A stretch of DNA of 64,000 nucleotides, from the NCBI RefSeq assembly GCF_003334385.1, contig NZ_QOWN01000001.1. One strand, given 5' to 3'. Within the stretch, counting starts at the first letter, position 1, and the number at the start of each line of letters is the position of its first letter. The notes beneath the pieces are model-generated. The model did no database searches and was not told where the DNA came from. It saw only the letters and a list, made by a program, of their open reading frames with translations. Below are positions 1 to 64,000 of the stretch, piece by piece. A program made the position numbers and the translations under genes. Origin of the DNA: Escherichia coli (lineage in GTDB: Bacteria > Pseudomonadota > Gammaproteobacteria > Enterobacterales > Enterobacteriaceae).

Positions 1-805
1 CCATTCAATGCCAAGACCGTAATAGAGCGGCGTTGGCACCATAATCAGTTCTTGCGTCATAGGTTCGTTGCTTTCTGGCAACATGCCCATAAACCACGCC
101 AGCGCATATCCGGCCGCCATCGCAATTACCAGTGAGGCCACGCGTAAGTAAGGGTTACGTTGACGGTTAAGCAGGATAATTAAGGCTAAGACCACGCCTG
201 CCAGCAGCAGATTTTTCGGTGCGCCGAAGGTGTTATCGCTCATGGCTGCGTAACCGCCGCCAATGGACGTTAACCCAACCTGAATTAGCGACAGGCCGAT
301 AATCATCACCACAACGCCAGAAACCAGCGGCGTAATAATGCGGCGCGCCAGATGCAGAACGCGGGAGATCACCATCTCGGTGCAACTTGCCAGCATCAAC
401 GTGCCGAACAAAGCCGCCATCATGGTAGGAACATCAGCACCACCGGTTTTCAGCGCGGTACCGCCCATAATCAGCGGGGCAACAAAGTTGAAGCTGGTGC
501 CCTGAATAGACAACAGCCCGGAGCCAACCGGACCCCAGGCCTTAATTTGAATAATCGATGCCACACCGGAGGCAAACAGCGACATACTAATAATGTGTTG
601 CGTGTCTTGTGCCGGTAAACCCAGCGCCTGGCAGATTAATAGCGCTGGCGTGATCACCGCAACGAACATCGCCAGCAGATGCTGACAGGCGGCAAACAGG
701 GTTTGAGGAAGCGGCGGACGATCTTCAAGACGGTAAATCAGTTCGCTGTTTTGAGTCTGCGCAACCGGTTGCGCATTTTCTGACTCGAGGGTGGAAACAG
801 ACATC
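1..805 (-). CDS. xanP: Xanthine permease XanP (NCS2 family), N-terminal part; 3' end lies beyond window start
   Basis: Minus-strand frame open to the window edge; ATG at 803-805; my translation begins [33 protein letters not shown], recognised as XanP; divergent from gltS. Confidence 0.85.
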
Positions 806-1083
806 GAAAACAATCCCGTGGTAGCAAAGCGGGCATTTTAGCTGACCGAAAGAGAAAAGCAAACGTTTGCCACATCCTCATCTAAATATTTAAATGAGAT
901 AAATGCACTTTTTTATATAACTTTTGGTATTTTTCTGCTTAAAATCCATGCCATTTGTTCATTAACAGCTGAGAATTTGACCCAGGAAAGCATAACTCGA
1001 TACCCGTCATAGTTCATGAAGTTGCCACTGCGCGATGAAGTATGACGAGTATGAAAGAGTGATGCGGATACAAAGGAGTAACT

Positions 1084-2289
1084 ATGTTTCATCTCGATAC
1101 TTTAGCAACGCTTGTTGCCGCAACGCTGACGTTGCTGCTCGGGCGTAAGTTGGTCCATTCCGTCTCCTTTTTGAAGAAATACACCATACCGGAACCTGTT
1201 GCGGGTGGTTTGTTGGTGGCGCTGGCGCTACTAGTACTGAAAAAAAGCATGGGCTGGGAAGTCAACTTTGATATGTCCCTGCGCGATCCGTTAATGCTGG
1301 CTTTCTTCGCCACCATTGGCCTGAACGCCAACATTGCCAGTTTGCGTGCCGGTGGGCGTGTGGTTGGCATCTTCTTGATTGTGGTTGTTGGTCTGTTGGT
1401 GATGCAAAATGCCATTGGCATTGGTATGGCTAGCTTGTTAGGGCTTGATCCGCTGATGGGGCTGTTGGCCGGTTCTATTACGCTTTCCGGCGGTCACGGT
1501 ACGGGCGCTGCGTGGAGTAAATTGTTCATTGAACGTTATGGCTTCACCAATGCGACGGAAGTGGCGATGGCCTGTGCAACGTTCGGTCTGGTGCTGGGCG
1601 GCTTGATTGGCGGTCCGGTGGCGCGCTATCTGGTGAAACACTCCACCACGCCGAACGGTATTCCGGATGACCAGGAAGTCCCGACGGCGTTTGAAAAGCC
1701 GGATGTGGGACGCATGATCACCTCGTTGGTGCTGATTGAAACTATCGCGCTGATTGCTATCTGCCTGACGGTGGGGAAAATTGTTGCGCAACTTTTGGCT
1801 GGCACTGCTTTTGAACTGCCGACCTTCGTCTGTGTACTGTTTGTTGGCGTGATTCTGAGCAACGGTCTGTCAATAATGGGCTTTTACCGCGTCTTTGAGC
1901 GTGCGGTATCCGTGCTGGGTAACGTAAGCTTGTCGTTGTTCCTGGCGATGGCGTTGATGGGGCTGAAACTGTGGGAGCTGGCTTCGCTGGCGCTGCCGAT
2001 GCTGGCGATTCTGGTGGTACAGACCATCTTCATGGCGTTGTATGCCATCTTCGTTACCTGGCGCATGATGGGCAAAAACTACGATGCGGCAGTGCTGGCT
2101 GCGGGTCACTGTGGTTTTGGCCTCGGTGCAACGCCAACGGCAATCGCCAACATGCAGGCGATCACTGAACGCTTTGGCCCGTCGCACATGGCGTTTTTGG
2201 TGGTGCCGATGGTCGGTGCGTTCTTTATCGATATCGTCAATGCGCTGGTAATTAAGTTGTATTTGATGTTGCCGATTTTTGCCGGTTAA
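1084..2289 (+). CDS. gltS: Sodium/glutamate symporter GltS
   Basis: 401-aa ORF, polytopic membrane protein; sequence recognised as GltS. Confidence 0.95.
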   Translation: MFHLDTLATLVAATLTLLLGRKLVHSVSFLKKYTIPEPVAGGLLVALALLVLKKSMGWEVNFDMSLRDPLMLAFFATIGLNANIASLRAGGRVVGIFLIVVVGLLVMQNAIGIGMASLLGLDPLMGLLAGSITLSGGHGTGAAWSKLFIERYGFTNATEVAMACATFGLVLGGLIGGPVARYLVKHSTTPNGIPDDQEVPTAFEKPDVGRMITSLVLIETIALIAICLTVGKIVAQLLAGTAFELPTFVCVLFVGVILSNGLSIMGFYRVFERAVSVLGNVSLSLFLAMALMGLKLWELASLALPMLAILVVQTIFMALYAIFVTWRMMGKNYDAAVLAAGHCGFGLGATPTAIANMQAITERFGPSHMAFLVVPMVGAFFIDIVNALVIKLYLMLPIFAG

Positions 2290-2457
2290 CCGATGAAGCG
2301 GCGGTAGAAGTGCCGCCGCAACAAAGACAAATGCCTGATACGCTTCGCTTATCAAGCCTGCGTATTGATTCATAATTTATTGAATTTGTAGGGTGATGAA
2401 TCGCATCCGGCAGGAAGGTAGGGTAACCTGAAATGGCGGTCTTCTCACTGCCGCCTT

Positions 2458-4539
2458 TTACGCATTCGAGTAACGTTCCGTCTCCGGCATCCAGCGTTCT
2501 ATCAGGGCTTTTGCCTGTTGTGGGTAACGTTCGTGAATATGGCGTGCCAGGCGCTGAACTTCCGGGATCATCGCCTGATCGCGCAGTAAATCCGCCACTT
2601 TAAATTCAGCATTACCCGTCTGACGCGTGCCTAACAATTCGCCAGGGCCGCGAATCTCCAGATCTTTTTGCGCAATCACAAAACCGTCGTTACTGTCGCG
2701 CAGCACTTGCAGGCGAATTTGCGCCGTTTTAGAAAGCGGCGTTTTGTAGAGCAGCACGCAGTGAGAAGCCACCGCGCCACGACCTACGCGCCCGCGCAGC
2801 TGGTGTAACTGCGCCAGACCCAGACGCTCCGGGTTTTCGATAATCATCAGACTGGCGTTAGGCACATCAACGCCGACTTCAATAACGGTTGTGGCAACCA
2901 GCAGGTGTAGCTCACCTTGTTTAAACGACGCCATCACCGCCTGTTTCTCGGCAGGTTTCATCCGCCCGTGTACCAGGCCAACGTTCAACTCTGGTAGCGC
3001 CAGTTTCAACTCTTCCCAGGTAGCTTCCGCCGCCTGCGCTTCCAGCAATTCCGACTCTTCAATCAACGTACAAACCCAGTATGCCTGACGACCTTCAGTT
3101 ATGCAGGCGTGGTGCACGCGGTCAATGATGTCGGTACGGCGGGTATCAGGAATAGCGACCGTAGTCACTGGCGTGCGGCCTGGCGGCAGCTCATCTATCA
3201 CCGAGGTATCGAGATCGGCATACGCAGTCATTGCCAGCGTGCGGGGGATCGGCGTGGCGGTCATGATCAACTGATGCGGATGGAAGCCCTGCTGCTGGCC
3301 TTTCTCCCACAATGCCAGACGCTGATGCACGCCAAAACGATGCTGTTCGTCGATAATCACCAGCGCCAGGCCGTTAAACTGCACCTGTTCCTGGAAGATG
3401 GCGTGTGTACCGACAATCATCTGCACCTGACCGCTGGCGATGGCTTCCTGCTGTGCCAGCCGTGCTTTACCTTTCTGCTTACCGGCGAGCCAGCCCACTT
3501 CGATACCGAGCGGTGCAAACCAGTTGCGGAAGTTATTGGCGTGCTGCTCGGCGAGTAATTCGGTTGGTGCCATCAATGCTACCTGTTTGCCGTGGGCAAT
3601 CGCACGCAACGCGGCGAGGGCGGCGACCAGCGTTTTACCGGAACCTACATCGCCCTGCACCAGACGCATCATCGGCACATCCAGCGCCATATCGCGCTCG
3701 ATCTCCGCCACTACGCGTGCCTGTGCGCCCGTTGGCTTGAACGGTAAGGCGGCGAGGAGTTTATTTTTCAGCGTGTCATTGGCGCTCAGCGGCTGGGCAT
3801 GAAAACGCTGTGCTCCGGCACGTAAGGCTAACATGCTGAGGTTGTGCGCCAGCAGTTCTTCCAGAATCAGACGACGTTGCGCCGGATGCTGCCCGGTTTC
3901 CAGATCGCTAAGCTGTAGCGTCGGTGGCGGGCGGTGCAAAGTGCGCAACGCTTCCGGTAGCGTCATCATTCCTTGTGACAGTTCCGGCGGCAGGAGTTCT
4001 TCAATGGCGCAGGTGTCGAGCAGATCCAGCGCCTGGTCGGTTAATTTACGCAGCGTGGCCTGCTTTACGCCTTCCGTTGTTGGATAAACCGGCGTGAGCG
4101 TTTCCTGTAATTCTGGCGTGCTGAGATCGCCCTGCACGCGGTATTCCGGGTGGATCATCTCCGCACCATATTTACCGCGCTTTGCTTCGCCATAAGCCAG
4201 TACACGGCGGCCCGCCGCCAGGCTATTTTTCATTGCCGCGCTGAAATTGAAAAAGCGCATGGTGAGGATGCCGGAACCGTCGCTGATCTGGCAGGTCATC
4301 ATCCGCCGACCGCCGAAGGAGATATTGCAGTTCAGCACTTCGCCTTCCACCGTGGCATAAACGCCCGGCAGTAGTTCTCCGATGGGGTAGAGATGGGTGC
4401 GATCTTCGTAGCGCAGGGGAAGGTGTAAGAGTAGATCCTGCACGGTATGCAGGTTGATTTTCGCCAGTTTGTTACTAAGTGCTGCGCCAACGCCCGTTAG
4501 GGAACTGAGTGGGACAGCATCTAACAGGCGACCTTTCAT
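2458..4539 (-). CDS. recG: ATP-dependent DNA helicase RecG
   Basis: ORF track frame 2458..4572; start moved to internal Met (MKGRLLDAVPLSSLTGVGA...) giving 693 aa; helicase motifs (GSGKT, DEQHRFG) present. Confidence 0.95.
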   Translation of the reverse strand: MKGRLLDAVPLSSLTGVGAALSNKLAKINLHTVQDLLLHLPLRYEDRTHLYPIGELLPGVYATVEGEVLNCNISFGGRRMMTCQISDGSGILTMRFFNFSAAMKNSLAAGRRVLAYGEAKRGKYGAEMIHPEYRVQGDLSTPELQETLTPVYPTTEGVKQATLRKLTDQALDLLDTCAIEELLPPELSQGMMTLPEALRTLHRPPPTLQLSDLETGQHPAQRRLILEELLAHNLSMLALRAGAQRFHAQPLSANDTLKNKLLAALPFKPTGAQARVVAEIERDMALDVPMMRLVQGDVGSGKTLVAALAALRAIAHGKQVALMAPTELLAEQHANNFRNWFAPLGIEVGWLAGKQKGKARLAQQEAIASGQVQMIVGTHAIFQEQVQFNGLALVIIDEQHRFGVHQRLALWEKGQQQGFHPHQLIMTATPIPRTLAMTAYADLDTSVIDELPPGRTPVTTVAIPDTRRTDIIDRVHHACITEGRQAYWVCTLIEESELLEAQAAEATWEELKLALPELNVGLVHGRMKPAEKQAVMASFKQGELHLLVATTVIEVGVDVPNASLMIIENPERLGLAQLHQLRGRVGRGAVASHCVLLYKTPLSKTAQIRLQVLRDSNDGFVIAQKDLEIRGPGELLGTRQTGNAEFKVADLLRDQAMIPEVQRLARHIHERYPQQAKALIERWMPETERYSNA

Positions 4540-4544
4540 GGCAC

Positions 4545-5234
4545 TTACCCTGCAGCCTGCATAGTAGCCCACCAGTCGGCATCAGCTTCGATCTCGCCTT
4601 GCTGATTGACGTGGGGATAAGGCAGGCCTTTGCGTTTTGCGACTTTCGCCAGCACCGGATAGCCGCCTTCAAACAACAGGCGTTGTTGCTCTGCTTCCGG
4701 CAACATGCTGTTTTCACGCAGGTACATGCCTGCATTTTGCCGCTGACGCTGGGCTTCGTAAAGAATGAGGGCTGAGGCAACGGAAACATTCAGCGACTGC
4801 ACCATGCCGATCATCGGAATGATGATGTCCTGATCCGCCAGGGCCAATGCTTCCTGCGTGATGCCCGTTTTCTCCTGTCCCATCAAAATGCAGGTCGGGC
4901 GAGTGTAATCAATTTCGCGGAAATCGACAGCGTTATCAGAAAGATGGGTTGCCAGAATCTGCATGCCCTGGCCTTTGAGATGAGCGACGGCATCGCCAAT
5001 GGTGCGGTGTGTTTTCACCTGTACCCAGCTGTTACTACCCGCCGCTGCCGAAGCCATGGTGCGCATGCGGCTACCAGGCCAGACGGCGTGAACTTCATGT
5101 ACGCCAACGGCATCTGCGGTACGAATAATCGCAGAAACGTTATGAGGTTTGTGGACCTGCTCCATGCAGACGGTCAGATCAGGCTGCCGCCTGGCGAGCA
5201 TTTCGCAGATGCGTGCATAACGTGTTGGGTTCAT
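4545..5234 (-). CDS. trmH: tRNA (Gm18) 2'-O-methyltransferase TrmH (SpoU)
   Basis: 229-aa ORF recognised as TrmH; lies between spoT and recG in the spo operon. Confidence 0.93.
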   Translation of the reverse strand: MNPTRYARICEMLARRQPDLTVCMEQVHKPHNVSAIIRTADAVGVHEVHAVWPGSRMRTMASAAAGSNSWVQVKTHRTIGDAVAHLKGQGMQILATHLSDNAVDFREIDYTRPTCILMGQEKTGITQEALALADQDIIIPMIGMVQSLNVSVASALILYEAQRQRQNAGMYLRENSMLPEAEQQRLLFEGGYPVLAKVAKRKGLPYPHVNQQGEIEADADWWATMQAAG

Positions 5235-5240
5235 AAAACA

Positions 5241-7349
5241 TTAATTTCGGTTTCGGGTGACTTTAATCACGTCTGGCATCACGCGGATTTTGCGCATGAT
5301 ATTCGCCAGATGCACACGGTCACGAGCGGTCAGACGAATAAAGGCGCTGTAGACGCGACCATCTTTCTCTTCCGTATTCAAACTTTGAATATTCGAAGTC
5401 GTGGTGTTAATTGCCGCCGTCAGGTTTGCCAGCGCACCCTGATGATTGAACATCTCCACCTTGATTTCGGTGATGAACTCCTGCGCCGTCTCTTTATCCC
5501 ATTCCACAGCCATAAACTTCTCTGGCTCTTTCTGGTAGCCACGGATATTACGGCAGGATTCATGGTGGATCACCAGACCTTTACCGGGGCTGACGTGGGC
5601 GATAATCGGGTCGCCAGGAATAGGGCGGCAGCATTTCGCAAAGGTGATCAGCACGCCATCGGCACCTTTAATGGGCAGATGTCCGTGGCTTTGGGTTGCC
5701 GGTGGAATGGAGGCGTCCCCATGTTGCAGATTTTTCGCGACCACCACGCTCATTGCGTTACCAAGTCCGATTTCTGCCAGCAGATCGTCAAGCGTTGCCA
5801 GCTTCATGCGATCCAGCTCGCGCTGAATATTTTCCTGCGGGATTTCATTCAGCTTACGGCTACCACCCAAAGCATGGTTGAGCAGACGACGGCCCAGGCT
5901 TACAGAATCATCACGCTTGAGGTTTTTCAGCAACTGACGAATTTTGGCGCGCGCTTTCGAGCTAACGACAAAGTTCAGCCAAGCGGCATTCGGGCGAGCG
6001 CCCGGAGCGGTAATGATTTCAACGGTTTGACCGCTGGTAAGCGGCTGCGACAGCGGGTAAGGCTGGCGGTCAACGCGTGCGCCCACGCAGGCATGACCGA
6101 TATCGGTATGCACTGCATAAGCGAAGTCGACGGGCGTTGCACCGGCAGGCAGCTCGACAATGCGCCCTTCCGGTGTGAAAACGTAAATCTCATCCGGGAA
6201 GAGATCGGATTTAACGCTCTCGATAAATTCAAACGAACTACCGGCGCTCTGTTGCAGCTCCAGCAGGCTTTGCATCCAGCGCTGGGCGCGGATTTGTGCG
6301 GTAGTACTGGTTTCGCCGTGCTCTTTATAAGCCCAGTGCGCGGCAACACCCATCTCCGCCATCTGGTCCATATCTTCGGTACGGATCTGGACCTCAACCG
6401 GCACACCGTGCGGGCCGATCATCGAGGTGTGCAAAGACTGATAGCCGTTCGCTTTTGGAATGGCGATATAGTCTTTCACGCGGCCCGGACGCGGCTTGTA
6501 CAGGCTGTGCATCTGGCCCAGCACGCGATAACAGGTGTCAGAATCATTGACGATCACGCGGAAAGCGTAGATGTCCATGATCGAGTGAAAACGCTGCTCT
6601 TTGAGCACCATTTTGCAGTAAATCGAATAAAGATGCTTCTCGCGACCACTGACGCGGCACGGTATTCCCGCTTCCTGCAAACGCCCTTCGATTTCAGAAA
6701 GAATCTTCTGGATCATCTCTTTACGGTTGCCGCGCGCGGCTTTCACCACTTCTTTGATTACGCGATAACGGTTGGGATACAGCGCCTCAAAACCCAGCTC
6801 TTCGAGTTCGGTTTTAATGTGGTGGATACCTAAACGGTGCGCCAGCGGGCTATAAATTTCGAGAGTTTCACGGGCGATGCGGCGACGTTTGTCCGGGCGA
6901 AGTGAGCCCAGCGTGCGCATGTTGTGGGTACGGTCGGCAAGTTTGATGAGGATGACGCGGATATCCTGCACCATCGCCATAATCATCTTGCGAAAGTTTT
7001 CGGCCTGCGCCTCTTTCTTATCGCGGAACTTGAGTTTATCAAGTTTCGACACCCCCTCTACCAGCTCGGCGACGCTTTTACCAAAAAGCTGTTCCATATC
7101 CTGGTAGGTGGCGGGAGTATCTTCAATCACGTCATGCAGCAGCGCCGCCATCAGCGTTTCATAGTCGAGTTTCATCTCGGCCAGAATGCAGGCAACCGCT
7201 ACCGGGTGCGTGATATAGGGTTCACCGCTTGAACGTGTTTGCCCCTCGTGAGCATCACGTGCAACGAGATACGCCTGCCGCAGACGCTTGATTTGGTCTT
7301 CCGGCAGGTAGGTTTGAATCAGTTGATTCAGGCTTTCAAACAGATACAA
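5241..7349 (-). CDS. spoT: Bifunctional (p)ppGpp synthetase II / ppGpp pyrophosphohydrolase SpoT
   Basis: 702-aa ORF beginning MYLFESLNQLIQTY; HD hydrolase and RelA/SpoT synthetase regions; initiator codon is TTG (revcomp of 7347-7349). Confidence 0.96.
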   Translation of the reverse strand: MYLFESLNQLIQTYLPEDQIKRLRQAYLVARDAHEGQTRSSGEPYITHPVAVACILAEMKLDYETLMAALLHDVIEDTPATYQDMEQLFGKSVAELVEGVSKLDKLKFRDKKEAQAENFRKMIMAMVQDIRVILIKLADRTHNMRTLGSLRPDKRRRIARETLEIYSPLAHRLGIHHIKTELEELGFEALYPNRYRVIKEVVKAARGNRKEMIQKILSEIEGRLQEAGIPCRVSGREKHLYSIYCKMVLKEQRFHSIMDIYAFRVIVNDSDTCYRVLGQMHSLYKPRPGRVKDYIAIPKANGYQSLHTSMIGPHGVPVEVQIRTEDMDQMAEMGVAAHWAYKEHGETSTTAQIRAQRWMQSLLELQQSAGSSFEFIESVKSDLFPDEIYVFTPEGRIVELPAGATPVDFAYAVHTDIGHACVGARVDRQPYPLSQPLTSGQTVEIITAPGARPNAAWLNFVVSSKARAKIRQLLKNLKRDDSVSLGRRLLNHALGGSRKLNEIPQENIQRELDRMKLATLDDLLAEIGLGNAMSVVVAKNLQHGDASIPPATQSHGHLPIKGADGVLITFAKCCRPIPGDPIIAHVSPGKGLVIHHESCRNIRGYQKEPEKFMAVEWDKETAQEFITEIKVEMFNHQGALANLTAAINTTTSNIQSLNTEEKDGRVYSAFIRLTARDRVHLANIMRKIRVMPDVIKVTRNRN

Positions 7350-7367
7350 GGGCGACCCGCTTTGTGA

Positions 7368-7643
7368 TTAACGACGACCTTCAGCAATAGCGGTAACGGC
7401 TTGTAATTCAGCGGCTTCCTGCTCTTGCTGTTCCTGGCGTTCGCGAACGTCGAGGATCTGGTTGTTGATCAGACCTTCTTCGATTTCGCGCAGCGCGATT
7501 ACAGTGGTTTTATCGTTTTCTTCCGGTACCAGCGGATCCTTTCCGCCTACCTGCATCTGACGAGCGCGACGCGCGGCGACCAGTACCAGGTCAAAACGGT
7601 TACCAATTTTCTCTACAGCGTCCTGAACAGTTACGCGTGCCAT
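7368..7643 (-). CDS. rpoZ: RNA polymerase omega subunit
   Basis: 91-aa [32 protein letters not shown]... recognised as RpoZ. Confidence 0.95.
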
Positions 7644-7697
7644 ACTTAAAAAGCTCCACAGGTGAAGAAATGACTGGGCATGATACTGAAATCAGGT

Positions 7698-10875
<3,178 letters not shown>

Positions 10876-11165
10876 GGTTCTCTCCCTAAAAATCTGTCTG
10901 GCAGGGTAGCGATTTGTGCGCATTGTCACGATTGAGATTTTTTAAGGGGAGGGGAAATTGATAACTTGTAGTTATGTGAAATCGCTATTTTCTGTAGCAG
11001 AGATGCATTCTTCTGACTTCTTGTCTGAGAAAATGCATAAGAAAAAATAGGTTAAAACTGAGGGGGGAAAAGAAAGGTGCAATATTTAGCCATTGTGTTC
11101 ACTGCACCTGGACCTTGGCTTACGCATCGGGTGTCTCAATCAACAAAAAGAGTTTTTAGTTTCTG

Positions 11166-11990
11166 CTATTTCTTCTCTGTAATTTTTACACTGTTTTCCA
11201 ACTGCTTGATGCTGACCTGCGGGGTCGGCAACTCCTCAGGCATGGTTCCGCCAAGTTCCTGAATGGTTTGCCTCACCTTGCGACCCACGTCAAAGTGTGT
11301 GGTGTTTGCTTGCTGTTTTGAATTCACGCCATCCCGCTTGAGTTTTTCTTCTGTTTGGGTAGCTCGAAAGAGATTAGCCGCCAGTTCTGTTGAACCCATA
11401 TGATCCAGGATCTTCTGATTCTTTTTCAGCCCCTTCCGCTGATGAATAGCTTTCTGATCTAATCCACCATACAGCCCCTGGTAACCATGATTCTGAAATA
11501 TGGCGAAATCAGTAGCTGTCGCTACCCCAGCTTGCTGTGCTGCCTCAACCAATTGTTTGTTATGTTCTTTCAACTCATTTCTCAGAAACAGACGCTTTTC
11601 GTCTTCACGAAGTTGCTTAAATGCTTCATCGTCAGCAAGCTCCTGCCGTCGGGTCTGGATAGCAAAATAAGTCTGCCCTGCCGCAATGACCGGTTTCGCA
11701 GGGTCGCCGTTTTGTACTACCAGGTAACAGGCATAGCGGGAGAGTACGATGTCTTTTAATGCTCTTTTGGCATTTGAGCCAATTTTGACCATATCGAGGA
11801 TCTCCTCGAAATGGTCATCAATTGTGTGACCACTGTTCTCACAGGCTTCTTTGGCGCGCGTTAATACAGGTATAAAGTGACGATACTCTGAATAACCCAG
11901 TAGTTTCCCAAGTTGTCTTGCTGACCATTGTTCTGCTCCGTTTGCATTAATCAGTTTTATCTCTTCAAAAGGTTGATGATGTTCGTTCAT
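11166..11990 (-). CDS. dinD: DNA damage-inducible protein DinD
   Basis: ORF track frame 11166..12002; start at MNEHHQPFEEIKLINANG (274 aa); LexA box sits just upstream. Confidence 0.88.
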   Translation of the reverse strand: MNEHHQPFEEIKLINANGAEQWSARQLGKLLGYSEYRHFIPVLTRAKEACENSGHTIDDHFEEILDMVKIGSNAKRALKDIVLSRYACYLVVQNGDPAKPVIAAGQTYFAIQTRRQELADDEAFKQLREDEKRLFLRNELKEHNKQLVEAAQQAGVATATDFAIFQNHGYQGLYGGLDQKAIHQRKGLKKNQKILDHMGSTELAANLFRATQTEEKLKRDGVNSKQQANTTHFDVGRKVRQTIQELGGTMPEELPTPQVSIKQLENSVKITEKK

Positions 11991-12035
11991 TGCCCACTCC
12001 ATGTGATATCAATTGCAAAGAAAGTAAATCTGTAA

Positions 12036-12051
12036 CTGTATTTATATACAG
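12036..12051. promoter_or_regulatory. LexA operator (SOS box) in the dinD promoter
   Basis: Palindrome CTGTATTTATATACAG matching CTGT-N8-ACAG, about 45 bp upstream of the dinD start. Confidence 0.8.
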
Positions 12052-12210
12052 TTGTGAGTATCTCACGTTCTCAGTGTGCTGGGCAAAAAAACATCGCAAA
12101 ATCTGGAGCAGGCACGCAAAACAGAATTGAATGTTGCGGGGAAGAAAAATGCCGCTCTGTTTGAGTGGCGGCATTTGTGAAGGCGGAAAAGTAAGAATTG
12201 GCGTTACGAG

Positions 12211-13074
12211 TTATTCGATGTTCTGAATCTGCTCGCGCATCTGCTCAATCAACACTTTCAGCTCGATGGCGGAGTTTGTCACTTCGGCATTGATAGACTT
12301 CGACGCAAGAGTGTTCGACTCGCGGTTGAACTCCTGCATCATAAAATCCAGACGACGACCAACCGCTTCTTTTTTCTTCAGAATGTTGTAGGTCTCTTTG
12401 ACATGCGCTTCGAGGCGATCCAGTTCTTCGGCAACGTCAATTCGTTGTGCCAGCAGAACCAGTTCCTGCTCCAGACGGTTGTTTTCCAGTTGCACCTGAG
12501 CATCTTCCAGCTTCGCGACCAGACGCTCACGCTGCCATTGCAGGATTTCCGGCATATGGGAGCGGACTTTGACCACTTCGGCGGTGACGCCTTCCAGACG
12601 CTGCTCGATCAATGCTTTCAGTGCCTGACCTTCGGTTTCGCGCGCGACAATAAAGTCGTCCAGCGTACCATCCAGCGCCGCGAGAATTTCAGCGGCAATG
12701 GCGTCAAGATCCTGCTCCTGGGCTGCCATCACGCCCGGCCAGCGTAGAATATCAACCGGGTTGATTTCCCCTTCGTCACTCTGCATTTTTACCCAGTTCG
12801 CGGCAGTTACCAGCTGTTTAGCCAGTTTTTCGTTGAGGATCAGCTCACCTTGCGCGCTAACATCTGGCTCATAGCGCAGGGTACATTCCACTTTACCGCG
12901 CGTCAGGCGAGAACGAATACGCTCGCGAACGACAGGTTCAAGGCTACGGAACTGCTCCGGCAGACGAAAGTAAGTTTCCAGATAACGCTGGTTTACCGAG
13001 CGCATTTCCCAGGTTGCGCTCCCCCATTCACCCTTGATTTCACGCCGGGCGTAGGCGGTCATACTGCGGATCAT
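12211..13074 (-). CDS. yicC: UPF0701 protein YicC
   Basis: 287-aa ORF recognised as YicC. Confidence 0.9.
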   Translation of the reverse strand: MIRSMTAYARREIKGEWGSATWEMRSVNQRYLETYFRLPEQFRSLEPVVRERIRSRLTRGKVECTLRYEPDVSAQGELILNEKLAKQLVTAANWVKMQSDEGEINPVDILRWPGVMAAQEQDLDAIAAEILAALDGTLDDFIVARETEGQALKALIEQRLEGVTAEVVKVRSHMPEILQWQRERLVAKLEDAQVQLENNRLEQELVLLAQRIDVAEELDRLEAHVKETYNILKKKEAVGRRLDFMMQEFNRESNTLASKSINAEVTNSAIELKVLIEQMREQIQNIE

Positions 13075-13200
13075 AGACGTTCCTGTTTATAAAAGGAGAG
13101 GTGGAAGGATTATAGCCATCGATGCCTTGTCAGGATAGGAATAACCGCCGGAAGTCCGTATAATGCGCAGCCACATTTGTTTCAAGCCGGAGATTTCAAT

Positions 13201-13917
13201 ATGCGTCCAGCAGGCCGTAGCAATAATCAGGTGCGTCCCGTTACCCTGACTCGTAACTATACAAAACATGCAGAAGGCTCGGTGCTGGTCGAATTTGGCG
13301 ATACCAAAGTGTTGTGTACCGCCTCTATTGAAGAAGGCGTGCCGCGCTTCCTGAAAGGTCAGGGCCAGGGCTGGATCACCGCAGAGTACGGCATGCTGCC
13401 ACGTTCTACCCACACCCGTAACGCTCGTGAAGCGGCGAAAGGTAAGCAGGGTGGACGCACAATGGAAATCCAGCGTCTGATCGCCCGTGCTCTTCGCGCG
13501 GCAGTAGATTTGAAAGCGCTGGGTGAGTTCACCATTACGCTGGACTGCGACGTGCTTCAGGCTGATGGTGGCACGCGTACCGCGTCGATTACGGGTGCCT
13601 GCGTGGCGCTGGTAGATGCGCTACAGAAGCTGGTGGAAAACGGCAAGCTGAAAACCAATCCGATGAAAGGGATGGTAGCCGCAGTTTCTGTCGGAATTGT
13701 GAACGGCGAAGCGGTTTGCGATCTGGAATACGTTGAAGACTCTGCCGCAGAGACCGACATGAACGTAGTGATGACCGAAGACGGGCGCATCATTGAAGTG
13801 CAGGGGACGGCAGAAGGCGAGCCGTTCACCCATGAAGAGCTACTCACCTTGTTGGCTCTGGCCCGAGGGGGAATCGAATCCATTGTAGCGACGCAGAAGG
13901 CGGCGCTGGCAAACTGA
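13201..13917 (+). CDS. rph: Ribonuclease PH, full-length (rph+)
   Basis: ORF track frame from 13177; start at ATG 13201 ([20 protein letters not shown]...), 238 aa ending ...[14 protein letters not shown]; stop TGA 13915-13917 immediately before the attenuator hairpin. Confidence 0.93.
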
Positions 13918-13924
13918 TTTTTAA

Positions 13925-13950
13925 GGCGACTGATGAGTCGCCTTTTTTTT
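13925..13950 (+). terminator. pyrE attenuator (intrinsic terminator hairpin plus T-tract) between rph and pyrE
   Basis: Stem GGCGACT / AGTCGCC with loop GATG, followed by TTTTTTTT at 13943-13950. Confidence 0.8.
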
Positions 13951-13982
13951 GTCTGTAGAAAAGTAAGATGAGGAGCGAAGGC

Positions 13983-14624
13983 ATGAAACCATATCAGCGC
14001 CAGTTTATTGAATTTGCGCTTAGCAAGCAGGTGTTAAAGTTTGGCGAGTTTACGCTGAAATCCGGGCGCAAAAGCCCCTATTTCTTCAACGCCGGGCTGT
14101 TTAATACCGGGCGCGATCTGGCACTGTTAGGCCGTTTTTACGCTGAAGCGTTGGTGGATTCCGGCATTGAGTTCGATCTGCTGTTTGGCCCTGCTTACAA
14201 AGGGATCCCGATTGCCACCACAACCGCTGTGGCACTGGCGGAGCATCACGACCTGGACCTGCCGTACTGCTTTAACCGCAAAGAAGCAAAAGACCACGGT
14301 GAAGGCGGCAATCTGGTTGGTAGCGCGTTACAAGGACGCGTAATGCTGGTAGATGATGTGATCACCGCCGGAACGGCGATTCGCGAGTCGATGGAGATTA
14401 TTCAGGCCAATGGCGCGACGCTTGCTGGCGTGTTGATTTCGCTCGATCGTCAGGAACGCGGGCGCGGCGAGATTTCGGCGATTCAGGAAGTTGAGCGTGA
14501 TTACAACTGCAAAGTGATCTCTATCATCACCCTGAAAGACCTGATTGCTTACCTGGAAGAGAAGCCGGAAATGGCGGAACATCTGGCGGCGGTTAAGGCC
14601 TATCGCGAAGAGTTTGGCGTTTAA
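13983..14624 (+). CDS. pyrE: Orotate phosphoribosyltransferase
   Basis: ORF track frame from 13968; start at ATG 13983 ([15 protein letters not shown]..., 213 aa). Confidence 0.95.
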
Positions 14625-14631
14625 AGAAACT

Positions 14632-14655
14632 CGCCGGATGAAAAGTCATCCGGCG
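14632..14655. terminator. Hairpin between convergent pyrE and slmA (probable bidirectional terminator)
   Basis: Perfect inverted repeat CGCCGGATG-aaaagt-CATCCGGCG. Confidence 0.5.
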
Positions 14656-14660
14656 TCATA

Positions 14661-15257
14661 TTACTGCAACTGTGCCGCAATTAGCGGCCAGCGGGCGTCA
14701 AAATCATCCGTCGGGCGGTATTTAAATTCGCTGCGGACAAAACGTGACAGCATACCTTCACAGAAGGCCAGGATCTGGCTTGCCAGCAGGGTTTCATCGG
14801 TGGTGTAACCTTCACCCTCACGCATTCTCTTTTCACGCAATACCTGGCGCAGCTGCGCTTCAATACGCTCGAACAGCTGGTTGATGCGCCCTTGCAGGCG
14901 ATCCTGTTCAAACATTAGCGCATGACCAGTGAGGATGCGGGTCAGGCCAGGATTACGCTCACCAAAACCGAGAAGCAGCAACACAATCAGACGCAGGCGC
15001 GCTGTGGTGTCTTTCTCATCTTTCAGAATCAGGTTGATGCGAGTAATCAGGCTATCTTCGATAAACTCAATCAGGCTATCGAACATGCGGGTCTTACTGG
15101 GGAAGTGGCGATACAGTGCCGCTTCGGAAACGCCGACAGAGGCGGCCAGTTTTGCCGTCGTGATACGTTGGCTTCCATCGCTGGATTCCAGCATCAGCGC
15201 CAGAGACTGAAGTATTTCCTCGCGACGGTTCCTTTTCGCAGTTTGTTTTTCTGCCAT
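14661..15257 (-). CDS. slmA: Nucleoid occlusion factor SlmA (TetR family)
   Basis: ORF track frame 14661..15299; start at internal Met [20 protein letters not shown] (198 aa). Confidence 0.92.
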
Positions 15258-15363
15258 GTTACAAAATACCCCTGAAAATAAGCACTTGCCAGGCGGCACC
15301 CACGCTATGACCGCAAACGAAATGTTTGCGGCTATGTTATGACGTTATTCGGATGCGTATGTG

Positions 15364-15822
15364 TTACTGACGACCAGAGTGACCAAAGCCGCCTTCACCG
15401 CGGTCGGTGGCGTCGAAATCTTCCACCAGATTAAATTCAGCCTGTACTACCGGAACAAAAATCATCTGGGCGATGCGTTCGCCAGGTTGAATGGTGAAGC
15501 TGTCCTGACCACGGTTCCACACGGAAATCATCAACTGGCCCTGATAGTCAGAATCGATCAATCCTACCAGGTTACCAAGCACGATACCGTGCTTATGTCC
15601 CAATCCGGAGCGCGGCAGCATCATTGCCGCCAGTGAAGGATCGGCAATATGAATCGCCAGCCCGGTCGGAACCAGCGTAGTGTCACCCGGAGCCAGTTCT
15701 ACGGCGTCGTTGAGACAGGCACGCAGGTCAAGTCCGGCAGAGCCAGAGGTGGCATAAGTCGGGAGCGGAAATTCCTTCCCAACGCGCGGGTCCAGAATCT
15801 TAACGTCGATTTTTTTCATCAT
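15364..15822 (-). CDS. dut: dUTP pyrophosphatase
   Basis: 152-aa [36 protein letters not shown]...; start may be the second ATG (one codon shorter). Confidence 0.93.
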
Positions 15823-17020
15823 AACGGGTCACGATCTCGTCGAGTAATAATTGGCCAAGGAGCTCTTTGCGCTCAAGCGGTAAGACTTTATCTCCGTCCT
15901 GCCAGAAAAGGTGTAATGCGTTGTTGTCGCTGTTAAATCCTTGAGTTGGCTGGGAAACATCGTTCGCGCAGATCAGATCAAGGTTTTTACGGATACGTTT
16001 TTGCCGGGCGTATTCTTCCACATTATTTGTTTCGGCGGCAAATCCAACGACGTAGGGTCGATGGTCTTTTAGTGCGGCAACGCCTGCGACGATATCGGGG
16101 TTTTTAACCATTTTTATTGTTAATTCATCACCCTGCGTGGCCTGCTTTTTGATTTTCTCTGGGGCCACGGTAGCTGCGCGATAATCCGCCACGGCGGCGC
16201 AGCCGATAAAAATATTTTGCTGCTGTACAGAAGCATTCACGGCGGCTTCCATTTCCAGCGCGGTCATCACATCAACACGTTTAACAAACGGTGGCGTCGG
16301 TAGTGAAACCGGACCTGATACCAGCGTGACGTTCGCGCCACGACGGGCAGCGGCGGCGGCGATAGCAAAACCCATCTTGCCGGAGCTGTGATTAGAGATA
16401 TAACGCACCGGATCGAGCGGTTCACGCGTCGGGCCGGCGGTAATCATAATGTTCAGATGTTTCAGGTCGTTGACGGGCGAAAAATGCGCTACCGCCATAT
16501 CCACAATGGTTAACGGATCGAGCATTCGCCCAGGACCGATATCACCACAAGCCTGACTGCCACTGTCTGGCCCCCAGATGAGCAAACCACGGGAAGCAAG
16601 CACCTCTAAATTATGCTGCGTGGCAGCGGCACGGTACATCTGCTGGTTCATGGCGGGGAGCACGGCTACAGGCGCAGGTGTAGCCAGACAAATCGTCGAT
16701 ACCAGGTCATTCGCCATTCCGGCAGCAACACGGGCAATCAAATCTGCCGTGGCAGGGGCGAGAATCACTAAATCAGCCCATTTACCCAGCTCAATATGGC
16801 CCATAGCGGCTTCGGCTGCCGGGTCCAGCAGACTGTCGGAAACGGGATAACCAGAAACCGCCTGCAAGCTAAGTGGGGTGATAAAGGCTTTTGCCGCTTC
16901 GGTCATGGCTACGCGGACGTCGGCCCCGCGATCGCGCAAACGACGCACCAGTTCAGGGGTTTTATAGGCAGCAATACCGCCGCTAACGCCGAGAACGATT
17001 TTTTTACCGGCCAGGCTCAT
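15800..17020 (-). CDS. coaBC: Bifunctional phosphopantothenoylcysteine decarboxylase / phosphopantothenate-cysteine ligase
   Basis: ORF track frame 15800..17092; start at internal Met [20 protein letters not shown] (406 aa); 3' end overlaps dut start by 23 bp. Confidence 0.94.
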
Positions 17021-17191
17021 GATGATTTTTCCTGTAGGGTGACACCAGAAGTTGGCGATTTTATCACAATACTTTTGTTGTCGTGCCTTCACCTGAGATT
17101 CACTTTGCGAGGCGCTTTCCAGGATTGAAAACTGGCCGTCGATTTAACGAAACGGCTATGACAGGATGCGAGCACCACAAAGGAGGTGAAG

Positions 17192-17860
17192 GTGAAAAAC
17201 AATTCACAGCTGTTGATGCCGCGCGAAAAAATGCTGAAGTTTGGTATTAGCGCCTTAACGGATGTCGAGCTGCTGGCGCTATTTCTGCGTACCGGAACGC
17301 GCGGTAAAGATGTATTAACCCTGGCAAAAGAGATGCTGGAGAATTTCGGCTCTCTTTATGGCTTGTTAACCTCTGAATATGAACAATTTAGTGGCGTTCA
17401 TGGAATTGGCGTGGCGAAATTTGCCCAGTTAAAGGGGATTGCTGAACTGGCGCGGCGTTACTACAACGTGCGGATGCGTGAAGAAAGCCCTTTACTCAGC
17501 CCGGAGATGACGAGGGAATTTTTACAAAGCCAGCTCACGGGTGAGGAGCGGGAGATCTTTATGGTGATCTTTCTCGACTCCCAACACCGGGTTATAACGC
17601 ATAGGCGTCTTTTTTCCGGCACGCTAAACCATGTTGAAGTCCATCCTCGGGAAATTATCCGCGAAGCGATAAAAATAAACGCCTCGGCGCTGATCCTTGC
17701 ACATAATCACCCTTCGGGTTGTGCTGAACCCAGTAAAGCGGATAAACTCATTACTGAACGGATAATAAAGAGTTGTCAGTTCATGGATTTACGCGTGCTC
17801 GACCATATCGTGATTGGGCGTGGAGAGTATGTTTCTTTTGCCGAACGCGGCTGGATTTAA
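17192..17860 (+). CDS. yicR: UPF0758 / RadC-like JAB domain protein YicR
   Basis: ORF track frame from GTG 17186; preferred start GTG 17192 (MKNNSQLL...), 5 nt after AGGAGG at 17181-17186; HNHPSG JAB motif. Confidence 0.88.
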
Positions 17861-18055
17861 CCCGCTATGCGCGATCCTTCGGGATCTTTGTCTGTTCGGG
17901 ACTTGAGCACATCGCTGAGTCAGCGTATACTACGCCACCTTTGAGAATCTCGGGTTTGGCATTTGGGCCTGGCAATCGAGAGTTCACATAGAACTGCGAT
18001 GACCGGGCTGTAAAGCCTGACGAGGCGCCAATACCCCATACGAAGCTCGAGCTAA

Positions 18056-18313
<258 letters not shown>

Positions 18314-18330
18314 GTACTTAGAGGAAATAA

Positions 18331-18501
<171 letters not shown>

Positions 18502-18518
18502 TTCTCGCTTTGATGTAA

Positions 18519-18549
18519 CAAAAAACCTCGCTCCGGCGGGGTTTTTTGT
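18519..18549 (+). terminator. Intrinsic terminator after rpmBG
   Basis: CAAAAAACC...GGTTTTTTG outer inverted repeat around a GC-rich core, followed by a T-tract. Confidence 0.7.
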
Positions 18550-18598
18550 TATCTGCTTGCCCCCATATTGACTGCATCTGTTCATTCCTGGAGATGCT

Positions 18599-19408
18599 AT
18601 GCCTGAATTACCCGAAGTTGAAACCAGCCGCCGCGGCATAGAACCGCATCTCGTTGGTGCAACCATTCTTCATGCAGTGGTGCGCAACGGACGCTTGCGC
18701 TGGCCGGTTTCAGAAGAGATCTACCGTTTAAGCGACCAACCAGTGCTTAGCGTGCAGCGGCGGGCTAAATATCTGCTGCTGGAGCTGCCTGAGGGCTGGA
18801 TTATCATTCATTTAGGGATGTCTGGCAGCCTGCGCATCCTTCCAGAAGAACTTCCCCCTGAAAAGCATGACCATGTGGATTTGGTGATGAGCAACGGCAA
18901 AGTGCTGCGCTACACCGATCCGCGCCGCTTTGGTGCCTGGCTGTGGACCAAAGAGCTGGAAGGGCATAATGTGCTGACCCATCTTGGACCGGAGCCGCTT
19001 AGCGACGATTTCAATGGTGAGTATCTGCATCAGAAGTGCGCGAAGAAAAAAACGGCGATTAAACCGTGGCTGATGGATAACAAGCTGGTGGTAGGGGTAG
19101 GGAATATCTATGCCAGCGAATCACTGTTTGCGGCGGGGATCCATCCGGATCGGCTGGCGTCATCACTGTCGCTGGCAGAGTGTGAATTGTTAGCTCGGGT
19201 GATTAAAGCGGTGTTGCTGCGTTCGATTGAGCAGGGTGGTACAACGCTGAAAGATTTTCTGCAAAGTGATGGTAAACCGGGCTATTTCGCTCAGGAATTG
19301 CAGGTTTACGGGCGAAAAGGTGAGCCGTGTCGGGTGTGCGGTACGCCGATTGTGGCGACTAAACATGCGCAGCGGGCAACGTTTTATTGTCGGCAGTGCC
19401 AGAAGTAA
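18599..19408 (+). CDS. mutM: Formamidopyrimidine-DNA glycosylase
   Basis: 269-aa [21 protein letters not shown]...; C-terminal zinc finger CxxC...CxxC. Confidence 0.96.
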
Positions 19409-19417
19409 TTCATGCGC

Positions 19418-19439
19418 GCCGGATGGCATACCATCCGGC
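19418..19439. terminator. Hairpin between convergent mutM and coaD
   Basis: Inverted repeat GCCGGATGG-cata-CCATCCGGC. Confidence 0.55.
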
Positions 19440-19446
19440 ATAAACG

Positions 19447-21211
<1,765 letters not shown>

Positions 21212-21557
21212 AGTAAATAGCTGACTTATGGATGTGCTGGGGATTCTATGTATTTAGCTGTGGCTTTACCATTACTTTTCCCGTTTTTGACTTAAATAGC
21301 TTCAGTTTGGTCTGATCTGCCGCTACATCTTCATTTTTTTTGTATTTTTATGCGATTCATTGAAACTCGGCCCCATTTTCAAATCTACATAGGCCGTACT
21401 GACATTATCGAAATGCTATTTTTTATCTATTTGATTTTTATGATTAAAGTATATTTTGTGTATAAAAATCATTCGGGTCGGATTGCTGCGAAAGAAATGA
21501 TACACTAGCACGTCAAAGTAAGTGCGTTATCAGTATTCAGGTAGCTGTTGAGCCTGG

Positions 21558-21569
21558 GGCGGTAGCGTG
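21558..21569 (+). promoter_or_regulatory. ops element (RfaH-dependent antitermination signal) in the waaQ leader
   Basis: GGCGGTAGCGTG, about 50 bp upstream of waaQ within a 405-bp AT-rich divergent intergenic region. Confidence 0.8.
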
Positions 21570-21616
21570 CTTTTTTCTGCTTAACTTAACCAGACAATCA
21601 CACAAAAGAGTCGCTA

Positions 21617-22687
21617 GTGGAAAAGCCATTTCGAAAAATCCTGGTCATAAAGATGCGATATCATGGGGATATGTTATTAACTACTCCTGTCATCAGTACG
21701 CTCAAGCAGAATTATCCTGATGCAAAAATCGATATGCTGCTTTATCAGGACACCATCCCTATTTTGTCTGAAAACCCGGAAATTAATGCGCTCTATGGGA
21801 TAAGCAATAAAGGTGCGGGAACTTTCGATAAAATTAAAAATGTGCTTTCGTTGATAAAAACTCTGCGTGCGAATAATTATGACCTGGTCATTAATCTTAC
21901 GGATCAGTGGATGGTGGCGCTGCTGGTACGTTGTTTACCTGCACGGATGAAAATATCGCAACTTTATGGTCATCGGCAGCATGGTATTTGGAAAAAAAGC
22001 TTCACACACTTAGCGCCAATACACGGTACACATATTGTTGAGCGTAATTTATCGGTCCTTGAGCCATTAGGTATTACCGATTTCTACACCGACACAACAA
22101 TGAGTTACGCCGAAGATTGCTGGAAGAAGATGCGCCGGGAATTAGATGCCCTGGGCGTAAAAGATCATTATGTTGTCATCCAACCGACAGCGCGTCAGAT
22201 ATTTAAGTGTTGGGATAACGATAAATTTTCTAAGGTTATCGATGCGCTGCAACAGCGAGGCTATCAGGTTGTGCTAACCTGTGGGCCCTCGGCAGATGAT
22301 CTCGCTTGTGTAGATGAGATTGCACGAGGTTGCGAAACAAAACCCATTACTGGCCTTGCAGGTAAAACACGTTTTCCTGAACTGGGTGCATTAATTGATC
22401 ATGCAGTGCTTTTTATTGGTGTGGATTCTGCGCCGGGACATATTGCAGCGGCAGTGAAAACGCCAGTCATTAGTCTATTTGGTGCAACGGATCACGTATT
22501 CTGGCGTCCCTGGACCGAGAATATTATTCAATTCTGGGCGGGGAATTATCAGAAAATGCCGACCCGGCATGAACTTGACCGCAACAAAAAATATCTTTCT
22601 GTTATCCCAGCGGAGGATGTGATCGCCGCTACGGAAAAGCTGTTGCCAGAAGATGCCCCTTCAGCTGACAGGAATGCACAATTATGA
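21617..22687 (+). CDS. waaQ: LPS core heptosyltransferase III
   Basis: 356-aa ORF from GTG 21617 (MEKPFRKILVIKMRYHGDMLL...); alternative ATG at 21653 gives 344 aa. Confidence 0.9.
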   Translation: MEKPFRKILVIKMRYHGDMLLTTPVISTLKQNYPDAKIDMLLYQDTIPILSENPEINALYGISNKGAGTFDKIKNVLSLIKTLRANNYDLVINLTDQWMVALLVRCLPARMKISQLYGHRQHGIWKKSFTHLAPIHGTHIVERNLSVLEPLGITDFYTDTTMSYAEDCWKKMRRELDALGVKDHYVVIQPTARQIFKCWDNDKFSKVIDALQQRGYQVVLTCGPSADDLACVDEIARGCETKPITGLAGKTRFPELGALIDHAVLFIGVDSAPGHIAAAVKTPVISLFGATDHVFWRPWTENIIQFWAGNYQKMPTRHELDRNKKYLSVIPAEDVIAATEKLLPEDAPSADRNAQL

Positions 22688-23808
22688 TCGTGGCGTTTTG
22701 TTTATATAAATATTTTCCATTTGGTGGGCTTCAACGTGACTTTATGCGCATTGCATCAACAGTTGCCGCACGGGGCCACCATGTTCGGGTATATACACAG
22801 TCGTGGGAAGGCGATTGCCCGAAAGCATTTGAGCTTATTCAGGTGCCAGTTAAGTCCCATACCAACCATGGACGCAATGCAGAATATTATGCCTGGGTAC
22901 AAAATCATCTCAAAGAGCATCCCGCAGATCGCGTTGTTGGGTTTAATAAGATGCCTGGCCTGGATGTTTATTTTGCCGCTGATGTTTGTTACGCCGAGAA
23001 AGTTGCGCAAGAAAAAGGTTTTTTATATCGTTTAACATCACGATATCGCCATTATGCCGCATTTGAGCGAGCGACTTTCGAGCAGGGTAAATCGACGAAA
23101 CTTATGATGCTGACCGATAAGCAAATCGCCGATTTCCAGAAGCATTATCAAACTGAACCTGAACGTTTTCAAATTCTTCCTCCCGGTATTTATCCGGACA
23201 GAAAATACAGTGAGCAAATCCCAAACAGCCGTGAAATTTATCGCCAGAAAAATGGCATAAAAGAGCAACAAAACTTATTACTGCAGGTTGGATCAGATTT
23301 TGGCCGTAAAGGTGTAGATCGCTCAATTGAAGCTTTGGCATCGTTACCGGAATCATTACGTCACAATACGCTTTTATTTGTTGTTGGTCAGGATAAGCCG
23401 CGAAAATTTGAAGCGCTGGCAGAAAAACTCGGCGTGCGGAGCAATGTGCATTTCTTCTCCGGTCGCAATGATGTGTCAGAATTAATGGCAGCCGCTGATT
23501 TATTACTGCATCCCGCTTATCAGGAAGCCGCGGGTATCGTTCTTCTAGAAGCGATCACTGCTGGGTTACCTGTTTTAACAACAGCGGTATGTGGGTACGC
23601 GCATTATATTGCGGATGCCAATTGTGGAACGGTCATCGCTGAACCTTTCTCTCAGGAACAATTAAATGAAGTTTTACGTAAAGCGCTAACTCAGTCGCCA
23701 TTGCGAATGGCCTGGGCGGAGAATGCTCGCCATTATGCCGATACTCAGGATTTGTATAGCTTGCCAGAAAAAGCCGCGGATATCATTACAGGTGGTTTAG
23801 ATGGTTGA
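22684..23808 (+). CDS. waaG: LPS core glucosyltransferase I
   Basis: 374-aa ORF; 4-bp overlap with waaQ stop. Confidence 0.95.
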
Positions 23809-24598
23809 ATTAAAAGAGCCGCTTGCCACACTTTGGCGTGGTAAAGATGCTTTTGCAGAGGTCAAAAAACTGAACGGCGAGGTCTTTCGTGAACTGGAGA
23901 CTCGTCGTACATTACGCTTTGAACTGTCCGGGAAAAGCTATTTTCTTAAATGGCACAAGGGGACGACATTAAAAGAGATTATAAAAAATCTACTCTCATT
24001 GCGGATGCCCGTTTTGGGCGCAGACAGAGAGTGGCACGCTATTCATCGCCTGAGTGATGTTGGCGTTGATACAATGAAGGGCATTGGGTTTGGCGAAAAA
24101 GGGTTAAATCCATTAACTCGCGCATCATTTATTATTACCGAAGATCTCACTCCCACAATTAGCCTTGAAGATTATTGTGCCGATTGGGCAGTCAACCCGC
24201 CTGATATACGTGTTAAGCGTATGCTGATCGCACGTGTAGCAACTATGGTGCGTAAAATGCATACTGCAGGGATAAATCACCGCGACTGTTACATTTGCCA
24301 CTTTTTGCTTCATTTGCCATTTACTGGCCGGGAAGATGAATTAAAAATTTCAGTTATCGATCTGCATCGGGCACAGATACGTGTAAAATTACCGCGCCGC
24401 TGGCGCGATAAAGACCTGATTGGTTTATATTTCTCATCAATGAATATTGGCCTGACGCAAAGAGATATCTGGCGATTTATGAAGGTTTATTTTGGGATGC
24501 CTTTACGCAAAATATTGTCTCTTGAACAGAATTTATTGAACATGGCAAGCGTTAAGGCCGAGCGTATTAAAGAGCGAACACAACGCAAAGGATTATAA
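23801..24598 (+). CDS. waaP: LPS core heptose(I) kinase
   Basis: 265-aa ORF; 8-bp overlap with waaG. Confidence 0.95.
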
Positions 24599-24634
24599 AA
24601 ATATTTATTAGTATGTACTGGAACTAACTTTATT

Positions 24635-25570
24635 ATGACTATTTATTTTATAAATTGGGTTGCAGATTATGAATTAAAAATGATTCAGTACCTGAAAAAA
24701 AAGTACAAGATAAAAAATATAACAACACCAAAAAAATATAACTGGATTAATAAAAAAATATCAAAAATAGGGATGGATAATGCATGGCTGGGGCGATTAT
24801 TCATCAAGCATTACCTCAATGATATTAAAAAAGATGACATAATTATCATTAATGACAGTGTTGTTAATAAAGGTATCAATAAACAAATATTAAAAAATAT
24901 TAACTGTCATAAAGTTTTGCTTCTAAGAAATACTGTTGGCGAAGATTTTATTCTTGATAACGCGAATTATTTCGATATTATATATGATTTTGAGCATAGA
25001 TTTATAGGGAATGAAAAGATCAAGGCAATAGAACAATTTTTTCCTATAGGAATGGATGAAATTAGAAATTATAGTTTATCTGACAAAAATAACAGCCAGC
25101 CAATATGTTTTTTCCTTGGTCGTGATAAAGGGCGTCTTCAAATAATTAATGAGTTAGCCGAGAGATTAACAACACTAGGATGTAAGCTAGATTTTAATGT
25201 TGTCAAAGATAAGACATCATCTACGACTTCAAAGTATTTGATTGAAAAACAAATATCTTATGAAGAGAATATTAGAAGAACATTAAATGCTAATATAATT
25301 GTTGATATAACCAAAGAAAACCAATCTGGCTGGACTCTTCGTATACTTGAGGCACTATTTTTCAATAAAAAATTAATTACTAATAATATAAATGTATTTG
25401 GTTCAGAAATCTATAGTGAATCTCGCTTTTTTATAATAGGTCATGATGATTGGGATAAGTTAGAGTATTTTATTAACTCATCTGTTAAACCAATGGATTA
25501 TGATAGTTTATATAAATTCAGTCCAGATAAAATGATGTCAACGATTGTTTCTGATTTTATAGACAAATAA
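24635..25570 (+). CDS. waaS: LPS core biosynthesis protein WaaS
   Basis: 311-aa ORF, very AT-rich; position and size fit K-12 waaS. Confidence 0.85.
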
Positions 25571-25613
25571 AACCGTTAAAACAGTGAGTTTTACTCAATT
25601 AATGAGAGTTTCT

Positions 25614-26693
25614 ATGAAAATAGCGTTTATCGGCGAAGCTGTTTCTGGATTTGGCGGCATGGAAACTGTCATCCGTGATGTTATTACTACCTTCAGGCAA
25701 CAACATATCCAAAGTGAAATGTTTTTCTTTTGTCGTAATGACAAAATGGATAAGGGATGGCTGGAAGGTATTAAATACTCATGTTCATTTTCCAATATTC
25801 GTTTAGGTTTTTTGCGTCGGGCGAAACATATTCATGCTCTAAGTAAATGGCTTCAGGAGTACCAACCAGATATCGTTATTTGTATTGATGTGATCTCCTG
25901 CCTGTTTGCCGCAAAAGCACGTAAAAAATCAGGAATTGATATGCCAGTATTTTCATGGCCACATTTTTCTTTAGATCACAAAAAACATGCTGAATATATC
26001 ACCTGTGCCGACTATCATTTAGCAATCAGCTCTGGCATTAAACAGCAAATGATTAATCGAGGTGTAGCAGAATCGACGATAAATGTTATTTTTAATCCCG
26101 TCGAAACTAAAGACTCAGTCATTCCCGCGCCCGAGGAAGGTGAAACGGCAACGTTTATTTATGTTGGGCGTATGAAATTTGAAGGCCAGAAAAGAGTTAA
26201 AGACCTGCTTGATGGCTTATCACAAGCGAAAGGTAACTGGAAACTCCATGTATTGGGTGATGGCTCCGATTTCGAAAAATGCCAGGCTTATGGTAGAGAA
26301 TTAAATATTGATGATCGAATTGTCTGGTATGGTTGGCAACAATATCCCTGGGAATTGGTCCAGCAAGATATTGAAAAAGTGAGTGCGTTATTGCTCACGT
26401 CATCTTTTGAAGGTTTCCCAATGACCCTACTTGAAGCCTTGTCGTGGGGGATTCCTTGTATCAGTGCCGATTGTGTCTCCGGGCCTGCTGACATTATTCA
26501 ACCTGATGTCAATGGCCATCTGTATCAACCGGGAGATATTGCTGGTTTTGTAACTCTTCTAAATAAATATATAGCAGGTGAAATTCATATCGAACATGAA
26601 AAAATTCCTGCGTCGATCGATGAATTTTACCAATCGAAGTATTACGATAGATTACATAAGGTAATTATTTCTGCTATTTCCCGGAGGAAATAA
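25614..26693 (+). CDS. waaB: LPS core alpha-1,6-galactosyltransferase
   Basis: ORF track frame from 25584; start at internal Met MKIAFIGEAVSGFGGMETV (359 aa). Confidence 0.9.
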   Translation: MKIAFIGEAVSGFGGMETVIRDVITTFRQQHIQSEMFFFCRNDKMDKGWLEGIKYSCSFSNIRLGFLRRAKHIHALSKWLQEYQPDIVICIDVISCLFAAKARKKSGIDMPVFSWPHFSLDHKKHAEYITCADYHLAISSGIKQQMINRGVAESTINVIFNPVETKDSVIPAPEEGETATFIYVGRMKFEGQKRVKDLLDGLSQAKGNWKLHVLGDGSDFEKCQAYGRELNIDDRIVWYGWQQYPWELVQQDIEKVSALLLTSSFEGFPMTLLEALSWGIPCISADCVSGPADIIQPDVNGHLYQPGDIAGFVTLLNKYIAGEIHIEHEKIPASIDEFYQSKYYDRLHKVIISAISRRK

Positions 26694-27712
26694 TGCAGCA
26701 GGTGTTTTTCCAGGAAACTGAGTTTCTTAATTCAGTTATTGATTATGATCATAAAGTAGAAACAGAAAATCTTTGTCTGGACATCGCTTATGGAACTGAC
26801 AAAAACTTTCTATTTGGTTGCGGAATTTCGATTGCTTCAATATTAAAATATAATGAAGGAAGTCGATTGTGTTTCCATATTTTTACTGATTATTTTGGTG
26901 ATGATGATCGTAAGTATTTTGATGCCCTGGCGTTGCAGTATAAAACCAGAATTAAAATATATCTGATTAATGGTGATCGACTGCGCTCATTGCCTAGCAC
27001 TAAGAATTGGACTCATGCAATATATTTTCGTTTTGTTATTGCAGATTACTTTATTAATAAGGCGCCTAAAGTCCTTTATCTGGATGCAGATATCATTTGT
27101 CAGGGGACTATTGAGCCACTAATTAATTTCTCATTTCCTGACGATAAAGTCGCAATGGTTGTTACAGAAGGGCAAGCTGACTGGTGGGAAAAACGCGCCC
27201 ATTCGTTAGGTGTTGCGGGAATTGCTAAAGGTTACTTTAACTCCGGTTTTTTATTGATTAATACTGCCCAATGGGCGGCTCAGCAGGTTTCTGCACGAGC
27301 TATTGCAATGCTAAATGAGCCAGAAATAATCAAAAAAATAACACATCCTGATCAGGATGTGTTAAATATGTTGCTGGCGGATAAACTTATTTTCGCTGAT
27401 ATTAAATATAACACCCAGTTCAGCTTAAATTATCAACTCAAAGAAAGCTTTATAAACCCAGTAACCAACGATACTATTTTTATCCATTATATCGGGCCAA
27501 CCAAGCCCTGGCATGATTGGGCCTGGGATTATCCTGTATCACAAGCCTTTATGGAGGCAAAAAATGCTTCGCCATGGAAGAATACGGCGTTGCTGAAACC
27601 GAACAATAGCAATCAATTAAGATATAGCGCAAAACATATGCTTAAAAAGCATAGATATCTAAAAGGATTTAGCAACTATCTTTTTTATTTTATTGAAAAG
27701 ATAAAGCATTAA
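26693..27712 (+). CDS. waaO: LPS core alpha-1,3-glucosyltransferase (GT8 family)
   Basis: 339-aa ORF; start shares a base with waaB stop. Confidence 0.9.
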   Translation: MQQVFFQETEFLNSVIDYDHKVETENLCLDIAYGTDKNFLFGCGISIASILKYNEGSRLCFHIFTDYFGDDDRKYFDALALQYKTRIKIYLINGDRLRSLPSTKNWTHAIYFRFVIADYFINKAPKVLYLDADIICQGTIEPLINFSFPDDKVAMVVTEGQADWWEKRAHSLGVAGIAKGYFNSGFLLINTAQWAAQQVSARAIAMLNEPEIIKKITHPDQDVLNMLLADKLIFADIKYNTQFSLNYQLKESFINPVTNDTIFIHYIGPTKPWHDWAWDYPVSQAFMEAKNASPWKNTALLKPNNSNQLRYSAKHMLKKHRYLKGFSNYLFYFIEKIKH

Positions 27713-27751
27713 AACTGGGAAACTATAAAGTAATGATATAAGGGTAGCATT

Positions 27752-28768
27752 GTGGACTCATTTCCTGCCATAGAGATAGATAAAGTTAAAGCCTGGGATT
27801 TTCGGCTAGCTAATATAAATACTTCTGAATGTTTAAATGTTGCCTATGGTGTCGATGCTAATTATCTTGATGGTGTAGGTGTTTCCATCACATCAATTGT
27901 CCTAAATAATCGACATATTAATCTTGATTTTTATATTATTGCTGATGTTTATAATGATGGTTTTTTTCAAAAAATTGCAAAGCTTGCAGAGCAAAACCAA
28001 TTAAGAATCACGTTATATAGAATTAACACTGATAAGCTCCAGTGCTTGCCTTGTACACAGGTCTGGTCAAGAGCAATGTACTTCCGTTTATTTGCATTTC
28101 AATTATTGGGTTTAACGCTTGATCGTTTGCTTTATCTTGATGCAGATGTTGTTTGTAAAGGCGATATTAGCCAACTATTACATCTGGGTTTAAATGGAGC
28201 GGTTGCTGCTGTTGTTAAAGATGTTGAGCCAATGCAAGAAAAGGCGGTATCCAGGTTGTCTGATCCTGAATTACTTGGGCAGTACTTTAATTCCGGTGTC
28301 GTTTATTTAGACTTAAAAAAATGGGCTGACGCAAAACTAACAGAAAAAGCGTTGTCTATTCTTATGAGTAAAGATAATGTTTATAAATACCCTGATCAGG
28401 ATGTTATGAATGTCTTACTGAAAGGGATGACATTATTTTTGCCTCGTGAGTACAATACAATTTATACAATTAAAAGTGAATTAAAAGACAAAACACATCA
28501 AAACTATAAAAAGCTGATTACAGAAAGTACTCTTCTTATTCATTATACAGGTGCAACTAAACCGTGGCACAAATGGGCAATTTATCCATCGGTAAAATAC
28601 TATAAAATAGCTTTAGAAAATTCCCCCTGGAAAGATGACTCTCCACGAGATGCGAAATCAATTATTGAATTTAAAAAAAGATATAAACATCTTTTAGTGC
28701 AACATCATTATATCTCAGGAATTATAGCAGGAGTCTGTTATCTTTGCCGAAAATATTACCGTAAATAA
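27752..28768 (+). CDS. waaJ: LPS core alpha-1,2-glucosyltransferase (GT8 family)
   Basis: 338-aa ORF from GTG (MDSFPAIEIDKVKAWDF...); paralogous to waaO. Confidence 0.9.
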   Translation: MDSFPAIEIDKVKAWDFRLANINTSECLNVAYGVDANYLDGVGVSITSIVLNNRHINLDFYIIADVYNDGFFQKIAKLAEQNQLRITLYRINTDKLQCLPCTQVWSRAMYFRLFAFQLLGLTLDRLLYLDADVVCKGDISQLLHLGLNGAVAAVVKDVEPMQEKAVSRLSDPELLGQYFNSGVVYLDLKKWADAKLTEKALSILMSKDNVYKYPDQDVMNVLLKGMTLFLPREYNTIYTIKSELKDKTHQNYKKLITESTLLIHYTGATKPWHKWAIYPSVKYYKIALENSPWKDDSPRDAKSIIEFKKRYKHLLVQHHYISGIIAGVCYLCRKYYRK

Positions 28769-28785
28769 CATTTAACTGGTTTATT

Positions 28786-29484
28786 ATGATTCAGAAGAGC
28801 AAGATCAAAGACTTGGTTGTTTTTACCGATGAAAACAATTCAAAGTACCTCAATGTATTAAATGACTTCTTGTCTTATAATATAAATATCATCAAGGTTT
28901 TTCGTTCTATTGATGATACAAAAGTTATGCTTATTGATACCGATTACGGTAAATTGATTCTTAAGGTTTTTTCTCCGAAAGTTAAGCGTAACGAACGTTT
29001 CTTTAAGTCTCTGTTAAAAGGTGATTATTACGAACGCCTTTTTGAGCAAACCCAAAAAGTACGAAATGAAGGGTTAAATACACTCAATGACTTTTATTTA
29101 TTGGCTGAACGGAAAACCTTACGTTTTGTCCATACTTATATCATGATCATCGAGTATATTGATGGCATAGAGTTGTGTGATATGCCCGATATTGATGATG
29201 CGCTAAAAAATAAAATTCAGCAATCAATTAATGCCTTACATCAACATGGCATGGTTTCTGGCGACCCCCATCGTGGTAACTTCATTATAAAAAATGGTGA
29301 GGTTCGAATTATCGATCTCTCCGGAAAGCGTGCTTCAGCGCAGCGTAAAGCGAAAGATCGTATTGACTTAGAGCGTCATTACGGTATTAAAAATGAGATT
29401 AGAGATCTAGGCTATTATCTTTTAGTATATCGTAAAAAAATGCGCAATTTTATGCGGCGTTTGAAAGGGAAACCAGCGCGCTAA
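28786..29484 (+). CDS. waaY: LPS core heptose(II) kinase
   Basis: 232-aa ORF, kinase-like. Confidence 0.88.
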   Translation: MIQKSKIKDLVVFTDENNSKYLNVLNDFLSYNINIIKVFRSIDDTKVMLIDTDYGKLILKVFSPKVKRNERFFKSLLKGDYYERLFEQTQKVRNEGLNTLNDFYLLAERKTLRFVHTYIMIIEYIDGIELCDMPDIDDALKNKIQQSINALHQHGMVSGDPHRGNFIIKNGEVRIIDLSGKRASAQRKAKDRIDLERHYGIKNEIRDLGYYLLVYRKKMRNFMRRLKGKPAR

Positions 29485-29554
29485 AAAAAATCCCACAATT
29501 ACATGTCTTCACCAGGACAGTTTTAAGCGGAGTTATTTATTTCACAGGTTTATC

Positions 29555-30406
29555 ATGAAGAATATTAGATACATTGACAAAAAAGATGTTGAAAACCTGA
29601 TTGAAAATAAAACATCTGATGATGTTATTATTTTTCTTTCGGGCCCTACATCGCAAAAAACACCTTTGTCAGTATTACGAACAAAGGATATTATTGCTGT
29701 CAATGGTTCTGCGCAATATCTGTTAAGTAATAATATCGTTCCTTTTATATATGTACTTACAGATGTCCGATTTTTACATCAGCGTCGTGATGATTTTTAT
29801 AAATTTAGCCAGAGAAGTCGTTATACCATAGTAAACGTTGACGTTTATGAACACGCTTCCAAAGAAGATAAACTTTATATCCTCCAGAACTGCCTCGTAT
29901 TACGGTCCTTTTACCGTCGGGAAAAAGGTGGTTTTATAAAGAAGATTAAATTTAATATTTTGAGACAGATTCACAAAGAACTGCTGATCTCTGTACCGTT
30001 GTCTAAAAAAGGTCGTCTGGTTGGATTTTGCAAGGACATTAGTCTTGGTTATTGCTCATGCCATACTATTGCCTTTGCTGCAATTCAAATCGCATATTCA
30101 CTTAAGTATGCGCGGATTATTTGTTCTGGTCTTGATTTAACGGGTAGCTGTTCTCGTTTCTATGATGAGAATAAAAATCCCATGCCCTCGGAATTAAGTA
30201 GGGATTTATTCAAAATATTGCCATTTTTTCGTTTTATGCATGATAATGTAAAAGATATTAATATTTATAATTTATCAGATGATACAGCTATTTCTTACGA
30301 TGTAATTCCATTTATTAAACTTCAAGACATCAGTGCAGAAGAATCAAAAGATATGACAAGGAAAAAAATGCAATATAGAACTTCAACCGATTCTTATGCT
30401 AATTAA
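29555..30406 (+). CDS. waaZ: LPS core biosynthesis protein WaaZ
   Basis: 283-aa ORF, AT-rich; position and size fit K-12 waaZ. Confidence 0.85.
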   Translation: MKNIRYIDKKDVENLIENKTSDDVIIFLSGPTSQKTPLSVLRTKDIIAVNGSAQYLLSNNIVPFIYVLTDVRFLHQRRDDFYKFSQRSRYTIVNVDVYEHASKEDKLYILQNCLVLRSFYRREKGGFIKKIKFNILRQIHKELLISVPLSKKGRLVGFCKDISLGYCSCHTIAFAAIQIAYSLKYARIICSGLDLTGSCSRFYDENKNPMPSELSRDLFKILPFFRFMHDNVKDINIYNLSDDTAISYDVIPFIKLQDISAEESKDMTRKKMQYRTSTDSYAN

Positions 30407-30438
30407 TCATCCTGAAACTAAAATAATATGGTATAAAA

Positions 30439-31512
30439 ATGCGCTTAGGAACTTTTCACAAAAAGAAAAGATTTTATATAAACAAAATCAAGATTAATTT
30501 CCTTTCTTTTTTATTTCGTAATAAAATAAATAATCAAATTACAGATCCAGCACAAGTTAAATCATGCCTTATTATTCATGATAATAATAAACTTGGTGAT
30601 CTAATTGTATTAAGTTCGATTTATCGTGAACTTTATAGTAAAGGGGTTAAAATAACTCTTCTCACAAATAGAAAGGGTGGGGAATTTCTCTCTAATAATA
30701 AAAATATATTTGAGTTCTGTATTAAAGAATCAACCGGTTTTCTTGAAATGCTTACTCTATGTAAGCATCTGCGGGATTTACAGTTCGATATTGTATTAGA
30801 CCCCTTTGAAACTATGCCCTCATTTAAGCATAGCTTAATATTATCAAGTTTAAAAGATTCTTACATTCTGGGTTTTGATCATTGGTATAAGCGTTACTAT
30901 TCATTTTACCATCCCCACGATGAATGTTTAAAAGAACATATGAGTACACGAGCAATAGAAATACTGAAGCATATTTATGGTGAGGGTAAATTTTCCACCA
31001 ACTACGACTTGCATTTACCAGTAGATGTTGAAGATAAAATAAAAGAATTTATTGGAGATACAAGAATAGTCATTATTAATCCATTAGGTGCAAAAAAAAT
31101 ATGCCGTCTTACGTTTGAGCAAATAAAAGTTATATATCAAGAAGTGAAAACACACTTTGAAAATTATCGGATTATATTTACCGGGTTACCGCAAGATTTA
31201 TTGACAATACCAATACTTGAAATCGAAACACTACCATTTGATGAGTTTATTTATACCGTTGCGTTGACCAAGTATAGTGATTTTGTCATTTCTGTTGATA
31301 CAGCTCTTGTTCATATCGCTGCGGCTTATCATAAACCAACGCTTGCATTTTACCCTAATTCACGTACTCCGGAATATCCCTCGCATTTAATTTGGTCCCC
31401 GAATCATCATAAATCTATACAAATAGTATCCCCAACATATACGGTAAAAGATATCGATACTGAAACTTTAACTAATTCAGTAAAGAGATTAAGTTGTATA
31501 GATAAGAAGTGA
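30439..31512 (+). CDS. waaU: LPS core heptosyltransferase IV
   Basis: 357-aa ORF; last gene of the long waaQ operon. Confidence 0.88.
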   Translation: MRLGTFHKKKRFYINKIKINFLSFLFRNKINNQITDPAQVKSCLIIHDNNKLGDLIVLSSIYRELYSKGVKITLLTNRKGGEFLSNNKNIFEFCIKESTGFLEMLTLCKHLRDLQFDIVLDPFETMPSFKHSLILSSLKDSYILGFDHWYKRYYSFYHPHDECLKEHMSTRAIEILKHIYGEGKFSTNYDLHLPVDVEDKIKEFIGDTRIVIINPLGAKKICRLTFEQIKVIYQEVKTHFENYRIIFTGLPQDLLTIPILEIETLPFDEFIYTVALTKYSDFVISVDTALVHIAAAYHKPTLAFYPNSRTPEYPSHLIWSPNHHKSIQIVSPTYTVKDIDTETLTNSVKRLSCIDKK

Positions 31513-31526
31513 GTTTTAACTCACTT
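31507..31526. terminator. Hairpin between convergent waaU and waaL
   Basis: Inverted repeat AAGTGAG-ttttaa-CTCACTT spanning the waaU stop codon. Confidence 0.45.
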
Positions 31527-31543
31527 CTTAAACTTGTTTATTC

Positions 31544-32803
31544 TTAATTAATTGTATTGTTACGATTATTAATGACGAGTAAGAGGACTATAGCGGATAT
31601 AATGATAATTGGAATGCTGCGTGCCCATATGATCACATCACTGAGTCCAATCCCCACAATGCCAAGCGTTAATATCAACAAACCCAAAGCTCGTTTTTTA
31701 TATGCTATATAAAATAGTGAAAAATAGAGGAAAAGTGTGGAAAAAATTCCCATCAGACCTTTCAGTGACCCTGCTTCAATTATCTCATTATGTAGATGTA
31801 CGTTAGAAAACTCCAATGCCCCTCTTAGCCTATTGTGTTCTGCAACTAACAAATTCATACTTTCAGCGCGTGACTCTGCTGATCTAAATGAAAAAGGTGA
31901 CTTTATGAATATATTTAAACCAATTTCGTACATTGCCAGTCTTGCACCTAGGGAAGTAACACTATTAGCATTGGTATAACTGTTTAAGTCATTTAATGCT
32001 TCATTATAGCGATTCTGTATTGGTTTATTAAATATAATAACAATGCTAGCTAATATAGCAATTAGTAGAACAATAGAGGAAGTGAATTTCTTGGGTGATT
32101 TATTATAATAAGCTATTAATGCAGCAACACAAATTATAGGGAACAGGAGTAGGGTTGCTCTGGTTTGTGTTAGCGCCAGAACATAAAGTACCGCGCAACT
32201 ATTTAATAAAAATAAAAAAGGATGATTTTTCTTAGTATAAAGAATCGCAACGCCACTAACTATCCCTATTAGCATTGTTGAATATGCTGCTCCTGTTGCC
32301 GTTCCTACACCAAAAGAAATGCGGTCATTTTCATGAATGCTATTAATATACATTGCATATCCAGCAATTAGAAATGACAGAGAATACAAAGTGTATAATA
32401 CACTCTCTTTTTTTGATTTTAGCTGGCTAGTTAGTGTCAAGAAAACAATAAAAGAACCAAATATAAATATTTTGGCAGTATTTAAATAACTATGGTAAGT
32501 AGCACGAAATGGCGAATTATCTACTTTAAACGCAGAATACCAAATTAAATCAAGCAAGCCTATTAAAAATATAGAAAGGGGAAGAATAAGGTTTTTTATA
32601 TTATAATTTTCTTGTCTGCCACGTAAAATTAGTGACAATAAGCAAACTATAGCAGTGATATTATATATTTTTATGCTGAAAGTATTATCGACGAATGCAA
32701 TTATCATTGAAAAAAAACATAATATATAAGTTATTATCTCTAAAATCATTGATGATTTCAGAGTGTAAGGTTTCAATGAATGAAGTTTAAAGGATGTTAG
32801 CAT
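31544..32803 (-). CDS. waaL: O-antigen ligase
   Basis: 419-aa polytopic membrane ORF, very AT-rich. Confidence 0.9.
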   Translation of the reverse strand: MLTSFKLHSLKPYTLKSSMILEIITYILCFFSMIIAFVDNTFSIKIYNITAIVCLLSLILRGRQENYNIKNLILPLSIFLIGLLDLIWYSAFKVDNSPFRATYHSYLNTAKIFIFGSFIVFLTLTSQLKSKKESVLYTLYSLSFLIAGYAMYINSIHENDRISFGVGTATGAAYSTMLIGIVSGVAILYTKKNHPFLFLLNSCAVLYVLALTQTRATLLLFPIICVAALIAYYNKSPKKFTSSIVLLIAILASIVIIFNKPIQNRYNEALNDLNSYTNANSVTSLGARLAMYEIGLNIFIKSPFSFRSAESRAESMNLLVAEHNRLRGALEFSNVHLHNEIIEAGSLKGLMGIFSTLFLYFSLFYIAYKKRALGLLILTLGIVGIGLSDVIIWARSIPIIIISAIVLLLVINNRNNTIN

Positions 32804-32812
32804 GTTTTACCT

Positions 32813-33772
32813 TTATAATGATGATAACTTTTCCAAAACTGCTTGACTGTTGAGGTTAATTAAATTTTCTCTTGGAGCCCTACATACCATCTGATTCTTC
32901 CCATACCCACCAATTAATCCCGGATCGGTTGGTCCATAAACCGTGATATTGGGTCTATCCAGTGCCGCCGTTAAATGGCTTAACCCCGTATCCACCGACA
33001 CTACAAATTTAGCCCCGGCCAGCACGCGGGCAACGCCTTCCAGACTCATCTTCGGCAATACTTCAACATAAGCAAATCCTTCCGCCAGTCGTTTCGCCCG
33101 TTCTTCCTCATGCGGCGCGCCCCACGGAAGTTTAATCCGTATTCCTGAATCAGCCAGTAAACCAATCAATTCTCGCCAGTGTTCTTCCGGCCAGTGTTTA
33201 TCATCACGGGTCGTCGCATGAAGAAATACGGCATATTCGCCAGCATCTGTAGGCAGGTTCGTCAGAAAATGCTGTGCGATAGCATAATCGCCCTGGGTTT
33301 GCGGTTTGCTATAGCCCAAACTTTTGGCAAACAGTTCGCGGGTGCGTTCTACGGCGTGCTGCTGTTTTGCAATATGATGCTTACGATTGTAAAACAGGCT
33401 GGCTAAAGGTTCGCGAGCGGTTTGCCAGTCCATGCCATGCTTTACGCCATGCGCCAGACGCGTCACCAGCGCCGCGCTTTTTACCAGCCCCTGAGCGTCG
33501 ATAACTGCGTCATAGTTCTCTGCTTGTAGCGCTTCACGAAACGCTTTGCGTTCCGCTTTTATGGGGGCCGAGAACCAGGCTTTACGCCAGCGACGTATTG
33601 CCACAGGAATAACTCGCTCAACGGCAGCGTGCCAGGAAGGAATCTGTGCGAACCCTTCTTCCACCACCCAGTCAAACTTAATCCCTGGGATTGCCTGCTG
33701 GGCATCAGTGAGTGCGGGCAACGTATGGAGAACATCGCCCATCGACGATGTTTTAACGATCAAAACCCGCAT
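32813..33772 (-). CDS. waaC: LPS heptosyltransferase I
   Basis: 319-aa ORF MRVLIVKTSSMGDVLHTLPALTDA... Confidence 0.95.
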   Translation of the reverse strand: MRVLIVKTSSMGDVLHTLPALTDAQQAIPGIKFDWVVEEGFAQIPSWHAAVERVIPVAIRRWRKAWFSAPIKAERKAFREALQAENYDAVIDAQGLVKSAALVTRLAHGVKHGMDWQTAREPLASLFYNRKHHIAKQQHAVERTRELFAKSLGYSKPQTQGDYAIAQHFLTNLPTDAGEYAVFLHATTRDDKHWPEEHWRELIGLLADSGIRIKLPWGAPHEEERAKRLAEGFAYVEVLPKMSLEGVARVLAGAKFVVSVDTGLSHLTAALDRPNITVYGPTDPGLIGGYGKNQMVCRAPRENLINLNSQAVLEKLSSL

Positions 33773-33775
33773 CCG

Positions 33776-34822
33776 TCAGGCTTCCTCTTGTAACAATAGC
33801 GCGTTGAGTTCTTCCAGTACGCGCTGGGGAGTAATGTTGATTAAGCTCTGGTGATAACCCTCCGCAGCGTCACCTTTACGCACTTTGTGATAGCCGGTAA
33901 TCAAACGGATCACGCGCGCTTTATGGGATAGCGGCGGTGTGAAGTCCGGGCTACTCGGACCATACAGGGCAACCAGCGGACGATTGAGCGCCGCCGCAAC
34001 ATGCATCAGGCCAGAATCGTTAGTGACAATGGCTTTACAGGCTGCAATCAGGATAACCGCTTGATCAAGCTGTGTTTCCCCCGCCAGGTTCCGACACCAT
34101 GCCTGCTGCTCGGTATTCAAAGCGGCAAGAATCTCATTGCCCGCTTCATGATCTTTCGCCGAGCCAAACAGAACCACCTGATAACCTTCATCAATCAGCT
34201 GCTTTGCCAGCTCCGCATAGTGGTAGTGTGGCCAGCGTTTTGCCGGACCAAACTCCGCACCCGGGCAAAAACCAATCATCGGACGTTCTGATGAAAGCGA
34301 AAATTGATTACAGGTATATGATTTTTCACCTTCGCTCACCTGCAACTGCGGCCATAACAATGGCTGCGGCAGATCTTGTGCTGTGCGCATAATGCCTTTG
34401 TCATAGGCCAGCGCTATATAGCGTTCCACCATTAGCGGCCAGGCTTCTTTATCGAGCACGCGTACATCGTTGAGTAAACCGTAGCGCATCTCGCCGCGCC
34501 AGCCGGTGCGATGAGGAATACCCGCGAAGAAAGGCACTAATGCAGATTTGAAGGAGTTGGGTAAGACGTAGGCGCGGTCGTAGCGCTTTTCACGCAGGCT
34601 ATGACCCAGTTTGCGGCGTTCGCCGATTTCCAGCGCTCCGTGACCGAGAGGCATAGGAATAGCTTCGTTAACTTCCGGCATCCGCGATAATAATGGACGG
34701 CACCATGCCGGTGCCATCACATCGATTATCGCCTGGGGATAGCGCGCCTGGAGCGTGCGATAGAGACTTTGCGACATCATCATGTCGCCAACCCAAGACG
34801 GGCCGATCACCAGTATTTTCAT
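33776..34822 (-). CDS. waaF: LPS heptosyltransferase II
   Basis: 348-aa ORF MKILVIGPSWVGDMMMSQSLY... Confidence 0.95.
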   Translation of the reverse strand: MKILVIGPSWVGDMMMSQSLYRTLQARYPQAIIDVMAPAWCRPLLSRMPEVNEAIPMPLGHGALEIGERRKLGHSLREKRYDRAYVLPNSFKSALVPFFAGIPHRTGWRGEMRYGLLNDVRVLDKEAWPLMVERYIALAYDKGIMRTAQDLPQPLLWPQLQVSEGEKSYTCNQFSLSSERPMIGFCPGAEFGPAKRWPHYHYAELAKQLIDEGYQVVLFGSAKDHEAGNEILAALNTEQQAWCRNLAGETQLDQAVILIAACKAIVTNDSGLMHVAAALNRPLVALYGPSSPDFTPPLSHKARVIRLITGYHKVRKGDAAEGYHQSLINITPQRVLEELNALLLQEEA

Positions 34823-34831
34823 GCAGAGCTC

Positions 34832-35764
34832 TTATGCGTCGCGATTCAGCCAGGCCATGTATTCCGTTACACCTTCAGCAACGGTTTTGAACGGTTTGTC
34901 GTAACCCGCCGCGCGCAGATTTGTCAGATCTGCCTGAGTGAACGCCTGATAGCGGCCTTTCAGTTTATCCGGGAACGGAATGTATTCGATCTGGCCTTTC
35001 TTGTGATAAGCCAGCGTAGCATCAGCTACCGCCTGGAAGGATTCCGCACGACCAGTACCGAGATTGAAGATGCCGGAAACGCCATTTTCCAGGAACCACA
35101 GATTCACATCAGCCACGTCGCCCACATAGACGAAGTCGCGTTTGAAGTTCTCGCTACCTTCAAACAGCTTCGGTGATTCACCGTTGTTAAGCTGGGTGTT
35201 GAGATGGAAAGCGACGCTCGCCATGCTGCCTTTATGGCCTTCACGCGGTCCATAAACGTTGAAATAACGGAAGCCAACAATCTGCGAGTTCGCTTCAGGC
35301 AGGATTTGACGAACATATTCATCAAACAGGAATTTTGAGTAACCGTAGACGTTCAACGGTTTTTCGTACTCGCGGGATTCAATAAAGTCGGAGGTGCGTC
35401 CGCCGTAGGTGGCTGCGGAAGAAGCGTACAGGAACGGGATTTCACGCTCCAGGCAGTAGTGCAGCAGCTCCTTGGAGTATTGATAGTTGTTATCCATCAT
35501 ATACTTGCCGTCCCACTCGGTGGTGGAAGAGCACGCGCCTTCGTGGAAAATCGCTTCGACATCGCCGAACTCTTCGCCAGCCATAATCTGGATCAGGAAG
35601 TCTTCCTTATCCATATAGTCTGCGATATTCAGATCCACCAGGTTCACAAACTTGGTGCCGTCTTTCAGGTTGTCCACCACCAGAATATCGGTGATGCCTT
35701 TATCATTCAGGGCTTTAACGATGTTGCTGCCGATAAAGCCCGCGCCGCCGGTAACGATGATCAT
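34832..35764 (-). CDS. hldD: ADP-L-glycero-D-manno-heptose 6-epimerase
   Basis: 310-aa [23 protein letters not shown]... with Rossmann GxGxxG; first gene of hldD-waaFCL. Confidence 0.96.
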
Positions 35765-36067
35765 AACTGTAACCTTCGAATTATGGAGTCAGAGACAATC
35801 TCAGACACGAATGTCTGTAATCATACCATCACATCCGAATCCCTTCAGCCCTTTACATAGAGGTGCAAGGATGCTAATTGCAACAAACTAGTTTGGGTTT
35901 TAGCTAGTCCTTCATGGCGGATGTTGGTTTTGCATGTGAATAGTGCTTTAGTATCAATATTCCGATGTATGATAAATAACGGAAGCATTTGAATGGATAA
36001 TATACAGTATACATTCTATTAATATTTATGATATAATTCTTTTTTTATATTAATGGTCTTATTAGTA

Positions 36068-36925
36068 ATGAAATCATCCACCACAATTATCACTGCATAT
36101 TTTGACATTGGTAGAGGGGATTGGACTGCTAATAAAGGGTTCCGTGAAAAACTAGCTCGTTCAGTTGATGTTTATTTTAGTTACTTTGAGCGTCTGGCCG
36201 CACTTGAAAATGAGATGATTATTTTCACTTCTCCCGATTTGAAACCAAGGGTTGAAGCGATTCGCAACGGAAAACCAACAACGGTTATCGTTATCGATAT
36301 AAAAAAGAAATTTAGATATATCAGAAGTCGTATCGAAAAAATTCAAAAAGATGAGTCGTTTACAAATAGACTTGAGCCTCGACAATTAAAAAAACCAGAG
36401 TACTGGTCACCAGAGTATGTTTTGGTATGTAACCTTAAGGCCTATTTTGTAAATAAAGCTATCAACATGGGCTTAGTGAAAACGCCTCTTGTTGCGTGGA
36501 TAGATTTTGGCTATTGCCGTAAGCCAAATGTAACTCGAGGATTGAAAATTTGGGATTTCCCATTTGATGAAAGTAAGATGCATCTTTTCACTATAAAAAA
36601 AGGGCTTACTGTCACATCTCAACAACAGGTTTTTGATTTCATGATTGGCAATCATGTATATATTATTGGGGGCGCAATTGTTGGTTCACAGCATAAATGG
36701 AAAGAATTCTATAAATTAGTTCTGGAAAGTCAAAAAATAACACTAAATAATAACATTGTGGACGATGACCAGGGCATTTTTGTCATGTGCTATTACAAAC
36801 GCCCCGATCTCTTCAACCTAAACTATCTGGGGAGAGGAAAATGGTTCGATTTGTTTCGCTGCTTCAGGAGTAACACTTTAGGGGCAAAAATGCAGGCGCT
36901 GAGAATTTTCCTTTCAAGAAAATAG
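36068..36925 (+). CDS. htrL: HtrL (YibB) protein
   Basis: ORF track frame from ATG 36053; start placed at ATG 36068 (MKSSTTIITAYFDIGRGDW...) by recollection of a 285-aa product, start choice uncertain; AT-rich gene. Confidence 0.8.
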   Translation: MKSSTTIITAYFDIGRGDWTANKGFREKLARSVDVYFSYFERLAALENEMIIFTSPDLKPRVEAIRNGKPTTVIVIDIKKKFRYIRSRIEKIQKDESFTNRLEPRQLKKPEYWSPEYVLVCNLKAYFVNKAINMGLVKTPLVAWIDFGYCRKPNVTRGLKIWDFPFDESKMHLFTIKKGLTVTSQQQVFDFMIGNHVYIIGGAIVGSQHKWKEFYKLVLESQKITLNNNIVDDDQGIFVMCYYKRPDLFNLNYLGRGKWFDLFRCFRSNTLGAKMQALRIFLSRK

Positions 36926-37199
36926 GTTTCCCTCCATTAGTGGGTAGCGTTTTGATACCAACTGAGATAGGAAAAATGATGCTTTGGCATCATTTTTTCT
37001 TTTTATATCAATGCAGTAAAATCAATCATCATTATGCCCAGCCAAAACTGTACAGCTTTTCTACTATCTGTAGGTGTTGAGAGACATCAAGTTACACGTT
37101 ATTTATCCTGAATTTTGCAGAAGTGTTAACGCGTTATCTCGTCGCGACCTATAAGTTTGGGTAATATGTGCTGGAATTTGCCCTGTCTGGAGAATCGCA

Positions 37200-38396
37200 A
37201 TGCGTGGAGAATTTTATCAGCAGTTAACCAACGATCTGGAAACCGCACGGGCGGAAGGGTTGTTTAAAGAAGAGCGCATTATTACGTCTGCGCAGCAAGC
37301 AGATATCACTGTGGCTGATGGAAGCCACGTCATTAACTTTTGTGCCAACAACTATCTCGGGCTGGCGAATCATCCTGATCTGATTGCGGCGGCAAAGGCG
37401 GGAATGGATTCTCACGGTTTCGGCATGGCTTCGGTGCGTTTTATTTGCGGCACTCAGGACAGCCATAAAGAGCTTGAACAAAAACTGGCGGCCTTCCTGG
37501 GGATGGAAGATGCGATTCTCTACTCTTCCTGCTTTGATGCTAACGGTGGCCTGTTTGAAACGCTTCTGGGTGCGGAAGACGCCATTATCTCCGACGCACT
37601 GAACCACGCGTCTATTATTGATGGTGTGCGTCTGTGCAAAGCTAAACGCTATCGCTATGCCAACAACGATATGCAGGAGCTGGAAGCACGTCTGAAAGAA
37701 GCGCGTGAAGCCGGTGCGCGTCATGTGCTGATCGCCACCGATGGTGTGTTCTCAATGGACGGCGTGATTGCCAACCTGAAGGGCGTTTGCGATCTGGCAG
37801 ATAAATATGATGCCCTGGTGATGGTAGACGACTCCCACGCGGTCGGTTTTGTCGGTGAAAATGGTCGTGGTTCCCATGAATACTGCGATGTGATGGGCCG
37901 GGTCGATATTATCACCGGTACGCTTGGTAAAGCGCTGGGCGGGGCTTCTGGTGGTTATACCGCGGCGCGCAAAGAAGTGGTTGAGTGGCTGCGCCAGCGT
38001 TCTCGTCCGTACCTGTTCTCCAACTCGCTGGCACCGGCCATTGTTGCCGCGTCCATCAAAGTACTGGAGATGGTCGAAGCGGGCAGCGAACTGCGTGACC
38101 GTCTGTGGGCGAACGCGCGTCAGTTCCGTGAGCAAATGTCGGCGGCGGGCTTTACCCTGGCGGGAGCCGATCACGCCATTATTCCGGTCATGCTTGGTGA
38201 TGCGGTAGTGGCGCAGAAATTTGCCCGTGAGCTGCAAAAAGAGGGCATTTACGTTACCGGTTTCTTCTATCCGGTCGTTCCGAAAGGTCAGGCGCGTATT
38301 CGTACCCAGATGTCTGCGGCGCATACCCCTGAGCAAATTACGCGTGCAGTAGAAGCATTTACGCGTATTGGTAAACAACTGGGCGTTATCGCCTGA
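37200..38396 (+). CDS. kbl: 2-amino-3-ketobutyrate CoA ligase (glycine C-acetyltransferase)
   Basis: 398-aa ORF recognised as Kbl. Confidence 0.96.
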
Positions 38397-38405
38397 GGAT
38401 GTGAG

Positions 38406-39431
38406 ATGAAAGCGTTATCCAAACTGAAAGCGGAAGAGGGCATCTGGATGACCGACGTTCCTGTACCGGAACTCGGGCATAACGATCTGCTGATTAAAAT
38501 CCGTAAAACAGCCATCTGCGGGACTGACGTTCACATCTATAACTGGGATGAGTGGTCGCAAAAAACCATCCCGGTGCCGATGGTCGTGGGCCATGAATAT
38601 GTCGGTGAAGTGGTAGGTATTGGTCAGGAAGTGAAAGGCTTCAAGATCGGCGATCGCGTTTCTGGCGAAGGCCATATCACCTGTGGTCATTGCCGCAACT
38701 GTCGTGGTGGTCGTACCCATTTGTGCCGCAACACGATAGGCGTTGGTGTTAATCGCCCGGGCTGCTTTGCCGAATATCTGGTGATCCCGGCATTCAACGC
38801 CTTCAAAATCCCCGACAATATTTCCGATGACTTAGCCGCAATTTTTGATCCCTTCGGTAACGCCGTGCATACCGCGCTGTCGTTTGATCTGGTGGGCGAA
38901 GATGTGCTGGTTTCTGGTGCAGGCCCGATTGGTATTATGGCAGCGGCGGTGGCGAAACACGTTGGTGCACGCAATGTGGTGATCACTGATGTTAACGAAT
39001 ACCGCCTTGAGCTGGCGCGTAAAATGGGTATCACCCGTGCGGTTAACGTCGCCAAAGAAAATCTCAATGACGTGATGGCGGAGTTAGGCATGACCGAAGG
39101 TTTTGATGTCGGTCTGGAAATGTCCGGTGCGCCGCCAGCGTTTCGTACCATGCTTGACACCATGAACCACGGCGGCCGTATTGCGATGCTGGGTATTCCG
39201 CCGTCTGATATGTCTATCGACTGGACCAAAGTGATCTTTAAAGGCTTGTTCATTAAAGGTATTTACGGTCGTGAGATGTTTGAAACCTGGTACAAGATGG
39301 CGGCGCTGATTCAGTCTGGCCTCGATCTTTCGCCGATCATTACCCATCGTTTCTCTATCGATGATTTCCAGAAGGGCTTTGACGCTATGCGTTCGGGCCA
39401 GTCCGGGAAAGTTATTCTGAGCTGGGATTAA
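38406..39431 (+). CDS. tdh: L-threonine 3-dehydrogenase
   Basis: 341-aa ORF recognised as Tdh; zinc-ADH Cys pattern. Confidence 0.96.
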
Positions 39432-39440
39432 CACGAACAA

Positions 39441-39464
39441 GGGCTGGTATTCCAGCCCTTTTAT
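39441..39464 (+). terminator. Intrinsic terminator after kbl-tdh
   Basis: Stem GGGCTGG / CCAGCCC with loop TATT, followed by TTTTAT. Confidence 0.7.
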
Positions 39465-39669
39465 CTGAGGATAATCTGTTAAATATGTAAAATCCTGTCA
39501 GTGTAATAAAGAGTTCGTAATTGTGCTGATCTCTTATATAGCTGCTCTCATTATCTCTCTACCCTGAAGTGACTCTCTCACCTGTAAAAATAATATCTCA
39601 CAGGCTTAATAGTTTCTTAATACAAAGCCTGTAAAACGTCAGGATAACTTCAGAGGTCGTCGGTAATTT

Positions 39670-40704
39670 ATGATGAACAGCACCAATAAACTTAGTGTTA
39701 TTATTCCGTTATATAATGCGGGCGATGATTTCCGCACTTGTATGGAATCTTTAATTACGCAAACCTGGACTGCTCTGGAAATCATTATTATTAACGATGG
39801 TTCAACGGATAATTCTGTTGAAATAGCAAAGTATTACGCAGAAAACTATCCGCACGTTCGTTTGTTGCATCAGGCGAATGCTGGCGCATCGGTGGCGCGT
39901 AATCGTGGGATTGAAGTGGCAACGGGCAAATATGTCGCTTTTGTCGATGCTGACGATGAAGTCTATCCCACCATGTACGAAACGCTGATGACCATGGCGT
40001 TAGAGGACGACCTCGACGTGGCGCAGTGCAACGCTGACTGGTGTTTTCGTGAAACGGGAGAAACCTGGCAATCCATCCCCACCGATCGCCTTCGCTCAAC
40101 CGGCGTATTAACCGGCCCGGACTGGCTGCGGATGGGGCTTTCTTCGCGCCGTTGGACTCACGTTGTCTGGATGGGGGTTTATCGCCGTGATGTTATTGTT
40201 AAAAATAACATTAAATTTATTGCCGGATTACATCATCAGGATATTGTCTGGACAACAGAATTCATGTTTAACGCGCTGCGTGCGCGATATACCGAGCAAT
40301 CATTATATAAATATTATCTGCATAATACGTCAGTGAGTCGGTTGCATAGACAAGGGAATAAAAACCTTAATTATCAACGTCACTATATTAAGATTACCCG
40401 CCTGCTGGAGAAATTAAATCGAAATTATGCCGACAAAATTATGATTTATCCGGAATTTCATCAGCAAATAACTTACGAGGCATTGCGTGTTTGCCATGCG
40501 GTGCGCAAAGAGCCGGATATTCTTACCCGCCAACGGATGATTGCCGAGATATTTACTTCCGGTATGTATAAGCGCCTGATTACCAATGTGCGCAGCGTGA
40601 AGGTCGGTTACCAGGCGTTACTGTGGTCTTTCCGCTTATGGCAATGGCGCGACAAAACGCGGTCGCACCATCGCATTACGCGTAGCGCCTTTAATTTGCG
40701 CTAG
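39670..40704 (+). CDS. waaH: Family-2 glycosyltransferase WaaH (YibD)
   Basis: 344-aa ORF MMNSTNKLSVIIPLYNAGDDF... with DxD-type motif (VDADDE). Confidence 0.88.
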   Translation: MMNSTNKLSVIIPLYNAGDDFRTCMESLITQTWTALEIIIINDGSTDNSVEIAKYYAENYPHVRLLHQANAGASVARNRGIEVATGKYVAFVDADDEVYPTMYETLMTMALEDDLDVAQCNADWCFRETGETWQSIPTDRLRSTGVLTGPDWLRMGLSSRRWTHVVWMGVYRRDVIVKNNIKFIAGLHHQDIVWTTEFMFNALRARYTEQSLYKYYLHNTSVSRLHRQGNKNLNYQRHYIKITRLLEKLNRNYADKIMIYPEFHQQITYEALRVCHAVRKEPDILTRQRMIAEIFTSGMYKRLITNVRSVKVGYQALLWSFRLWQWRDKTRSHHRITRSAFNLR

Positions 40705-41650
40705 CGTTAAACTTCGCCGCTTCGGGCTGTTTGCCCCAGCCTTGCCACTGATGCTGGAAGTAAACGATCAGCGTGCTCTGGCTGATGCTTTCGCTTAATA
40801 CTTCAAAGAAGCGATTAGCATAAACAGGTTCTATCGGTTTCTTCGGTTTGCACAGCTTCACGCCACGGAACGGATTACGCGGTGCATCAGGCACAGCGTT
40901 TTTCGGCGGTGTAGAAGTATCAACCTGCGGTTCATTCAGCAAGCTGCTGGCTTTCACCAGCGTAATGTCTGGCGGCAGGTTATAAACCATCTGTTGCAAC
41001 ACGCGTACCGTTGCAGGGTGAGGATGCCCAATGGCAATGGTCGAACCGTTGCGACGCGCCAGGTCAATTGCGCGATTAAATTGCACACGGATGTCCGCTT
41101 CATTTTGCGAATCGTCGAGGAATACCTTCCGTTTGATCACCTTCACGCCAGTGCCTTGCGCGGCGCGCATCGCCTGGGTATTACCGATGGTTACGCTGTC
41201 GAGGAAGTAAAGATTGTAACGCTCCAGCGCCTGCATCACTTTCTGCATACCAAACAGGTTAGAGGTCATCTTGCTGCCCATGTGGTTGTTGATCCCCACG
41301 GCATAGGGCACGTTATTGACCGCACTACGAATAATGCGCTCAATTTCGTCGCTGCTCATCTCCGGGCGTAGCGTATTTTTCTCCAGCGGCTGTTTACTCA
41401 ACGGTGCCATCGGGAGATGAATCAACACTTCGTGCCCGCTGTTATGCGCTTTGGTCGCCATCTCTCTGGCGTGCGGTGAATCGGGTAATACAGCGACGGA
41501 GATAGCGGAAGGCATCGCCAGCACCTGGTTTTCGTTGTGCGGGCGATACCCAAAATCATCAATGACGATGGCAAGTTTGCCAGCAAGTACGGGGGAGGAG
41601 AGCGCCAACAGAGCGGCAAATGCAAGAACGTTACGACGAAATGGAAACAA
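40691..41650 (-). CDS. yibQ: Divergent polysaccharide deacetylase family protein YibQ
   Basis: 319-aa ORF with N-terminal signal peptide; 3' end overlaps waaH by 14 bp (convergent). Confidence 0.88.
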   Translation of the reverse strand: MFPFRRNVLAFAALLALSSPVLAGKLAIVIDDFGYRPHNENQVLAMPSAISVAVLPDSPHAREMATKAHNSGHEVLIHLPMAPLSKQPLEKNTLRPEMSSDEIERIIRSAVNNVPYAVGINNHMGSKMTSNLFGMQKVMQALERYNLYFLDSVTIGNTQAMRAAQGTGVKVIKRKVFLDDSQNEADIRVQFNRAIDLARRNGSTIAIGHPHPATVRVLQQMVYNLPPDITLVKASSLLNEPQVDTSTPPKNAVPDAPRNPFRGVKLCKPKKPIEPVYANRFFEVLSESISQSTLIVYFQHQWQGWGKQPEAAKFNASAN

Positions 41651-41653
41651 AAC

Positions 41654-42913
41654 TTATCTTCCCAACCACGGCTGTGGATTGACCGCCTGACCCTGGCGGC
41701 GAATTTCGAAATAGAGTGAAGGCCGACCCTGACCGCCACTGCTGCCCACCAGTGCAATCGGCTGGCCCGCGCGAACCTGCGAACCAACGCTCACCAGTGC
41801 GCTCTGATTATAGCCGTAAAGACTCATGTCGCCTTTACCATGCTCAACCACCACCACCAGACCGTAGCCTTGCAGCCAGTCAGCCAGAATCACCCGACCG
41901 TCGGCAATCGCTTTAACTTCAGTACCTTCAGAAGCACCGATAACCATACCTTTCCAGCGTAATTCACCCTGTAGCTGTTCGCCATAGCGATGCAGCGTCG
42001 GCCCGCGAACCGGCCAGAATGCCTGACCACGCGGCGCGCCCAGACCACCGGTACGGGACATCAGCGATTTTTCGCTTTCGGTCGGTTTGTAGGTGGTGCC
42101 TTTGCGCGTCGCTTCTTTCTGGCGGTCGCGAACCGCCTGGGCCTCACGTGCTTCTCGTTCTGCACGCGCTTTCGCCGCGGCTTCCGCACGGGCAATGCTG
42201 TTACGCAGACGGGATTCGTTGGCGCGCAGCTCGCTCAACTGTTGCTGACCTTGCTGGATGGAAGACTCCAGCCCTGCCAGCGTCTTTTTACGCTCGTTCA
42301 GCGCCTGAGTCAGTTTCGCCTGTTGGGCGCGCTGCTCATATAACAGCGTTTGTTGCTCGCTCTGTTTCTCTTCCAGTTCAGCACGCTGCATGGCGACTTC
42401 TTCACGCGTTTGCTTCAACTGGGCAATGGTTTCTTGTCGTGCCTGGTTGAGATAGCCGAAATAAGCCTGTAAACGCTGTCCACGCTGGCTTTCTTCACCG
42501 CTGAGAATCAGCTGAATACCGGTATGCTCGCCCTGACGGAATGCGGCATCCAGTTGTGCGGCGAGGCTGCGCTCCTGGGCGGCTTTTTGCTGCTCCAGTT
42601 TGGCAATCGACGCGTTCATCTCATCAATCTGTTTATTGAGTTGATTGAGCGTGTTTTGCGTTTCGCGCAGCTTACGGGTGGCTTCAGAGATCGCTTCTTC
42701 CTGCTTTTTCAATTGTGCGAGCAGGCTTGCGCGTTGTTGTTGCTTTTGGCGTACCGCGCGCTCTTTTGCGGCGATGTCAGCCTGAATAGATTTGAGTTGG
42801 TCACGCTCATCCGCGTGGGCGGAAAAGGCGCACAACAATACGCCAGCGCTAAGAACGCTGGCGTAGATGATGGGCCTGATTGCAAACCTGCGCGGTTTCA
42901 CGGCCCGTGTCAT
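41654..42913 (-). CDS. envC: Murein hydrolase activator EnvC
   Basis: ORF track frame 41654..42937; start at internal Met MTRAVKPRRFAIRPIIYASV (419 aa); coiled-coil plus LytM-like domain. Confidence 0.92.
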   Translation of the reverse strand: MTRAVKPRRFAIRPIIYASVLSAGVLLCAFSAHADERDQLKSIQADIAAKERAVRQKQQQRASLLAQLKKQEEAISEATRKLRETQNTLNQLNKQIDEMNASIAKLEQQKAAQERSLAAQLDAAFRQGEHTGIQLILSGEESQRGQRLQAYFGYLNQARQETIAQLKQTREEVAMQRAELEEKQSEQQTLLYEQRAQQAKLTQALNERKKTLAGLESSIQQGQQQLSELRANESRLRNSIARAEAAAKARAEREAREAQAVRDRQKEATRKGTTYKPTESEKSLMSRTGGLGAPRGQAFWPVRGPTLHRYGEQLQGELRWKGMVIGASEGTEVKAIADGRVILADWLQGYGLVVVVEHGKGDMSLYGYNQSALVSVGSQVRAGQPIALVGSSGGQGRPSLYFEIRRQGQAVNPQPWLGR

Positions 42914-42946
42914 GGTATTAATCGCCTTTCCCCTCATGGGGAGGGA

Positions 42947-44491
42947 TTATTCCACGATGAACAGCGGCTTACCAGTCATCTCTTGCGGGATTTCCATACC
43001 CATCAGCGACAACATGGTCGGCGCGATGTCAGAAAGTTTGCCGCCTTCAACCGCTTTCACGTTCTTATCACCAACGTAAATCAGCGGAACTGGCTGGTTG
43101 GTGTGTGCCGTGTGTGCCTGACCCGTTGCCGGATCGCGCATCTGCTCAGCGTTACCGTGGTCAGCGGTGATCAGCAGTTGTCCACCCACGGACTCAACCG
43201 CTTTCGCGACTTCTTCCACGCAGTGATCCAGCGCTTCAACCGCTTTAACCGCCGCTTCCATCACCCCGGTGTGACCTACCATGTCGCCGTTCGGATAGTT
43301 ACAGATGATGGTGTCGTATTTGCCGCTCTTGATGGCCGCAACCAGTTTTTCGGTCAGCTCTGCGGAGCTCATTTCCGGTTGCAGATCGTAGGTAGCCACT
43401 TTCGGTGAGTTGATCAGAATGCGATCTTCGCCTTTGAACGACTCTTCTACGCCACCGTTGAAGAAGAAAGTAACGTGGGCATATTTTTCGGTTTCGGAAA
43501 TACGCAACTGAGTTTTGTCGTTTTTCGCCATCCACTCGCCGAAGGTGTTAACCAGGGAAGCGGGTGGGTAAGCAACCGCAGTTTTGATGTCAGCGGCGTA
43601 TTCGGTCAGCATCACGAAATCGACGTTAACCACTTTCTTACGCGCGAAGCCATCGAAATCAGCGTTCACGAAAGCACGAGTGATTTCACGCGCGCGGTCA
43701 GCACGGAAGTTCATGAAAATCAGTGCATCGCCGTCTTCCATTGCCGCGTCTGGCTGACCTTCAGCACGGATAACGGTCGCTTTCACGAATTCATCATTTT
43801 CGTCGCGAGCATAAGCAGCCTGCAAACCAGCAACGGCGGTATCGGCCTGGAACTCGCCCTGCGCCAGAGTCAGCAGGTCATAAGCTTTTTCTACGCGATC
43901 CCAACGGTTATCGCGGTCCATCGCGTAGTAACGACCAATGATGGACGCTACGCGGCCTTTGCCCAGCGCGGCAAATTTTTCTTCGAATTTTTTCAGCGAG
44001 GATTCAGCACTGCGCGGCGGAGTGTCGCGACCGTCAAGGAATGCGTGCAGGTAGATTTTTTCTGCGCCGCGTTCAGCTGCCAGTTCTACCATCGCCATGA
44101 TGTGATCTTCGTGGCTGTGTACGCCGCCTGCGGAGAGCAGACCCATAATGTGTACCGCTTTGCCTGCGTTTTTCGCTTTATCTACCGCGCCAGTCAGCAC
44201 CGGATTAGCAAAGAAAGCGCGATCTTTGATTTCAACGTCCAGACGAGTCAGGTCCTGATACACGATGCGGCCGGCACCCAGGTTAACGTGGCCTACTTCG
44301 GAGTTACCCATCTGACGGTCAGGCAGACCGACTTCCAGACCGGAAGCGTCGATTAGGGTATGCGGACGATTGGCCCACAGTGCATCCATTACCGGGGTTT
44401 TAGCACTAAAAATGGCGTTATCCTGCTGTTCTTCGCGATAGCCATAGCCATCCAGAATCACCAGTACCATAGGTTTTTTAGAAACCAACAT
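42947..44491 (-). CDS. gpmM: 2,3-bisphosphoglycerate-independent phosphoglycerate mutase
   Basis: ORF track frame 42947..44713; start at internal Met [21 protein letters not shown] (514 aa). Confidence 0.95.
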
Positions 44492-44736
44492 TGCGACAAC
44501 CTCATACTCAAGAGTCAAAATTTGCGTAATTTTACTACAGCTGAATCGATAAAATAGCCTCTGAAGATCAAAATATACGACCGCTCGCGGCAAGCCGATG
44601 CCAGATTTACGCTTTTTTTTTCGTCGCGCCCCGCAAAATTGCATTCCAGTTAACGCGCTGGCTGTATTTGCCGCACCGCGCAGGTATACTCCTTTCCTGG
44701 TTTTTTTAATCACTACGTCGGGAGTTGTTACCCCCC

Positions 44737-45168
44737 ATGCAAGAAATTATGCAATTTGTTGGCCGTCATCCCATACTGAGTATCGCCTGGATCGCGTTAC
44801 TGGTGGCGGTTCTTGTGACTACGTTTAAGAGCCTGACCTCGAAAGTGAAGGTGATTACTCGTGGTGAAGCTACGCGTCTGATCAACAAAGAAGACGCTGT
44901 GGTTGTGGATTTACGTCAGCGTGATGACTTCCGTAAAGGCCATATCGCAGGTTCTATTAATCTGTTGCCGAGCGAAATCAAAGCCAACAATGTTGGTGAG
45001 CTTGAGAAGCACAAAGACAAACCGGTTATCGTGGTAGACGGTTCTGGCATGCAGTGCCAGGAGCCTGCAAACGCACTGACGAAAGCTGGTTTTGCGCAAG
45101 TATTCGTGCTGAAAGAAGGCGTCGCTGGCTGGGCTGGCGAAAACTTGCCTTTGGTGCGCGGCAAATAA
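44737..45168 (+). CDS. yibN: Rhodanese-domain inner membrane protein YibN
   Basis: ORF track frame from 44725; start at [22 protein letters not shown] (143 aa). Confidence 0.88.
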
Positions 45169-45309
45169 TTTACCTGTCGTCTTTCATGATGCAGGCCGTT
45201 AGCTGCAATTAGGCCCCCAGCGACTTATTGTTATAAGCTTCTGGGGACACTCCATTTTGCTGCCGCCCTGCAACATGAAATTTCAGGGTAAAAAAACAGG
45301 AGCTAATTT

Positions 45310-45561
45310 ATGGCCAATGTTGAAATCTATACCAAAGAAACCTGCCCGTATTGCCATCGTGCAAAAGCACTGCTGAGCAGCAAGGGCGTGAGTTTCCAGG
45401 AGCTGCCGATCGATGGCAACGCCGCCAAGCGTGAAGAGATGATCAAACGCAGCGGTCGCACCACGGTTCCCCAGATTTTTATTGACGCACAGCACATTGG
45501 CGGCTGTGATGACTTGTATGCATTGGATGCACGTGGTGGACTGGATCCCCTGCTGAAATAA
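45310..45561 (+). CDS. grxC: Glutaredoxin 3
   Basis: 83-aa ORF with CPYC active site. Confidence 0.95.
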
Positions 45562-45623
45562 CGTGTGAACGTTGGCATTACATTGCGCAGTATTTAAGGA
45601 CAACACTTAAGGGTTTTCTACAC

Positions 45624-46091
45624 ATGTCAGAACAAAACAACACTGAAATGACTTTCCAGATCCAACGTATTTATACCAAGGATATCTCTTTCGAAGCGCC
45701 GAACGCGCCGCACGTTTTCCAGAAAGATTGGCAACCAGAAGTTAAACTTGATCTGGATACGGCATCTTCCCAACTGGCAGATGACGTATACGAAGTGGTA
45801 CTGCGTGTTACCGTAACGGCCTCTTTGGGCGAAGAAACCGCGTTCCTGTGTGAAGTTCAGCAGGGCGGTATTTTCTCCATCGCGGGTATCGAAGGCACCC
45901 AGATGGCGCATTGCCTGGGAGCATACTGCCCGAACATTCTGTTCCCGTATGCTCGTGAGTGCATCACCAGCATGGTATCCCGCGGTACATTCCCGCAACT
46001 GAACCTTGCGCCGGTTAACTTCGATGCGCTGTTCATGAACTATTTGCAGCAGCAGGCTGGCGAAGGTACTGAAGAACATCAGGATGCCTGA
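45624..46091 (+). CDS. secB: Protein-export chaperone SecB
   Basis: 155-aa [32 protein letters not shown]... Confidence 0.96.
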
Positions 46092-47110
46092 TGAACCAAC
46101 GTAATGCTTCAATGACTGTGATCGGTGCCGGCTCGTACGGCACCGCTCTTGCCATCACCCTGGCAAGAAATGGCCACGAGGTTGTCCTCTGGGGCCATGA
46201 CCCTGAACATATCGCAACGCTTGAACGCGACCGCTGTAACGCCGCGTTTCTCCCCGATGTGCCTTTTCCCGATACGCTCCATCTTGAAAGCGATCTCGCC
46301 ACTGCGCTGGCAGCCAGCCGTAATATTCTCGTCGTCGTACCCAGCCATGTCTTTGGTGAAGTGCTGCGCCAGATTAAACCACTGATGCGTCCTGATGCGC
46401 GTCTGGTGTGGGCGACCAAAGGGCTGGAAGCGGAAACCGGACGTCTGTTACAGGACGTGGCGCGTGAGGCCTTAGGCGATCAAATTCCGCTGGCGGTTAT
46501 CTCTGGCCCAACGTTTGCGAAAGAACTGGCGGCAGGTTTACCGACAGCTATTTCGCTGGCCTCGACCGATCAGACCTTTGCCGATGATCTCCAGCAGCTG
46601 CTGCACTGCGGCAAAAGTTTCCGCGTTTACAGCAATCCGGATTTCATTGGCGTGCAGCTTGGCGGCGCGGTGAAAAACGTTATTGCCATTGGTGCGGGGA
46701 TGTCCGACGGTATCGGTTTTGGTGCGAATGCGCGTACGGCGCTGATCACCCGTGGGCTGGCTGAAATGTCGCGTCTTGGTGCGGCGCTGGGTGCCGACCC
46801 TGCCACCTTTATGGGCATGGCGGGGCTTGGCGATCTGGTGCTTACCTGTACCGACAACCAGTCGCGTAACCGCCGTTTTGGCATGATGCTCGGTCAGGGC
46901 ATGGATGTACAAAGCGCGCAGGAGAAGATTGGTCAGGTGGTGGAAGGCTACCGCAATACGAAAGAAGTCCGCGAACTGGCGCATCGCTTCGGCGTTGAAA
47001 TGCCAATAACCGAGGAAATTTATCAAGTATTATATTGCGGAAAAAACGCGCGCGAGGCAGCATTGACTTTACTAGGTCGTGCACGCAAGGACGAGCGCAG
47101 CAGCCACTAA
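46091..47110 (+). CDS. gpsA: NAD(P)H-dependent glycerol-3-phosphate dehydrogenase
   Basis: 339-aa ORF with GAGSYGTA motif; start shares a base with secB stop. Confidence 0.96.
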
Positions 47111-47189
47111 CCCCAGGGAACCTTTGTTACCGCTATGACCCGGCCCGCGCAGAACGGGCCGGTCATTATCTCATCGTGTGGAGTAAGCA

Positions 47190-48011
47190 ATGTCGTGTGA
47201 AGAACTGGAAATTGTCTGGAACAATATTAAAGCCGAAGCCAGAACGCTGGCGGACTGTGAGCCAATGCTGGCCAGTTTTTACCACGCGACGCTACTCAAG
47301 CACGAAAACCTTGGCAGTGCACTGAGCTACATGCTGGCGAACAAGCTGTCATCGCCAATTATGCCTGCTATTGCTATCCGTGAAGTGGTGGAAGAAGCCT
47401 ACGCCGCTGACCCGGAAATGATCGCCTCTGCGGCCTGTGATATTCAGGCGGTGCGTACCCGCGACCCGGCAGTCGATAAATACTCAACCCCGTTGTTATA
47501 CCTGAAGGGTTTTCATGCCTTGCAGGCCTATCGCATCGGTCACTGGTTGTGGAATCAGGGGCGTCGCGCACTGGCAATCTTTCTGCAAAACCAGGTTTCT
47601 GTGACGTTCCAGGTCGATATTCACCCGGCAGCAAAAATTGGTCGCGGTATCATGCTTGACCACGCGACAGGCATCGTCGTTGGTGAAACGGCGGTGATTG
47701 AAAACGACGTATCGATTCTGCAATCTGTGACGCTTGGCGGTACGGGTAAATCTGGTGGTGACCGTCACCCGAAAATTCGTGAAGGTGTGATGATTGGCGC
47801 GGGCGCGAAAATCCTCGGCAATATTGAAGTTGGGCGCGGCGCGAAGATTGGCGCAGGTTCCGTGGTGCTGCAACCGGTGCCGCCGCATACCACCGCCGCT
47901 GGCGTTCCGGCTCGTATTGTCGGTAAACCAGACAGCGATAAGCCATCAATGGATATGGACCAGCATTTCAACGGTATTAACCATACATTTGAGTATGGGG
48001 ATGGGATCTAA
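47190..48011 (+). CDS. cysE: Serine O-acetyltransferase
   Basis: 273-aa ORF with hexapeptide-repeat C-terminus. Confidence 0.96.
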   Translation: MSCEELEIVWNNIKAEARTLADCEPMLASFYHATLLKHENLGSALSYMLANKLSSPIMPAIAIREVVEEAYAADPEMIASAACDIQAVRTRDPAVDKYSTPLLYLKGFHALQAYRIGHWLWNQGRRALAIFLQNQVSVTFQVDIHPAAKIGRGIMLDHATGIVVGETAVIENDVSILQSVTLGGTGKSGGDRHPKIREGVMIGAGAKILGNIEVGRGAKIGAGSVVLQPVPPHTTAAGVPARIVGKPDSDKPSMDMDQHFNGINHTFEYGDGI

Positions 48012-48025
48012 TGTCCTGTGATCGT

Positions 48026-48054
48026 GCCGGATGCGATGTAATCATCTATCCGGC
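48026..48054. repeat. REP-like hairpin between convergent cysE and trmL
   Basis: GCCGGAT ... ATCCGGC inverted repeat with REP-like core. Confidence 0.4.
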
Positions 48055-48063
48055 CTACAGTAA

Positions 48064-48537
48064 CTAATCTCTCAATACCGCTCCCGGATACCCCAACTGC
48101 CGCCAGGCTTCATACACCACTACCGACACCGCATTGGACAGATTCATGCTGCGGCTGTCCGGCACCATCGGAATGCGAATTTTTTGTTCAGCGGGCAGGG
48201 CATCAAGAATGCTCGCTGGCAGGCCGCGTGTTTCCGGGCCGAACATCAGATAATCGCCATCCTGATAGCTTACGGCGCTGTGAGCAGGTGTACCTTTCGT
48301 GGTGAGGGCGAACAGGCGCTGGGGATTTTCTGCTTCGAGGAACGCGCGATAGTCATGATGACGCGTAACGGCGGTAAACTCGTGATAGTCCAGCCCCGCG
48401 CGGCGCAGGCGCTTATCGTCCCAGGCAAATCCCATCGGTTCGATGATATGCAGACGAAAGCCGGTATTAGCGCAAAGACGGATGATGTTGCCAGTATTTG
48501 GCGGAATTTCTGGTTCGTAAAGTACGATGTTTAGCAT
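48064..48537 (-). CDS. trmL: tRNA (cytidine/uridine-2'-O)-methyltransferase TrmL
   Basis: 157-aa [30 protein letters not shown]... (SpoU fold). Confidence 0.94.
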
Positions 48538-48538
48538 A

Positions 48539-48730
48539 CTGCCCCCTTAGTGCGGGGGCAGGATAGCAGAAAATTGGTGAGCAGTGCGGCCTTTTCCCCT
48601 CACCCCGGCCCTCTCCCCGGAGGGGCGAGGGAGAAAAAAAGAGTGCGGTGTCGTTTCAGAGTGAGGGAGTACATACAGCGCCGAACGGTCCCCTCTCCCT
48701 GAGGGAGAGGGTTAGGGTGAGGGGGCGCAA
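48539..48730. repeat. GC-rich palindromic intergenic repeats between lldD 3' end and trmL
   Basis: TGCCCCC...GGGGGCA hairpin, then CCCTCTCCCCGGAGGGG and CCCTCTCCCTGAGGGAGAGGG units flanked by GGGTGAGGG; same family recurs at 55356-55555. Confidence 0.6.
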
Positions 48731-48734
48731 ACGA

Positions 48735-49925
48735 CTATGCCGCATTCCCTTTCGCCATGGGAGCCAGTGCCGCAGGCAACTCTTTACCCAGCCCCTGCAC
48801 CAGCGAATCTTGCGTAATTTCGCTGATCGATTTCGCGCCAGTCAGCGTCATCGCCACTTTCATCTCTTTTTCGATCAGATTTAGCAGGTTAGCTACACCC
48901 GCCTGGCCCGCTGTTGCCAGCGCATACAAGAAAGCACGACCCAGCAGTACGGTGTCGGCACCGAGCGCAATCATACGCACGACATCAAGCCCGTTACGAA
49001 TTCCGCTATCCGCCAGAATGGCTATATCACCTTTCACCGCATCTGCAATAGCAGGCAGTGCACGGGCGGAAGAGAGTACACCGTCCAGCTGGCGGCCACC
49101 GTGGTTAGAAACCACAATTCCATCAGCACCAAAACGTACTGCATCGCGCGCATCTTCCGGATCGAGGATCCCTTTGATCACCATCGGGCCATCCCAGAAA
49201 TCGCGGATCCATTCAAGGTCTTTCCATGAGATGGACGGATCGAAGTTATTCCCCAGCCAGCCGATGTAATCTTCCAGTCCGGTCGGTTTGCCGAGATAAG
49301 CTGAGATATTACCTAAATCATGTGGACGACCGTTCAGGCCCACATCCCACGCCCATTGCGGATGTGTCACCGCTTGCAAGTAGCGGCGCATTGCCGCGTT
49401 CGGGCCGCTCATACCTGAATGCGCATCACGGTAGCGTGCGCCCGGTGTCGGCATATCCACGGTGAAAACCAGCGTCGAACAACCCGCTGCTTTTGCTCGC
49501 TCCAGCGCGTTACGCATAAAGCCGCGATCGCGCAGTACATAAAGCTGGAACCACATTGGGCGCTTGATGGCTGGCGCGACTTCTTCAATCGGGCAAACGG
49601 AAACCGTCGAGAGAGTAAACGGAATACCATGCGCGTCCGCCGCTTTGGCTGCCTGAACTTCGCCACGACGCGCATACATGCCACACAAACCCACCGGAGC
49701 CAGTGCCACCGGCATCGACAATTTCTCATTAAACAGCGTCGTTTCCAGGCTTAAGTCGGACATGTTTTTCAGAATACGCTGGCGCAGCGCCACTTCTGAC
49801 AAATCTTCCACGTTGCGGCGCAGCGTGTATTCAGAATATGCACCACCATCCATATAGTGGAACAGGAACGGCGGCAGAATGCGTTGCGCTGCGGCGCGAT
49901 AATCGCTGGCTGCGGAAATAATCAT
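48735..49925 (-). CDS. lldD: L-lactate dehydrogenase (FMN-dependent)
   Basis: 396-aa ORF recognised as LldD. Confidence 0.96.
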
Positions 49926-50698
49926 GCGTTTTTCTCCCTCGAATGCTCATTATGCTCACCGGGCAGGCGGGTAATCCGTGCGTGGCGAGCCTGATCTTCA
50001 TCGAATCGTTTCATGGTGGTGTGAACAAAACTAAGGTGCGCCATCATTGCTTTACGCGCCCCGTCAGCATCACCGGCAAAAATGGCGTCAATGACAGCCT
50101 GATGTTGTTCGGTCAGTTGTGAAAAAACCGGTGGCACCAGATACATCCGCTGACGGCTATGCTTCACTGAGGATTGCAGGACATCGAAGAAACCGCGCAT
50201 GGTTTGCAGCAGCACGATGTTATGTGAGGCTTCGGCAATCGCCAGATGAAAACGAACGTCCGCTTGTGAGGCGATATCCGGGTCTTCACTTAGCGTTGCT
50301 TCAAAGCAAAGCTGAATCTTTTCTTTGTCGCCAGGTGTGGCGCGCATTGCCGCATGCCATGCGGTGCTGGCTTCAATGGCGTAGCGGGCTTCCAGAATAT
50401 CGAAACTGTAATCCGGATCATCGGCCATCAGTGTTTTTAGCGGCTGGACGATGTTTTGCTCCGACCATGTGTCATGACGCCAGCGAATAAACGTCCCGCC
50501 GCCGCGTCGACTGAGCAGCACGCCTTCACTCACCAGTTTTGCCAGCGCCTCGCGCAGTGAATTACGTGATACGCCGAGTTGCATCGCCAGTTGGCGCTCA
50601 GCGGGCAACTTCATGCCCGCTTCCAGGTTTTTTTCATCAATCAGCGCCCGCACACGATCGGCAACCTCGTCTGACAGGCGTCTGGGTAAAACAATCAT
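49922..50698 (-). CDS. lldR: GntR-family regulator of the lld operon
   Basis: ORF track frame 49922..50713; start at [16 protein letters not shown] (258 aa); 4-bp overlap with lldD. Confidence 0.94.
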
Positions 50699-52353
50699 TA
50701 AGGAATCATCCACGTTAAGACATAAGCCTGAAGCGTGGTGATCACGCCCACTATACAGGTGAAGATCAGGCTGTGTTTGACAGTAAAGCGGAACAAATCA
50801 GACTCTTTGCCCACCAGGCCTACCGCCGCACAGGCGATAGCGATAGATTGCGGGGAGATCATCTTACCGGTGACGCCACCGGTGGTATTGGCGGCAACCA
50901 GCAACAGATCAGAGACGCCAATTTGTTGTGCTGCGGTGGCTTGCAGCGCGGCGAACAGGGCGTTAGATGAGGTATCCGACCCGGTCAGGAATACCCCCAG
51001 CCAGCCGAGGAACGGCGAGAAGAAGGTGAATGCATGACCGGTGTGCGCCAGTGCCAGCGCCAGTGTTGATGACAGTCCGGAATAGTTCGAAATAAAGGCG
51101 AATGCCAGCACCATACCGATGGAGTAGATGGGCAGAGCCAGTTCTTTCAGCGTGCTGCCGAAGGTGCTGATAGCGTCAGACGGTTTCATCTTCAGCCAGA
51201 CAATCGAGAGCAGTGCAGCAAACAGAATGGCGGTGCCGGTGGCAGAGAACCAGTCAAACTTAAACACGGCGGCATAGGCTGTAGCCTCGCTGACCACTGG
51301 CGGCATACGGGCAACCAGTTTATCGAGGTACGGCACCGGAATATTGATCACCCACTCATACAGCGCGCCACCCGATGCGAACAGGGCTTTAAACGGCGGG
51401 ATACTCCACAGTGTTACGGTAGCTGTCAGGAACAGGAACGGTGTCCAGGCACGTAACACCTGACCCGCAGTGTAACTGGTGTGGGCCAGCGTCATATCAA
51501 CCTGTGACGCCCCCAAATCACCAAAACGGAATACACGCACTGGCTGCCAGCGTTTGAGGAACAGCGTCAGGCAGAGCAGTGATACCAGCGAAGAGATAAT
51601 GTCCGGCAGCTCCGGCCCAATGAAGTTAGAGCTAAGGTACTGAGCGATGGCAAACGAGCCGCCCGCAACCACGACCGCAGGCCACGTCTCTTTGATACCG
51701 CGCCAGCCGTCCATAATCGCCATGATCCAGAACAGCACGATAATGGTCATAAACGGTAGCTGCCGCCCCACCATCTGACCAATCTCAAAGCTGTCGATAC
51801 CTGTTACCTGTCCGGCAACCAGGATTGGAATGCCCATCGCACCAAATGCCACTGGCGCGGTGTTAACAATCAGGCACAGCCCGGCGGCGTACAGCGGTTT
51901 AAAACCCAGGCCGACCAGCAATGCGGCGGTAATTGCTACCGGTGCGCCAAAGCCTGCGGCTCCTTCAAGGAACGCGCCGAAACAGAAACCGACGATCAGC
52001 ATTTGCAGACGCTGGTCAGGGGTTATCGAAAGAATAGACGAGCGAATGATGTCAAACTGCCCGGTTTTCACCGAGATCTTATAGACGAACACCGCTGCAA
52101 TAATGATCCACGCGATGGGCCACAACCCGTAGAAGAAACCATAAACCACCGAGGCCAGCGCGTTAGCGACCGGCATTTTATAGAACAGCAAAGCCACGGC
52201 AAGGGCGATTGCCACCGTCCACGAGGCGGCGACGTATCCTTTCAGTTTGAGCTTAATCAGCGCAAAGAAGAAAAACAGGATGGGAAGCGATGCTATCAGA
52301 CTGGAAAGCCAGATATTCCCGGCGGGATCGTAGTTTTGTTGCCAGAGATTCAT
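50698..52353 (-). CDS. lldP: L-lactate permease
   Basis: ORF track frame 50698..52380; start at [18 protein letters not shown] (551 aa). Confidence 0.94.
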
Positions 52354-52643
52354 TGCAGGTCTCCTGGAGTCCACGCACATCGTGTAATGAGTCTGTTGCT
52401 CATCTCCTTGTCACACGTTGTGTAAAAGTGGCACTGCCAATTGTGTTGTGTAGGGATAATGACAATGAATGGTTAACTAAATGTTATGTATTGGCAACAT
52501 TGATGTGAGTTTTAATTGGGAAATTGTGAACCAGAGGTCAGATAAGCGAAGAATTGGTAGGGCCAATTCTTGTGGGGGGAGATGTCTGGTAAAGAAAAGG
52601 GCAATCCTCATCAGAGAATTGCCCTTAGGTTGTTGATCCAGAG

Positions 52644-52690
52644 CGCCTTATCTTGCCGGATGCGGCGTGAACACCTTACTCGGCCTATAG
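52644..52690. repeat. REP element downstream of yibL
   Basis: TTGCCGGATGCGGCGTGAACACCTTACTCGGCCTATAGG resembles the REP consensus. Confidence 0.6.
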
Positions 52691-52724
52691 GAATGTGCAG
52701 AATCACCCTGTAGATACTGTGTTC

Positions 52725-53087
52725 TTAAAACGCGGTCTTTGAAAACCCAGTCATCTCCTGCAGGCCCATTTCGCGGCCCAGTGCGGTCATTGGGTGCACA
52801 ACGACCAGTCCGCGAACACTTTTCTTCAGCTTGCCCATATCAGCCTGCTCTTTTTTGGTAATTGCGCGCTGGAATGGCATCTTCATCAGCTTCTGTGCTT
52901 CTTTACTCAGTTTTTGGCTATGAACTTCACGCAGGCGAGCAATTTCTGCTTCCAGCGTGGCTTTCTCTTTTTCCAGCTCGGCATATTTGTCTGCGGCTTC
53001 AACCAGCGAAAGATCGGCCTGCTGGTGGCGGATGGCGTCCAGGCGATCGCTGAGACGTTTGATTTCGTTTTTTTCGACTTCTTTCAT
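52725..53087 (-). CDS. yibL: Uncharacterised protein YibL
   Basis: 120-aa ORF, charged and helical; position and size fit K-12 yibL. Confidence 0.85.
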
Positions 53088-53371
53088 GTGATGGCTTCTG
53101 ATAAAGATAAATTTATAGCCCCTAGTATGCGCGACCAGGTGCTTTGTTCACAACTAATGACATTGTAATAGTTCTGTAACGTAATCATTAACATGCTCAA
53201 AAACTACGCAATTCGTTGATTAATTAAGAAATCTATAGAAAAAAGATAATAAACAGCAGCGGATGATTATTGAGGATTCAGCACGTTTTCCTTAATGTCA
53301 TCTTTACCGGGAACCTAAACTAAAATTGGCGGCCGCGCATTCCCGGCGCGGGGTAATACGGAGATATCATC

Positions 53372-53581
53372 ATGGGCAAATTAGGTGAAAACGTTCCGCT
53401 TCTTATCGATAAAGCCGTAGATTTCATGGCATCAAGCCAGGCGTTCCGGGAGTATCTGAAAAAACTTCCTCCCCGTAACGCGATTCCGTCCGGAATACCC
53501 GATGAAAGCGTGCCGTTATATCTACAACGTCTGGAGTATTATCGTCGGCTTTATCGGCCGAAGCAGGTAGAGGGGCAGTAA
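53372..53581 (+). CDS. yibT: Small uncharacterised protein (69 aa), probable YibT
   Basis: 69-aa [34 protein letters not shown]... between yibL and mtlR; symbol from recollection. Confidence 0.65.
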
Positions 53582-53592
53582 GCAGACGTTGC

Positions 53593-54180
53593 TTACTTTT
53601 GAAAGGCTTTTTTTAAGCTGATTTTGGAAATCAGCTCAGTCAGTGAAAGGACCATTGTTGATCGCACAGCCTGTTGATAGCGCTGAATTTGCATTGCATA
53701 CAAACTGGAGTCTGCTGGTTCAAACTGTGGCGGCGGTGGTAACGCCGCCACGCAGTGCAGTTCACCAAAGGGTCCAAGGATTTCGTCGTCGGTAAAGGCG
53801 TACTCGTTGCCGTCGTGATTTAGCTCTTCACGCAATGCCATCAGCAGTTCCGCATCTTCGTATTCCTGGCGGTTAATGACGCCCAACCCGTAAATGAGTT
53901 TTAAACGCACAGAAAGATCGCCCAGCGGACCATCGCCGTCGAGTAACGGTTCTACAGCATACTTCACCGCGTAATCGTCTTTGCGGAATACCTGAAGCAC
54001 CAGAAGATTTACCGCCTCGGTCAGGAGCTCGACGGCGGTGATCAGAAAGCTTCGCACGGTTTTGCCAGCATTCAGACGCTCAAGCACACGGTTTTCAAAG
54101 GCCTGGGTTTGTTCCATTGTTGCCTGCATATCTGACAATCTGTTATTCGGGCGCAGGGTGTCCTGCGCCTGGTCCACCAT
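53593..54180 (-). CDS. mtlR: Mannitol operon repressor
   Basis: 195-aa ORF; shares a base with mtlD stop. Confidence 0.93.
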   Translation of the reverse strand: MVDQAQDTLRPNNRLSDMQATMEQTQAFENRVLERLNAGKTVRSFLITAVELLTEAVNLLVLQVFRKDDYAVKYAVEPLLDGDGPLGDLSVRLKLIYGLGVINRQEYEDAELLMALREELNHDGNEYAFTDDEILGPFGELHCVAALPPPPQFEPADSSLYAMQIQRYQQAVRSTMVLSLTELISKISLKKAFQK

Positions 54181-55328
54181 TATTGCATTGCTTTATAAGC
54201 GGTTACCGCCTCGGATACAACCTCGCTGTTGGCATCAAGACCGGAAATCTGTGCCAGCGCCGCCTGCGGACCTTTGTCAGCGATCAGTGCTGCCAGTTCC
54301 TGAGCCTGCGGATCATCTTCACTGCGGAAGTGCATTGCAGCGGCAATACCTTCAATCAGGTTTTTATGTGGCAGACCATATTCCAGCGTACCGAGCAGTG
54401 GCTTGATCAGACGGTCGCCAGCACTCAGTTTACGCAGTGGCTGACGGCCTACGCGCTCTACATCATCTTTCAGATACGGGTTCTCAAAACGGCCGAGAAT
54501 TTTCTGGATGTACGCCGCATGCTTGTCAGCGTCAAAGCCGTAGCGCTTGATCAATACTGCACCACTTTCTTCCATCGCACCTTTTACCACCGCGCGGATT
54601 TTCTCGTCGAGAATCGCGTCACGAATGGTCTGATGACCGGCCAGTTTTCCGAGGTACGCGGTTATAGCATGACCCGTGTTCAGGGTGAAGAGTTTACGTT
54701 CGACAAATGCCATCAGGTTGTCGGTTAACTCCATGCCTGGGATGTTCGGCAGTGCGCCTTTGAACTGCGTTTTATCGACAATCCATTCGCTGAAGGTTTC
54801 TACCGTCACTTCCAGCGGATCGTTAGTTGCCGAAGCCGAAGGCGGTACGATGCGGTCAACGGCGGAATCGACAAAGCCAACGTGTTCTTCTACCCACGCT
54901 TTGGCGTCTTCCGGCAGGGCGTTCATCACATGGCCTTTCAGCTGCGTGGTACCGCGTACCATGTTTTCACAGGCGATGATGTTCAGCGGGGATTCATTAC
55001 CTTGTTCTTTACGTTTCACCAGCCCTTTGGCGATTGCCGGAGCAATACGTTCCAGCACAACCGGGCCAACGGCGGTAGTGACTAAATCAACCTGAGCAAT
55101 CAGATCAACGACATCATCACCAATGCTGCTGACAGCATTGACGCCGGAAACGGTATCTACCTGCTCGGTTTCACCAACCACATGTACCTGATAGCTATGA
55201 CGGGCATTCAGGGCATCAAGTACCACCTGATTGACATCGGCAAACGTCAGTTGGATACCCGCGTCTGCCAGCAGTTTACCGATAAAGCCACGACCGATAT
55301 TACCTGCGCCAAAATGTAATGCTTTCAT
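54180..55328 (-). CDS. mtlD: Mannitol-1-phosphate 5-dehydrogenase
   Basis: ORF track frame 54180..55646; start at [20 protein letters not shown] (382 aa). Confidence 0.96.
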
Positions 55329-55355
55329 AGTATTAACCTTCATCAATGTTTTTAC

Positions 55356-55555
55356 CCGAGAGGGCTGGGGTGAGGCTTTTCCCTCACCCAAACCCTCTCC
55401 GTGAGGAGAGGGGCAGCGCCGGATGCGGCGTAAGCGCCTTATCCGGCCTACAAGAACGTGCAAATTCAACAAATTGTGATGCATCCTGTAGGCCTGATAA
55501 GCGTAGCGCATCAGGCAATTAACCCCACCTTCTCCATGTGGAGAGGGTGGGATTG
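55356..55555. repeat. BIME/REP cluster plus GC-rich palindromic units in the mtlA-mtlD intergenic region
   Basis: Two inverted REP units (GCCGGATGCGGCGTAAGCGCCTTATCCGGCCTACA at 55418-55452; TGTAGGCCTGATAAGCGTAGCGCATCAGGCA at 55494-55516) flanked by CCCTCTCCGTGAGGAGAGGG and CCACCTTCTCCATGTGGAGAGGGTGG palindromes. Confidence 0.7.
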
Positions 55556-55557
55556 GA

Positions 55558-57471
55558 TTACTTACGACCTGCCAGCAGTTCCAGCACTTCATCCACGCTG
55601 GTGGTGTGTGCCAGACGCTCGATGACGGACTCATCATCCAGTGCATTGGTCAGGCTGGTGATAACCTGAATGTGCTCGTTGTTACGGGCAGCAATACCAA
55701 TCACCAGACGGGCAATGTCATCTTCTTCTTCACCGAAGCGCACGCCTTCCGGGTACTGGCAGAACACGACGCCCGTTTTCAGTACGCGATCTTTCGCTTC
55801 AACCGTACCGTGTGGCACCGCGATAGACTCACCCAGATAAGTCGGGGTCAGTTTTTCACGATCCAGCATCGCCTGAACGTATTCCGGCTCAACGTAACCG
55901 CCTTTCACCAGCTGCTCGCCAGCAAAACGAATCGCTTCTTCTTTGGTTGCCGCTTTGCGACCGAGGAAGATGTTCTCCGCGCCTAGCTTGAACAGGTTAG
56001 CACTGGAATCGTCAAAGCTGTCTTTCAGGCTGTCTTTTACTTTCTCTTCGTTTGCCGTGTGGCGTTGGGCAGCAACCAGACGTTCGGTCAGGCTGGTGTA
56101 CAGGCCGCTGTCGAGGAAGTTGGTCAGCGAAATATGCTGTGCCTGCGGAACCTGGCGCATAGCGCGTTCGGTCAGGTCACGGTGAGTGATGACGAGGTCC
56201 ACATCTGGCGGCAGGTTGTTGATCGCGCTGTTAGTAACAGAAATCTGCGACAGACCTGCATCCTGAATTTTCTTACGCAGAACGCCTGCGCCCATCGCAC
56301 TGGAACCCATACCGGCGTCACAGGCAACGATGATTTTACGTACGTGGCTCAGGTCGTTAGTCACATCGCCAGCAGACAGCGGAGATGCGCCTTTAGACTC
56401 AGCTTTCATGTCCTGCATACGACGAGTTGCTGCTTCAATATCATCTTCTTCTTTCACTTTGCTGGTTTTCAGCAAAATAGCAGAGACAACGAAGGAGACA
56501 GCCATCGCCGCACACACACCCGCGATGTTAGCGAAGTAAGCACCTTTTGGTGTCATCGCCAGTACAGCAAGGATAGAACCCGGAGACGCCGGAGAAACCA
56601 GACCACCGCCCAGGATAGTCAGCGTGAACACGCCAGTCATACCGCCGAGGATGACTGCGAGGATCAGACGCGGATTCATCAGCACATACGGGAAGTAGAT
56701 TTCGTGGATACCCCCCAGGAAGTGGATGATTGCCGCACCGCCCGCAGACTGTTTAGCGCTACCACGACCAAAGAACATGTACGCCAGCAGCACGCCCATA
56801 CCTGGACCTGGGTTAGCTTCAATCAGGAAGAAGATTGATTTACCCAGTTCATGGGACTGCTGAATACCCAGCGGCGAGAAGATACCGTGGTTAATGGCGT
56901 TGTTGAGGAACAGGATTTTCGCCGGTTCAACAAAGATAGACGCCAGCGGCAGCATGTCATGGACAACCATGAAGTTAACGCCCGCAGCCAGCATTTTGGA
57001 CAGGGCTTCAACAATCGGGCCAATGCCGAGGAATGCCAGAATAGCGAGGATCATCCCGATGATGCCTGCGGAGAAGTTATTCACCAGCATCTCAAAACCG
57101 GATTTGATCTTACCGTCTACCCAGCGGTCGAAGTGCTTAATGCACCAGCCGCCCAGCGGACCTGCAATCATAGAACCGAGGAACATCGGCATGTCTGCGC
57201 CGACGATAACGCCCATGGTGGTGATGGCACCGACTACGCCGCCACGTTCGCCGCCTACCAGCTTACCACCGGTATAACCGATCAGCAGCGGCAGGAGATA
57301 AGTGATCATCGGCCCGACCAGCTTCGCCAGCGTCTCGTTCGGTAACCACCCTGTTGGAATAAATAACGCGGTGATGATACCCCACGCGATAAACGCGCCG
57401 ATATTTGGCATCACCATGTTGCTGAGGAAACGACCAAAGCTTTGCACTTTGATCTTAATATCGGATGACAT
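55558..57471 (-). CDS. mtlA: PTS mannitol-specific EIICBA component
   Basis: 637-aa ORF recognised as MtlA. Confidence 0.96.
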
Positions 57472-57614
57472 AAAAACACCCCTTCTTATGTTTGCTGTCG
57501 CGCAGGCTGGAAGCCCGAGGTTTTTTGTTAATGTGGCGGCAGAGGTAGCCGGACCTTGTAGATACTGCGAAATCTGGCACTGAATCGGTTAACTGTCCAG
57601 TCGACGGCCTTTTG

Positions 57615-57791
57615 TGTGATATCAATCACATAAATATAGGGGGTAGAGAGGTAATTGACGTGACGTTCATCACAAAACGCTTGTGTAAAAAAGCAACAAG
57701 GCGGCGATTTTCGCTAAAAATGGCATTTAAATGTGAGTAGTGTCACATTTTTGTTTTGATGGTTTGTTGAATCTTTGTGATCTGAATCACA
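57615..57791. promoter_or_regulatory. Cluster of CRP-type palindromes in the long mtlA upstream region
   Basis: TGTGA-N6-TCACA matches at 57615-57630 (perfect), 57659-57674 (CGTGA...TCACA), 57732-57747 and 57776-57791. Confidence 0.65.
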
Positions 57792-58007
57792 AGATATTTT
57801 CTTACGGCGTTCACCTGATGTGATCTACAGCATGTTATGCCTTCGTCATACAATCGTTATGTAACTAAGCAACTCATCACCTCTAAAAATTATTCTTTGG
57901 TGTTATGGCGAGAATCGCGAACCCGGATTATTGTCAAAATATCAGCCTGACTCCCTTCTGGCTGCCAGCCCAAAAACAACACTGATAAACGTGAATCCGA
58001 GGCAGAT

Positions 58008-58370
58008 ATGTTTCTAAACTATTTCGCGTTGGGAGTGCTGATCTTCGTCTTTCTGGTGATTTTTTATGGAATCATCGCGATACATGACATCCCTTATCTG
58101 ATTGCCAAAAAGCGCAACCATCCCCATGCCGACGCTATTCATACGGCGGGCTGGGTGAGCCTGTTTACTCTGCATGTTATCTGGCCGTTTCTGTGGATCT
58201 GGGCGACGCTCTATCAACCGGAGCGTGGCTGGGGTATGCAGTCACATGTTGCGTCGCAGGAGAAAGCGACTGACCCGGAAATCGCCGCACTTTCTGACCG
58301 AATTTCCCGGCTGGAGCATCAACTCGCCGCCGAGAAAAAGACTGACTATTCCACGTTCCCGGAGATCTAA
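58008..58370 (+). CDS. yibI: Small inner membrane protein YibI
   Basis: 120-aa ORF with two hydrophobic segments. Confidence 0.85.
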
Positions 58371-58372
58371 TT

Positions 58373-59509
58373 ATGGATCTATTGATTGTTTTAACTTACG
58401 TGGCGCTGGCGTGGGCGGTCTTTAAAATCTTCCGCATTCCGGTAAATCAGTGGACGCTGGCGACGGCGGCGCTGGGAGGCGTGTTTCTGGTGAGTGGTTT
58501 GATTTTGTTGATGAACTACAACCACCCTTACACTTTTACCGCGCAAAAGGCAGTGATAGCGATCCCTATCACGCCACAGGTGACGGGAATTGTTACTGAA
58601 GTCACTGACAAGAATAATCAGCTTATTCAAAAGGGCGAGGTGCTTTTTAAGCTCGACCCGGTTCGTTACCAGGCGCGAGTTGACAGACTTCAGGCTGACC
58701 TGATGACGGCGACGCATAATATAAAGACGCTGCGTGCGCAGCTCACTGAAGCGCAGGCCAACACCACCCAGGTTTCAGCGGAGCGCGACCGTCTGTTTAA
58801 AAATTATCAACGTTACTTGAAAGGCAGCCAGGCGGCGGTGAATCCGTTCTCGGAACGTGACATCGACGATGCGCGGCAAAATTTCCTCGCGCAGGATGCG
58901 CTGGTGAAAGGCTCGGTGGCGGAGCAGGCGCAGATCCAGAGCCAGCTCGACAGTATGGTTAACGGCGAGCAATCGCAGATTGTGAGCTTAAGAGCGCAAC
59001 TTACTGAAGCAAAATATAACCTTGAGCAGACTGTCATTCGCGCGCCGAGCAATGGCTACGTTACTCAGGTACTGATCCGCCCAGGTACATACGCAGCTGC
59101 CTTGCCGCTGCGTCCGGTGATGGTCTTCATCCCCGAGCAAAAACGGCAAATTGTCGCCCAATTTCGGCAAAACTCGCTGTTACGTCTGAAACCCGGCGAT
59201 GATGCGGAAGTGGTGTTTAACGCGCTACCTGGGCAGGTGTTTCACGGCAAACTGACTAGTATTTTACCTGTCGTGCCAGGCGGTTCTTATCAGGCGCAGG
59301 GGGTATTGCAATCATTAACGGTCGTGCCCGGCACGGACGGTGTGCTGGGAACCATTGAACTGGACCCTAACGATGATATCGATGCCTTACCCGACGGCAT
59401 CTACGCCCAGGTGGCGGTTTACTCCGACCATTTCAGCCATGTTTCGGTGATGCGGAAAGTGCTGCTAAGAATGACCAGCTGGATGCATTATCTTTATTTG
59501 GATCATTGA
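58373..59509 (+). CDS. yibH: HlyD-family membrane fusion protein YibH
   Basis: 378-aa ORF with N-terminal TM segment and coiled-coil; start 3 bp after yibI stop. Confidence 0.88.
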
Positions 59510-59968
59510 GGGGGAGGGGGGAGATTATGGAACTTTGCTCCTTGTAAGGACTAATTATTTTTGCATATTACTTCATTAGCTGCGATGATTTTTCTTTAAT
59601 ATTCATTATGTTAATAAGTTCTGGATGAGTGTGCTCTCATTGGATTTTTTATCCGTCTTGTTCTGCCGCAGGATGAGACTATACATCGTCGAGATCGCAA
59701 TGATGATATGAGTTGTTCCTCCTGCGACGGCTCTAATCAAAAAAGAGCAGGAGTGCTTTTCCATCTATTGCGATGATGGCTTTATTATCTGAAGGATGAC
59801 AGTCACATTTAAAAAATATTTAATCTATAGATCACAATGTAGGGTCATGGAATATATGTATACAACTATTTTCTTCTTCACTTTTAATTATCGTATTCAT
59901 TATAAAACTAAGTTAAAAAAACTCCTGGAGAGTGAGTTATTAATATATTTTTAAATAAAATTAAGTTA

Positions 59969-60406
59969 TCATTCATCGATGCACTTTATAGAATCATCAA
60001 TGGCCATAATAGTACTATTAACTCTCAATTTTATATTTTTATCATCACTACAAATATTAACTGAATTTATATCAATGATTTTTTTATTCTTATCTTTTAT
60101 TTTATTTACTGTTTCAATGCAATCAGCGGCAAGTTGGAGTGGATTTAGATTTTTCAGATATGGTCTTATGATCTTTCCCTTACTTAATAAATAGCATGTA
60201 TAGGATTCGGAAAGTCCAGCATCTATTTTGTACCTCATTATATTAGATAAGGATGTGAGAAATTCCTTGTTATCATTCGCAGCCATATATGCCAGTCCGA
60301 GTTCAGCCTCTGCGGCCTTACAGGCAAAATAGCTTAGTGAACACGCTTTTCGTCCCTCTTTAGTACTGGCTGATATTAGTGCCCATAATATTGCTTTGTC
60401 TGCCAA
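59969..60406 (-). CDS. Hypothetical protein, candidate immunity partner of the decayed third Rhs C-terminal cassette
   Basis: 145-aa frame with TTG start and no in-frame ATG upstream; AT-rich; sits directly downstream of the decayed toxin remnant. Confidence 0.4.
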   Translation of the reverse strand: MADKAILWALISASTKEGRKACSLSYFACKAAEAELGLAYMAANDNKEFLTSLSNIMRYKIDAGLSESYTCYLLSKGKIIRPYLKNLNPLQLAADCIETVNKIKDKNKKIIDINSVNICSDDKNIKLRVNSTIMAIDDSIKCIDE

Positions 60407-60494
60407 ATCTAACTCTCTCTGAAATTGTCTTGCAGTAACTGCACTCGCAGAAATAGAGAAAAAAATACAATTGTTAATAACCTTGCCATATTTT

Positions 60495-61110
60495 TTAGTC
60501 CGTAACTGTTAATGTGCTATCTGGCTCTGAAAATATTAACTCATTTAATTTTTGCATGTCATTAGATAAACCAGTTATACAACCCTCGGAACAGAATCGA
60601 GGTCCTAAAGACGGACCAAAAGCGTTTAAACAACTATGTATTGAAAATCCATTGCGATTATAAGTTCCTGTATTAACTGACGGTACTAATCGTATGCCGT
60701 CAGGTTTTCTATTGCTTGCTCCCGGGTCATTAACATTCCAACTCCATAGGCCTTGAGGTATTGGCCATCTATTTATAAATGTGTACAACGGGGATTATTT
60801 TTACATTGCATATTATTACCAGAAGCGACTGGAATACTAAGCACATCATAAAAATTATCATCACATGGTATATCTGAAACACACGAAAGCATACCTAAAG
60901 TTATGCTGTATAAACAGGTGGCTAATCCCAAGGGGATCGATTCCAGAAATCGGGTTCAACGGATACTGATAAAAATTCCACCTACCTTCCAGCCCAATCG
61001 GAGCCTGAGTGTTATACCGCCCCTGCTGCGGTTAATGTTACCGATAATAGTTATAGTACAGCCCTGATTCATCATCATACTACTGCTGCGGCAGTCTGAT
61101 GAACTATTGC
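60495..61110 (-). pseudogene. Decayed orphan Rhs core-end plus C-terminal toxin remnant
   Basis: My translation of 60951-61110 gives [45 protein letters not shown], a stop-interrupted copy of the Rhs core end; followed by a 97-aa TTG-start frame at 60495..60788. Confidence 0.6.
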
Positions 61111-61112
61111 TT

Positions 61113-61574
61113 TTACGGATTCTCCTTATTCTTCCTTCTATCCATTCGCTTTAGCTTTTTGAGCTCTTGAAGTTTGCTCTTTGCATCAATATTACCGTTA
61201 TTTACAGCGAATTCCATCCAATAAATAGCTCTATTCAAATTATAATATTCTGATAATGTTGGATTTGTATCTGATAAAAAGACCCCATAATTAAACTGCG
61301 CTGTAACATTCCCCTGAGATGCTGATCTTTCCAAGAATCGCAATTGTTTGTAAATGTTATTTTTAGTAAAGCAGTAATATTGATATAGTCGAAATGATGC
61401 CTCTGAATCACCATGTTGTGATTTATACTTCAGTTTCATCAACTTTTCTTCACTTAAATCATAGGTCATTGCTGTAGACCCCATCATACTTTCGTTTTGT
61501 TTTATTTTCACATCAGCACCATGCAATTGACAAATAAAAGAGAAATAAAAAAATAGTAACAAGCATGCTTTCAT
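61113..61574 (-). CDS. yibG: Sel1/TPR-like repeat protein with signal peptide; putative immunity protein for the YibJ toxin domain
   Basis: 153-aa ORF, ATG start 12 bp after the yibJ stop; N-terminus MKACLLLFFYFSFICQLHGA is signal-peptide-like; Sel1-like repeats. Confidence 0.8.
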   Translation of the reverse strand: MKACLLLFFYFSFICQLHGADVKIKQNESMMGSTAMTYDLSEEKLMKLKYKSQHGDSEASFRLYQYYCFTKNNIYKQLRFLERSASQGNVTAQFNYGVFLSDTNPTLSEYYNLNRAIYWMEFAVNNGNIDAKSKLQELKKLKRMDRRKNKENP

Positions 61575-61585
61575 ACATCTACAAC

Positions 61586-62566
61586 CTATCTTATATCACT
61601 GGGTTTTTCTGGCGTACCTTGCATATTAGAAATGGGGTGCCCAGATGGCCCATATGTTATCCAATTACCAAGGTCTTTTGTTGTTATAGCCATTAGATCC
61701 TTATTTGAATTAAGGTTCGTTGGTGCTGTTAGCACTGTATCCATTTTTAACTTACCATTAGTTCCTCGCCCCCACCACGTCCATAGCGTGTCAGGTCCTA
61801 TTACATTTGTATGTAACTCTTTAGCTAATTGGCTAGCAAATGAATTTTGTCCTTTACCTGTATTACAAGAAAATAACCAAACTGTCATCCCATCTTTATA
61901 ATTCCCATCAAATTTAATTAGATATGCTAGATCTTTAGCTGTCATGATACTGCGCGTTGCGGATTCAATAGATGTGGGGGTACCATGCCCCCCGATTGTG
62001 AAAACGCCTGGGATATTAATCTCATCAGCTACAGAATGGATAAGATCACTTTCGGGGTATAAATTTATATCAACCAAACCTTGCGGATCTACATTTATGA
62101 CCGGATTCAACGGATACTGATAAAAATTCCATCCCCCCTTCAGTCCAATCGGATCCTGAGTGATATACCGCCCCAGCAGCGGGTCATAATAGCGGTGGCG
62201 GTTGTAATACAGGCCGGACTCCTCATCATACTGCTGACCCGGCAGGCGAATGAGCTGCTGCAGATGATGCGGGTTCTCATCACTCAGCAGGTTGCCCCAT
62301 TCATCATATTCTGCGCACCACGCTGTTGCCCCTTCCGTGCTGATGAGCGCCAGCGGCAGGCCGCGATGGTCGCAGTGGTACAGGTGGATTTTTCGCGCCG
62401 GCGTGTACACCGGGTCCATCTGGTTTTGCATCTGCTCCACGGTCAGGCCGCACGATGCCAGCCAGCGGCGGCTTTCCTCACTCACCCGGTCAGCCAGGAT
62501 TTCACTTTCCAGCCGGTCGAGCATCTGCACCGTGCCGGCGGGAATCCCCCACTGTGCATAGGCAAC
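61586..62566 (-). CDS. yibJ: Orphan Rhs fragment: last ~150 aa of Rhs core plus a distinct ~160-aa C-terminal toxin domain
   Basis: Frame open from 62566 (6 bp after yibA stop) with no N-terminal region; contains [57 protein letters not shown] then an unrelated tail; ORF track shows it from GTG 62530 (314 aa). Confidence 0.8.
62103..62250. repeat. Rhs core 3'-end repeat, copy within yibJ
   Basis: Near-identical to 63856-64000 (GGATTCAACGGATACTGATAAAAATTCCATCCCCCCTTCAG...). Confidence 0.85.
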
Positions 62567-62571
62567 TCACG

Positions 62572-63414
62572 CTATGAACGCTTCAGCTTATCAATAGCGG
62601 AAGTTATAATTTCATTGTCATCAAACTTGTACAACATAGTATCTAAAACAGGAAGTAGCGTTTTATCACCTAATTCACCCGCAGCTTCAATGATATCATC
62701 ATAAACAGTATTTTTTTTTAACTCATCGCATAAAACAGATAAAACCCTTTTATCTTTTCTGTAGGAAAGTCCGATTATTGCTTCAATACGGACTTCCTCA
62801 TTTTTATCCTGAAGCATCTCCACAAAACAATCCCTAATATCACTATTATCATATTTATTGATATTTATTGCAAATGCGGCCCAGTTTCTGACATCTCCAT
62901 TTGGATCTTTTAACAGATTAATCAATAGTGGAATTGTTGCTTTATCATTGATAACAGAAATAGCAAATGCTGTAGCACGTCTGACATTAGTCGATTTATC
63001 AAAAGCAGTAATTTGAGATTGTTCTACTATTTTAGGTGAATAAATTGGGTTTTTCTTGCATCGCTGAGCCGTTGACTCGATTGCCGTAGCTCGAACGCAA
63101 GCGCTCTTATCATTCAATGCCATATTGTTCAAAATATTAAAAACATTATCTTCGCATTTTTTGCAAATTTTTATTTGCCCGAGTATAAATGCTCCGATAT
63201 CTCTACGGATATAATTTTTATCAGAGCAGAACTCAATTGCCAATCTAACAGCGTCTTGCCCACCTCTTAACTGTAATACTCTGGCAGATGAAATCCTTTT
63301 CAAGGAATTGTGATCATCAAGTAAGCGAAATAATTCATCATCATTTAGTTTCTTACATTGATTATATAAACCATACTCTTTACTTGCCTTTCTTTTCTGG
63401 TATGTATTTGACAT
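62572..63414 (-). CDS. yibA: HEAT-repeat protein YibA; putative immunity protein for the RhsA C-terminal domain
   Basis: ORF track frame to GTG 63429; start at ATG 63412-63414 (MSNTYQKRKASKEYG..., 280 aa) with GGAGG 8 nt upstream; begins 20 bp after rhsA stop. Confidence 0.9.
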   Translation of the reverse strand: MSNTYQKRKASKEYGLYNQCKKLNDDELFRLLDDHNSLKRISSARVLQLRGGQDAVRLAIEFCSDKNYIRRDIGAFILGQIKICKKCEDNVFNILNNMALNDKSACVRATAIESTAQRCKKNPIYSPKIVEQSQITAFDKSTNVRRATAFAISVINDKATIPLLINLLKDPNGDVRNWAAFAININKYDNSDIRDCFVEMLQDKNEEVRIEAIIGLSYRKDKRVLSVLCDELKKNTVYDDIIEAAGELGDKTLLPVLDTMLYKFDDNEIITSAIDKLKRS

Positions 63415-63434
63415 TGCAGGAACCTCCACAAGGG

Positions 63435-64000
63435 CTATCTTTTTTTATCGTTTGACTGTCTGGAGTGACGACAATTCCAGGCTTTCTGTGTGCTTTTTGC
63501 ATCTTTAGCACTAATATCACCACAATCAATTAGTTCCTGAAGTACGTCACATCTGTCGGGTTTTTTCCCATCACTCCAGAATCTGTCATTTATTATGTCA
63601 TTGACACGATCAGTTATCCCTGTGTCTGCAACATTTCCACGAGAAGCTATCATTGTTATATCTAATGCTAGTCCCGGATTATTCAATATTAGAGAGTCAA
63701 ATATTCTTTGTGATGCTGTATCGTTCCACCATTTTGTCAATGCTTTTGCAGCATTATCATCTGCTTGCTGCTGTGCAGGGCTTTTGGGCCATGGAATTGG
63801 CAAGGGGAATGGTCTAGGAAAAACTTCTAACCCCAGAGGATCTGTATTCGTAACTGGATTCAACGGATACTGATAAAAATTCCATCCCCCCTTCAGCCCA
63901 ATCGGATCCTGAGTGATATACCGCCCCTGCAGCGGGTCATAATAGCGGTGGCGGTTGTAATACAGGCCGGACTCCTCATCATACTGCTGCCCCGGCAGGC
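63435..64000 (-). CDS. rhsA: RhsA 3' end: end of core including the DPxGL boundary plus variable C-terminal domain; 5' part beyond window end
   Basis: Frame open to window edge; my translation of 63864-64000 gives [57 protein letters not shown], continuing into [14 protein letters not shown]...; stop TAG at 63435. Confidence 0.9.
63856..64000. repeat. Rhs core 3'-end repeat, copy in rhsA proper
   Basis: Near-identical to 62103-62250 and related to the decayed copy at 60951-61110. Confidence 0.85.

Follow-up and report, generated by a model that had tools for sequence, protein, structure and literature searches.

Comparative analysis of the TTG initiation codon of spoT in Escherichia coli and related species

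The (p)ppGpp hydrolase SpoT, an enzyme of the stress alarmone, is essential in Escherichia coli. Here, we describe the translation initiation region of spoT in a stretch of 64,000 nucleotides from an E. coli contig (NZ_QOWN01000001.1, assembly GCF_003334385.1), referred to throughout as the window, and compare it with the corresponding region of related and more distant species. The plus strand reads CAA at 7347..7349, of which TTG is the reverse complement, so the gene lies on the minus strand; the initiation codon (UUG in the transcript) was identified by direct reading and its first base is position 7349. The spoT coding sequence in the open reading frame listing (5241..7349, minus strand) comprises 702 codons followed by a TAA stop, and its product begins (M)YLFESLNQ. 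Directly upstream lies rpoZ (7368..7643, minus strand), the gene for RNA polymerase omega, a 91-codon open reading frame that matches the TIGR00690 equivalog, with an ATG start at 7643 and a TAA stop at 7370..7368. The spacer between the two genes, TCACAAAGCGGGTCGCCC (7350..7367, minus strand), is 18 nt long, and the T of TTG is the 19th base past the stop; the sequence-only reading had placed the spoT start 19 bp from the rpoZ stop, and counted in this way the distance is correct.

The next gene of the operon is trmH (spoU; 4545..5234, minus strand), placed by the junction sequence and by the MG1655 annotation mapped onto the window, with its ATG 6 nt past the spoT stop. The same mapped annotation places gmk, the first gene of the spo operon, at 7698..8321 (minus strand), upstream of rpoZ. 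The gene order in the window is thus gmk-rpoZ-spoT-trmH with spoT directly downstream of rpoZ, and rpoZ is likewise upstream in 78 of the 80 species loci compared below. [quoted passage not shown] No terminator-like or promoter site was found on the coding strand between rpoZ and spoT, in a search whose overall counts were at chance level. Just upstream of rpoZ and overlapping the gmk stop, a promoter-like TTGGCA-18 nt-TATCAT (7680..7709, minus strand; 10 of 12 matches) is predicted, which might serve as an internal promoter for rpoZ-spoT, such sites occurring at chance level regionally.

Aligned in reverse orientation, the window is 99.956% identical to E. coli K-12 MG1655, differing at 28 positions (24 substitutions and 4 single-base indels) with zero differences in rpoZ, spoT and trmH. 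A 601-base segment spanning the junction (window 7100..7700) was matched in 5,425 of 5,426 complete E. coli genomes. In the MG1655 sequence NC_000913.3, rpoZ occupies 3822106..3822381 and spoT (b3650) occupies 3822400..3824508, with TTG as the first annotated codon; the K-12 gene (NP_418107.1; bifunctional (p)ppGpp synthase/hydrolase) has the same start coordinate, the same TTG, a 702-aa product and the same operon context. The PGAP annotation of an O157:H7 genome starts spoT at the same base. Elsewhere in the window, an extra G at 13871 relative to MG1655 3815879 falls inside rph, annotated in MG1655 as "truncated RNase PH", and rph is probably intact in the source strain, which would lack the rph-1 frameshift of K-12.

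The TAA of rpoZ is the first in-frame stop upstream of spoT, as the two genes share one frame in E. coli, and from this stop to codon 59 the TTG at 7347..7349 is the sole ATG, GTG or TTG. The next canonical candidates in the spoT frame are ATG at codons 59 and 67, while near-cognate CTG, ATT or ATC triplets occur at codons 3, 7, 10, 11 and further on (CTG at 3, 7 and 10). When read from the TTG, the product aligns over residues 1-702 to positions 1-702 of the SpoT equivalog profile NF008303 in NCBIfam (1542.7 bits, cut-off 947). Pfam places HD_4 at residues 26-175, HD at 45-144, RelA_SpoT at 235-345, TGS at 388-447 and ACT_4 at 622-699, which is the order of HD hydrolase, RelA_SpoT synthetase, TGS and ACT found in long RSH bifunctional enzymes, and alignment to solved RSH structures begins at SpoT residues 6-13. 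There was no spoT or b3650 entry among the rows listed in published N-terminomics supplements, and the absolute-proteome supplements searched gave no match to spoT or rpoZ.

A scan of species-representative genomes yielded 80 loci from Enterobacterales and two Photobacterium species, all from related species picked for their similarity to E. coli. At the position aligned with SpoT residue 1, 79 of these species have TTG, one has GTG (the locus of an endosymbiont, L080) and none has ATG; most of the 80 loci likewise offer no other canonical start from the upstream stop to approximately codon 50. For an outer set, 50%-identity representatives were searched, and the DNA of eight full-length orthologs (55-72% identity over the first 200 residues) was examined; all eight begin at the homologous position, seven with ATG and one with TTG. 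Because the eight distant orthologs share this start position, they independently confirm the N-terminus. Given that no other canonical start is available, that public annotation agrees and that orthologs start at the homologous position, 7349..7347 (minus strand) is very probably the UUG codon at which translation of spoT truly begins, spoT being the third gene in the operon gmk-rpoZ-spoT-trmH-recG. The earlier claims that spoT begins at TTG, and that this is the only in-frame start fitting the SpoT N-terminus, are both borne out by direct reading, the MG1655 and O157:H7 annotations, the NF008303 alignment and the 80 species.

Judged from the sequences sampled, the comparison shows TTG to be a trait of the enterobacterial/Photobacterium clade and not of SpoT generally; since seven of the eight distant orthologs use ATG, a weak start is not an intrinsic feature of SpoT. 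This clade-wide pattern (79 TTG, 1 GTG and 0 ATG, versus 7 ATG and 1 TTG outside) did not appear in the literature searched. A SpoT ortholog of 56% identity on a metagenome contig (L090; SRR7646132_49, start codon at positions 601-603) has TTG behind a strong SD, AAGGAGGGGAT, and its spoT also lies directly after rpoZ; the TTG of this locus may represent an independent occurrence of a non-ATG start.

A change of the first base of the start codon from T to A or G would leave the protein unaltered, and this base is T in 79 of the 80 species. None of the 39 third-codon positions of spoT codons 2-40 is that conserved, the median major-allele frequency of these positions being 0.66 in the 80-species alignment. 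The T, replaceable without protein change, is therefore far more conserved than its neutral neighbours. Because the sampled species share ancestry and were picked for resembling the query, this argument is a descriptive one.

The surroundings of the codon are conserved as well. An SD-like stretch, AAAGCGGGU (7355..7363, minus strand), has its core GGGU at 7358..7355, 5 nt before TTG, and its duplex with the 16S 3' end (-5.3 kcal/mol) ranks 35th among the 63 annotated genes of the region (median -5.8); the spoT SD is at a functional distance, and its strength is weak to average, not strong. Across species, R-G-G-T at -9..-6 and C-C at -2 and -1 are conserved, and in the 78 species with rpoZ upstream the spacer measures 17-30 nt (17-20 nt in 63 of them) without overlap of the two genes. 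The rpoZ start is ATG in 78 of the 78 species where it was found, and spoT retains TTG. The SD of rpoZ itself (GGAGC, within the upstream region 7644..7663, minus strand) stands 9 nt before its ATG, which agrees with the published distant-SD class. Over the first eight spoT codons (codons 2-8 at 7326..7346, minus strand), synonymous positions are more conserved than farther downstream among loci L002-L081, for example AAT at codon 8 in 75 of the 80 species, GAA at codon 5 in 73 and AGC at codon 6 in 71. This pattern in the alignment suggests that selection acts on the entire initiation region, beyond the start codon. As the block from -9 to about +24 is conserved as a whole, the start T may be constrained as part of this larger region, rather than by codon strength alone. 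RNA structure sequestering the start or SD was rejected as a cause of the invariant T, since the single-sequence fold of -51..+40 was no better than shuffles (z = +0.76) and RNAalifold returned 0 pairs for the 65 distinct -30..+24 sequences.

A TTG start is not rare in itself, as it accounts for about 3% of E. coli gene starts and for 3 of the 63 annotated genes of the region (spoT, yibV and yibQ, from the MG1655 annotation mapped onto the window); three further regional genes, yibX, waaJ and yicR, are annotated with GTG. In published reporter assays, UUG and GUG initiate at 10-100% of AUG, and near-cognate codons at about 1-2%. Previous papers name the "TTG start codon" of spoT and place the gene in the polyamine modulon, its synthesis being stimulated because of an inefficient UUG/GUG start, and they describe rpoZ as poorly translated owing to a distant SD (PMC4405209, PMC7177335, PMC4191411). 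Polyamines are reported to enhance UUG/GUG-dependent fMet-tRNA binding, and in the analogous gene gshA basal synthesis rose 3.0-fold, and the stimulation by polyamines disappeared, when UUG was changed to AUG. That the stimulation of spoT is likewise lost on changing UUG to AUG is asserted by later papers of the same group, which cite Terui et al. 2012 (Int J Biochem Cell Biol 44:412) as the primary reference, where the TTG to ATG test of spoT was apparently published. As these later papers present it, the membership of spoT in the modulon rests on published experiments. Like spoT, the modulon genes with inefficient starts, cya, gshA, cra, uvrY and frr, begin with UUG or GUG and have an SD in the normal position.

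An established case of a non-AUG start is infC, which encodes IF3, begins with AUU and is autoregulated, IF3 discriminating against AUU to give feedback. As is proposed for spoT, the non-AUG start of infC sets or regulates the level of a low-abundance regulatory protein; unlike the non-canonical AUU, the UUG of spoT is one of the three canonical starts, and we know of no feedback loop acting on the spoT start, nor is one indicated here.

At its first position, the UUG codon mismatches the CAU anticodon carried by fMet-tRNA. Established initiation biochemistry and the papers cited above lead us to infer that this mispairing would reduce the efficiency of 30S initiation complex formation relative to AUG, and that UUG, an average SD (GGGU, 5 nt upstream) and a C-rich spacer would together result in low translation of spoT from the transcript it shares with rpoZ. 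SpoT synthesis would also respond to conditions that favour UUG-dependent fMet-tRNA binding, for which polyamines are the published example. A weak start that holds SpoT low relative to RpoZ is a plausible, putative and partly published idea, supported indirectly by the reporter strengths of UUG and GUG, by the gshA codon change, by the polyamine literature and by the contrast between ATG in rpoZ and TTG in spoT. The contribution of the codon may be equalled by that of the weak SD, the C-rich spacer and a possible coupling to rpoZ translation. Beyond this, TTG may have long been actively maintained across Enterobacterales and in at least some Vibrionaceae as a throttle holding the ratio of SpoT to omega low on their common mRNA, with ATG in distant lineages, a proposal that we hold to be evenly balanced between true and false.

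Alternatively, the output of SpoT could be set by the translation of rpoZ, with ribosomes that finish rpoZ re-initiating 18 nt downstream so that the identity of the codon matters little. Such coupling fits a spacer that is short and constrained in length (mostly 17-20 nt, with a maximum of 30 nt), an SD that is merely average and the co-transcription of the two genes, but with an unimportant codon the first base should drift between T, A and G, contrary to its near-invariance as T. A conserved and normally spaced SD-like RGGT suggests, moreover, that 30S subunits load independently, and the polyamine literature credits the effect to UUG itself. We consider this explanation unlikely in the form stated, although coupling could coexist with a weak codon. 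Less probable still is that TTG arose in the enterobacterial lineage by neutral historical accident, is tolerated since low SpoT suffices and is not kept for regulation. Both states are evidently viable, as ATG occupies the same position in most of the more distant orthologs, TTG starts are ordinary in E. coli and the sampled species are related; yet synonymous sites around a nearly invariant first base are heavily substituted, the invariance spans genera as distant as Photorhabdus, Proteus, Plesiomonas and Photobacterium, and the only change seen, in an endosymbiont, produced GTG, which is again a weak start, with zero changes to ATG.

The remaining alternative, that the true start lies elsewhere, at Met59, at a near-cognate codon such as the CTG at codon 3, or in rpoZ through an omega-SpoT fusion formed by read-through of its TAA, is extremely improbable. 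With rpoZ and spoT in one frame in E. coli, only six sense codons separate them, and near-cognate CTG occurs at the early codons noted above; a TTG start would give the tryptic N-terminus (f)MYLFESLNQLIQTYLPEDQIK. Met59 was rejected as the start, because it lies inside the HD_4/HD domain, so that starting there would cut away part of the catalytic hydrolase domain, and because the solved RSH structures align from well upstream of it. Near-cognate initiation is inefficient in the reporters, there is no need to invoke it here, and some species have ATT, ATC or TTA as codon 3. The read-through fusion was rejected as well, since the frame offset between rpoZ and spoT varies among the 78 species (0 in 33, 1 in 30 and 2 in 15), which makes the shared frame in E. 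coli incidental, and the spacer contains additional stops in many species. Stop triplets crowd just after the rpoZ stop in many Enterobacterales (TAATTAA, TAATTAG or TAATAA, in L003, L009, L010 and others), and the E. coli sequence at this point is TAATCAC. Against any start other than the TTG, the distant orthologs with ATG have it exactly at position 1.

The TTG start of spoT is standard E. coli reference annotation and already known, and its inefficiency and polyamine responsiveness are published. Reportedly, the unusual start was already assigned in the original characterisation of spoT by Sarubbi and colleagues in 1989. The sole small addition made here is the comparative picture, in which a weak start is near-invariant in the enterobacterial/Photobacterium clade, versus ATG in most of the distant orthologs sampled. 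The dosage of SpoT sets basal alarmone levels and growth rate, so limits on its translation are physiologically relevant. If TTG is indeed maintained as a throttle on SpoT, E. coli with ATG in its place would be expected to have measurably less basal ppGpp and lower fitness.

Follow-up and report, generated by a model that had tools for sequence, protein, structure and literature searches.

The 20-mer at positions 12034-12053 of the window (i.e., the whole stretch of 64,000 nucleotides of Escherichia coli DNA that was analysed) is almost certainly the LexA operator (SOS box) of dinD. On the dinD strand, i.e., the minus strand, it reads AACTGTATATAAATACAGTT. This box is already known and nothing new is added here to SOS biology; it is a sound positive control, in that a reader having only the sequence can recognise a strong SOS box.

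The 16-nt core CTGT-N8-ACAG, CTGTATTTATATACAG, is localized at 12036-12051 and is the sole CTGT-N8-ACAG in the 64 kb. The core plus its flanks gives the 20-mer AACTGTATTTATATACAGTT (12034-12053), self-complementary at 18 of its 20 positions. The arms of the box, AACTGTAT and ATACAGTT, are 8 nt each, 100% complementary and separated by a gap of 4 nt; the spacing of the inverted half-sites CTGT and ACAG is exactly 8 nt, as in gammaproteobacterial LexA operators. The intergenic region between dinD and yicC contains just two inverted repeats, i.e., this box and a hairpin near yicC. The sequence-only reading had placed a near-consensus palindromic LexA box at 12036-12051: the sequence is indeed present there and is identical to the published dinD operator. 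This operator, ACAACTGTATATAAATACAGTTACA (PMC3009722 Table 4), corresponds exactly, as reverse complement, to window positions 12031-12055. The comparison with the SOS box of E. coli K-12 dinD (pcsA) thus gives the same 25 nt in front of the same gene, an unchanged distance to the start and an HI (heterology index, see below) equal within rounding; there is no difference, and the window carries that very site.

The HI was calculated with the Berg-von Hippel/Lewis formula, i.e., the sum over positions of ln[(n_consensus + 0.5)/(n_observed + 0.5)], using a matrix built from 18 LexA operators of E. coli that are given in PMC3009722 Table 4. The HI of the dinD site is 2.14 with all 18 operators in the matrix and 2.95 with dinD excluded; the published value is 2.2 (PMC11228462 Table 1). 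Set against the known SOS boxes, a comparison that had been proposed from the sequence, the site is the published dinD entry itself and comes 5th of the 18 operators by HI. With the same 18-operator matrix, recA has an HI of 5.2 (all 18) or 7.4 (leave-one-out), polB and dinG an HI of 8.5-9.3 (all 18) or 12.6-12.8 (leave-one-out). Functional LexA sites have HI values up to about 13-15: just those loci whose HI is <14 are tabulated in PMC11228462 and the criterion used in PMC11002266 is <15. An HI above the functional range had been named as the argument against a LexA box; 2.14 and 2.95 are below this cut-off by a wide margin. For all 127,962 20-mers of the window the mean HI is 36.0 (sd 5.7), and the best value after the dinD box is 10.07.

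The same calculations bear on the possibility that the site is a chance AT-rich palindrome in AT-rich intergenic DNA (e.g., part of a -10-like stretch), without LexA function. Taken by itself, the bare 4+4 core does not reach significance in 64 kb (one occurrence vs. 0.59 expected; at least one in 48 of 100 shuffles), the intergenic region has just 43% G+C, and most dinD homologues have no such box. The full dinD site, however, is highly significant vs. chance. The 20-nt consensus TACTGTATATATATACAGTA, with up to 3 mismatches, has a single match in the window (the dinD box) vs. 0.00 expected from shuffles. The number of 20-mers with HI ≤2.95 expected in the window, on both strands, is 1.3e-4 (exact convolution, base composition of the window) and falls to 7.5e-7 for the 208-nt intergenic region, calculated with the composition of that region. 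Moreover, the site is the published operator (PMC3009722), and LexA-dependent induction of dinD is in print (PMC11228462, PMC3009722). A chance palindrome has therefore practically no probability left.

The second-best LexA-like 20-mer of the window is TACTTTATAGTTTCCCAGTT (27713-27732, minus strand, HI 10.07). It is flanked by two plus-strand ORFs (26693-27712 and 27752-28768) that are 39 nt apart. This site is probably non-functional since one half-site is CTTT and not CTGT, and since about 0.5 equally good sites are expected by chance.

Among known operators, the closest in character to the dinD box are those of umuDC and sbmC (TACTGTATATAAAAACAGTA), tisB/istR-2 and recN: all have CTGT-N8-ACAG with an A/T spacer, and their HI values, like that of dinD, are in the same lowest band (0.3-2.4, 18-operator matrix). 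All are among the most strongly induced SOS genes (PMC11228462). The differences concern the outermost positions, which are A and T in dinD (AACTG...CAGTT) vs. T and A in the umuDC/sbmC-type operators (TACTG...CAGTA), and the spacer, with AAAT in the dinD box vs. AAAA in the umuDC/sbmC-type operators.

The published data on E. coli dinD agree with LexA control. The gene is induced 9.8-fold by AZT and its expression drops 12-fold in a non-cleavable lexA3 background (PMC11228462); LexA dependence was confirmed by RT-qPCR in lexA(Def) and lexA3 mutants (PMC3009722). With ciprofloxacin, the log2 fold change of the dinD transcript reaches 4.5 and the log2 value of DinD protein activation ('signalomics') reaches 5.8 (PMC11002266). 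A 2019 review lists dinD among the genes with a known SOS box (PMC6590174), and in PMC4457935 DinD is cited as a RecA-filament regulator (Uranga et al. 2011). The support for the dinD site is its sequence quality together with the published E. coli experiments, and not cross-species conservation, because the box is absent upstream of most homologues in other genera. LexA binding at dinD was also reportedly described by Lewis et al. in 1994 and by Wade et al. in 2005. The literature search, which did not reach the primary binding studies, found neither a mapped dinD transcription start nor a LexA footprint.

A query of 1.1 kb around the box is 100% identical to E. coli ER1709 (K-12-type). According to the RefSeq annotation of this identical sequence, the gene order is ligB (+), yicG (-), dinD (-), yicC (-) and rph (+), and the dinD coding sequence (274 aa) spans 11166-11990 on the minus strand. 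DinD matches the NCBIfam equivalog NF008573 (DNA damage-inducible protein D) over residues 1-274 with E 8e-147 and 488 bits vs. a cut-off of 242; residues 10-105 correspond to the Pfam Bro-N domain. A Shine-Dalgarno sequence, GGAG (11997-12000, minus strand), precedes by 6 nt the ATG at 11990. The distance from the edge of the box to this RefSeq ATG is 45 nt, i.e., the value of about 45 bp that had been read from the sequence. An alternative in-frame ATG at 12002, which is 33 nt from the box, was considered as the dinD start and is unlikely: GGAG at 11997-12000 is well spaced for 11990, and in Pectobacterium an in-frame TGA comes after the equivalent upstream ATG. The CATGGAGTG motif is common to E. 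coli and Pectobacterium, and since in the latter it is followed by this stop it is conserved as a ribosome-binding site and not as coding sequence. The box had been proposed as an internal control of the annotation, and it serves as such: the window is E. coli, and the minus strand for dinD and the start at 11990 are right.

A strict promoter/terminator scan of 11900-12300 gave no promoter and no terminator, so that an overlap of operator and promoter is only inferred, from a relaxed hexamer scan. On the dinD strand, this relaxed scan gave one good candidate, TTGCCC-18-GATACT, with a TG at the extended -10 position; the other hits are neighbouring registers of the TTGCCC -35 and a weak GAGATA-18-TACAGT. 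The candidate extended -10, TGaGATACT, is localized at 12057-12065 on the minus strand (hexamer 12062-12057, TG 12065-12064), and the candidate -35, TTGCCC, at 12081-12086 on the same strand, 18 nt upstream of the candidate -10. The -35 is invariant in the seven aligned E. coli alleles (7/7), the -10 in 6/7 (GACACT in the remaining one). From this geometry, the transcription start zone is predicted 5-9 nt downstream of the candidate -10, i.e., at 12049-12053 on the minus strand. The candidate promoter would thus put +1 within the LexA box and the box itself at about -3 to +17, a position in which LexA would occlude the region needed by RNA polymerase.

A different geometry of the LexA operator was weighed against the same scan, namely a -10 inside the spacer of the box (TATAAA or TAAATA), with LexA competing for the -10. 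The spacer of the dinD box does hold -10-like hexamers, the strict scan endorsed no promoter at all, and in Citrobacter, where only 25 nt separate the box from the start codon, the spacer also contains a hexamer, TAAAAA, that reads as -10-like. However, the spacer hexamers lack an acceptable -35 at 15-19 nt upstream, and the relaxed scan gave only TTGCCC-18-GATACT (with its neighbouring registers) and the weak GAGATA-18-TACAGT. A -10 in the spacer is the less probable arrangement, though it keeps an appreciable chance.

The control of dinD by this operator is best explained as follows. In the undamaged cell, a LexA dimer would sit on both CTGT/ACAG half-sites at 12034-12053 and block RNA polymerase at the dinD promoter, directly upstream of the box and probably overlapping it. 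Upon DNA damage, RecA filaments on single-stranded DNA would lead to self-cleavage of LexA and the operator would be vacated. The freed operator would allow dinD to be transcribed leftward (minus strand), from a start probably within or just beside the box. Because the site is near consensus (HI about 2-3), repression of the dinD promoter should rank with the tightest, and its induction with the strongest, in the SOS regulon. Repression would occur by occlusion of the -10/+1 region; this mode is only inferred, as are the promoter hexamers and the transcription start from which it is deduced.

Upstream of the candidate promoter, a terminator-like hairpin followed by UUUUUCUU is found downstream of yicC (12139-12176, minus strand; arms 12147-12155 and 12168-12176). 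It has a 9-bp stem, and the RNA fold of the minus-strand RNA has an energy of -12.2 kcal/mol (z = -2.4). The simple terminator scan missed it because its loop limit is 3-8 nt vs. 12 nt between the arms. This hairpin is probably the yicC terminator; it would then insulate the dinD promoter from yicC read-through.

As the box is palindromic it has no intrinsic direction, and it could be a genuine LexA site with another transcript as main target, i.e., a plus-strand or antisense RNA or a small intergenic ORF. PGAP indeed annotates small hypothetical ORFs close to the box, in strain B on the plus strand and also in E2348/69, as well as under the match in LB14b. The small 'hypothetical protein' ORFs correspond to window positions 12054-12194 (+) for strain B and about 12071-12331 (-) for E2348/69. 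Nevertheless, they are not conserved, and they look spurious because strain B and the window differ by an indel that shifts the plus-strand frame. There is no Rfam family at the locus (no match at E ≤1 for window positions 11000-13200), and the nearest plus-strand gene, rph, is more than 1.1 kb off, beyond yicC. Above all, LexA dependence was shown for dinD itself (PMC11228462, PMC3009722). Another main target is thus very improbable, and dinD is kept as the target of the box.

Within E. coli, seven aligned alleles were compared, six of them intact. Both half-sites are preserved in the intact alleles (6/6). A single T-to-C substitution in the spacer, giving AACTGTATATAAACACAGTT and an HI of 3.32, is present in the box of the divergent allele, that of E2348/69, CS5L and strain 746. 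Over the 120 nt that precede the ATG, this allele and that of K-12 differ by about 8 substitutions, of which about 1 is in the 20-mer vs. 1.3 expected; thus the substitutions in these 120 nt give no statistical signal of an extra constraint on the box within E. coli. The 60-nt box region is found at ≥99% identity in 3421 genomes, at 95-99% in 301 and at 90-95% in 726. In strain 24AR0180, an ISKox3 element (ISL3-like) is inserted inside the LexA box after AACTGTATATAA (about 12040-12041) and dinD is cut off from its promoter.

The 1.1 kb dinD query has a match in 4757 of the 5426 complete E. coli genomes, i.e., about 12% have none. In strain fS25a, yicG is directly followed by yicC with a spacer of 251 nt (L086:3750-4000). 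The alignment indicates that about 11100-12207 is missing in this strain (dinD, promoter, box and hairpin), a short unrelated stretch being present instead. This segment of about 1.1 kb (11100-12207) has a left boundary uncertain by about 50-75 nt. The G+C content is 46% for dinD and 43% for the intergenic region vs. 53-54% for yicG and yicC. Since the segment is missing in fS25a and has a low G+C content, the box belongs to inserted DNA and not to the ancestral intergenic DNA. In other words, dinD and its box form an accessory cassette of E. coli.

In other species, a scan with one genome per species gave 142 loci encoding DinD relatives, of which the best 80 (L006-L085, Escherichia absent) were analysed. 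In these best 80 of 142, the proteins are 62-83% identical, including in distant groups such as Chlamydiota, Campylobacterota, Bacillota and Spirochaetota. Such an identity across very distant phyla points to a horizontal spread of DinD under strong constraint. The 250 nt upstream of each homologue were scanned for boxes with a dinD-free matrix, the rest of the locus being used as control. Using this matrix, which is made of E. coli operators and is inapplicable to phyla with other LexA motifs, a strong LexA-type box was found only at two Citrobacter loci and none in the other 78 of the best 80 loci. The box is CACTGTAAAAACATCCAGTA for the first one (L020:1444-1463, HI 5.2) and CACTGTAAAAATATCCAGTA for the second (L023, HI 4.6), both 25 nt from the start. 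Even the closest homologues among the best 80 of 142 have no strong box upstream: Pectobacterium (83%), Yersinia (81%) and Xenorhabdus (80%). Sites with HI 12.0 occur upstream at three Photorhabdus loci and one Undibacterium locus; they are background because the control windows reach HI 9.5. The sequence-only reading had considered the box as expected for a damage-inducible gene: this is true in E. coli, but it does not extend to the DinD family, as 78 of these 80 homologous loci are without a strong box. Among the species sampled, LexA control of dinD appears specific to Escherichia and Citrobacter.

The Citrobacter homologues (75-76% identical to DinD) resemble E. coli dinD in that a strong gammaproteobacterial LexA motif is directly upstream. 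On the contrary, the gene is at another chromosomal site, downstream of two ibpA/ibpB-like ORFs (read from the translated C-terminus alone), the right arm of the box is CCAG vs. ACAG in E. coli, the distance from box to start is 25 nt vs. 45 nt, and the homology of the upstream region to that of E. coli is weak. The literature search found no experimental work on the Citrobacter dinD boxes. Phylogenetic footprinting across genera gave no support because the upstream regions are not alignable (mean column identity 44%). In local alignments with shuffle controls, the upstream similarity is significant only around the ribosome-binding site; in Citrobacter, there is a modest signal over the candidate -35 region (z = 4.5). 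A homologous 'proto-box' at the corresponding position in Pectobacterium, AACATTCAGTAAATCCAGCG, suggested by a MAFFT alignment, was dropped since significant similarity is restricted to the ribosome-binding site, plus the modest Citrobacter signal.

Firmicute-type LexA boxes (GAAC-N4-GTTC) were found in one case only in the Bacillota loci, Sporosarcina highlanderae (L079). There, a perfect Cheo-type core, GAACGTATGTTC, is found upstream of the dinD homologue at about 96 nt; the intergenic region is a divergent one, with the gene of an apparent membrane protein on its other side. It may reflect an independent recruitment into the SOS regulon or chance.

Outside E. coli, DinD homologues are often found within type I restriction-modification operons. 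In PADLOC, DinD is matched over its full length by the candidate defence family PDC-S13 (E 2e-121); a second match is to the N-terminal part of the 717-position 'type I specificity subunit' model. Among the best 80 of 142 loci, a type I methyltransferase gene (hsdM) is found within 1.5 kb at 25, being upstream on the same strand at 16; a specificity-subunit gene (hsdS) is near the homologue at 14, and hsdM plus hsdS at 12. The family assignment was confirmed for five neighbours. The arrangement hsdM-dinD-hsdS is observed at loci L026, L033, L035, L044, L061, L062, L065, L066, L076, L080, L081 and L085. All the Enterobacterales copies in the sample (best 80 of 142) are orphans, i.e., without hsdM or hsdS neighbours. 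An hsdS-dinD fusion was noted in Bibersteinia trehalosi (PMC4996451).

These observations allow a tentative reading, given somewhat less than even credence, in which dinD belongs to a mobile gene family that usually resides in a type I restriction-modification operon (hsdM-dinD-hsdS; PDC-S13), SOS control having been added in particular lineages. An orphan copy would have inserted into the yicG-yicC interval of Escherichia and, in Citrobacter, at a site downstream of the ibpAB-like ORFs, and these copies would have come under LexA either independently or by carrying their promoter along. If this is true, the reported inhibition of RecA filaments by DinD might descend from a restriction-related or anti-phage role. 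LexA control limited to two genera within a widespread restriction-modification-associated family is a modest lead; together with the cassette status and the type I restriction-modification context, it may interest those who study the recruitment of defence genes into host stress regulons.

Two observations concern the surroundings of the box. Near the 3' end of dinD, the 16-nt CAACTGCTTGATGCTG is present at about 11210-11230 of the window; it is the stretch over which tisAB RNA was reported to be complementary to dinD mRNA at its 3' end, but a tisAB-dependent degradation of dinD mRNA could not be demonstrated (PMC2577331). Beyond yicC, the rph ORF (13177-13917) is full length and ends with ...ATQKAALAN, and many wild E. 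coli strains share the rph-pyrE stretch (901 nt) at 100% identity. The rph-1 frameshift is present in MG1655 and W3110; the full-length rph thus means that the window does not come from MG1655 or W3110, despite its K-12-like dinD region.

Follow-up and report, generated by a model that had tools for sequence, protein, structure and literature searches.

The rph-pyrE operon of Escherichia coli ends its first gene just ahead of an attenuator, and this pyrE attenuator was reportedly described as UTP-sensitive and translation-coupled by Jensen in 1993 and in earlier work, to go by papers that cite those studies. The UTP dependence of pyrE attenuation comes from the slowing of RNA polymerase in a U-rich stretch. 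The wild-type form of the locus, with RNase PH encoded by an intact rph (protein accession WP_001247097.1) followed by the attenuator, is found in many natural isolates whose DNA is identical throughout rph, the attenuator and the beginning of pyrE. The rph+ allele of K-12 (C600, DH1, DH5alpha, DH10B, MC4100/BW2952, NCM3722) has the same 238-codon frame, the same run of five G residues (G5), the same stop and the same attenuator. In rph-1, the allele of the K-12 W1485 descendants MG1655 and W3110, the run has only four G residues (G4). In PMC5379014, rph-1 is reported only in W1485, MG1655 and W3110. With rph-1, according to PMC4166923 and bioRxiv 10.1101/162834, translational coupling at the attenuator is lost and pyrE is poorly expressed.

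We compared with these alleles a stretch of 64,000 nucleotides of E. coli DNA (assembly GCF_003334385.1, contig NZ_QOWN01000001.1), called here the window, to which all positions refer unless otherwise stated. We are highly confident that its rph-pyrE locus is the ordinary wild-type E. coli operon, carried by a natural strain that, for all its closeness to K-12, does not belong to K-12. Nothing in the sequence speaks against this reading. Everything at the locus is already known and nothing in it is novel: in the natural isolates 160-11H1 and 52F4 rph lies at the same coordinates with the same protein accession, and nothing differs from them within 13101-14000. The K-12 rph+ allele departs from the window by an ATC codon for Ile216 in place of ACC for Thr216 (position 13847). 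The rph-1 allele of MG1655 shares the gene, the operon and an identical attenuator with the window, but has G4, the tail ESNPL, a product of 228 amino acids and Ile216, where the window has G5, 238 amino acids and Thr216.

The intact RNase PH gene occupies 13201-13917 on the plus strand. Direct reading and the open reading frame list agree on a frame of 238 sense codons from the ATG at 13201-13203 to the TGA at 13915-13917; the program-made list places the start eight codons further upstream, at a TTG at 13177, and the annotation of identical genomes places it at 13201. The product scores 380.3 bits against the RNase PH equivalog model TIGR01966 of NCBIfam (cutoff 141.5), and its residues 2-236 align with profile positions 1-235 of 236; the C-terminal segment missing from rph-1 is part of the alignment. 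This match, full-length and above the curated cutoff, places the product in the RNase PH family and indicates that the frame is not a chance open reading frame. In strain 160-11H1, whose DNA is identical at rph, the gene is annotated at the same coordinates as WP_001247097.1. The sequence-only reading, which had described rph as intact over 238 codons with its stop at 13915-13917, is thus upheld by the direct read, the open reading frame list and the family model.

Downstream on the same strand lies the attenuator-controlled pyrE (13983-14624), encoding an orotate phosphoribosyltransferase of 213 amino acids (240.6 bits to TIGR00336) and annotated as such in the identical region of 160-11H1. 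Between the convergent pyrE and slmA, a G+C-rich palindrome of 10 bp (CGCCGGATGA...TCATCCGGCG, 14632-14655) scores as a minus-strand terminator and probably ends the pyrE transcript too. Upstream of rph, a consensus scan for a sigma-70 promoter returned no convincing match by the tool's criteria. A perfect TATAAT can be seen by eye at 13159-13164, 37 nt upstream of the rph start, and the same scan found no partner -35 hexamer for it at standard spacing.

The pyrE attenuator is an intrinsic terminator at 13923-13950 on the plus strand. Its core stem, GGCGACT-GATG-AGTCGCC at 13925-13942, is extended by two further A-U pairs to 13923-13944, giving a stem of 9 bp whose arms, AAGGCGACT (13923-13931) and AGTCGCCTT (13936-13944), form a perfect inverted repeat (100% complementary) around the loop GATG; a run of eight T residues follows at 13943-13950. 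Minimum free energy RNA folding, a terminator scan and an inverted-repeat search each recovered this hairpin, in agreement with the earlier placement of a hairpin at 13925-13942 followed by a T-tract. By direct reading, a seven-base spacer, TTTTTAA (13918-13924), separates the rph stop from the G+C core of the stem; the distance of 8 bp given previously is the offset from 13917 to 13925 and corresponds to these seven intervening bases. The interval from the rph stop to the pyrE start thus contains the G+C stem and T run expected of the attenuator, and the stop codon is near enough to the stem for a ribosome there to reach it; alignment shows the attenuator sequence to be identical to that of MG1655. 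Based on the literature and on this identity with the characterized element, read-through in the window would be expected to respond to UTP and to depend on translation of the end of rph. An Rfam scan of 12900-14800 placed no curated family over the pyrE attenuator. The only hit in that interval was RyhB, which fell on the hairpin (13905-13950) and scored 24.5 bits, where the gathering score is 55 (E = 0.1); we set it aside as sub-threshold and most likely a chance likeness of terminator stem-loops.

Published work, together with what is generally known of ribosome footprints, suggests how rph translation would control this hairpin. According to the established model, low UTP would slow RNA polymerase over the U-rich end of the leader, so that the ribosome finishing rph would be close behind it and would cover the 5' arm of the hairpin; termination would then be suppressed and pyrE transcribed. 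When UTP is high, the polymerase would outrun the ribosome, the hairpin would form and transcription would stop. A ribosome covers roughly 12-15 nt downstream of the A-site codon. With the TGA at 13915-13917 in its A site, a ribosome would be predicted to overlap the 5' arm of the stem (13923-13931) and, if it follows the polymerase closely, to keep the hairpin from forming; one halted at the TAG of rph-1 would probably reach only to about 13900 and could not interfere with the hairpin. The rph-1 change would thus, by stopping translation 29 nt earlier, put the hairpin out of reach, leaving pyrE under-expressed and RNase PH truncated. Published observations agree with this picture: the premature stop of rph-1 is stated to impede transcription/translation coupling at the pyrE attenuator (bioRxiv 10.1101/162834), and mutations that shorten the distance from the rph stop to the attenuator are described as adaptive (PMC4166923).

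The alignment with MG1655 (NC_000913.3), in which rph is b3643, annotated as a truncated RNase PH at 3815863-3816549 of that genome, locates the rph-1 site precisely. Over the rph-pyrE region at 13101-14000 there are exactly two differences, 898 of the 900 window positions being identical. The first is in the G run at 13867-13871 (plus strand, codons Gly223-Gly224), which is the site of the rph-1 deletion; both the alignment and the list of differences give G5 in the window and G4 in MG1655. The second is at 13847, where the window has C and MG1655 has T, so that codon 216 (13846-13848) is ACC (Thr) in the window and ATC (Ile) in MG1655, as it is in K-12 strains of both the rph-1 and the rph+ type. 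Loss of the G shifts the MG1655 frame from codon 224 onward, and the translation reads ...ARGESNPL before the stop, with ESNPL as the new tail; the protein, which ends in LLILLALARGESNPL, has 228 amino acids. Mapped onto the alignment, the premature stop is a TAG at 13886-13888 of the plus strand, out of frame in the window; it lies 29 nt upstream of the wild-type stop and 37 nt from the hairpin core, as against 8 nt for the wild-type stop. The defining lesion of rph-1, one G-C pair lost from a G run that precedes the wild-type stop by about 43-48 bp, with a product of 228 amino acids, is absent from the window. The earlier account of rph-1 as a 1-bp deletion near the 3' end that truncates RNase PH was accurate, and the check proposed with it, an alignment of the rph 3' end with MG1655, found the single-base difference rather than identical sequences.

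Two direct repeats of 10 bp, GCAGAAGGCG, were found by the repeat search at 13810-13819 and 13893-13902 (plus strand). Because of the extra G, they are spaced 83 nt apart in the window and 82 nt apart in MG1655. Laboratory evolution of MG1655 is reported to yield, recurrently, a pyrE/rph deletion of 82 bp with a 10-bp repeat on either side (PMC4166923), and the window's repeats are the flanks of that deletion.

A fifth G in a homopolymer could in principle be an error of sequencing or assembly laid over a true rph-1 sequence, as such runs are error-prone on some platforms and the window has three other single-base indels relative to MG1655. We consider this explanation extremely improbable. 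G5 is the state of about 97% of complete E. coli genomes; in the window it co-occurs with the linked, non-K-12 Thr216 variant 20 bp away and restores a product that matches the RNase PH model over its full length, C terminus included. Moreover, G4 is known only from K-12 backgrounds, and the window is not one.

The allele frequencies behind these statements come from a census of 5,426 complete E. coli genomes. A 39-nt probe for the G4 form, which is unable to seed on G5 genomes, matched 169 of the 5,426, and nearly all of the 60 listed among those 169 are named K-12 laboratory strains or derivatives (MG1655, W3110, J53, EMG2 and others). The K-12 rph+ form, an 88-nt sequence with ATC for Ile216 together with G5, was matched exactly in 180 genomes; of the 60 listed, a few have labels that say nothing of their origin, and the names or serotypes of the rest point to K-12 laboratory strains or derivatives, with C600, DH1, DH5alpha, DH10B, MC4100, BW2952, NCM3722 and RR1 among the matches listed. 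The form found in the window, with ACC for Thr216 and G5 in the 88-nt 3' end, has exact matches in 1,022 genomes of diverse lineage and source, including O157:H7. Over the 900-nt region, at least 40 wild isolates, obtained from humans, pigs, poultry, cattle and water, are 100% identical to the window. Within this census Ile216 acts as a marker of K-12, and the window does not have it. Codon 216 (Thr or Ile) and the length of the G run together make a small diagnostic, which in the census separated K-12 rph-1, K-12 rph+ and non-K-12 E. coli.

Some census records also touch on the history of rph-1 itself. An assembly labelled EMG2 (NZ_CP099588.1), nominally the wild-type K-12 F+ lambda+, and several J53 assemblies carry the G4 rph-1 allele, which bears on the disagreement in the literature as to whether W1485 was the sole origin of rph-1 (PMC5379014). 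The Ile216 and G5 (rph+) form is matched exactly by eight records that bear the label 'K-12 MG1655' (NZ_CP010438.1 to NZ_CP010445.1). They are presumably repaired or evolved derivatives, and they show what a genuinely repaired K-12 allele looks like.

Beyond rph, the window aligns with MG1655 3765751-3829748 as a single collinear block of 64,001 columns at 99.956% identity. Its gene order, with a K-12-type waa core cluster and rhsA-yibA-yibJ-yibG, had been described as K-12-like from the sequence alone, and that description holds. Because wild isolates have the same layout, it is not diagnostic of K-12. The further claim drawn from it, that the DNA comes from a strain of K-12 type that is rph+, or else from a repaired derivative, is contradicted by Thr216, by the even spread of the differences from MG1655 and by the wild-isolate alleles found at 15 of them. 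There are 28 such differences (24 SNPs and four single-base indels), distributed evenly between 1482 and 62428 and not concentrated near rph. In a four-way alignment of the window, MG1655, 160-11H1 (chicken meat, Japan) and 52F4 (calf, Switzerland), the window carries the wild-isolate allele at those 15 of the 28 sites, both rph sites included, with MG1655 as the odd one out; 160-11H1 and 52F4 both agree with the window at 14 of them, and at the remaining one, an indel at 60078, only 52F4 does. The other 13 of the 28 are private to the window in this comparison. K-12-specific alleles, such as ATC at rph codon 216, are thus missing from the window.

These results bear directly on a possible origin of the window in a laboratory strain of a K-12 lineage outside W1485 (C600, DH1, DH10B, MC4100, NCM3722) that never acquired rph-1. 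Many K-12 strains are indeed rph+, and the window's collinearity with MG1655 and its near identity extend through the waa cluster and the rhsA region. Such an origin is nevertheless very unlikely, since every listed K-12 rph+ genome has ATC (Ile216) and the window has ACC. The density of differences also argues against it: 28 in 64 kb is high compared with the 258 SNVs that are reported to separate RR1 from MG1655 genome-wide (PMC5379014). In the search with the middle segment, ER1709, MG1655, C600 and J53 score alike, at 46110 bits, and below wild isolates; identical scores across K-12 lineages suggest common K-12-specific alleles that the window lacks. With codon 216 and 14 other K-12-specific sites against it, descent from a never-mutated K-12 strain is effectively refuted.

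Repair of rph-1 in a strain of the MG1655/W3110 type, by a +1 reversion in the G run, by engineering or by transduction, has precedent in the eight rph+ 'K-12 MG1655' records above. It is also documented in evolution experiments, where exact reversion of rph-1 (TCC to TCCC at MG1655 coordinate 3815879) is recurrent according to bioRxiv 10.1101/162834. A reversion, however, would keep Ile216 (ATC) and all other K-12 alleles; the differences in the window reach far beyond any repair patch and are not centered on rph. Transduction from a wild donor would leave the 13 private variants and the even spread over 64 kb unexplained. The chance that the window is a repaired derivative is therefore negligible, the even distribution of the differences being what refutes it.

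We conclude that the intact gene is neither a repaired nor a never-mutated K-12 allele: rph+ is the ancestral, species-wide state. The window's rph is best read as ancestral in a close non-K-12 relative because the window has wild-isolate alleles and shares Thr216 with 1,022 genomes, as against Ile216 in the listed K-12 rph+ genomes. As to which strain this may be, we read both its probable status as natural rather than laboratory and its identity from allele sharing. In three segment searches of the 5,426 complete genomes, wild isolates from humans, livestock, food and water rank above K-12 strains every time, no genome matches a window segment exactly, and the best hits, all wild isolates, have about 3, 7 and 3 residual differences as fitted from bit scores. 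By the same bit-score arithmetic, the complete genomes that match best appear to lack the 13 private variants. We give roughly even odds to an origin in a natural strain very closely related to K-12 that has yet to be sequenced. If that is so, the strain would offer a near-isogenic natural comparator for K-12 with rph+ and Thr216, and its rph-pyrE locus would still be ordinary.

For this locus it is the reference strain MG1655 that is the exception and the rph of the window that is the norm, and annotation transferred from MG1655 would wrongly predict a truncated rph. Judging from the allele, a strain that carries it should have normal RNase PH activity and normal pyrE regulation, free of the partial pyrimidine starvation that MG1655 shows in minimal medium.

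The individual sites of difference may be of use beyond rph. The private variants lie at 23686, 24384, 24389, 30361, 33838, 36394, 37056, 42440, 43095, 44613, 51477, 56587 and 62428. Six of the ten private coding variants examined are nonsynonymous (waaP A195V and V197L, which are 5 bp apart, waaF D329N, htrL N109K, gpmM L466Q and lldP G293S). The sites at which MG1655 stands apart from the window and the wild isolates alike, namely 1482, 11062, 19708, 29613, 36519, 39167, 53055, 53206, 55021, 59194, 59582 and 61831 together with 13847 and 13867 in rph, could serve as markers of the K-12 lineage in this region; the changes on the K-12 side include waaZ T20I, htrL R151H and mtlD L103Q. At 60078, in the yibV/Imm57-family region downstream of rhsA, the window, like 52F4, has no T where MG1655 and 160-11H1 have one, and the gene overlapping this position is annotated as a frameshifted Imm57-family immunity protein in both 160-11H1 and 52F4.

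Follow-up and report, generated by a model that had tools for sequence, protein, structure and literature searches.

An AT-rich, type-determining segment of the Escherichia coli K-12 waa locus and its alternatives at a conserved chromosomal site

The stretch of DNA analysed here (64 kb in full length, hereafter the window) contains the waa (rfa) locus of Escherichia coli K-12. It is 100% identical to K-12-derived genomes and RefSeq names every gene in it; the gene names and coordinates of the initial annotation agree with the RefSeq annotation of the identical genome. The genes follow the K-12 order, waaQ-G-P-S-B-O-J-Y-Z-U, convergent waaL and then waaC-F-hldD, between waaA and kbl. In fact, the sequence, the genes and their order are identical to those of the K-12 waa locus of the five-type scheme, for which a GC analysis has been published (Leclercq et al., 2021, PMC8715443). 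The features are the following:

19934..21211, reverse strand: waaA (Kdo transferase), conserved left flank, 53.9% GC, 95-100% identical to other core types in 200-nt windows
21212..21616, forward strand: waaA-waaQ intergenic region and waaQ leader, 37% GC, where divergence between allele classes starts
21531..21569, forward strand: JUMPstart element, closing on its 3' side with the ops site GGCGGTAGCGTG at 21558-21569, where RfaH is recruited
21617..24598, forward strand: waaQ, waaG and waaP (heptosyltransferase III of the inner core, glucosyltransferase I and HepI kinase), 44.3% GC
24495..32873, no strand assigned: type-specific cassette, 8379 bp, 33.3% GC, defined by lost homology to other core types
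24635..25570, forward strand: waaS, WaaS/CpsH-family glycosyltransferase, 26.8% GC, the minimum of the block
25614..29484, forward strand: waaB, waaO, waaJ and waaY, outer-core hexosyltransferases and HepII kinase, 34-40% GC
29555..31512, forward strand: waaZ (Kdo III transferase) and waaU (GT9 family), 31-33% GC
31503..31530, forward strand: hairpin with a 12-bp stem between convergent waaU and waaL, overlapping the waaU stop codon; by consensus match only, a candidate bidirectional terminator
31544..32803, reverse strand: waaL (O-antigen ligase), 31.9% GC, convergent, the last gene behind hldD-waaF-waaC
32813..35764, reverse strand: waaC, waaF and hldD, conserved right flank, 52% GC
35813..37095, forward strand: htrL (yibB) islet, 1283 bp, 36% GC, with the gene at 36068-36925

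The segment from waaS to waaL had been described by eye as far more AT-rich than its flanks, and the measurements agree: GC content is 0.3325 in 24600-32810, against 0.525 in the left flank (1-21211) and 0.520 in the right flank (waaC-hldD, 32813-35764), that is, 33.3% versus 52-52.5% (binomial comparison, z ~-34). The GC plot, for which a flat course had been named beforehand as the refuting outcome, displayed a marked trough at 24.6-32.8 kb. Since the 1-kb windows outside 21-37.5 kb have a mean GC of 0.512 with an sd of 0.051, the block stays about 3.5 sd under that mean for eight kilobases in a row, and the AT-rich tract as a whole measures 8.4 kb at 33% GC. The waaQGP genes form an intermediate plateau (GC 0.443), and htrL (36068-36925), announced earlier as a second AT-rich unit, is indeed a second trough with a GC of 0.369. 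Maximum-likelihood GC changepoints were located at 21194, 24407, 32873, 35751 and 37179. The first step, at about 21.2 kb, falls at the waaA start and intergenic region, and the second, at about 24.4-24.5 kb, in the 3' end of waaP. The initial annotation had seen a transition inside waaQ-waaG-waaP; the change in fact consists of two steps flanking a flat 44% plateau, and the divergence of alleles begins at 21.2 kb, not inside these genes. All three codon positions are lowered in every block gene, with GC3 at 0.23-0.35 versus 0.48-0.63, GC1 at 0.33-0.49 versus 0.56-0.65 and GC2 at 0.24-0.36 versus 0.34-0.43. The residues K, N, I, F and Y together make up 29-45% of the block proteins versus 18-20% of WaaA, WaaC and WaaF, and 30% of HldD. 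On the coding strand of the operon we found 17.1% C, the published content being 17.4% (PMC5449661).

The window was compared with R1, R2, R3 and R4 loci and with a divergent K-12-type locus; the scheme of five core types (K-12 and R1-R4) reportedly stems from Heinrichs/Whitfield and Amor et al. One or two representatives were aligned per core type, and breakpoints in further strains may differ from those given here, by which homology to the other types ends at 24494-24508, and at 24494 in the case of R1, R3 and R4, within the last ~30-35 codons of waaP, and returns at 32873-32874, within the last ~20 codons of waaC (32856 for R4 and 32892 for R3). The right GC changepoint coincides to the base with the right homology junction, and the left one lies ~90 bp ahead of its junction. 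The flanks are 95-100% identical to those of other core types in 200-nt windows, the right one (waaC-waaF-hldD) being 96-99% identical beyond 32873/32874. The waaQGP genes fall into two deeply separated allele classes, K-12/R2 and R1/R3/R4, the latter with 62-84% nucleotide identity to the K-12 class and ~48% GC; the preceding 21212..21616 is 57-84% identical to the R1/R3/R4 class. Within the cassette, 24495-32873, no homology to R1, R3 or R4 was detected except for weak similarity in waaO and waaY (64-68%), and R2 is homologous to the K-12 block over 25613-30319 only, a stretch that ends inside waaZ and in which waaB-waaO-waaJ-waaY show 84-94% nucleotide identity. The waaS gene is K-12-specific, its position being occupied by a GT8 gene in R2 and Salmonella, and R2 carries waaK in place of waaU, such that waaS, waaU and the K-12 waaL are all absent from it. 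R2 as a K-12/Salmonella hybrid, as well as K-12/R2 hybrids, have been published (PMC13293308).

The five E. coli cassettes, of 5.4-8.6 kb and 33.0-35.2% GC, replace one another as alleles in a single slot extending from the 3' end of waaP to the 3' end of waaC. The block thus defines the core type, as had been proposed, with the R1, R3 and R4 cassettes non-homologous or strongly diverged and R2 partly replaced, all set between flanks of 98-100% identity. Among 5426 E. coli genomes, 1032 have the full K-12 block, and the locus is mosaic: 566 genomes combine the K-12 cassette with R1-class waaQGP and 459 combine it with K-12-class waaQGP. The block had also been called horizontally acquired. Movement from lineage to lineage is evident from the two waaQGP backgrounds, but the low GC content is not particular to K-12, the same trough being shared by the five E. 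coli cassettes, Salmonella and Citrobacter.

We therefore regard the block as, very probably, an old and replaceable K-12 allele of the type-determining waa segment, exchanged through its conserved flanks. The K-12 cassette is one of five alternatives that fill the slot between the waaP and waaC 3' ends. It encodes the outer-core glycosyltransferases WaaB, WaaO, WaaJ and WaaU, the ligase WaaL, and three enzymes that modify the core, WaaS, WaaY and WaaZ, and would therefore fix the K-12 core structure. Exchange would proceed by homologous recombination in waaA or waaQGP on the left and in waaC-waaF-hldD on the right, with no mobile element involved.

The arrangement extends beyond E. coli. In Salmonella, the waa locus occupies the same chromosomal site and its GC content steps through 53/48/37/54%. 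The Salmonella enterica and E. coli R2 loci share with K-12 the site, the GC trough and waaB-waaO(I)-waaJ-waaY-waaZ, and differ from it by the GT8 gene for waaS, waaK for waaU and another waaL. In Citrobacter amalonaticus and C. sedlakii the synteny is complete: the same site holds waaQGPSBOJYZU, convergent waaL, waaC and waaF, in this order, and the cassettes, of 40-42% GC, form a stepwise trough. Protein identity between Citrobacter and K-12 is 50-69% in the cassette and 84-96% in the flank, the cassette proteins being by far the faster to evolve, and the GC content of the same genes differs by 2-17 points (waaL, 32% versus 47-49%). As the K-12 gene order is found in Citrobacter together with proteins of only 50-69% identity, the arrangement is old. 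It has been stated that the central region is without homologue outside Escherichia and Shigella (PMC8715443). The complete K-12 architecture in Citrobacter qualifies this statement, which seems to remain valid for nucleotide sequences, given the 50-69% identity of the proteins.

Alternatively, and as the initial annotation would have it if taken literally, the block could be a recent import into the K-12 lineage from a low-GC donor species, its low GC being the surviving signature of the donor. The sharp GC steps coincide with homology breakpoints, and the shifts at all three codon positions and in amino-acid usage are those that genes would show after evolving in a genome of ~33% GC. WaaS belongs to a 'WaaS/CpsH' family, CpsH presumably being a name of capsule genes in low-GC Gram-positives; we take this as a lead only. 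In addition, these operons have been described in the literature as acquired horizontally (PMC8715443, PMC5449661). However, the trough is common to the five cassettes, Salmonella and Citrobacter at the same site, the gene order is shared with Citrobacter at the low protein identities given above, and our homologue search returned no WaaS relative above 55% identity outside E. coli, the Citrobacter homologues reaching 49-55%. Marks of a mobile element were also missing. No tRNA or tmRNA gene was found in the 64-kb window, no flanking repeats at the cassette boundaries beyond chance-level AT-rich matches, no genuine plasmid or phage copy of the cassette, and no integrase in the RefSeq annotation of the region, where all annotated genes are LPS genes; IS elements occur as sporadic insertions in other strains only. 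From the classical list for mobile islands, the cassette shows the anomalous base composition (33.3% versus 52% GC) and lacks the tRNA, the repeats and the integrase or transposase. The shared trough and the stationary composition described next speak against a recent K-12-specific import, which we consider highly unlikely.

In waaB-waaZ, the polarised substitutions comprise 75 GC>AT and 77 AT>GC changes, when a 52%-GC regime predicts a ratio of ~2:1 (z ~-4.2); from ~150 parsimony-polarised substitutions in one allele pair, with an outgroup only 87% identical, the implied equilibrium GC is 0.352 and the current GC 0.346. This suggests that the composition of the cassette is at steady state near 35%, without amelioration. 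The block and flank patterns of short-term substitution differ without significance (z ~-1.5), and the flank spectrum points to ~0.40 GC, well below its own 0.53. Given the stationary composition, a foreign donor is an inference and not a demonstrated fact, and the ultimate origin of the AT-richness may lie either in a foreign low-GC donor or in AT drift in place. For the replaceable allele proposed here, both the arrangement and the trough are old, and the composition is by now apparently stationary at ~35%.

The second of these origins requires no donor at all: ancient balanced alleles, weakly expressed and fast-evolving, would have drifted in place to an AT-biased mutational equilibrium, GC-biased gene conversion and/or GC selection being ineffective because non-homologous alleles cannot recombine internally. 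The current GC of the block equals its implied equilibrium value, and that of the flanks lies well above theirs; the GC gradient (52% in the flanks, 44-48% in waaQGP, 33-35% in the cassette) tracks allele divergence, the shifts of 2-17 points between K-12 and Citrobacter indicate that composition has moved since the split, and cassette proteins are the faster-evolving ones. On the other hand, the samples are small and parsimony can mis-polarise changes, the R1 cassette gives a GC* of 0.41-0.43 versus 0.36 (from only 30-62 GC<->AT changes), and the steps are sharp within tens of bases, which recombination junctions fit equally well. We hold drift in place to be possible although doubtful. The graded pattern and the stationary spectrum are compatible with an origin in place, and it is somewhat less probable still that the low GC of waa cassettes arises donor-free and that the same extends to other polymorphic surface-polysaccharide loci; balanced cross-genus alleles, unable to recombine with each other, would then escape the forces that hold the genome at ~51% GC and settle at a mutational equilibrium of ~35%.

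The ops site, GGCGGTAGnnTG at 21558-21569, had been noticed earlier in the waaQ leader; it lies 48 nt upstream of the waaQ start, is the sole match in the window, and falls within a JUMPstart match (21531-21569; Rfam RF01707, 55.2 bits, gathering score 35). All five core types retain it, as does Citrobacter; 12 loci were compared and 11 of them carry it, the exception being an unrelated Pseudomonas locus. In MG1655, expression of distal waa genes is RfaH-dependent and limited by Rho/NusG, H-NS is enriched on and represses the K-12 waa genes, and suppressors of rfaH have been mapped to hns and rho (PMC5449661); the rfaQ/waaG operon of CFT073 is H-NS-bound (PMC9765446). Following the literature, the AT-rich, C-poor operon would be coated by H-NS and prone to Rho/NusG polarity, and RfaH would load at the ops of the waaQ leader and carry RNA polymerase through the 10-gene operon. 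A causal link between AT-richness and RfaH dependence is inferred. That AT-richness explains the ops element, as previously suggested, is plausible but incomplete: ops serves the waaQ operon only, and the AT-rich waaL is not downstream of it because it is the last gene behind hldD-waaF-waaC, transcribed convergently.

A third account holds that regulatory selection keeps the block AT-rich, H-NS recruitment and RfaH dependence coupling the core to other RfaH-controlled surface structures. The conservation of ops/JUMPstart in every core type and in Citrobacter and the H-NS enrichment with suppressors in hns and rho (PMC5449661) are in line with it, as is the location of promoter-like matches, 42 of the 55 found in 21-37.5 kb being inside the block; silencing by H-NS of spurious promoters in AT-rich DNA has been reported in the literature. 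However, composition-preserving shuffles gave 53.3 such matches, and the count is therefore a by-product of composition. Besides, waaL is equally AT-rich yet outside the ops operon in K-12, and Citrobacter has ops with a much shallower trough, and so we find this account quite unlikely.

At the O-antigen (rfb) locus of E. coli and Salmonella, which lies between galF and gnd, numerous low-GC alleles without mutual homology occupy one fixed position. Recombination in the conserved flanks exchanges them, the leader carries JUMPstart/ops, and expression depends on RfaH. Both rfb and waa are polymorphic polysaccharide loci of this replacement type, and ops sites at wzx and kps have been reported in the literature. 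Unlike rfb, waa has only five main alleles, among which waaO and waaY are still alignable, and its junctions fall within the coding regions of conserved genes. Low GC, sharp borders and published H-NS binding are shared with genomic islands and H-NS-silenced xenogeneic DNA, but in waa no tRNA, flanking repeat or mobile-vector copy was found and no integrase is annotated, the slot is filled in every genome, and the genes are not silenced but expressed constitutively via RfaH.

The core type set by the cassette bears on phage receptors, O-antigen ligation specificity, immune recognition, and serum and antimicrobial-peptide sensitivity, and the cassette is a textbook target of RfaH anti-termination and H-NS. 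Little is added here as discovery, since the base composition, the way to interpret it and the regulation have all been published before: the three-tier GC pattern, the lack of IS or phage remnants and exchange by homologous recombination were described in 2021 (PMC8715443). Nothing essential differs from that description, to which we add the base-level recombination junctions within waaP and waaC, the complete K-12-type architecture and gene order in Citrobacter, and the apparent stationarity, a hint that bears on why polysaccharide loci are AT-rich.

The htrL islet, whose presence does not depend on core type, occurs in 1950 of 5426 E. coli genomes, the others carrying ~61 bp instead, and the R1 cassette occurs with and without it. 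The islet is a plain insertion/deletion, and drift in place leaves such an AT-rich single-gene unit unexplained. A terminator-like hairpin lies within it at 36969-37000.

The AT-rich block at 24600-32810, from waaS to waaL, is real and lies far beyond chance. In a 500-nt sliding profile, GC is 0.52-0.55 from mutM and coaD through waaA, goes down to 0.37-0.44 at 21.0-21.7 kb, forms a plateau of 0.42-0.47 over waaQ, waaG and waaP (waaQGP), stays at 0.25-0.43 from ~24.5 to ~32.9 kb, and is back at 0.53-0.54 inside one window step at ~33 kb. Outside the locus, 1-kb windows average 0.512 (sd 0.051). The GC of the main segments is as follows.

1-21211: left flank through waaA, GC 0.525
21617-24598: waaQGP, GC 0.443
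24600-32810: AT-rich block, GC 0.3325
waaC-hldD: right flank, GC 0.520
htrL: gene beyond hldD, GC 0.369

The contrast proposed in the initial annotation between the block and its flanks is therefore borne out by the GC plot (0.3325 vs 0.52-0.525), and the coordinates were accurate to ~100 nt. The transition described within waaQGP is not gradual: on the left side, GC falls in two steps, at 21.2 kb and 24.4-24.5 kb, separated by a plateau. Maximum-likelihood changepoints in GC were placed at 21194, 24407, 32873, 35751, and 37179. All three codon positions are lowered in the block genes, whose GC3 is 0.23-0.35 vs 0.48-0.63 outside, and the residues K, N, I, F, and Y together make up 29-45% of the block proteins vs 18-20% of those of waaA, waaC, and waaF (30% for hldD). 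The lowest GC in the block is that of waaS (26.8%).

Across a 15-kb region that includes the block, the sequence matches K-12-derived genomes at 100% identity, and the gene names given from the sequence alone all agree with the RefSeq annotation of one such genome, in this order:

waaQ, waaG, waaP
waaS, waaB, waaO, waaJ, waaY, waaZ, waaU
waaL, convergent
waaC, waaF, hldD
yibB (htrL), kbl, tdh

WaaZ and YibB/HtrL are equivalog matches in NCBIfam, and WaaS is assigned to the WaaS/CpsH glycosyltransferase family. Strain YJX carries ~1.2 kb of additional sequence inside the 15-kb region. This is an already known, textbook locus, and its interpretation is essentially that published (PMC8715443); our increments beyond that work are two and minor.

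The junctions of the cassette were located by BLASTN and MAFFT against loci of the core types R2, R1 (two loci), R3, and R4, and a divergent K-12-type locus. DNA homology to R1, R3, and R4 stops at 24494, ~35 codons ahead of the waaP stop, although the WaaP tails past this point are still recognisably homologous across types as proteins, and it restarts within waaC at 32874 (R4 32856; R3 32892), which makes the final ~20 WaaC codons specific to the core type. On the right, the GC changepoint (32873) and the homology junction coincide to the base; on the left, the changepoint (24407) falls within ~100 nt of its junction. Within the block, homology to R2 runs only from waaB into the 5' part of waaZ (25613-30319; 84-94% identity); waaS, waaU, and waaL differ between R2 and K-12. 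In a 200-nt identity scan, waaA is 95-100% identical in every core type and divergence sets in at 21.2 kb; from there, the intergenic region and waaQGP show 57-84% identity to the R1/R3/R4 class and mostly 84-98% to R2. Two deep allele classes of waaQGP are present over 21200-24494, K-12/R2 (44% GC) and R1/R3/R4 (~48% GC; 62-84% nucleotide identity). Identity thus falls into three tiers that mirror those of GC: the conserved flanks (52%), the two waaQGP classes (44% and ~48%), and the non-homologous cassettes. The deep waaQGP classes directly adjoin a waaA of 95-100% identity. Since the cassette junctions fall inside waaC and waaP, the ~20 C-terminal residues of WaaC (32813-32873) and the ~35 of WaaP (24495-24598) co-vary with core type; WaaC length across types is 318-330 aa.

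Low GC is found in the cassette of every E. coli core type compared.

Cassette GC by core type
K-12: 33.3%
divergent K-12: 33.0%
R2: 35.2%
R1: 35.1-35.2%
R3: 33.4%
R4: 34.7%

At the same chromosomal site, a Salmonella Infantis contig with an R2-like gene order has GC values of 53% / 48% / 37% / 54%. A WaaS protein search returned homologues of 49-55% identity from several Citrobacter species, and contigs of C. amalonaticus and C. sedlakii contain the entire K-12 order waaQGPSBOJYZU, a convergent waaL, then waaC and waaF, with the same neighbours as in K-12 (slmA, dut, coaBC, radC, rpmBG, mutM, coaD, waaA). Their cassettes have 40-42% GC vs 53-56% in the flanks, a shallower trough than in K-12, and identity to the K-12 proteins is 50-69% for those of the cassette vs 84-96% for those of the flanks. 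As every E. coli type and Salmonella have the trough, and Citrobacter has it together with the K-12 gene order, both architecture and trough are old and common to several genera; the trough belongs to the slot and is not peculiar to K-12. For waaL, GC is 47-49% in the two Citrobacter species and 32% in K-12; the composition of shared genes has thus moved by as much as 17 GC points from one genus to the other. The K-12-type locus in Citrobacter qualifies the statement that the central region has no homologue outside Escherichia and Shigella (PMC8715443), which appears to be true for nucleotide-level similarity only. Our search for descriptions of the Citrobacter waa cluster found no relevant paper in the library covered. 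A WaaS relative from Pseudomonas sp. v388 (32% identity) lies beside glmS in an unrelated context of host composition and is therefore uninformative about a donor.

We then asked whether the low GC is a donor signature or a steady state. Differences between two K-12 cassette alleles over waaB-waaZ were polarised by parsimony with R2 as outgroup, giving 75 GC>AT and 77 AT>GC changes and an equilibrium GC of 0.352 vs the present 0.346. A regime that keeps GC at 52% predicts ~2 AT>GC changes per GC>AT; the observed ratio was 1.03:1 (z about -4.2). If substitution is biased to AT, errors of parsimony add to the apparent number of AT>GC changes, which makes no amelioration a conservative conclusion. 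Polarised changes in the R1 cassette were 13:17, on small counts. Recent changes in the flanks lean to AT (39:24 and 14:8; equilibrium GC ~0.40), and block and flank spectra do not differ significantly (z about -1.5). A fair reading is that the cassette, whose composition appears stationary, lies close to where the short-term substitution spectrum would settle, and that a longer-term force, apparently ineffective in the cassette, keeps the flanks above that level. The initial annotation had read the low GC as fitting a horizontally acquired cassette. A foreign origin may be inferred, in agreement with published work (PMC8715443), but all core types and related genera share the trough, which appears compositionally stationary. 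The substitution data do not prove an origin in place, yet low GC alone can fairly be said no longer to argue for a recent foreign one. Speculatively, the low GC could be an AT equilibrium reached in place, in non-recombining balanced alleles.

As had been proposed, htrL is a second AT-rich unit, forming a second GC trough. The islet at 35813-37095 (1283 bp, 36% GC) contains only htrL/yibB, a gene of uncharacterised function, and a terminator-like hairpin. Of 5426 E. coli genomes, 1950 carry it and the others have ~61 bp in its place, a clean presence/absence polymorphism independent of core type; the Salmonella contig examined lacks it. The islet borders show no target-site duplication, and weak similarity persists for ~45 nt at the left one.

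Sequence comparisons give evidence that homologous recombination exchanges the cassette. Of the 5426 complete genomes, 1032 have the full K-12 cassette, with one allele class at identities of at least 99% (459 genomes) and another at ~95.8% (566), the latter resting on a waaQGP of the R1 class; the crossover lies within waaP at ~24.25-24.4 kb. The K-12 outer-core cassette hence occurs on both waaQGP classes, and the htrL islet accompanies the R1 cassette in some loci but not in others. The same inference has been published (PMC8715443), and reported K-12/R2 hybrids agree with it (PMC13293308). A mobile island was ruled out, with no tRNA in the 64-kb window, no meaningful repeats at the block edges, and no mobility genes, integrase included, in the RefSeq annotation of the region. 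Plasmid and phage vectors were also rejected. The plasmid collection yielded a single match, NZ_CP051612.1 (1907 bp, classed as a 'plasmid' from an ST131 strain), which consists of nothing but a waaU-waaL fragment (97.3% identity) and is probably an assembly leftover, not a replicon. Two unannotated 174-kb GenBank records labelled 'UNVERIFIED: Campylobacter phage', MG065686.1 (A18a) and MG065691.1 (A11a), include a 100%-identical copy of the block. A stretch taken from A18a is collinear with window positions 4493-52874 (48.4 kb) at 99.96% and is therefore K-12 chromosome; its phage label is contamination or mislabelling. IS elements lie inside the waa cassette of some genomes: IS1 in a Citrobacter contig (L009:15430-15864), IS2 in E. 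coli LS992166, and ISVsa5 in strain 3985.

Upstream of waaQ, Rfam identified a JUMPstart element at 21531-21569 (55.2 bits vs a gathering score of 35), with ops, GGCGGTAGCGTG, at its 3' end, exactly at the position initially annotated (21558-21569) and the only match in the window. Both are kept in every E. coli core type and the Citrobacter loci. No other RNA family was found in 20.5-38 kb, apart from one sub-threshold chance match to a snoRNA. The waaQ operon coding strand has 17.1% C, which matches the 17.4% given by Hu and Artsimovitch (PMC5449661), who also found that H-NS is enriched in waa and represses it and that rfaH suppressors are located in hns and rho. In CFT073, the rfaQ/waaG operon is bound by H-NS (PMC9765446); a literature search for K-12 H-NS ChIP by individual rfa gene gave no source more specific than these two papers. 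Sigma-70-like matches numbered 55 in 21-37.5 kb, 42 of them in the block, but shuffles that preserve composition give the same total; the enrichment is therefore a by-product of composition and not an independent signal. The proposal that AT-richness explains ops stands only in part: ops is present in the waaQ leader, but K-12 waaL, convergent and behind hldD-waaF-waaC, is as AT-rich as the rest and has no ops. The two transcription units are separated by one feature:

31503-31530: hairpin with a 12-bp stem, between waaU-side and waaL transcription

Elsewhere in the window, waaH (yibD; UDP-glucuronate:LPS(HepIII) glycosyltransferase; 39670-40704) is a third LPS-related gene of low GC, 0.41-0.45 in 500-nt windows, and sits outside the waa cluster. 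Another low-GC stretch, 59100-64000, has 1-kb windows as low as 0.33 and is an AT-rich Rhs toxin/immunity tail region, with the rhsA tip, yibA, RHS fragments, yibG, an Imm57 pseudogene, and yibH/yibI.

Follow-up and report, generated by a model that had tools for sequence, protein, structure and literature searches.

WaaH adds glucuronic acid to the inner core of LPS, and the promoter of its gene, waaH (yibD), has found wide use in biotechnology as a switch that responds to phosphate depletion. How the phosphate signal reaches this promoter is a matter of dispute: a footprint published in 2011 and an EMSA published in 2019 speak for direct action of the regulator PhoB, whereas a ChIP-seq study of 2023 speaks for indirect action. 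A preliminary description of the locus singled out a short motif, CCTGTAAAA, which is found twice upstream of waaH, and took both copies as candidate PhoB-type sites. Are these copies the elements through which PhoB acts? In the analysis presented here they turn out to be the flanks of a known activator site, not a repeated operator; PhoB nevertheless probably acts on this promoter directly, if weakly, with a contribution from one of the two copies at most.

Results

The waaH control region

The DNA analysed, referred to as the window, is a stretch of 64 kb that is identical to E. coli K-12 at the locus of interest, tdh-waaH(yibD). Genome coordinates are obtained by subtracting the window coordinate from 3,829,751, and features lie on the plus strand unless stated otherwise. 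The tdh gene ends with its stop codon at 39431 and waaH (39670-40704), whose product is a UDP-glucuronate:LPS(HepIII) glycosyltransferase, begins with the ATG at 39670; a spacer of 238 bp separates the two. Directly 3' of the tdh stop, the inverted repeat AAGGGCTGG/CCAGCCCTT forms a terminator-like hairpin with a 9-bp stem (39439-39460, strand not assigned), and this hairpin is the upstream boundary of the waaH control region. For comparison, we collected 52 waaH loci from other genomes, and their upstream regions were aligned or anchored on the PmrA box described below; the box-anchored set comprises about 19 enterobacterial species or loci in which such a box is recognisable. No stand-alone sigma-70 promoter was detected between 39350 and 39750, as is expected where a promoter depends on an activator. 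A full-text literature search with waaH promoter sequences gave no match, and neither waaH nor yibD is mentioned in the transcription start site and in vitro transcription supplements that were searched.

Two minor features of the locus deserve mention. A perfect 7-bp inverted repeat, CTGAAGT/ACTTCAG (39564-39570 and 39647-39653), has its arms 76 nt apart and thereby spans the whole proximal promoter; the arms fall in moderately conserved stretches, and no compensatory changes were seen. The gene itself is dispensable in some E. coli lineages. Within the pair formed by strains PNUSAE145745 and SCEC020001 (L054 and L055), one strain has waaH annotated as a pseudogene with a frameshift; the other has an intact promoter that no annotated waaH follows, its sequence diverging directly behind ATGATGAA.

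The two copies of CCTGTAAAA

The motif CCTGTAAAA occurs exactly twice in the window, at 39581-39589 and at 39628-39636, both times on the plus strand. The longer elements that the preliminary description built on these copies are CCTGTAAAAATAATATCTCACAGG and CCTGTAAAACGTCAGG. Both exist, with one small correction: the former had been made to start at 39580 and, since copy 1 starts at 39581, it extends from 39581 to 39604, while the latter occupies 39628-39643. Together they cover the interval from 89 to 27 bp before the waaH ATG, so that their location upstream of the gene had been rightly given, and the short inverted repeats are also real, with CCTGT/ACAGG arms 14 nt apart in the first element and CCTG/CAGG arms 8 nt apart in the second.

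The repetition is not beyond what chance would produce. When the 238-bp spacer was shuffled 5000 times with its dinucleotides preserved, exact direct repeats of at least 9 nt arose in 13.5% of cases, and 6 of 100 shuffles of the entire window contained two or more copies of CCTGTAAAA. The distance from copy to copy, 47 bp, misses the 11-bp phase of Pho boxes by 3 bp. The 9-mer repeat and the CCTG/CAGG arms are both lost in a divergent E. coli lineage (L001, which carries CTCGTAAAAATAATATCTCATAAG and TCTGTACAACGTTAGA) as well as in other genera. All that is conserved of the first element is the core of copy 1, (T/C)GTAAAAATAATAT, which is kept in Escherichia and Citrobacter; the CCTGT/ACAGG arms are not. 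In copy 2, the CCTG/CAGG parts vary freely across species (CGG, CAG, TAG, GTG and so on), even in the divergent E. coli.

Individual strains show changes of their own in this part of the spacer. E. coli 2014C-3050 (L058) has, in the sequence aligned to 39583-39594, a 12-bp tandem duplication, TGTAAAAATAAT-TGTAAAAATAAT, which doubles the candidate Pho half-site considered below and shifts everything upstream by 12 bp. In strain 04-00955, GGTAAAAAT replaces TGTAAAAAT.

The PmrA/BasR box and the putative -10 element

The dominant conserved feature of the spacer is one that the preliminary description had overlooked. Between the two copies, at 39605-39621, lies the direct repeat CTTAAT-AGTTT-CTTAAT (CTTAATAGTTTCTTAAT), a PmrA/BasR box and thus an activator site at the -35 position. 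Its sequence is near-invariant from Escherichia to Siccibacter, both in the alignment and among the 19 or so box-bearing loci, and it fits the direct repeat CTTAA(T/G)-N5-CTTAA(T/G). This agrees with the published PmrA consensus, CTTAA-N5-CTTAA; yibD has been validated as a target of PmrA. In EMSA, binding to the yibD promoter was seen with PmrA~P as well as with QseB~P, and the induction of yibD by Fe3+ is lost in a pmrA deletion.

Exactly 10 bp past the box, every box-bearing species but one has a hexamer of the form TAnAAn, the exception being Leclercia with TAAGAT. Salmonella has TATAAA at this position, and other species have TAAAAA, TACAAC or TAGAAA. In K-12 the hexamer reads TAAAAC (39632-39637) and is the putative -10 element. 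Because this conserved hexamer falls within copy 2, the copy is best read as the -10 region (CTG plus hexamer) and not as a regulator half-site. The start of waaH transcription would be expected near 39643-39645.

The same arrangement is seen at other promoters activated by PmrA. The repeat CTTAAT-N5-CTTAAT is found at -35 in E. coli arnB and eptA and in Salmonella pbgP, pmrC, ugd and yibD. At E. coli arnB, the box is likewise followed, after exactly 10 bp, by a hexamer (TAAAAT), and at eptA the box lies 66 bp from the start codon, as against 65 bp at waaH. Judged from sequence, the waaH promoter appears to belong to the PmrA-box family on every feature that could be tested here. Its differences from eptA and arnB concern precisely those two features by which PhoB could bind. 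Scored as a Pho box with the matrix described below, the waaH box reaches 6.2 bits, whereas the eptA and arnB boxes score -2.2 and 1.3 bits, respectively; and waaH has, 22 bp upstream of the box and in phase with it, a TGTAAAA unit, in a place where the two other promoters score -23 and -21 bits. In its expression, too, waaH is unlike eptA, being responsive to PhoB where eptA is unchanged in a phoB deletion.

A peculiarity of eptA may be added. Its PmrA box, CTTAAGGTTGGCTTAAT (L061, reverse strand), is situated inside a 12-bp perfect palindrome, GCCAACCTTAAG-AA-CTTAAGGTTGGC, that is followed by a T-rich run; by its appearance, this is the terminator of adiC, with which the activator site would overlap.

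Phosphate control in published data

The preliminary description had named waaH/yibD as a gene induced by phosphate starvation. Published expression data bear this out and show the induction to depend on PhoB. Expression of waaH/yibD is up 46-fold and 81-fold (pst mutant/low Pi), and deletion of phoB lowers that of waaH 4.3-fold (log2 fold change 2.1; q = 1.6e-22), with about 3000 normalised waaH reads remaining in the deletion strain. In Citrobacter rodentium, too, a pst mutation induces yibD. A 136-bp fragment, corresponding to about 39517-39652, is in biotechnological use as a tight phosphate-depletion promoter and performs no worse than the spacer as a whole; the responsive element must therefore lie within approximately these limits.

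Data on binding point in two directions. A PhoB footprint on the waaH promoter in vitro has been reported (Yoshida 2011), and an EMSA with PhoB was positive (2019). Neither ChIP-seq nor ChIP-chip detected PhoB occupancy upstream of waaH, and the authors of the 2023 ChIP-seq study conclude that regulation is indirect. The PhoB used in that study carried a FLAG tag, and its activation of pstS was reduced 8-fold. The case of ytfK is instructive in this respect. Like waaH, this gene was classed as indirect in the ChIP-seq study because no peak was seen, and it resembles waaH further in its 4.3-fold PhoB dependence, in having been covered by the same in vitro binding paper and in its GTAAA-type half-sites. 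We find a Pho box of 10.5 bits, TGTAACCTTTAGGTAAAA, 142 bp before its ATG (L060, positions 3446-3463). Unlike waaH, where nothing scores above 6.2 bits, ytfK thus has one respectable Pho box. Since the tagged PhoB was impaired and ytfK was missed, the negative ChIP-seq result argues little against sites of low affinity.

Matches to a PhoB matrix

A log-odds matrix for PhoB was derived from 59 motif instances under PhoB ChIP-seq peaks. In leave-one-out scoring, the true PhoB sites have a median of 13.6 bits and a 5th percentile of 8.8 bits. That the matrix works is seen from its top match in the window, which falls at 53164 on a known ChIP site, that of yibT/yibL. Such a scan had been proposed in the preliminary description, and its outcome separates the two copies: copy 1 is weakly Pho-like (5.65 bits), while the element at copy 2 is rejected (-8.85 bits), and both stay under the 5th percentile.

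The best match in the spacer is the PmrA box itself (6.22 bits, starting at 39605). Next comes the 18-mer TGTAAAAATAATATCTCA at 39583-39600 (5.65 bits), a candidate PhoB contact that begins 22 bp, or two Pho repeats, upstream of the box. These matches rank only about 100th and 125th among the 128,000 positions of the window; as a pair, they are the sole matches of at least 5 bits spaced in 22-bp phase in the 64 kb, where about 0.2 such pairs would be expected. The score of the 18-mer comes entirely from its first half-site, the TGTAAAA of copy 1, which at 5.9 bits is the best Pho-type half-site within the 136-bp phosphate-responsive fragment; the second half-site scores -1.7 bits. The register is not conserved in orthologous promoters: the score 22 bp upstream of the box is positive in Escherichia only (5.65 and 3.0 bits) and ranges from -5 to -44 bits elsewhere.

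Classical Pho boxes, such as those of pstS, phoA, phoB and ugpB, consist of tandem 11-bp repeats (CTGTCAT followed by AAAA) that end 10 bp upstream of the -10 element. The pstS promoter is laid out with four Pho repeats. The waaH promoter shows a comparable 11-bp phasing (39583/39594/39605/39616) and a 10-bp gap between the last repeat and the -10-like hexamer. It departs from the classical pattern in the strength of its matches, which at 5.65 and 6.22 bits fall short of the 13.6-bit median of ChIP-seq sites, and in one of the four units, TATCTC, which is essentially a non-site. Should the PmrA box act as the proximal Pho box, the 10-bp gap to TAAAAC would fit the Pho layout; copy 2 does not fit it. 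Were copy 1 to act by itself, the hexamer 10 bp downstream would be TAGTTT (39610-39615), whose second-position A is lost in the divergent E. coli lineage, in C. amalonaticus and in C. sedlakii.

Other candidates for Pho elements in the spacer were discarded. The CTCTCAY words at 39545, 39575 and 39595 were rejected as Pho 7-mers because C occupies the position concerned in none of the 118 ChIP-seq half-sites; beyond Escherichia, moreover, these words are not kept. A far-upstream block at 39486-39523, second only to the PmrA box in conservation within the spacer, was recognised from the alignment and from matrix matches in orthologues; it is made up of words that resemble Pho half-sites and in K-12 reads TGTAAA-ATCC-TGTCAG-TGTAAT-AAAGAGTT-CGTAAT-TG and in Citrobacter, Salmonella, Pseudocitrobacter and Siccibacter takes the form TGTAAA-N4-TGTCAT-TGTCAT-AAAnAnTT-CGTAAT. 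For K-12, we reject it as the real Pho box, its spacings being 10, 6 and 14 bp instead of 11, its best 18-mer scoring 4.65 bits, and a truncated promoter that lacks most of the block being still controlled by phosphate. A 10-bp pair within the block, GTAAA-N5-GTCAT, resembles tandem sites of the CpxR or OmpR type. Biotechnology authors have labelled the region as an NsrR site.

Two strong matches to the matrix elsewhere in the window are without a reported ChIP-seq peak. One, TGTAATCATACCATCACA (35816-35833, plus strand, 14.0 bits), lies between htrL and rfaD(hldD) and is oriented with htrL; the other, ATTAACAACACTGTCATT (24851-24868, minus strand, 15.2 bits), lies inside waaS.

The A/T tract and the inverted repeats

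Copy 1 extends into an A/T-rich tract (39584-39605) that lends itself to a different interpretation. On the assumption of a start near 39643, this tract matches the consensus of UP elements of the rrnB P1 type, NNAAAWWTWTTTTNNNAAANNN, at 11 of 14 positions and in the expected place, from -59 to -38; the match is in the top 0.094% of window positions. Orthologues from Escherichia and Citrobacter have UP scores of 9-11 within 3 bp of the K-12 register, and in related genera the UP match is better retained than the Pho-like score. Unlike an UP element of the rrnB P1 type, the waaH tract abuts an activator site, and its position hangs on that of the putative start.

These properties provide the basis for the main rival to direct action. 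In that account PhoB acts indirectly only: copy 1 would be a UP-like A/T tract that aids RNA polymerase, and a PhoB-dependent factor or physiological change would raise promoter activity in low phosphate. The quality and retention of the UP match are in keeping with such a scheme, as are the empty ChIP-seq and ChIP-chip profiles, the conclusion that the ChIP-seq authors drew from theirs, and the reads that persist in the phoB deletion. However, transcripts of basR, eptA, eptC, pmrD and qseB are unchanged in that deletion, so that the obvious indirect route, control through BasR or QseB, is not supported. Moreover, binding of PhoB in vitro has been reported twice, the same ChIP-seq data missed ytfK despite its 10.5-bit box, and an induction of 46- to 81-fold is large for a side effect. 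On balance, we consider an exclusively indirect effect of PhoB to be rather unlikely.

Still less probable is a role in nucleic-acid structure. The CCTGT/ACAGG words might belong to alternative hairpins (39581-39585/39600-39604, 39600-39607/39625-39632 and 39628-39631/39640-39643) that regulate the promoter or a leader RNA. The second of these pairings is a perfect 8-bp inverted repeat, with arms ACAGGCTT (39600-39607) and AAGCCTGT (39625-39632), which brackets the PmrA box and exceeds the expectation from shuffles in K-12 (p ~0.001). It is kept, with a G-C to C-G swap, in C. sedlakii and in one C. amalonaticus; Leclercia and S. diarizonae have inverted repeats as well, and significance is reached in five lineages overall. 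Yet the repeat is broken in S. arizonae, in the divergent E. coli and in most of the remaining genera, and that of Salmonella occupies another register. Folding of the 95-nt region is no better than that of shuffled sequences (z = -0.86), and a comparison with Rfam yielded no family match, the sole match being a sub-threshold fungal snoRNA. If transcription does start near 39644, none of the hairpin arms would be transcribed. A regulatory structure at this site is accordingly viewed as very improbable.

The least plausible reading of all is that the two CCTGTAAAA elements serve as PhoB half-sites or Pho boxes and jointly mediate the induction by phosphate starvation: although waaH is PhoB-dependent and each copy contains a TGTAAAA that yields 5.9 bits as a first half-site, the repeat is within chance expectation, its 47-bp spacing is out of phase, and copy 2, at -8.85 bits as an 18-mer, overlies the conserved -10 hexamer and has CCTG/CAGG parts that vary between species.

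Discussion

The reading that we favor is that waaH is served by one compact activator-dependent promoter, on which phosphorylated PhoB probably acts directly but weakly, by way of the -10 element that PmrA uses. From upstream to downstream, the promoter would consist of the A/T tract with its TGTAAAA unit (about -60 to -48), the PmrA box, a 10-bp gap, the hexamer TAAAAC and a start near 39644. PmrA/BasR, together with QseB, would activate it from the box at 39605-39621, as the sequence and published binding both suggest. The most likely route for the phosphate signal would be that phosphorylated PhoB, when abundant, binds weakly and cooperatively across 39583-39622 and fires the same -10. The initial proposal that both copies are PhoB-type sites would then survive in part, copy 1 being a possible weak contact through its TGTAAAA and copy 2 coinciding with the -10.

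Several observations run against direct action of PhoB. Neither Pho-like 18-mer reaches the 5th percentile of true sites, and the upstream one has essentially no second half-site. The unit 22 bp upstream of the box has a positive score only in Escherichia, though yibD of C. rodentium responds to a pst mutation, and ChIP is negative.

A more specific version of the direct model can be offered tentatively. In it, PhoB and PmrA/BasR (with QseB) would share a single operator: the PmrA box would double as the promoter-proximal Pho box of PhoB, and the TGTAAAA unit, which is specific to Escherichia and lies two helical turns further upstream, would add the phosphate response. Binding of this weak, cooperative sort would need PhoB at high levels, which would explain how footprint and EMSA can be positive and ChIP-seq negative. 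The PhoB and the PmrA/BasR inputs have both been published, so the waaH promoter is an already known one and contains no new element; what is fresh is confined to two points, the assignment of copy 2 to the -10 element and the hypothesis of a phased array.

As far as the dispute between direct action (footprint and EMSA) and indirect action (ChIP-seq) is concerned, the anatomy of the promoter points to one candidate PhoB unit (39583-39600), whose phase agrees with that of the PmrA box, and to a -10 that both regulators would share. The eptA and arnB promoters provide controls that lack the upstream unit, eptA lacking PhoB responsiveness as well.

Follow-up and report, generated by a model that had tools for sequence, protein, structure and literature searches.

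We consider it likely, taking all parts together, that the G+C-rich units in the lldD/trmL and mtlA/mtlD spacers of Escherichia coli represent BoxC, a G+C-rich, non-coding repeat that is found dispersed in E. coli as well as in many other bacteria, and that they form hairpins, act as a stop for exonucleases in RNA and are prone to slippage in DNA. BoxC, the PIT element, TMECO and HPG1/HPG2 are one family under four names. The repeat was described as BoxC by Bergler et al. (1992) and Bachellier et al., and as PIT element by Hoyne et al. (2000). Holder et al. (2015; PMC4666352), who recorded that it had earlier been called BoxC and later PIT element, renamed it TMECO, with the consensus CCCTCNCCC-N3-6-GGGNGAGGG-N3-GGGNGAGGG, and listed 23 copies in strain MG1655 (Table 1 of PMC4666352). 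Kaplan et al. (2016; PMC5100583) treat the same sequences as G-quadruplex candidates HPG1 and HPG2 (HPGQ), without using the name BoxC. According to two further papers, BoxC measures ~56 bp and occurs in 32-33 copies in K-12. Thus the family, the list of its copies in E. coli and both copies between lldD and trmL are already in print, the latter also in the supplement of Holder et al.

The stretch of DNA analysed here (the window) comprises 64 kb of E. coli K-12-type DNA and is oriented as the reverse complement of NC_000913.3; a 501-nt stretch of it is 100% identical to MG1655. The genes and features that matter for the analysis are the following.

48064-48537, minus strand: trmL
48596-48631, minus strand: TM18, a BoxC unit of type B with one mismatched triplet; exact match to Table 1 of PMC4666352
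48632-48690, no strand: 59-nt spacer between the two head-to-head units, holding the outer-flank sequences of both
48687, minus strand: primary lldD mRNA 3' end (genome position 3,781,065), from Term-seq, Supplementary files 1 and 3 of PMC7815308
48691-48724, plus strand: TM17, a BoxC unit of type A; exact match to Table 1 of PMC4666352
48735-49925, minus strand: lldD
54180-55328, minus strand: mtlD
55358-55413, no strand: collapsed tail-to-tail BoxC pair of 56 bp, by profile and architecture
55418-55516, no strand: BIME of two inverted REPs plus linker, not BoxC, by REP pattern and inverted repeats
55422-55451, plus strand: REP, by REP pattern (0 expected)
55488-55512, minus strand: REP, by REP pattern (0 expected)
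55521-55554, no strand: hairpin AACCCCACCTTCTCC ATGT GGAGAGGGTGGGATT, 4 nt past the mtlA stop codon
55558-57471, minus strand: mtlA

A sequence-only reading of the window had proposed a GC-rich palindromic repeat family shared by both spacers and had left it without a name. Indeed, the family is real and common to both sites, and its name is BoxC: the two lld units match TMECO 17 and 18 exactly, and a profile built from the 23 MG1655 copies with 22 nt of flank (nhmmer, 128 kb searched) detects the mtl site at 55372-55411 on the minus strand (23.7 bits, E=1.2e-6), the mtl units themselves being outside the profile. Rfam, at its gathering threshold, assigns the G+C-rich units to no family; its sole match in the window is JUMPstart at 21531-21569. 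The motifs are also where they had been noticed, and a chance origin was rejected on their counts, which lie far above shuffled or expected values. The combination CCCTCTCC-N3-7-GGAGAGGG occurs twice in the window (48691-48711 and 55393-55412) versus 0 in 100 shuffles, GGAGAGGG occurs six times versus 0.62 expected, all six in the lld and mtl spacers, and GGGTGAGGG with at most one mismatch occurs 24 times versus 6.8 expected, with 10 of the 24 in the two loci. The flanks of the third mtl unit are CCCAC and GTGGG, not CCCTCACCC and GGGTGAGGG as had been assigned to the units. The same reading began its lld feature at 48539 and so included a hairpin that covers the trmL ribosome-binding site and is unrelated.

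Recurrence of the units across the genome, which the sequence-only reading had proposed to check, was confirmed. All 23 published TMECO copies were re-found in MG1655 at their published coordinates (17 further loci were fetched), and the original K-12 GenBank record carries 33 annotated BoxC copies. All 23 strict copies are intergenic, one of them adjoining fabI. Conserved sequence reaches past the 36-nt core into flanks that are specific for each type: type A has the loop TTA, with ..GaGCaC-N4-6-GGTC before and GAACAGGCC.GCAC after the unit, and type B has the loop CCG, preceded by ..TTTTCY. In each unit a C block is able to pair with either of two G blocks, so that a very stable hairpin forms in any single strand, whether of DNA or of RNA. 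At four MG1655 loci, a B-unit, a conserved spacer of 16-28 nt and an inverted A-unit are joined tail to tail to a composite of ~100 bp. According to Holder et al. (PMC4666352), units occur in either orientation and with equal frequency before and after genes, the neighbouring genes share no common functional class and the distance to the ORFs is not fixed.

The two lld units show the complete anatomy of the family. TM17 reads CCCTCTCCC TGA GGGAGAGGG TTA GGGTGAGGG G (full sequence CCCTCTCCCTGAGGGAGAGGGTTAGGGTGAGGGG), is TMECO no. 17 (3,781,061-3,781,028) and HPGQ 43 (HPG1) of PMC5100583, carries the type-A flank GAACGGTC and lies 11 nt past the lldD stop codon. TM18 reads CCCTCGCCC CTCCG GGGAGAGGG CCG GGGTGAGGG G (full sequence CCCTCGCCCCTCCGGGGAGAGGGCCGGGGTGAGGGG), is TMECO no. 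18 (3,781,121-3,781,156) and HPGQ 44 (HPG2) of PMC5100583, and carries the type-B flank TTTTTTTCT; it scores 53.8 bits (E=5e-16) against the profile, which itself includes TM18. Strict core matches in the window are confined to these two units (48691-48723 on the plus strand, 48597-48631 on the minus strand), and so are canonical G-quadruplex motifs of the form (G3N1-7)x4. The pair resembles other BoxC/PIT/TMECO/HPG copies in core, TTA and CCG loops, flanks, intergenic site and the inverted pairing of an A- with a B-unit. In contrast to the other four pairs of MG1655, which are tail to tail with 16-28 nt between the units, it alone is arranged head to head; its G tails point outward, the spacer measures 59 nt and the 22-nt arms are 86% complementary.

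Transcription from lldD towards trmL yields the C-rich complement of TM17, with a 9-bp hairpin CCCUCUCCC-UCA-GGGAGAGGG on its 3' side (-18.4 kcal/mol), followed by the G-rich sense of TM18. RNA folding, likewise proposed in the sequence-only reading, predicted that both spacers are strongly structured. For the lld spacer the predicted energy is -92 kcal/mol (z=-3.9), with the two units pairing with each other; for the mtl spacer it is -113 kcal/mol (z=-7.5), predicted as a chain of hairpins. Single hairpins in both spacers range from -18 to -36 kcal/mol.

Public Term-seq data, with coordinates converted, place the 3' end of lldD mRNA at 3,781,065, 4 nt downstream of the TM17 stem. The sequence-only reading had suggested a role at mRNA 3' ends or in mRNA stabilisation, and this mapped end together with those at five further copies partly supports it. 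About two thirds of the reads run on past the lldD end into trmL. The lldD end is low in reads (~1000), with the depth falling from 338 upstream to 232 downstream. Adams et al. (2021; PMC7815308) give it an intrinsic-terminator score of 1.32 versus a threshold of 3 and a Rho score of 1.49, flagged as significant. At the five further BoxC copies, a Term-seq 3' end lies 4-11 nt past the hairpin, in four of them at +4 or +5.

164,636: TM2, strict copy, +5
3,959,467: TM20, strict copy in G-rich sense, +4
4,231,270: degenerate copy, +4
847,200: degenerate copy, +4, in two conditions
632,098: degenerate copy, +11

With at most 3110 listed Term-seq ends spread uniformly, 0.2-0.3 such ends would be expected and six or more would arise with P ~1e-7; the assumption of uniform spread matters, as an eightfold intergenic enrichment lifts the expectation to ~2. 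At the ppiC terminator, too, the end lies at +4. Since Term-seq ends commonly lie ~4 nt past any stable stem, that of ppiC included, the effect is generic to hairpins and not specific to BoxC. The mtl operon is not expressed under the Term-seq conditions used. In the BoxC, PIT, TMECO and HPG literature we found no link between the hairpin and a mapped RNA 3' end.

Adams et al. (PMC7815308) and work cited there hold that 3' exonucleases shorten RNAs whose transcription was ended by Rho. A transcribed BoxC hairpin would stop 3'-to-5' exonucleases and so leave, as at lldD, a 3' end that is processed and lies 4-5 nt downstream. The simplest and most likely reading is that the hairpin acts in RNA as an exonuclease stop: Term-seq supports the end, from which we infer the mechanism, and we likewise infer the step from the mapped 3' end to a stabilised lldD mRNA. 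In reporter assays, PIT elements had neither promoter nor terminator activity (Hoyne and Maher, as cited in PMC4666352). Therefore, any effect at the RNA level must be post-transcriptional. Such setting of 3' ends would resemble the role of REP and would not amount to termination, most transcripts being read through into trmL.

REP RNA hairpins have classically been reported to protect upstream mRNA from 3' exonucleases, and by analogy BoxC would most likely work like REP at the RNA level. Both BoxC and REP/BIME are short palindromic intergenic repeats, often located past stop codons, with copy numbers that vary by strain. REPs have been linked to RAYT transposases and are far more numerous than BoxC, with a few hundred copies. 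Unlike REP, with which it shares no sequence, BoxC has three blocks, which provide potential for triplexes and G-quadruplexes, and no known mobilising enzyme.

At the mtl site, the sequence-only reading had placed the units at operon 3' ends. This is wrong, as the mtlA/mtlD spacer is internal to the mtlADR operon. The block at 55358-55413 has the layout GAGAGGG CT GGGGTGAGG CTTTT CCCTCACCC AAA CCCTCTCC GTGA GGAGAGGG G. It consists of a degenerate type-A-like unit (55381-55412, minus strand) and of a type-B unit reduced to its two G blocks (55358-55375, plus strand; profile E=0.27). Read from mtlA to mtlD, it comprises an A-unit, AAAA, an inverted B-unit with the hairpin tip deleted and a GGGtaaaaac flank that parallels the GGGagaaaac flank of intact composites. 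This layout and the matching flank identify the block as a collapsed tail-to-tail pair, with the spacer down to 5 nt and one hairpin tip deleted. Partial deletions at palindromic sites that leave a hairpin possible were reported by Holder et al. (PMC4666352), and the mtl block is of like kind. Its RNA is predicted to fold with -36 kcal/mol (z=-4.0).

The mtl unit fails the strict pattern: it reads CCCTCTCC-TCAC-GGAGAGGG-TTT-GGGTGAGGG, with 8 of 9 positions in two blocks. The block is absent from the 23-copy TMECO list and from the HPGQ list, as far as these lists were available. Judged by its sequence, it is a degenerate relative of the BoxC family that strict published searches missed. Of 5426 complete E. 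coli genomes, 5405 contain the 62-nt mtl BoxC block, 4825 of them with at least 99% identity, and in a BLAST search of a 28-Gb database only the orthologous locus passes.

The remainder of the mtl spacer is made up of the BIME and a second hairpin, 55521-55554 (predicted RNA energy -23.2 kcal/mol, z=-4.6), which the BoxC profile does not match at E<10. Direct repeats of 21 nt at 55392-55412 and 55527-55547, 135 nt apart, are identical at 18 of 21 positions (86%). In O55:H7-type strains, exactly those 135 bp, i.e. the REP pair plus one hairpin copy, are missing and one hairpin copy is kept. The repeat and the 135-bp indel indicate that 55521-55554 arose by duplication of the mtl block's end hairpin and then diverged; on this comparison, it is not a BoxC member itself but a diverged duplicate of part of one. 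The number of REPs at the site varies by strain (0, 2, 4 or 8), and where there are 2, 4 or 8 they lie between the same two hairpin copies; the variable part of the mtl spacer is thus the BIME. The stretch 55418-55516 has a median of 18 matching places per genome.

The lldD-trmL spacer is highly polymorphic: a 501-nt query across it is covered over at least 80% in only 3531 of 5421 genomes. Five alleles of this spacer were read.

K-12: the form present in the window
12-nt deletion: one copy of the 12-nt direct repeat CCCTCACCCCGG/CCCTCTCCCCGG is missing, which turns TM18 into a plain hairpin
34-nt palindrome: replaces the spacer and the inner blocks; junction found in 801 genomes
CE10: a single outer block is left
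CFT073 and other B2 strains: no BoxC, 47-nt spacer

The stretch replaced or deleted in the other alleles corresponds to 48632-48690, and the 34-nt palindrome of the 801-genome allele represents one end of an IS4-family insertion sequence, including its terminal hairpin. As B2 strains lack the lld units, the units are dispensable. Holder et al. (PMC4666352) described local instability at TMECO loci and found BoxC loci more variable than control loci, and the polymorphism deduced from the allele sequences fits this report. As the comparison of alleles shows, the repeated blocks favour slippage, deletion and insertion in DNA and thereby give rise to the polymorphic spacer. The near-invariant mtl block is at odds with a general rule that BoxC makes DNA unstable. 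Most simply, BoxC is a repeat, selfish or neutral, whose structure has side effects.

Four other readings of the units were weighed. The first, which is compatible with the explanation given above and which we regard as unlikely, sees in the units a present or former miniature mobile element, a composite of ~100 bp that was moved by a transposase and spread horizontally. The four tail-to-tail pairs speak for it, as they share spacer and outer flanks and have inverted ends; such composites resemble MITEs (ERIC/IRU and RSA in E. coli) in being ~100 bp long, multi-copy and intergenic, with a conserved interior. The presence or absence of the lld units among E. coli lineages also agrees with mobility. 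So does the wide occurrence of the strict core of 33-36 nt, which is multi-copy in Polaromonas, Archangium, Verrucomicrobia, Hyphomicrobiales and others, each with its own flanks. With one genome taken per species, the strict pattern was found, among the ~10 genomes listed, in at least Polaromonas, Archangium, Verrucomicrobia, Armatimonadetes, Hyphomicrobiales, Contendobacter and a Bacteroidaceae MAG; each of these genomes outside E. coli has many copies with near-identical core and lineage-specific flanks, some of them in inverted pairs. The wide distribution was already known, since more than 260 genomes with the motif had been reported by Holder et al. (PMC4666352). When intergenic position in the other phyla was assessed by a stop-to-stop test, 85-100% of random positions also fell in long open frames at the 61-70% G+C of these genomes, the Bacteroidaceae locus (48%) excepted. 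Unlike MITEs, most BoxC copies are solitary 36-nt units, and there is no parent insertion sequence; inspection of the composites by eye revealed no target-site duplication, and no candidate transposase is known. Moreover, Holder et al. (PMC4666352) saw no tie to transposons, phages or plasmids, and for most of their 62 TMECO loci synteny is kept between strains. Nor is the empty CFT073 allele a clean insertion site, as its flanks also depart from those of K-12.

According to a second reading, the units work in vivo as non-B DNA, either as a triplex or as a switch between G-quadruplex and hairpin, and thereby regulate their neighbours or stall replication. The G-rich strand of the consensus types indeed forms an intrastrand triplex in vitro, as observed by CD and NMR, and causes polymerase stops in vitro (PMC4666352); by CD, it adopts a G-quadruplex in K+ and a hairpin in Mg2+ (PMC5100583). 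That the lld units are the sole canonical G-quadruplex motifs of the window, and that BoxC loci in general and the lld spacer in particular are variable, would be in line with such a role. However, neither fold was observed in vivo or in duplex DNA: with the complementary strand present only duplex formed, and in vivo DMS footprinting revealed no triplex protection (PMC4666352). Against regulation of neighbours stand the lack of a common functional class among the flanking genes and the variable distance to the ORFs. Furthermore, the mtl copy has mismatched triplets and cannot form a canonical G-quadruplex because one of its runs is GG, yet it is kept in nearly all E. coli genomes, at the count given above. 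We judge this reading quite improbable.

Very improbable in our view is the third, that the units are true terminators, intrinsic or Rho-dependent, which close the lldPRD operon and attenuate between mtlA and mtlD. BoxC resembles intrinsic terminators in placing a G+C-rich hairpin soon after a stop codon (11 nt past that of lldD in the case of TM17), with an RNA 3' end a few nt past the stem, here 4 nt; the region is flagged as significantly Rho-dependent, and Kaplan et al. (PMC5100583) speculate on such a role. However, BoxC differs from intrinsic terminators in having no U-tract. A consensus scan of the minus strand (48300-49000 and 55150-55750) detected no hairpin-plus-T-run at either locus. 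The intrinsic score of 1.32 stays below the threshold of 3, PIT elements were inactive in the reporter assays as cited in PMC4666352, and the lldD site is mostly read through, by about two thirds of the reads. The occurrence of units in both orientations, equally often upstream and downstream of genes, also disagrees with termination. The terminator role offered as one option by the sequence-only reading is thus not borne out.

That the units are degenerate REP copies or flanking motifs of BIMEs, as the location of mtl units directly on both sides of the two-REP BIME might suggest, is refuted by the REP pattern, the lld context and the strain comparison: the units contain no REP sequence, the REP pattern occurring only at the two mtl REPs, which the BoxC profile does not match; the lld units have no REP nearby and the REP consensus (GATGCG...CTTATCMGGCCTAC core) has no match in the lld spacer; and the BoxC block is unchanged in strains with 0, 2, 4 or 8 REPs, in agreement with the distinction from REP drawn in the sequence-only reading.

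The explanation of the units as BoxC copies whose RNA hairpins stop exonucleases makes an overall addition that is modest. It ties the four names together and contributes the decayed mtl pair, the hairpin duplication around the BIME, the series of lld alleles and the link to RNA 3' ends. If this link holds, a long-standing orphan repeat would have a REP-like post-transcriptional effect. Only tentatively do we extend it to the idea that BoxC hairpins generally determine where RNA 3' ends lie in E. coli, acting in either orientation and shaping the stability of the upstream message. If true, this would provide an in vivo role for a family that was left without one through three decades as BoxC, PIT, TMECO and HPGQ, and the series of BoxC and REP hairpins in the mtl spacer would uncouple the levels of mtlA from those of mtlD.

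Four BoxC pairs of MG1655 are arranged tail to tail, and the sole head-to-head pair in this genome is that of the lldD/trmL spacer, comprising TM18 (48596-48631, - strand) and TM17 (48691-48724, + strand).

MG1655 164.5, 624.6, 3046.0 and 3239.6 kb (L006-L009): tail-to-tail BoxC pairs

All four tail-to-tail loci share a conserved spacer (TTCGCRCCAGTGCYGGCCTGTTC-like) as well as conserved outer flanks. The repeat unit at these loci is composite; it is about 100 bp long, has inverted ends and exceeds the published definitions (36 nt for TMECO, 56 bp for BoxC). Among the matches listed (L023-L142), the strict BoxC core is multicopy in Polaromonas, Archangium, Verrucomicrobia, Armatimonadetes, Hyphomicrobiales, Bacteroidaceae and others; its 33 nt are nearly identical across these distant phyla, while the flanks are lineage-specific and repeated in their own right, as exemplified by gataaaaagaacgttgttgccccct..ttgcgggctccgcccgcgttag from one metagenome-assembled genome (MAG).

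The lldD-trmL pair itself exists in several alleles, in which the following features are relevant.

L003 (E. coli S3), about 245-295, corresponding to window 48618-48700: 34-nt perfect palindrome TGTCTCTTGATCAGGAGATCTGATCAAGAGACAG
L147, 2501-2534: the same 34 nt at another site, where they form the terminus of an IS4-family insertion sequence
Window 48597-48620: CCCTCACCCCGG/CCCTCTCCCCGG, a tandem direct repeat of 12 nt within TM18

The palindrome takes the place of the inner part of the BoxC pair in 801 complete E. coli genomes. Its last 19 nt are identical to the IS50 inside end, and the palindrome looks like a solitary IS-end scar within the BoxC pair. In a common allele (L002; strain 2012C-4606 and others) a single copy of the 12-nt repeat is left. 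Loss of one copy removes the middle block of TM18, and thereby converts the three-block unit to a plain hairpin; this reduction is a clean example of slippage.

Pattern scanning of both strands of the whole 64-kb window for canonical G-quadruplex motifs, (G3+N1-7)x4, returned these two sites and no others:

48596-48618, - strand: canonical G-quadruplex motif
48703-48725, + strand: canonical G-quadruplex motif

The G-rich sense of the former, which lies in TM18, is present in the lldD-to-trmL RNA, where it precedes the trmL start by about 60 nt.

The mtlA-mtlD spacer (window 55413-55548; L143-L146) contains 0, 2, 4 or 8 REPs, depending on the E. coli strain. The 0-REP allele of O55:H7 and O157:H7 differs from that of K-12 by exactly 135 bp, which are bounded by 21-nt direct repeats at 55392-55412 and 55527-55547. 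Either the BIME was gained in an event that also duplicated the BoxC hairpin, or recombination between the two copies removed it.

Elsewhere in the window, one Rfam element was detected:

21531-21569, + strand: JUMPstart (RF01707), 55.2 bits

JUMPstart is a known element, the ops-containing leader of long polysaccharide operons; the copy detected here is ordinary and the operon it leads is presumably the waa cluster.

The published Term-seq data (Adams et al., PMC7815308) contain a very abundant fepB leader 3' end at MG1655 624,680 (- strand; about 100,000 reads), with an intrinsic-terminator score of only 1.39. This end is located 4 nt before the RNA reaches the BoxC pair TM8/TM7 (adjoining L007 347).

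A further hairpin is found at the beginning of trmL.

48536-48564, - strand: hairpin CUGCCCCC-GCACUAA-GGGGGCAG, overlapping and directly upstream of the trmL start (48537)

Its predicted fold has -18.7 kcal/mol (z=-3.1) and sequesters the G-rich stretch at the expected position of the trmL ribosome-binding site. Term-seq places a 3' end at genome position 3,781,218 (window 48534) with a Rho score of 3.68, i.e. 5 nt past the hairpin and 3 nt inside the trmL ORF, and the trmL reporter of Adams et al. showed no Rho effect (PMC7815308). Expression of trmL may be under translational or attenuation control via the start hairpin.

Follow-up and report, generated by a model that had tools for sequence, protein, structure and literature searches.

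Profile comparisons lead us to conclude that three families of small enterobacterial proteins are homologous, with YibT as the bridging family: theta/HOT (the theta subunit of DNA polymerase III and its phage P1 homologue HOT), YibT, and GlgS (also named ScoR). YibT of Escherichia coli is most likely a non-enzymatic three-helix adaptor that binds a partner and is produced under stress. Its gene is among the most strongly Rob- and sigma-S-dependent ones, and the only relatives of the protein that are understood biochemically, theta and HOT, act as clamps on another protein. Seen as one superfamily with a YibT bridge, the three families thus yield a concrete binding hypothesis for an orphan small protein. 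In the literature that we searched, the theta/HOT-YibT-GlgS link had not been made before. What is added here is this homology triangle, a promoter box common to yibT and glgS, and the mobile plasmid copies of the gene.

The gene as such is ordinary, being already known, annotated and expressed. In the window, that is, the whole stretch of 64,000 nucleotides of E. coli DNA that was analysed, the ATG-started ORF has exactly the coordinates and the translation given in the earlier note (Table 1). The name yibT, tentative in that note, is correct: RefSeq lists "yibT: protein YibT" beside mtlR, and megablast matched the locus in 5,413 of 5,426 genomes. The gene is b4554, and "protein YibT" is annotated in 5,410 of the 5,426 complete E. 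coli genomes. The region 53088-53600 was always chromosomal in these genomes, nearly always in single copy, and 100% identical in DNA to RefSeq genomes in which yibT is annotated (for example WP_000517100.1 in strain L9). The RefSeq neighbours lldP, yibL, mtlR and mtlD are the same as in the window. In one rare partial match, yibT and the mtl genes were gone via an IS1-associated deletion.

The other features described from the sequence were also borne out. The upstream gap of 284 bp (53088..53371) reaches the start of the divergent yibL, and the stop codon TAA (53579-53581) lies 11 nt from the stop of the convergent mtlR, the previously given "12 bp" being the coordinate difference. YibT is hydrophilic (GRAVY -0.53) and its C-terminus is basic, with four K/R and two D/E among the last 15 residues and a pI of 9.4 for the whole protein. 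Likewise, it holds that its function is not evident: the NCBIfam scan of E. coli YibT returned no family, the Pfam match was sub-threshold, and the PHROGs scan gave nothing below E 0.06.

Table 1. Features of the yibT locus and related sites (window coordinates unless a contig is named)
Feature	Position	Strand	Basis and remarks
yibL	52725..53087	-	divergent neighbour, ribosome-associated DUF2810 protein; context
PhoB box TGTAATAGTTCTGTAACG	53164..53181	+	published ChIP-seq motif, present in the window
Conserved marbox-like box, core GCACGTTTTCCTTAATG at 53281-53297	53278..53297	+	spaced 18 nt from the downstream -10; candidate site for Rob, MarA or SoxS
Box shared by yibT and glgS	53281-53297; L021 204-220 (E. 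coli glgS upstream); L012 2410-2426; L005 4924-4940		
Predicted sigma-S-type extended -10 CTAAACTAAAA	53315..53325	+	hexamer TAAACT at 53316-53321, C at -13; inferred
5'-leader hairpin CCGCGC-AUUCCCG-GCGCGG	53333..53351	+	start of the predicted transcript, centroid fold; inferred
Shine-Dalgarno GGAG	53360..53363	+	8 nt before the ATG; read from the sequence
yibT CDS	53372..53581	+	69 aa, ~8.0 kDa, pI 9.4; ORF list, RefSeq, dN/dS, 202 homologues
Hairpin AGUAAGCA-GACGU-UGCUUACU, then UUUU	53577..53597	+	inverted repeat and fold; weak terminator candidate
mtlR	53593..54180	-	convergent neighbour, mannitol operon repressor; context
Plasmid yibT copy	L004 3222-3431	-	
Plasmid yibT copy	L005 5001-5195	+	

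Two observations concern the wider neighbourhood. The mechanical frame of mtlD (54180-55646, minus strand) has 488 aa, compared to the annotated 382 aa starting with MKALHFGAG, and its upstream extension is presumably a read-through of REP-like repeats in the mtlA-mtlD spacer. In the lldP-yibL spacer, sub-threshold Rfam matches to STnc380 (52527-52635, plus strand; 36 bits against a gathering threshold of 60, E 6.5e-5) and to naRNA4 (52645-52685, minus strand; 27 bits) are probably REP-type repeats. The Rfam scan of 52300-54300 found nothing in or beside yibT.

The yibT frame is kept across Enterobacteriaceae under purifying selection, as revealed by the comparison that the earlier note had proposed. 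It was intact and syntenic, with yibL divergent upstream and mtlR convergent downstream, in Salmonella enterica, Citrobacter, E. albertii, an Enterobacteriaceae isolate and Raoultella, the last being assigned by the name that its protein carries in public records. Pairwise dN/dS values (Nei-Gojobori) ranged from 0.05 to 0.33 for all pairs with unsaturated dS, with 0.17 for the pair within E. coli and 0.13-0.30 for a plasmid-borne copy. A translation signal, the second check suggested there, is documented in papers. Intact YibT was identified by native MS directly from K-12 colonies (PMC9196203), and its presence in outer-membrane-vesicle proteomes is quoted in the same paper. In TisB persister cells, YibT ranked with Dps, Cfa and RaiA among the proteins newly synthesised at the highest levels (PMC6414554), and the Salmonella orthologue STM14_4446 is a sigma-S-controlled small protein (PMC5437024). 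Because of the dN/dS values, the detection of the protein and its conservation away from mtlR, we rejected both a spurious ORF and an RNA-only role of the locus; yibT is a real gene, more than a chance ORF.

The YibT family is small. Among 1.84 billion proteins it comprises 202 sequences when clustered at 90%, or 53 representatives when the level is set to 50% identity, and many of these are fragments. Named members come from Escherichia, Salmonella, Citrobacter, Klebsiella, Raoultella, Pseudocitrobacter, Phytobacter and Kluyvera, and mostly from the first three genera. More distant full-length homologues, with ~40-45% identity, are found elsewhere in the genome and always as free-standing small genes, either beside a universal-stress-protein gene, beside a BDM/YmgB-type gene, or near yicC-rph.

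Upstream of the gene, yibL and the yibL-yibT spacer exist in two deeply diverged E. coli haplotypes (window 52725-53371 versus 638-1283 of locus L002). The yibL genes of the two share 93.7% DNA identity and encode an identical protein, all 23 differences being synonymous, and the spacers are 88% identical, compared to 96-98% for yibT and mtlR. Across 5,413 genomes, the identity to the L002 type was at least 95% in ~1,170, 90-95% in 657 and 80-90% in 3,582. In the L002 type, a DUF3251 gene replaces lldP upstream of yibL, and the second half of the PhoB box is lost. E. albertii and Salmonella have an adhesin-side gene set upstream of yibL. The diverged haplotype of yibL and the spacer looks like an old recombination import.

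The relation of YibT to theta and HOT emerges from the family rather than from the single E. coli protein. The latter matches the Pfam model DNA_pol3_theta (PF06440) with a sub-threshold 12.8 bits (E 0.1), collinearly over 45 residues, and a phmmer search with this one sequence against PDB sequences found nothing. Of 21 family members tested singly, 13 matched PF06440 at E<=1e-3 and 19 did so at E<=0.1, with no second family coming up repeatedly, and the NCBIfam theta model matched 14 of 16 members at E 1e-4 to 0.1. When a profile of 17 YibT orthologues was searched against all PDB sequences, the best match was HOT of phage P1 (1se7, E 1.5e-4). In hhalign, the YibT family aligned with the joint theta and HOT alignment at 91.8% (E 7e-7, ungapped, 47 columns) and with HOT alone at 95.4% (score 43.9, E 1.9e-8), whereas the maximum score among 300 shuffles and 389 real window ORFs was 19.9. 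A local YibT HMM found HOT at E 4.7e-8, with the database size set to 4,300, and had no match among 722 background ORFs. These results give statistical support to a remote homology at the superfamily level, over the whole domain. As curated, the DNA_pol3_theta family does not include YibT, whose orthologues reach 14-22 bits against a cut-off of 97 bits (PF06440/NF008207).

A link between YibT and theta exists already in databases, in the form of the InterPro theta-superfamily assignment IPR009052 of a YibT orthologue (quoted in PMC5437024). We found no paper discussing it, and the search for literature on yibT together with dnaQ found none either. The near-invariant positions of YibT (V16 D17, A20, A24 F25, E27, P43, R53 L54 and R58) are those common with theta/HOT. 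According to the replication literature, theta stabilises the proofreading subunit epsilon. Solved complexes exist (2ido and 2xy8), and neither theta nor HOT has a catalytic function.

The third family, GlgS, is connected to YibT by names as well as by profiles. In public records, YibT-like proteins of Pseudocitrobacter and Phytobacter are named "glycogen synthesis protein / surface composition regulator". The NCBIfam GlgS model matched the YibT-family proteins P0139 (6e-5) and P0414 (1e-3), its register agreeing with that of the theta model, and gave a weak collinear match to HOT (0.086). The curated GlgS threshold (NF002793) lies higher, with 18.8-22.9 bits in 2 of 16 YibT members against a cut-off of 105 bits, and the Pfam model of GlgS (PF08971) had no match in 21 YibT-family members. 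The comparison of whole families was more sensitive. Against an alignment of 25 GlgS sequences (24 from a genome scan plus E. coli GlgS), hhalign gave 89.7% for the YibT family (E 1.9e-6, score 33.6) and 81.9% for theta/HOT (E 1.1e-5, score 30.7), both ungapped, while 150 column-permuted GlgS alignments had a maximum score of 21.5. The three pairwise registers are mutually consistent, with YibT position i equivalent to theta i+2 and GlgS i-5.

HMMER searches gave a similar picture. The YibT model matched four divergent GlgS proteins at E ~1e-6. When the GlgS HMM was run on a mixture of YibT-family proteins, theta, HOT and background ORFs, proteins of YibT, HOT or theta took the first 11 ranks, and background ORFs came only below them. 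With the hhalign scores, this gives statistical support to a remote, superfamily-level homology between YibT and GlgS. Once the three families are put in one register, each has the D of V/F-D-[LF], a pair of small residues within helix one, and the R of [FY]-x-x-R-[LY]. A further motif, R-x-W-F, is common to theta and GlgS. The only co-mention of GlgS and theta in the literature that we searched was a stress-adaptation transcriptome study, which we take as incidental. The phenotypes attributed to GlgS are a negative effect on motility, fimbriae and biofilm, together with effects on surface composition and glycogen. To our knowledge, GlgS has been without a mechanism since its first description in the early 1990s. 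The depositor's title of its structure, 1rrz, reportedly suggests that GlgS acts through protein-protein interactions. That 1rrz is GlgS was confirmed in the PDB.

Copies of yibT also occur on mobile elements. Full-length plasmid paralogues with ~70-80% identity are present in 385 PLSDB records, most of them ~5.16-kb mobilizable MOBQ plasmids of E. coli. Other copies are carried by IncX1/IncR plasmids, ~2.8 kb from the replication initiator gene. This spread on small mobilizable and IncX1 plasmids suggests that the protein is useful to replicons besides cells. The main rival to the adaptor reading is that YibT is an alternative theta, which, in the manner of theta and HOT, would bind epsilon (DnaQ) at its N-terminal exonuclease domain. 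During stationary phase, phosphate starvation or chemical stress, it would then replace or compete with theta in the Pol III core, tuning the stability of proofreading. The closest detectable relative of YibT is indeed an epsilon binder, HOT, the near-invariant positions of YibT coincide with those common to theta and HOT, and the yibT copies, like hot, ride on mobile replicons, in part near an initiator gene. We nevertheless judge such a role to be rather unlikely. The published yibT phenotypes are solvent tolerance and envelope properties, not mutation rate, and GlgS has the same conserved core with no known link to epsilon, so that the shared residues may simply define the fold. An AlphaFold model of a YibT-(GGGGS)8-epsilon186 fusion was uninformative either way on binding, with the epsilon186 control unfolded (mean pLDDT 37.5).

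Some copies were found in odd places. Two records named "Campylobacter phage" (MG065691.1 and MG065686.1) carry a yibT with 100% identity to that of E. coli, and Collinsella and Bacillota MAG contigs (L033, L038, L042 and L043) contain an E. coli-type or enterobacterial glgS. Both are most likely enterobacterial DNA in the assemblies and not a real host range. No GlgS was found in viral contigs. A YibT homologue with 56% identity lies on an AT-rich contig of 27.6 kb that is filed as viral (L017, 258-458). It adjoins a MarR-type regulator and an IS630-like transposase, with a perfect CTATACTT -10 in front, and there were no phage-like genes around it in the 4.4 kb read.

Turning to the control of yibT, scanning 53000-53800 for generic sigma-70 promoters and for intrinsic terminators gave no sites. 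The consensus of sigma-S promoters is approximately CTATACTTAA, with a C at -13. On this basis we read 53315-53325 as a sigma-S-type -10, which predicts a transcription start at ~53328-53330 and a leader of ~43 nt. Within it, E. coli, E. albertii, Salmonella and Citrobacter have all retained CTAMACT. At the place of the predicted leader hairpin (53333-53351), whose fold was not better than that of shuffles, Salmonella and Citrobacter also have a GC stem, with different loops. In the intergenic yibL-yibT alignment of seven taxa, the GGAG of the ribosome-binding site is kept in the five Escherichia/Salmonella/Citrobacter rows, the two most distant rows being gapped or different. The same alignment has a second constant element further upstream, GCAC.TTTTCC..AA at 53281-53295, which is invariant in all 7 taxa, with diverged flanks.

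This element forms the core of a putative marbox. At mar/sox/rob promoters of the class II type, the distance between marbox and -10 follows a rule of 18-19 nt. The box at 53278-53296 has three mismatches to the marbox consensus AYnGCACnnWnnRYYAAAYn. As matches to this consensus occur in the window at chance level (133 found vs 148 expected), the argument for a candidate Rob site rests on the conservation of the box, its position and the published Rob dependence of yibT. Expression of glgS is sigma-S-dependent, and the region upstream of E. coli glgS has a comparable arrangement: a box GCACGTTATGTTTAAAG, 18 nt, and then AATACT, the box being conserved across glgS orthologues. The merged yibT/glgS pattern GCACGTTWTNNTTAAWG (GCACGTT.T..TTAA.G) has a single occurrence in the 64-kb window, where 0.02 are expected. 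It is also found upstream of the Citrobacter yibT and of the yibT copy on an IncX1 plasmid, both independent of the two sequences from which it was derived. In a rob mutant, yibT is at 2% of the wild type (log2FC -5.76) and glgS has a log2FC of -5.83 (PMC7537768). The shared promoter box fits this near-identical, ~55-fold Rob dependence. The main text of a ChIP paper on Salmonella MarA, SoxS, Rob and RamA does not list the yibT locus.

Further control comes from PhoB and possibly from a small RNA. ChIP-seq located a PhoB site upstream of yibT/yibL, with the motif TGTAATAGTTCTGTAACG, and PhoB activates yibT more than 2-fold (PMC10294691). The presence of this motif in the window, together with the published activation, places yibT in the Pho regulon. 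The PhoB box lies ~150 nt further upstream than the elements described above. Only the K-12-type haplotype has it in full: the other E. coli haplotype differs in the second half-site, and in the other genera of the intergenic alignment the box is absent. RydC is predicted to pair with yibT at -24..-10, which corresponds to 53348-53362 (PMC6354806). Another block of the spacer, TAGTATGCGCG at ~53124-53134, is invariant in all seven taxa. Read on the opposite strand, it precedes the yibL start by 37-47 nt, and it is probably the -10/promoter or the leader of yibL.

At the 3' end, a single 8-bp hairpin (53577-53597) contains the stops of both yibT (plus strand) and mtlR (minus strand), with a U-run on the yibT side only. 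The fold z-score of this terminator candidate was not significant. The pair mtlR-yibT appears as a convergent excludon in the ExcludonFinder list, which is based on RNA-seq coverage (PMC12288877), and the ORFs of the Raoultella pair share 12 nt. Close stops, a hairpin over both of them, a weak terminator and such overlaps would suit a locus acting mainly as RNA, in which convergent yibT transcription would run on into the 3' end of mtlR and so influence the mannitol repressor, with the peptide in a secondary role. We regard this as highly improbable. The amino-acid sequence is under strong purifying selection, the homologues on plasmids and in other contexts keep the protein without mtlR, and the protein has been detected. 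An RNA effect could come in addition, not as the main function.

Published phenotypes connect yibT with the cell surface. A sigma-70 mutant that had been selected for butanol tolerance showed a 46.7-fold decrease of yibT, the strongest down-regulation among the seven genes followed up, and deletion of the gene caused a higher butanol tolerance, more unsaturated fatty acids and a greater surface hydrophobicity (PMC4888631). Butanol tolerance went up on yibT deletion and down on over-expression, and deletion of glgS likewise raised it (PMC7537768). Furthermore, octanoic acid induces yibT 2.8-fold. A molecular mechanism is proposed in none of the papers reporting phenotypes and regulation of yibT.

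The solvent-tolerance papers see YibT as a membrane-associated regulator of fatty-acid and phospholipid composition. The raised unsaturated fatty-acid fraction and surface hydrophobicity of the deletion mutant agree with this, as does the occurrence of YibT in outer-membrane vesicles, but we consider a membrane role improbable. No 19-residue Kyte-Doolittle window is above 0.65, which excludes a membrane segment, and the protein, hydrophilic overall, has no signal peptide, lipobox or hydrophobic segment. All detectable relatives of YibT are soluble, and the lipid changes may be indirect. The "membrane" label itself goes back to STITCH text-mining links to gnsA/gnsB (PMC4888631). As far as the sequence can tell, the description of YibT as membrane-associated is not supported.

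On balance, we lean towards YibT being a small partner-binding stress adaptor, controlled by sigma-S, Rob and PhoB, with an envelope or surface output. The gene is monocistronic, with a soluble, basic product of ~8 kDa. It would be driven by its own stress promoter, made of the marbox-like box, 18 nt and the putative sigma-S-type -10, with the PhoB box in addition in K-12-type strains. YibT belongs together with theta, HOT and GlgS/ScoR in one superfamily, whose enterobacterial mini-proteins have 65-85 aa and no catalytic residues, and in which theta and HOT act only by binding and stabilising epsilon. YibT would likewise be produced in stationary phase or under stress, and would bind and modulate a partner protein. 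What it influences may, as with GlgS, be the physiology of the envelope or surface, and not the core of replication. We favor such an output because of the deletion phenotypes (butanol, fatty acids, hydrophobicity) and the tight co-regulation with glgS.

A more far-reaching idea, which we regard as quite doubtful, is that theta/HOT, YibT and GlgS/ScoR form one family of mini-proteins, encoded by stress genes or mobile elements, that docks onto DEDDh-type exonuclease domains. The homology is supported by the profiles; the shared class of partner is speculative, and candidates would be epsilon or a fold paralogous to it, for example oligoribonuclease, RNase T or ExoX. If true, YibT and GlgS would be modulators of a nuclease under Rob and sigma-S control. 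This would account for the long-unexplained pleiotropic effects of GlgS, and it would let stress act on proofreading or on the turnover of nucleotide second messengers.

Compared with known systems, YibT has a general likeness to the sigma-S mini-proteins YodC, YjbJ, YtfK and YiaG (PMC5437024), which are also small, soluble, monocistronic and stationary-phase-induced. No sequence relationship was detected between them and YibT, and they are grouped here by size and regulation only.

The likeness to theta/HOT (1se7, 2ido; HolE 1du2, 2axd, 2xy8) goes further. The proteins are similar in size (69 aa for YibT vs 76-83 aa), are restricted to Enterobacterales and their mobile elements, with copies on plasmids too, and have three predicted helices at matching positions. 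YibT 15-61 aligns to HOT 18-64 collinearly and without gaps, with the common pattern V-D-[LF]-x-A...A-[FY]-[KR]-E...P...[FY]-x-x-R-L-x-x-[YH]-R. The identity is, however, only ~20-25%, and E. coli YibT remains below the family thresholds. It lacks the 10-15 N-terminal residues of theta and its C-terminal tail. In addition, theta is the product of a replication gene, whereas yibT is located between yibL and mtlR and is under stress control.

With GlgS/ScoR, the "cell surface composition regulator", YibT shares ~18-20% identity. GlgS is without the A-F-R-E-Y motif, has W-F-x-x-R-Y in contrast to Y-L-x-R-L in YibT, and contains cysteines. In other respects the two are close: GlgS has 66-69 aa and is restricted to Enterobacteriaceae, as YibT is. 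Both genes combine a strong Rob dependence (log2FC -5.8) with the same butanol-tolerance phenotype on deletion, and both have a common promoter box and spacing.
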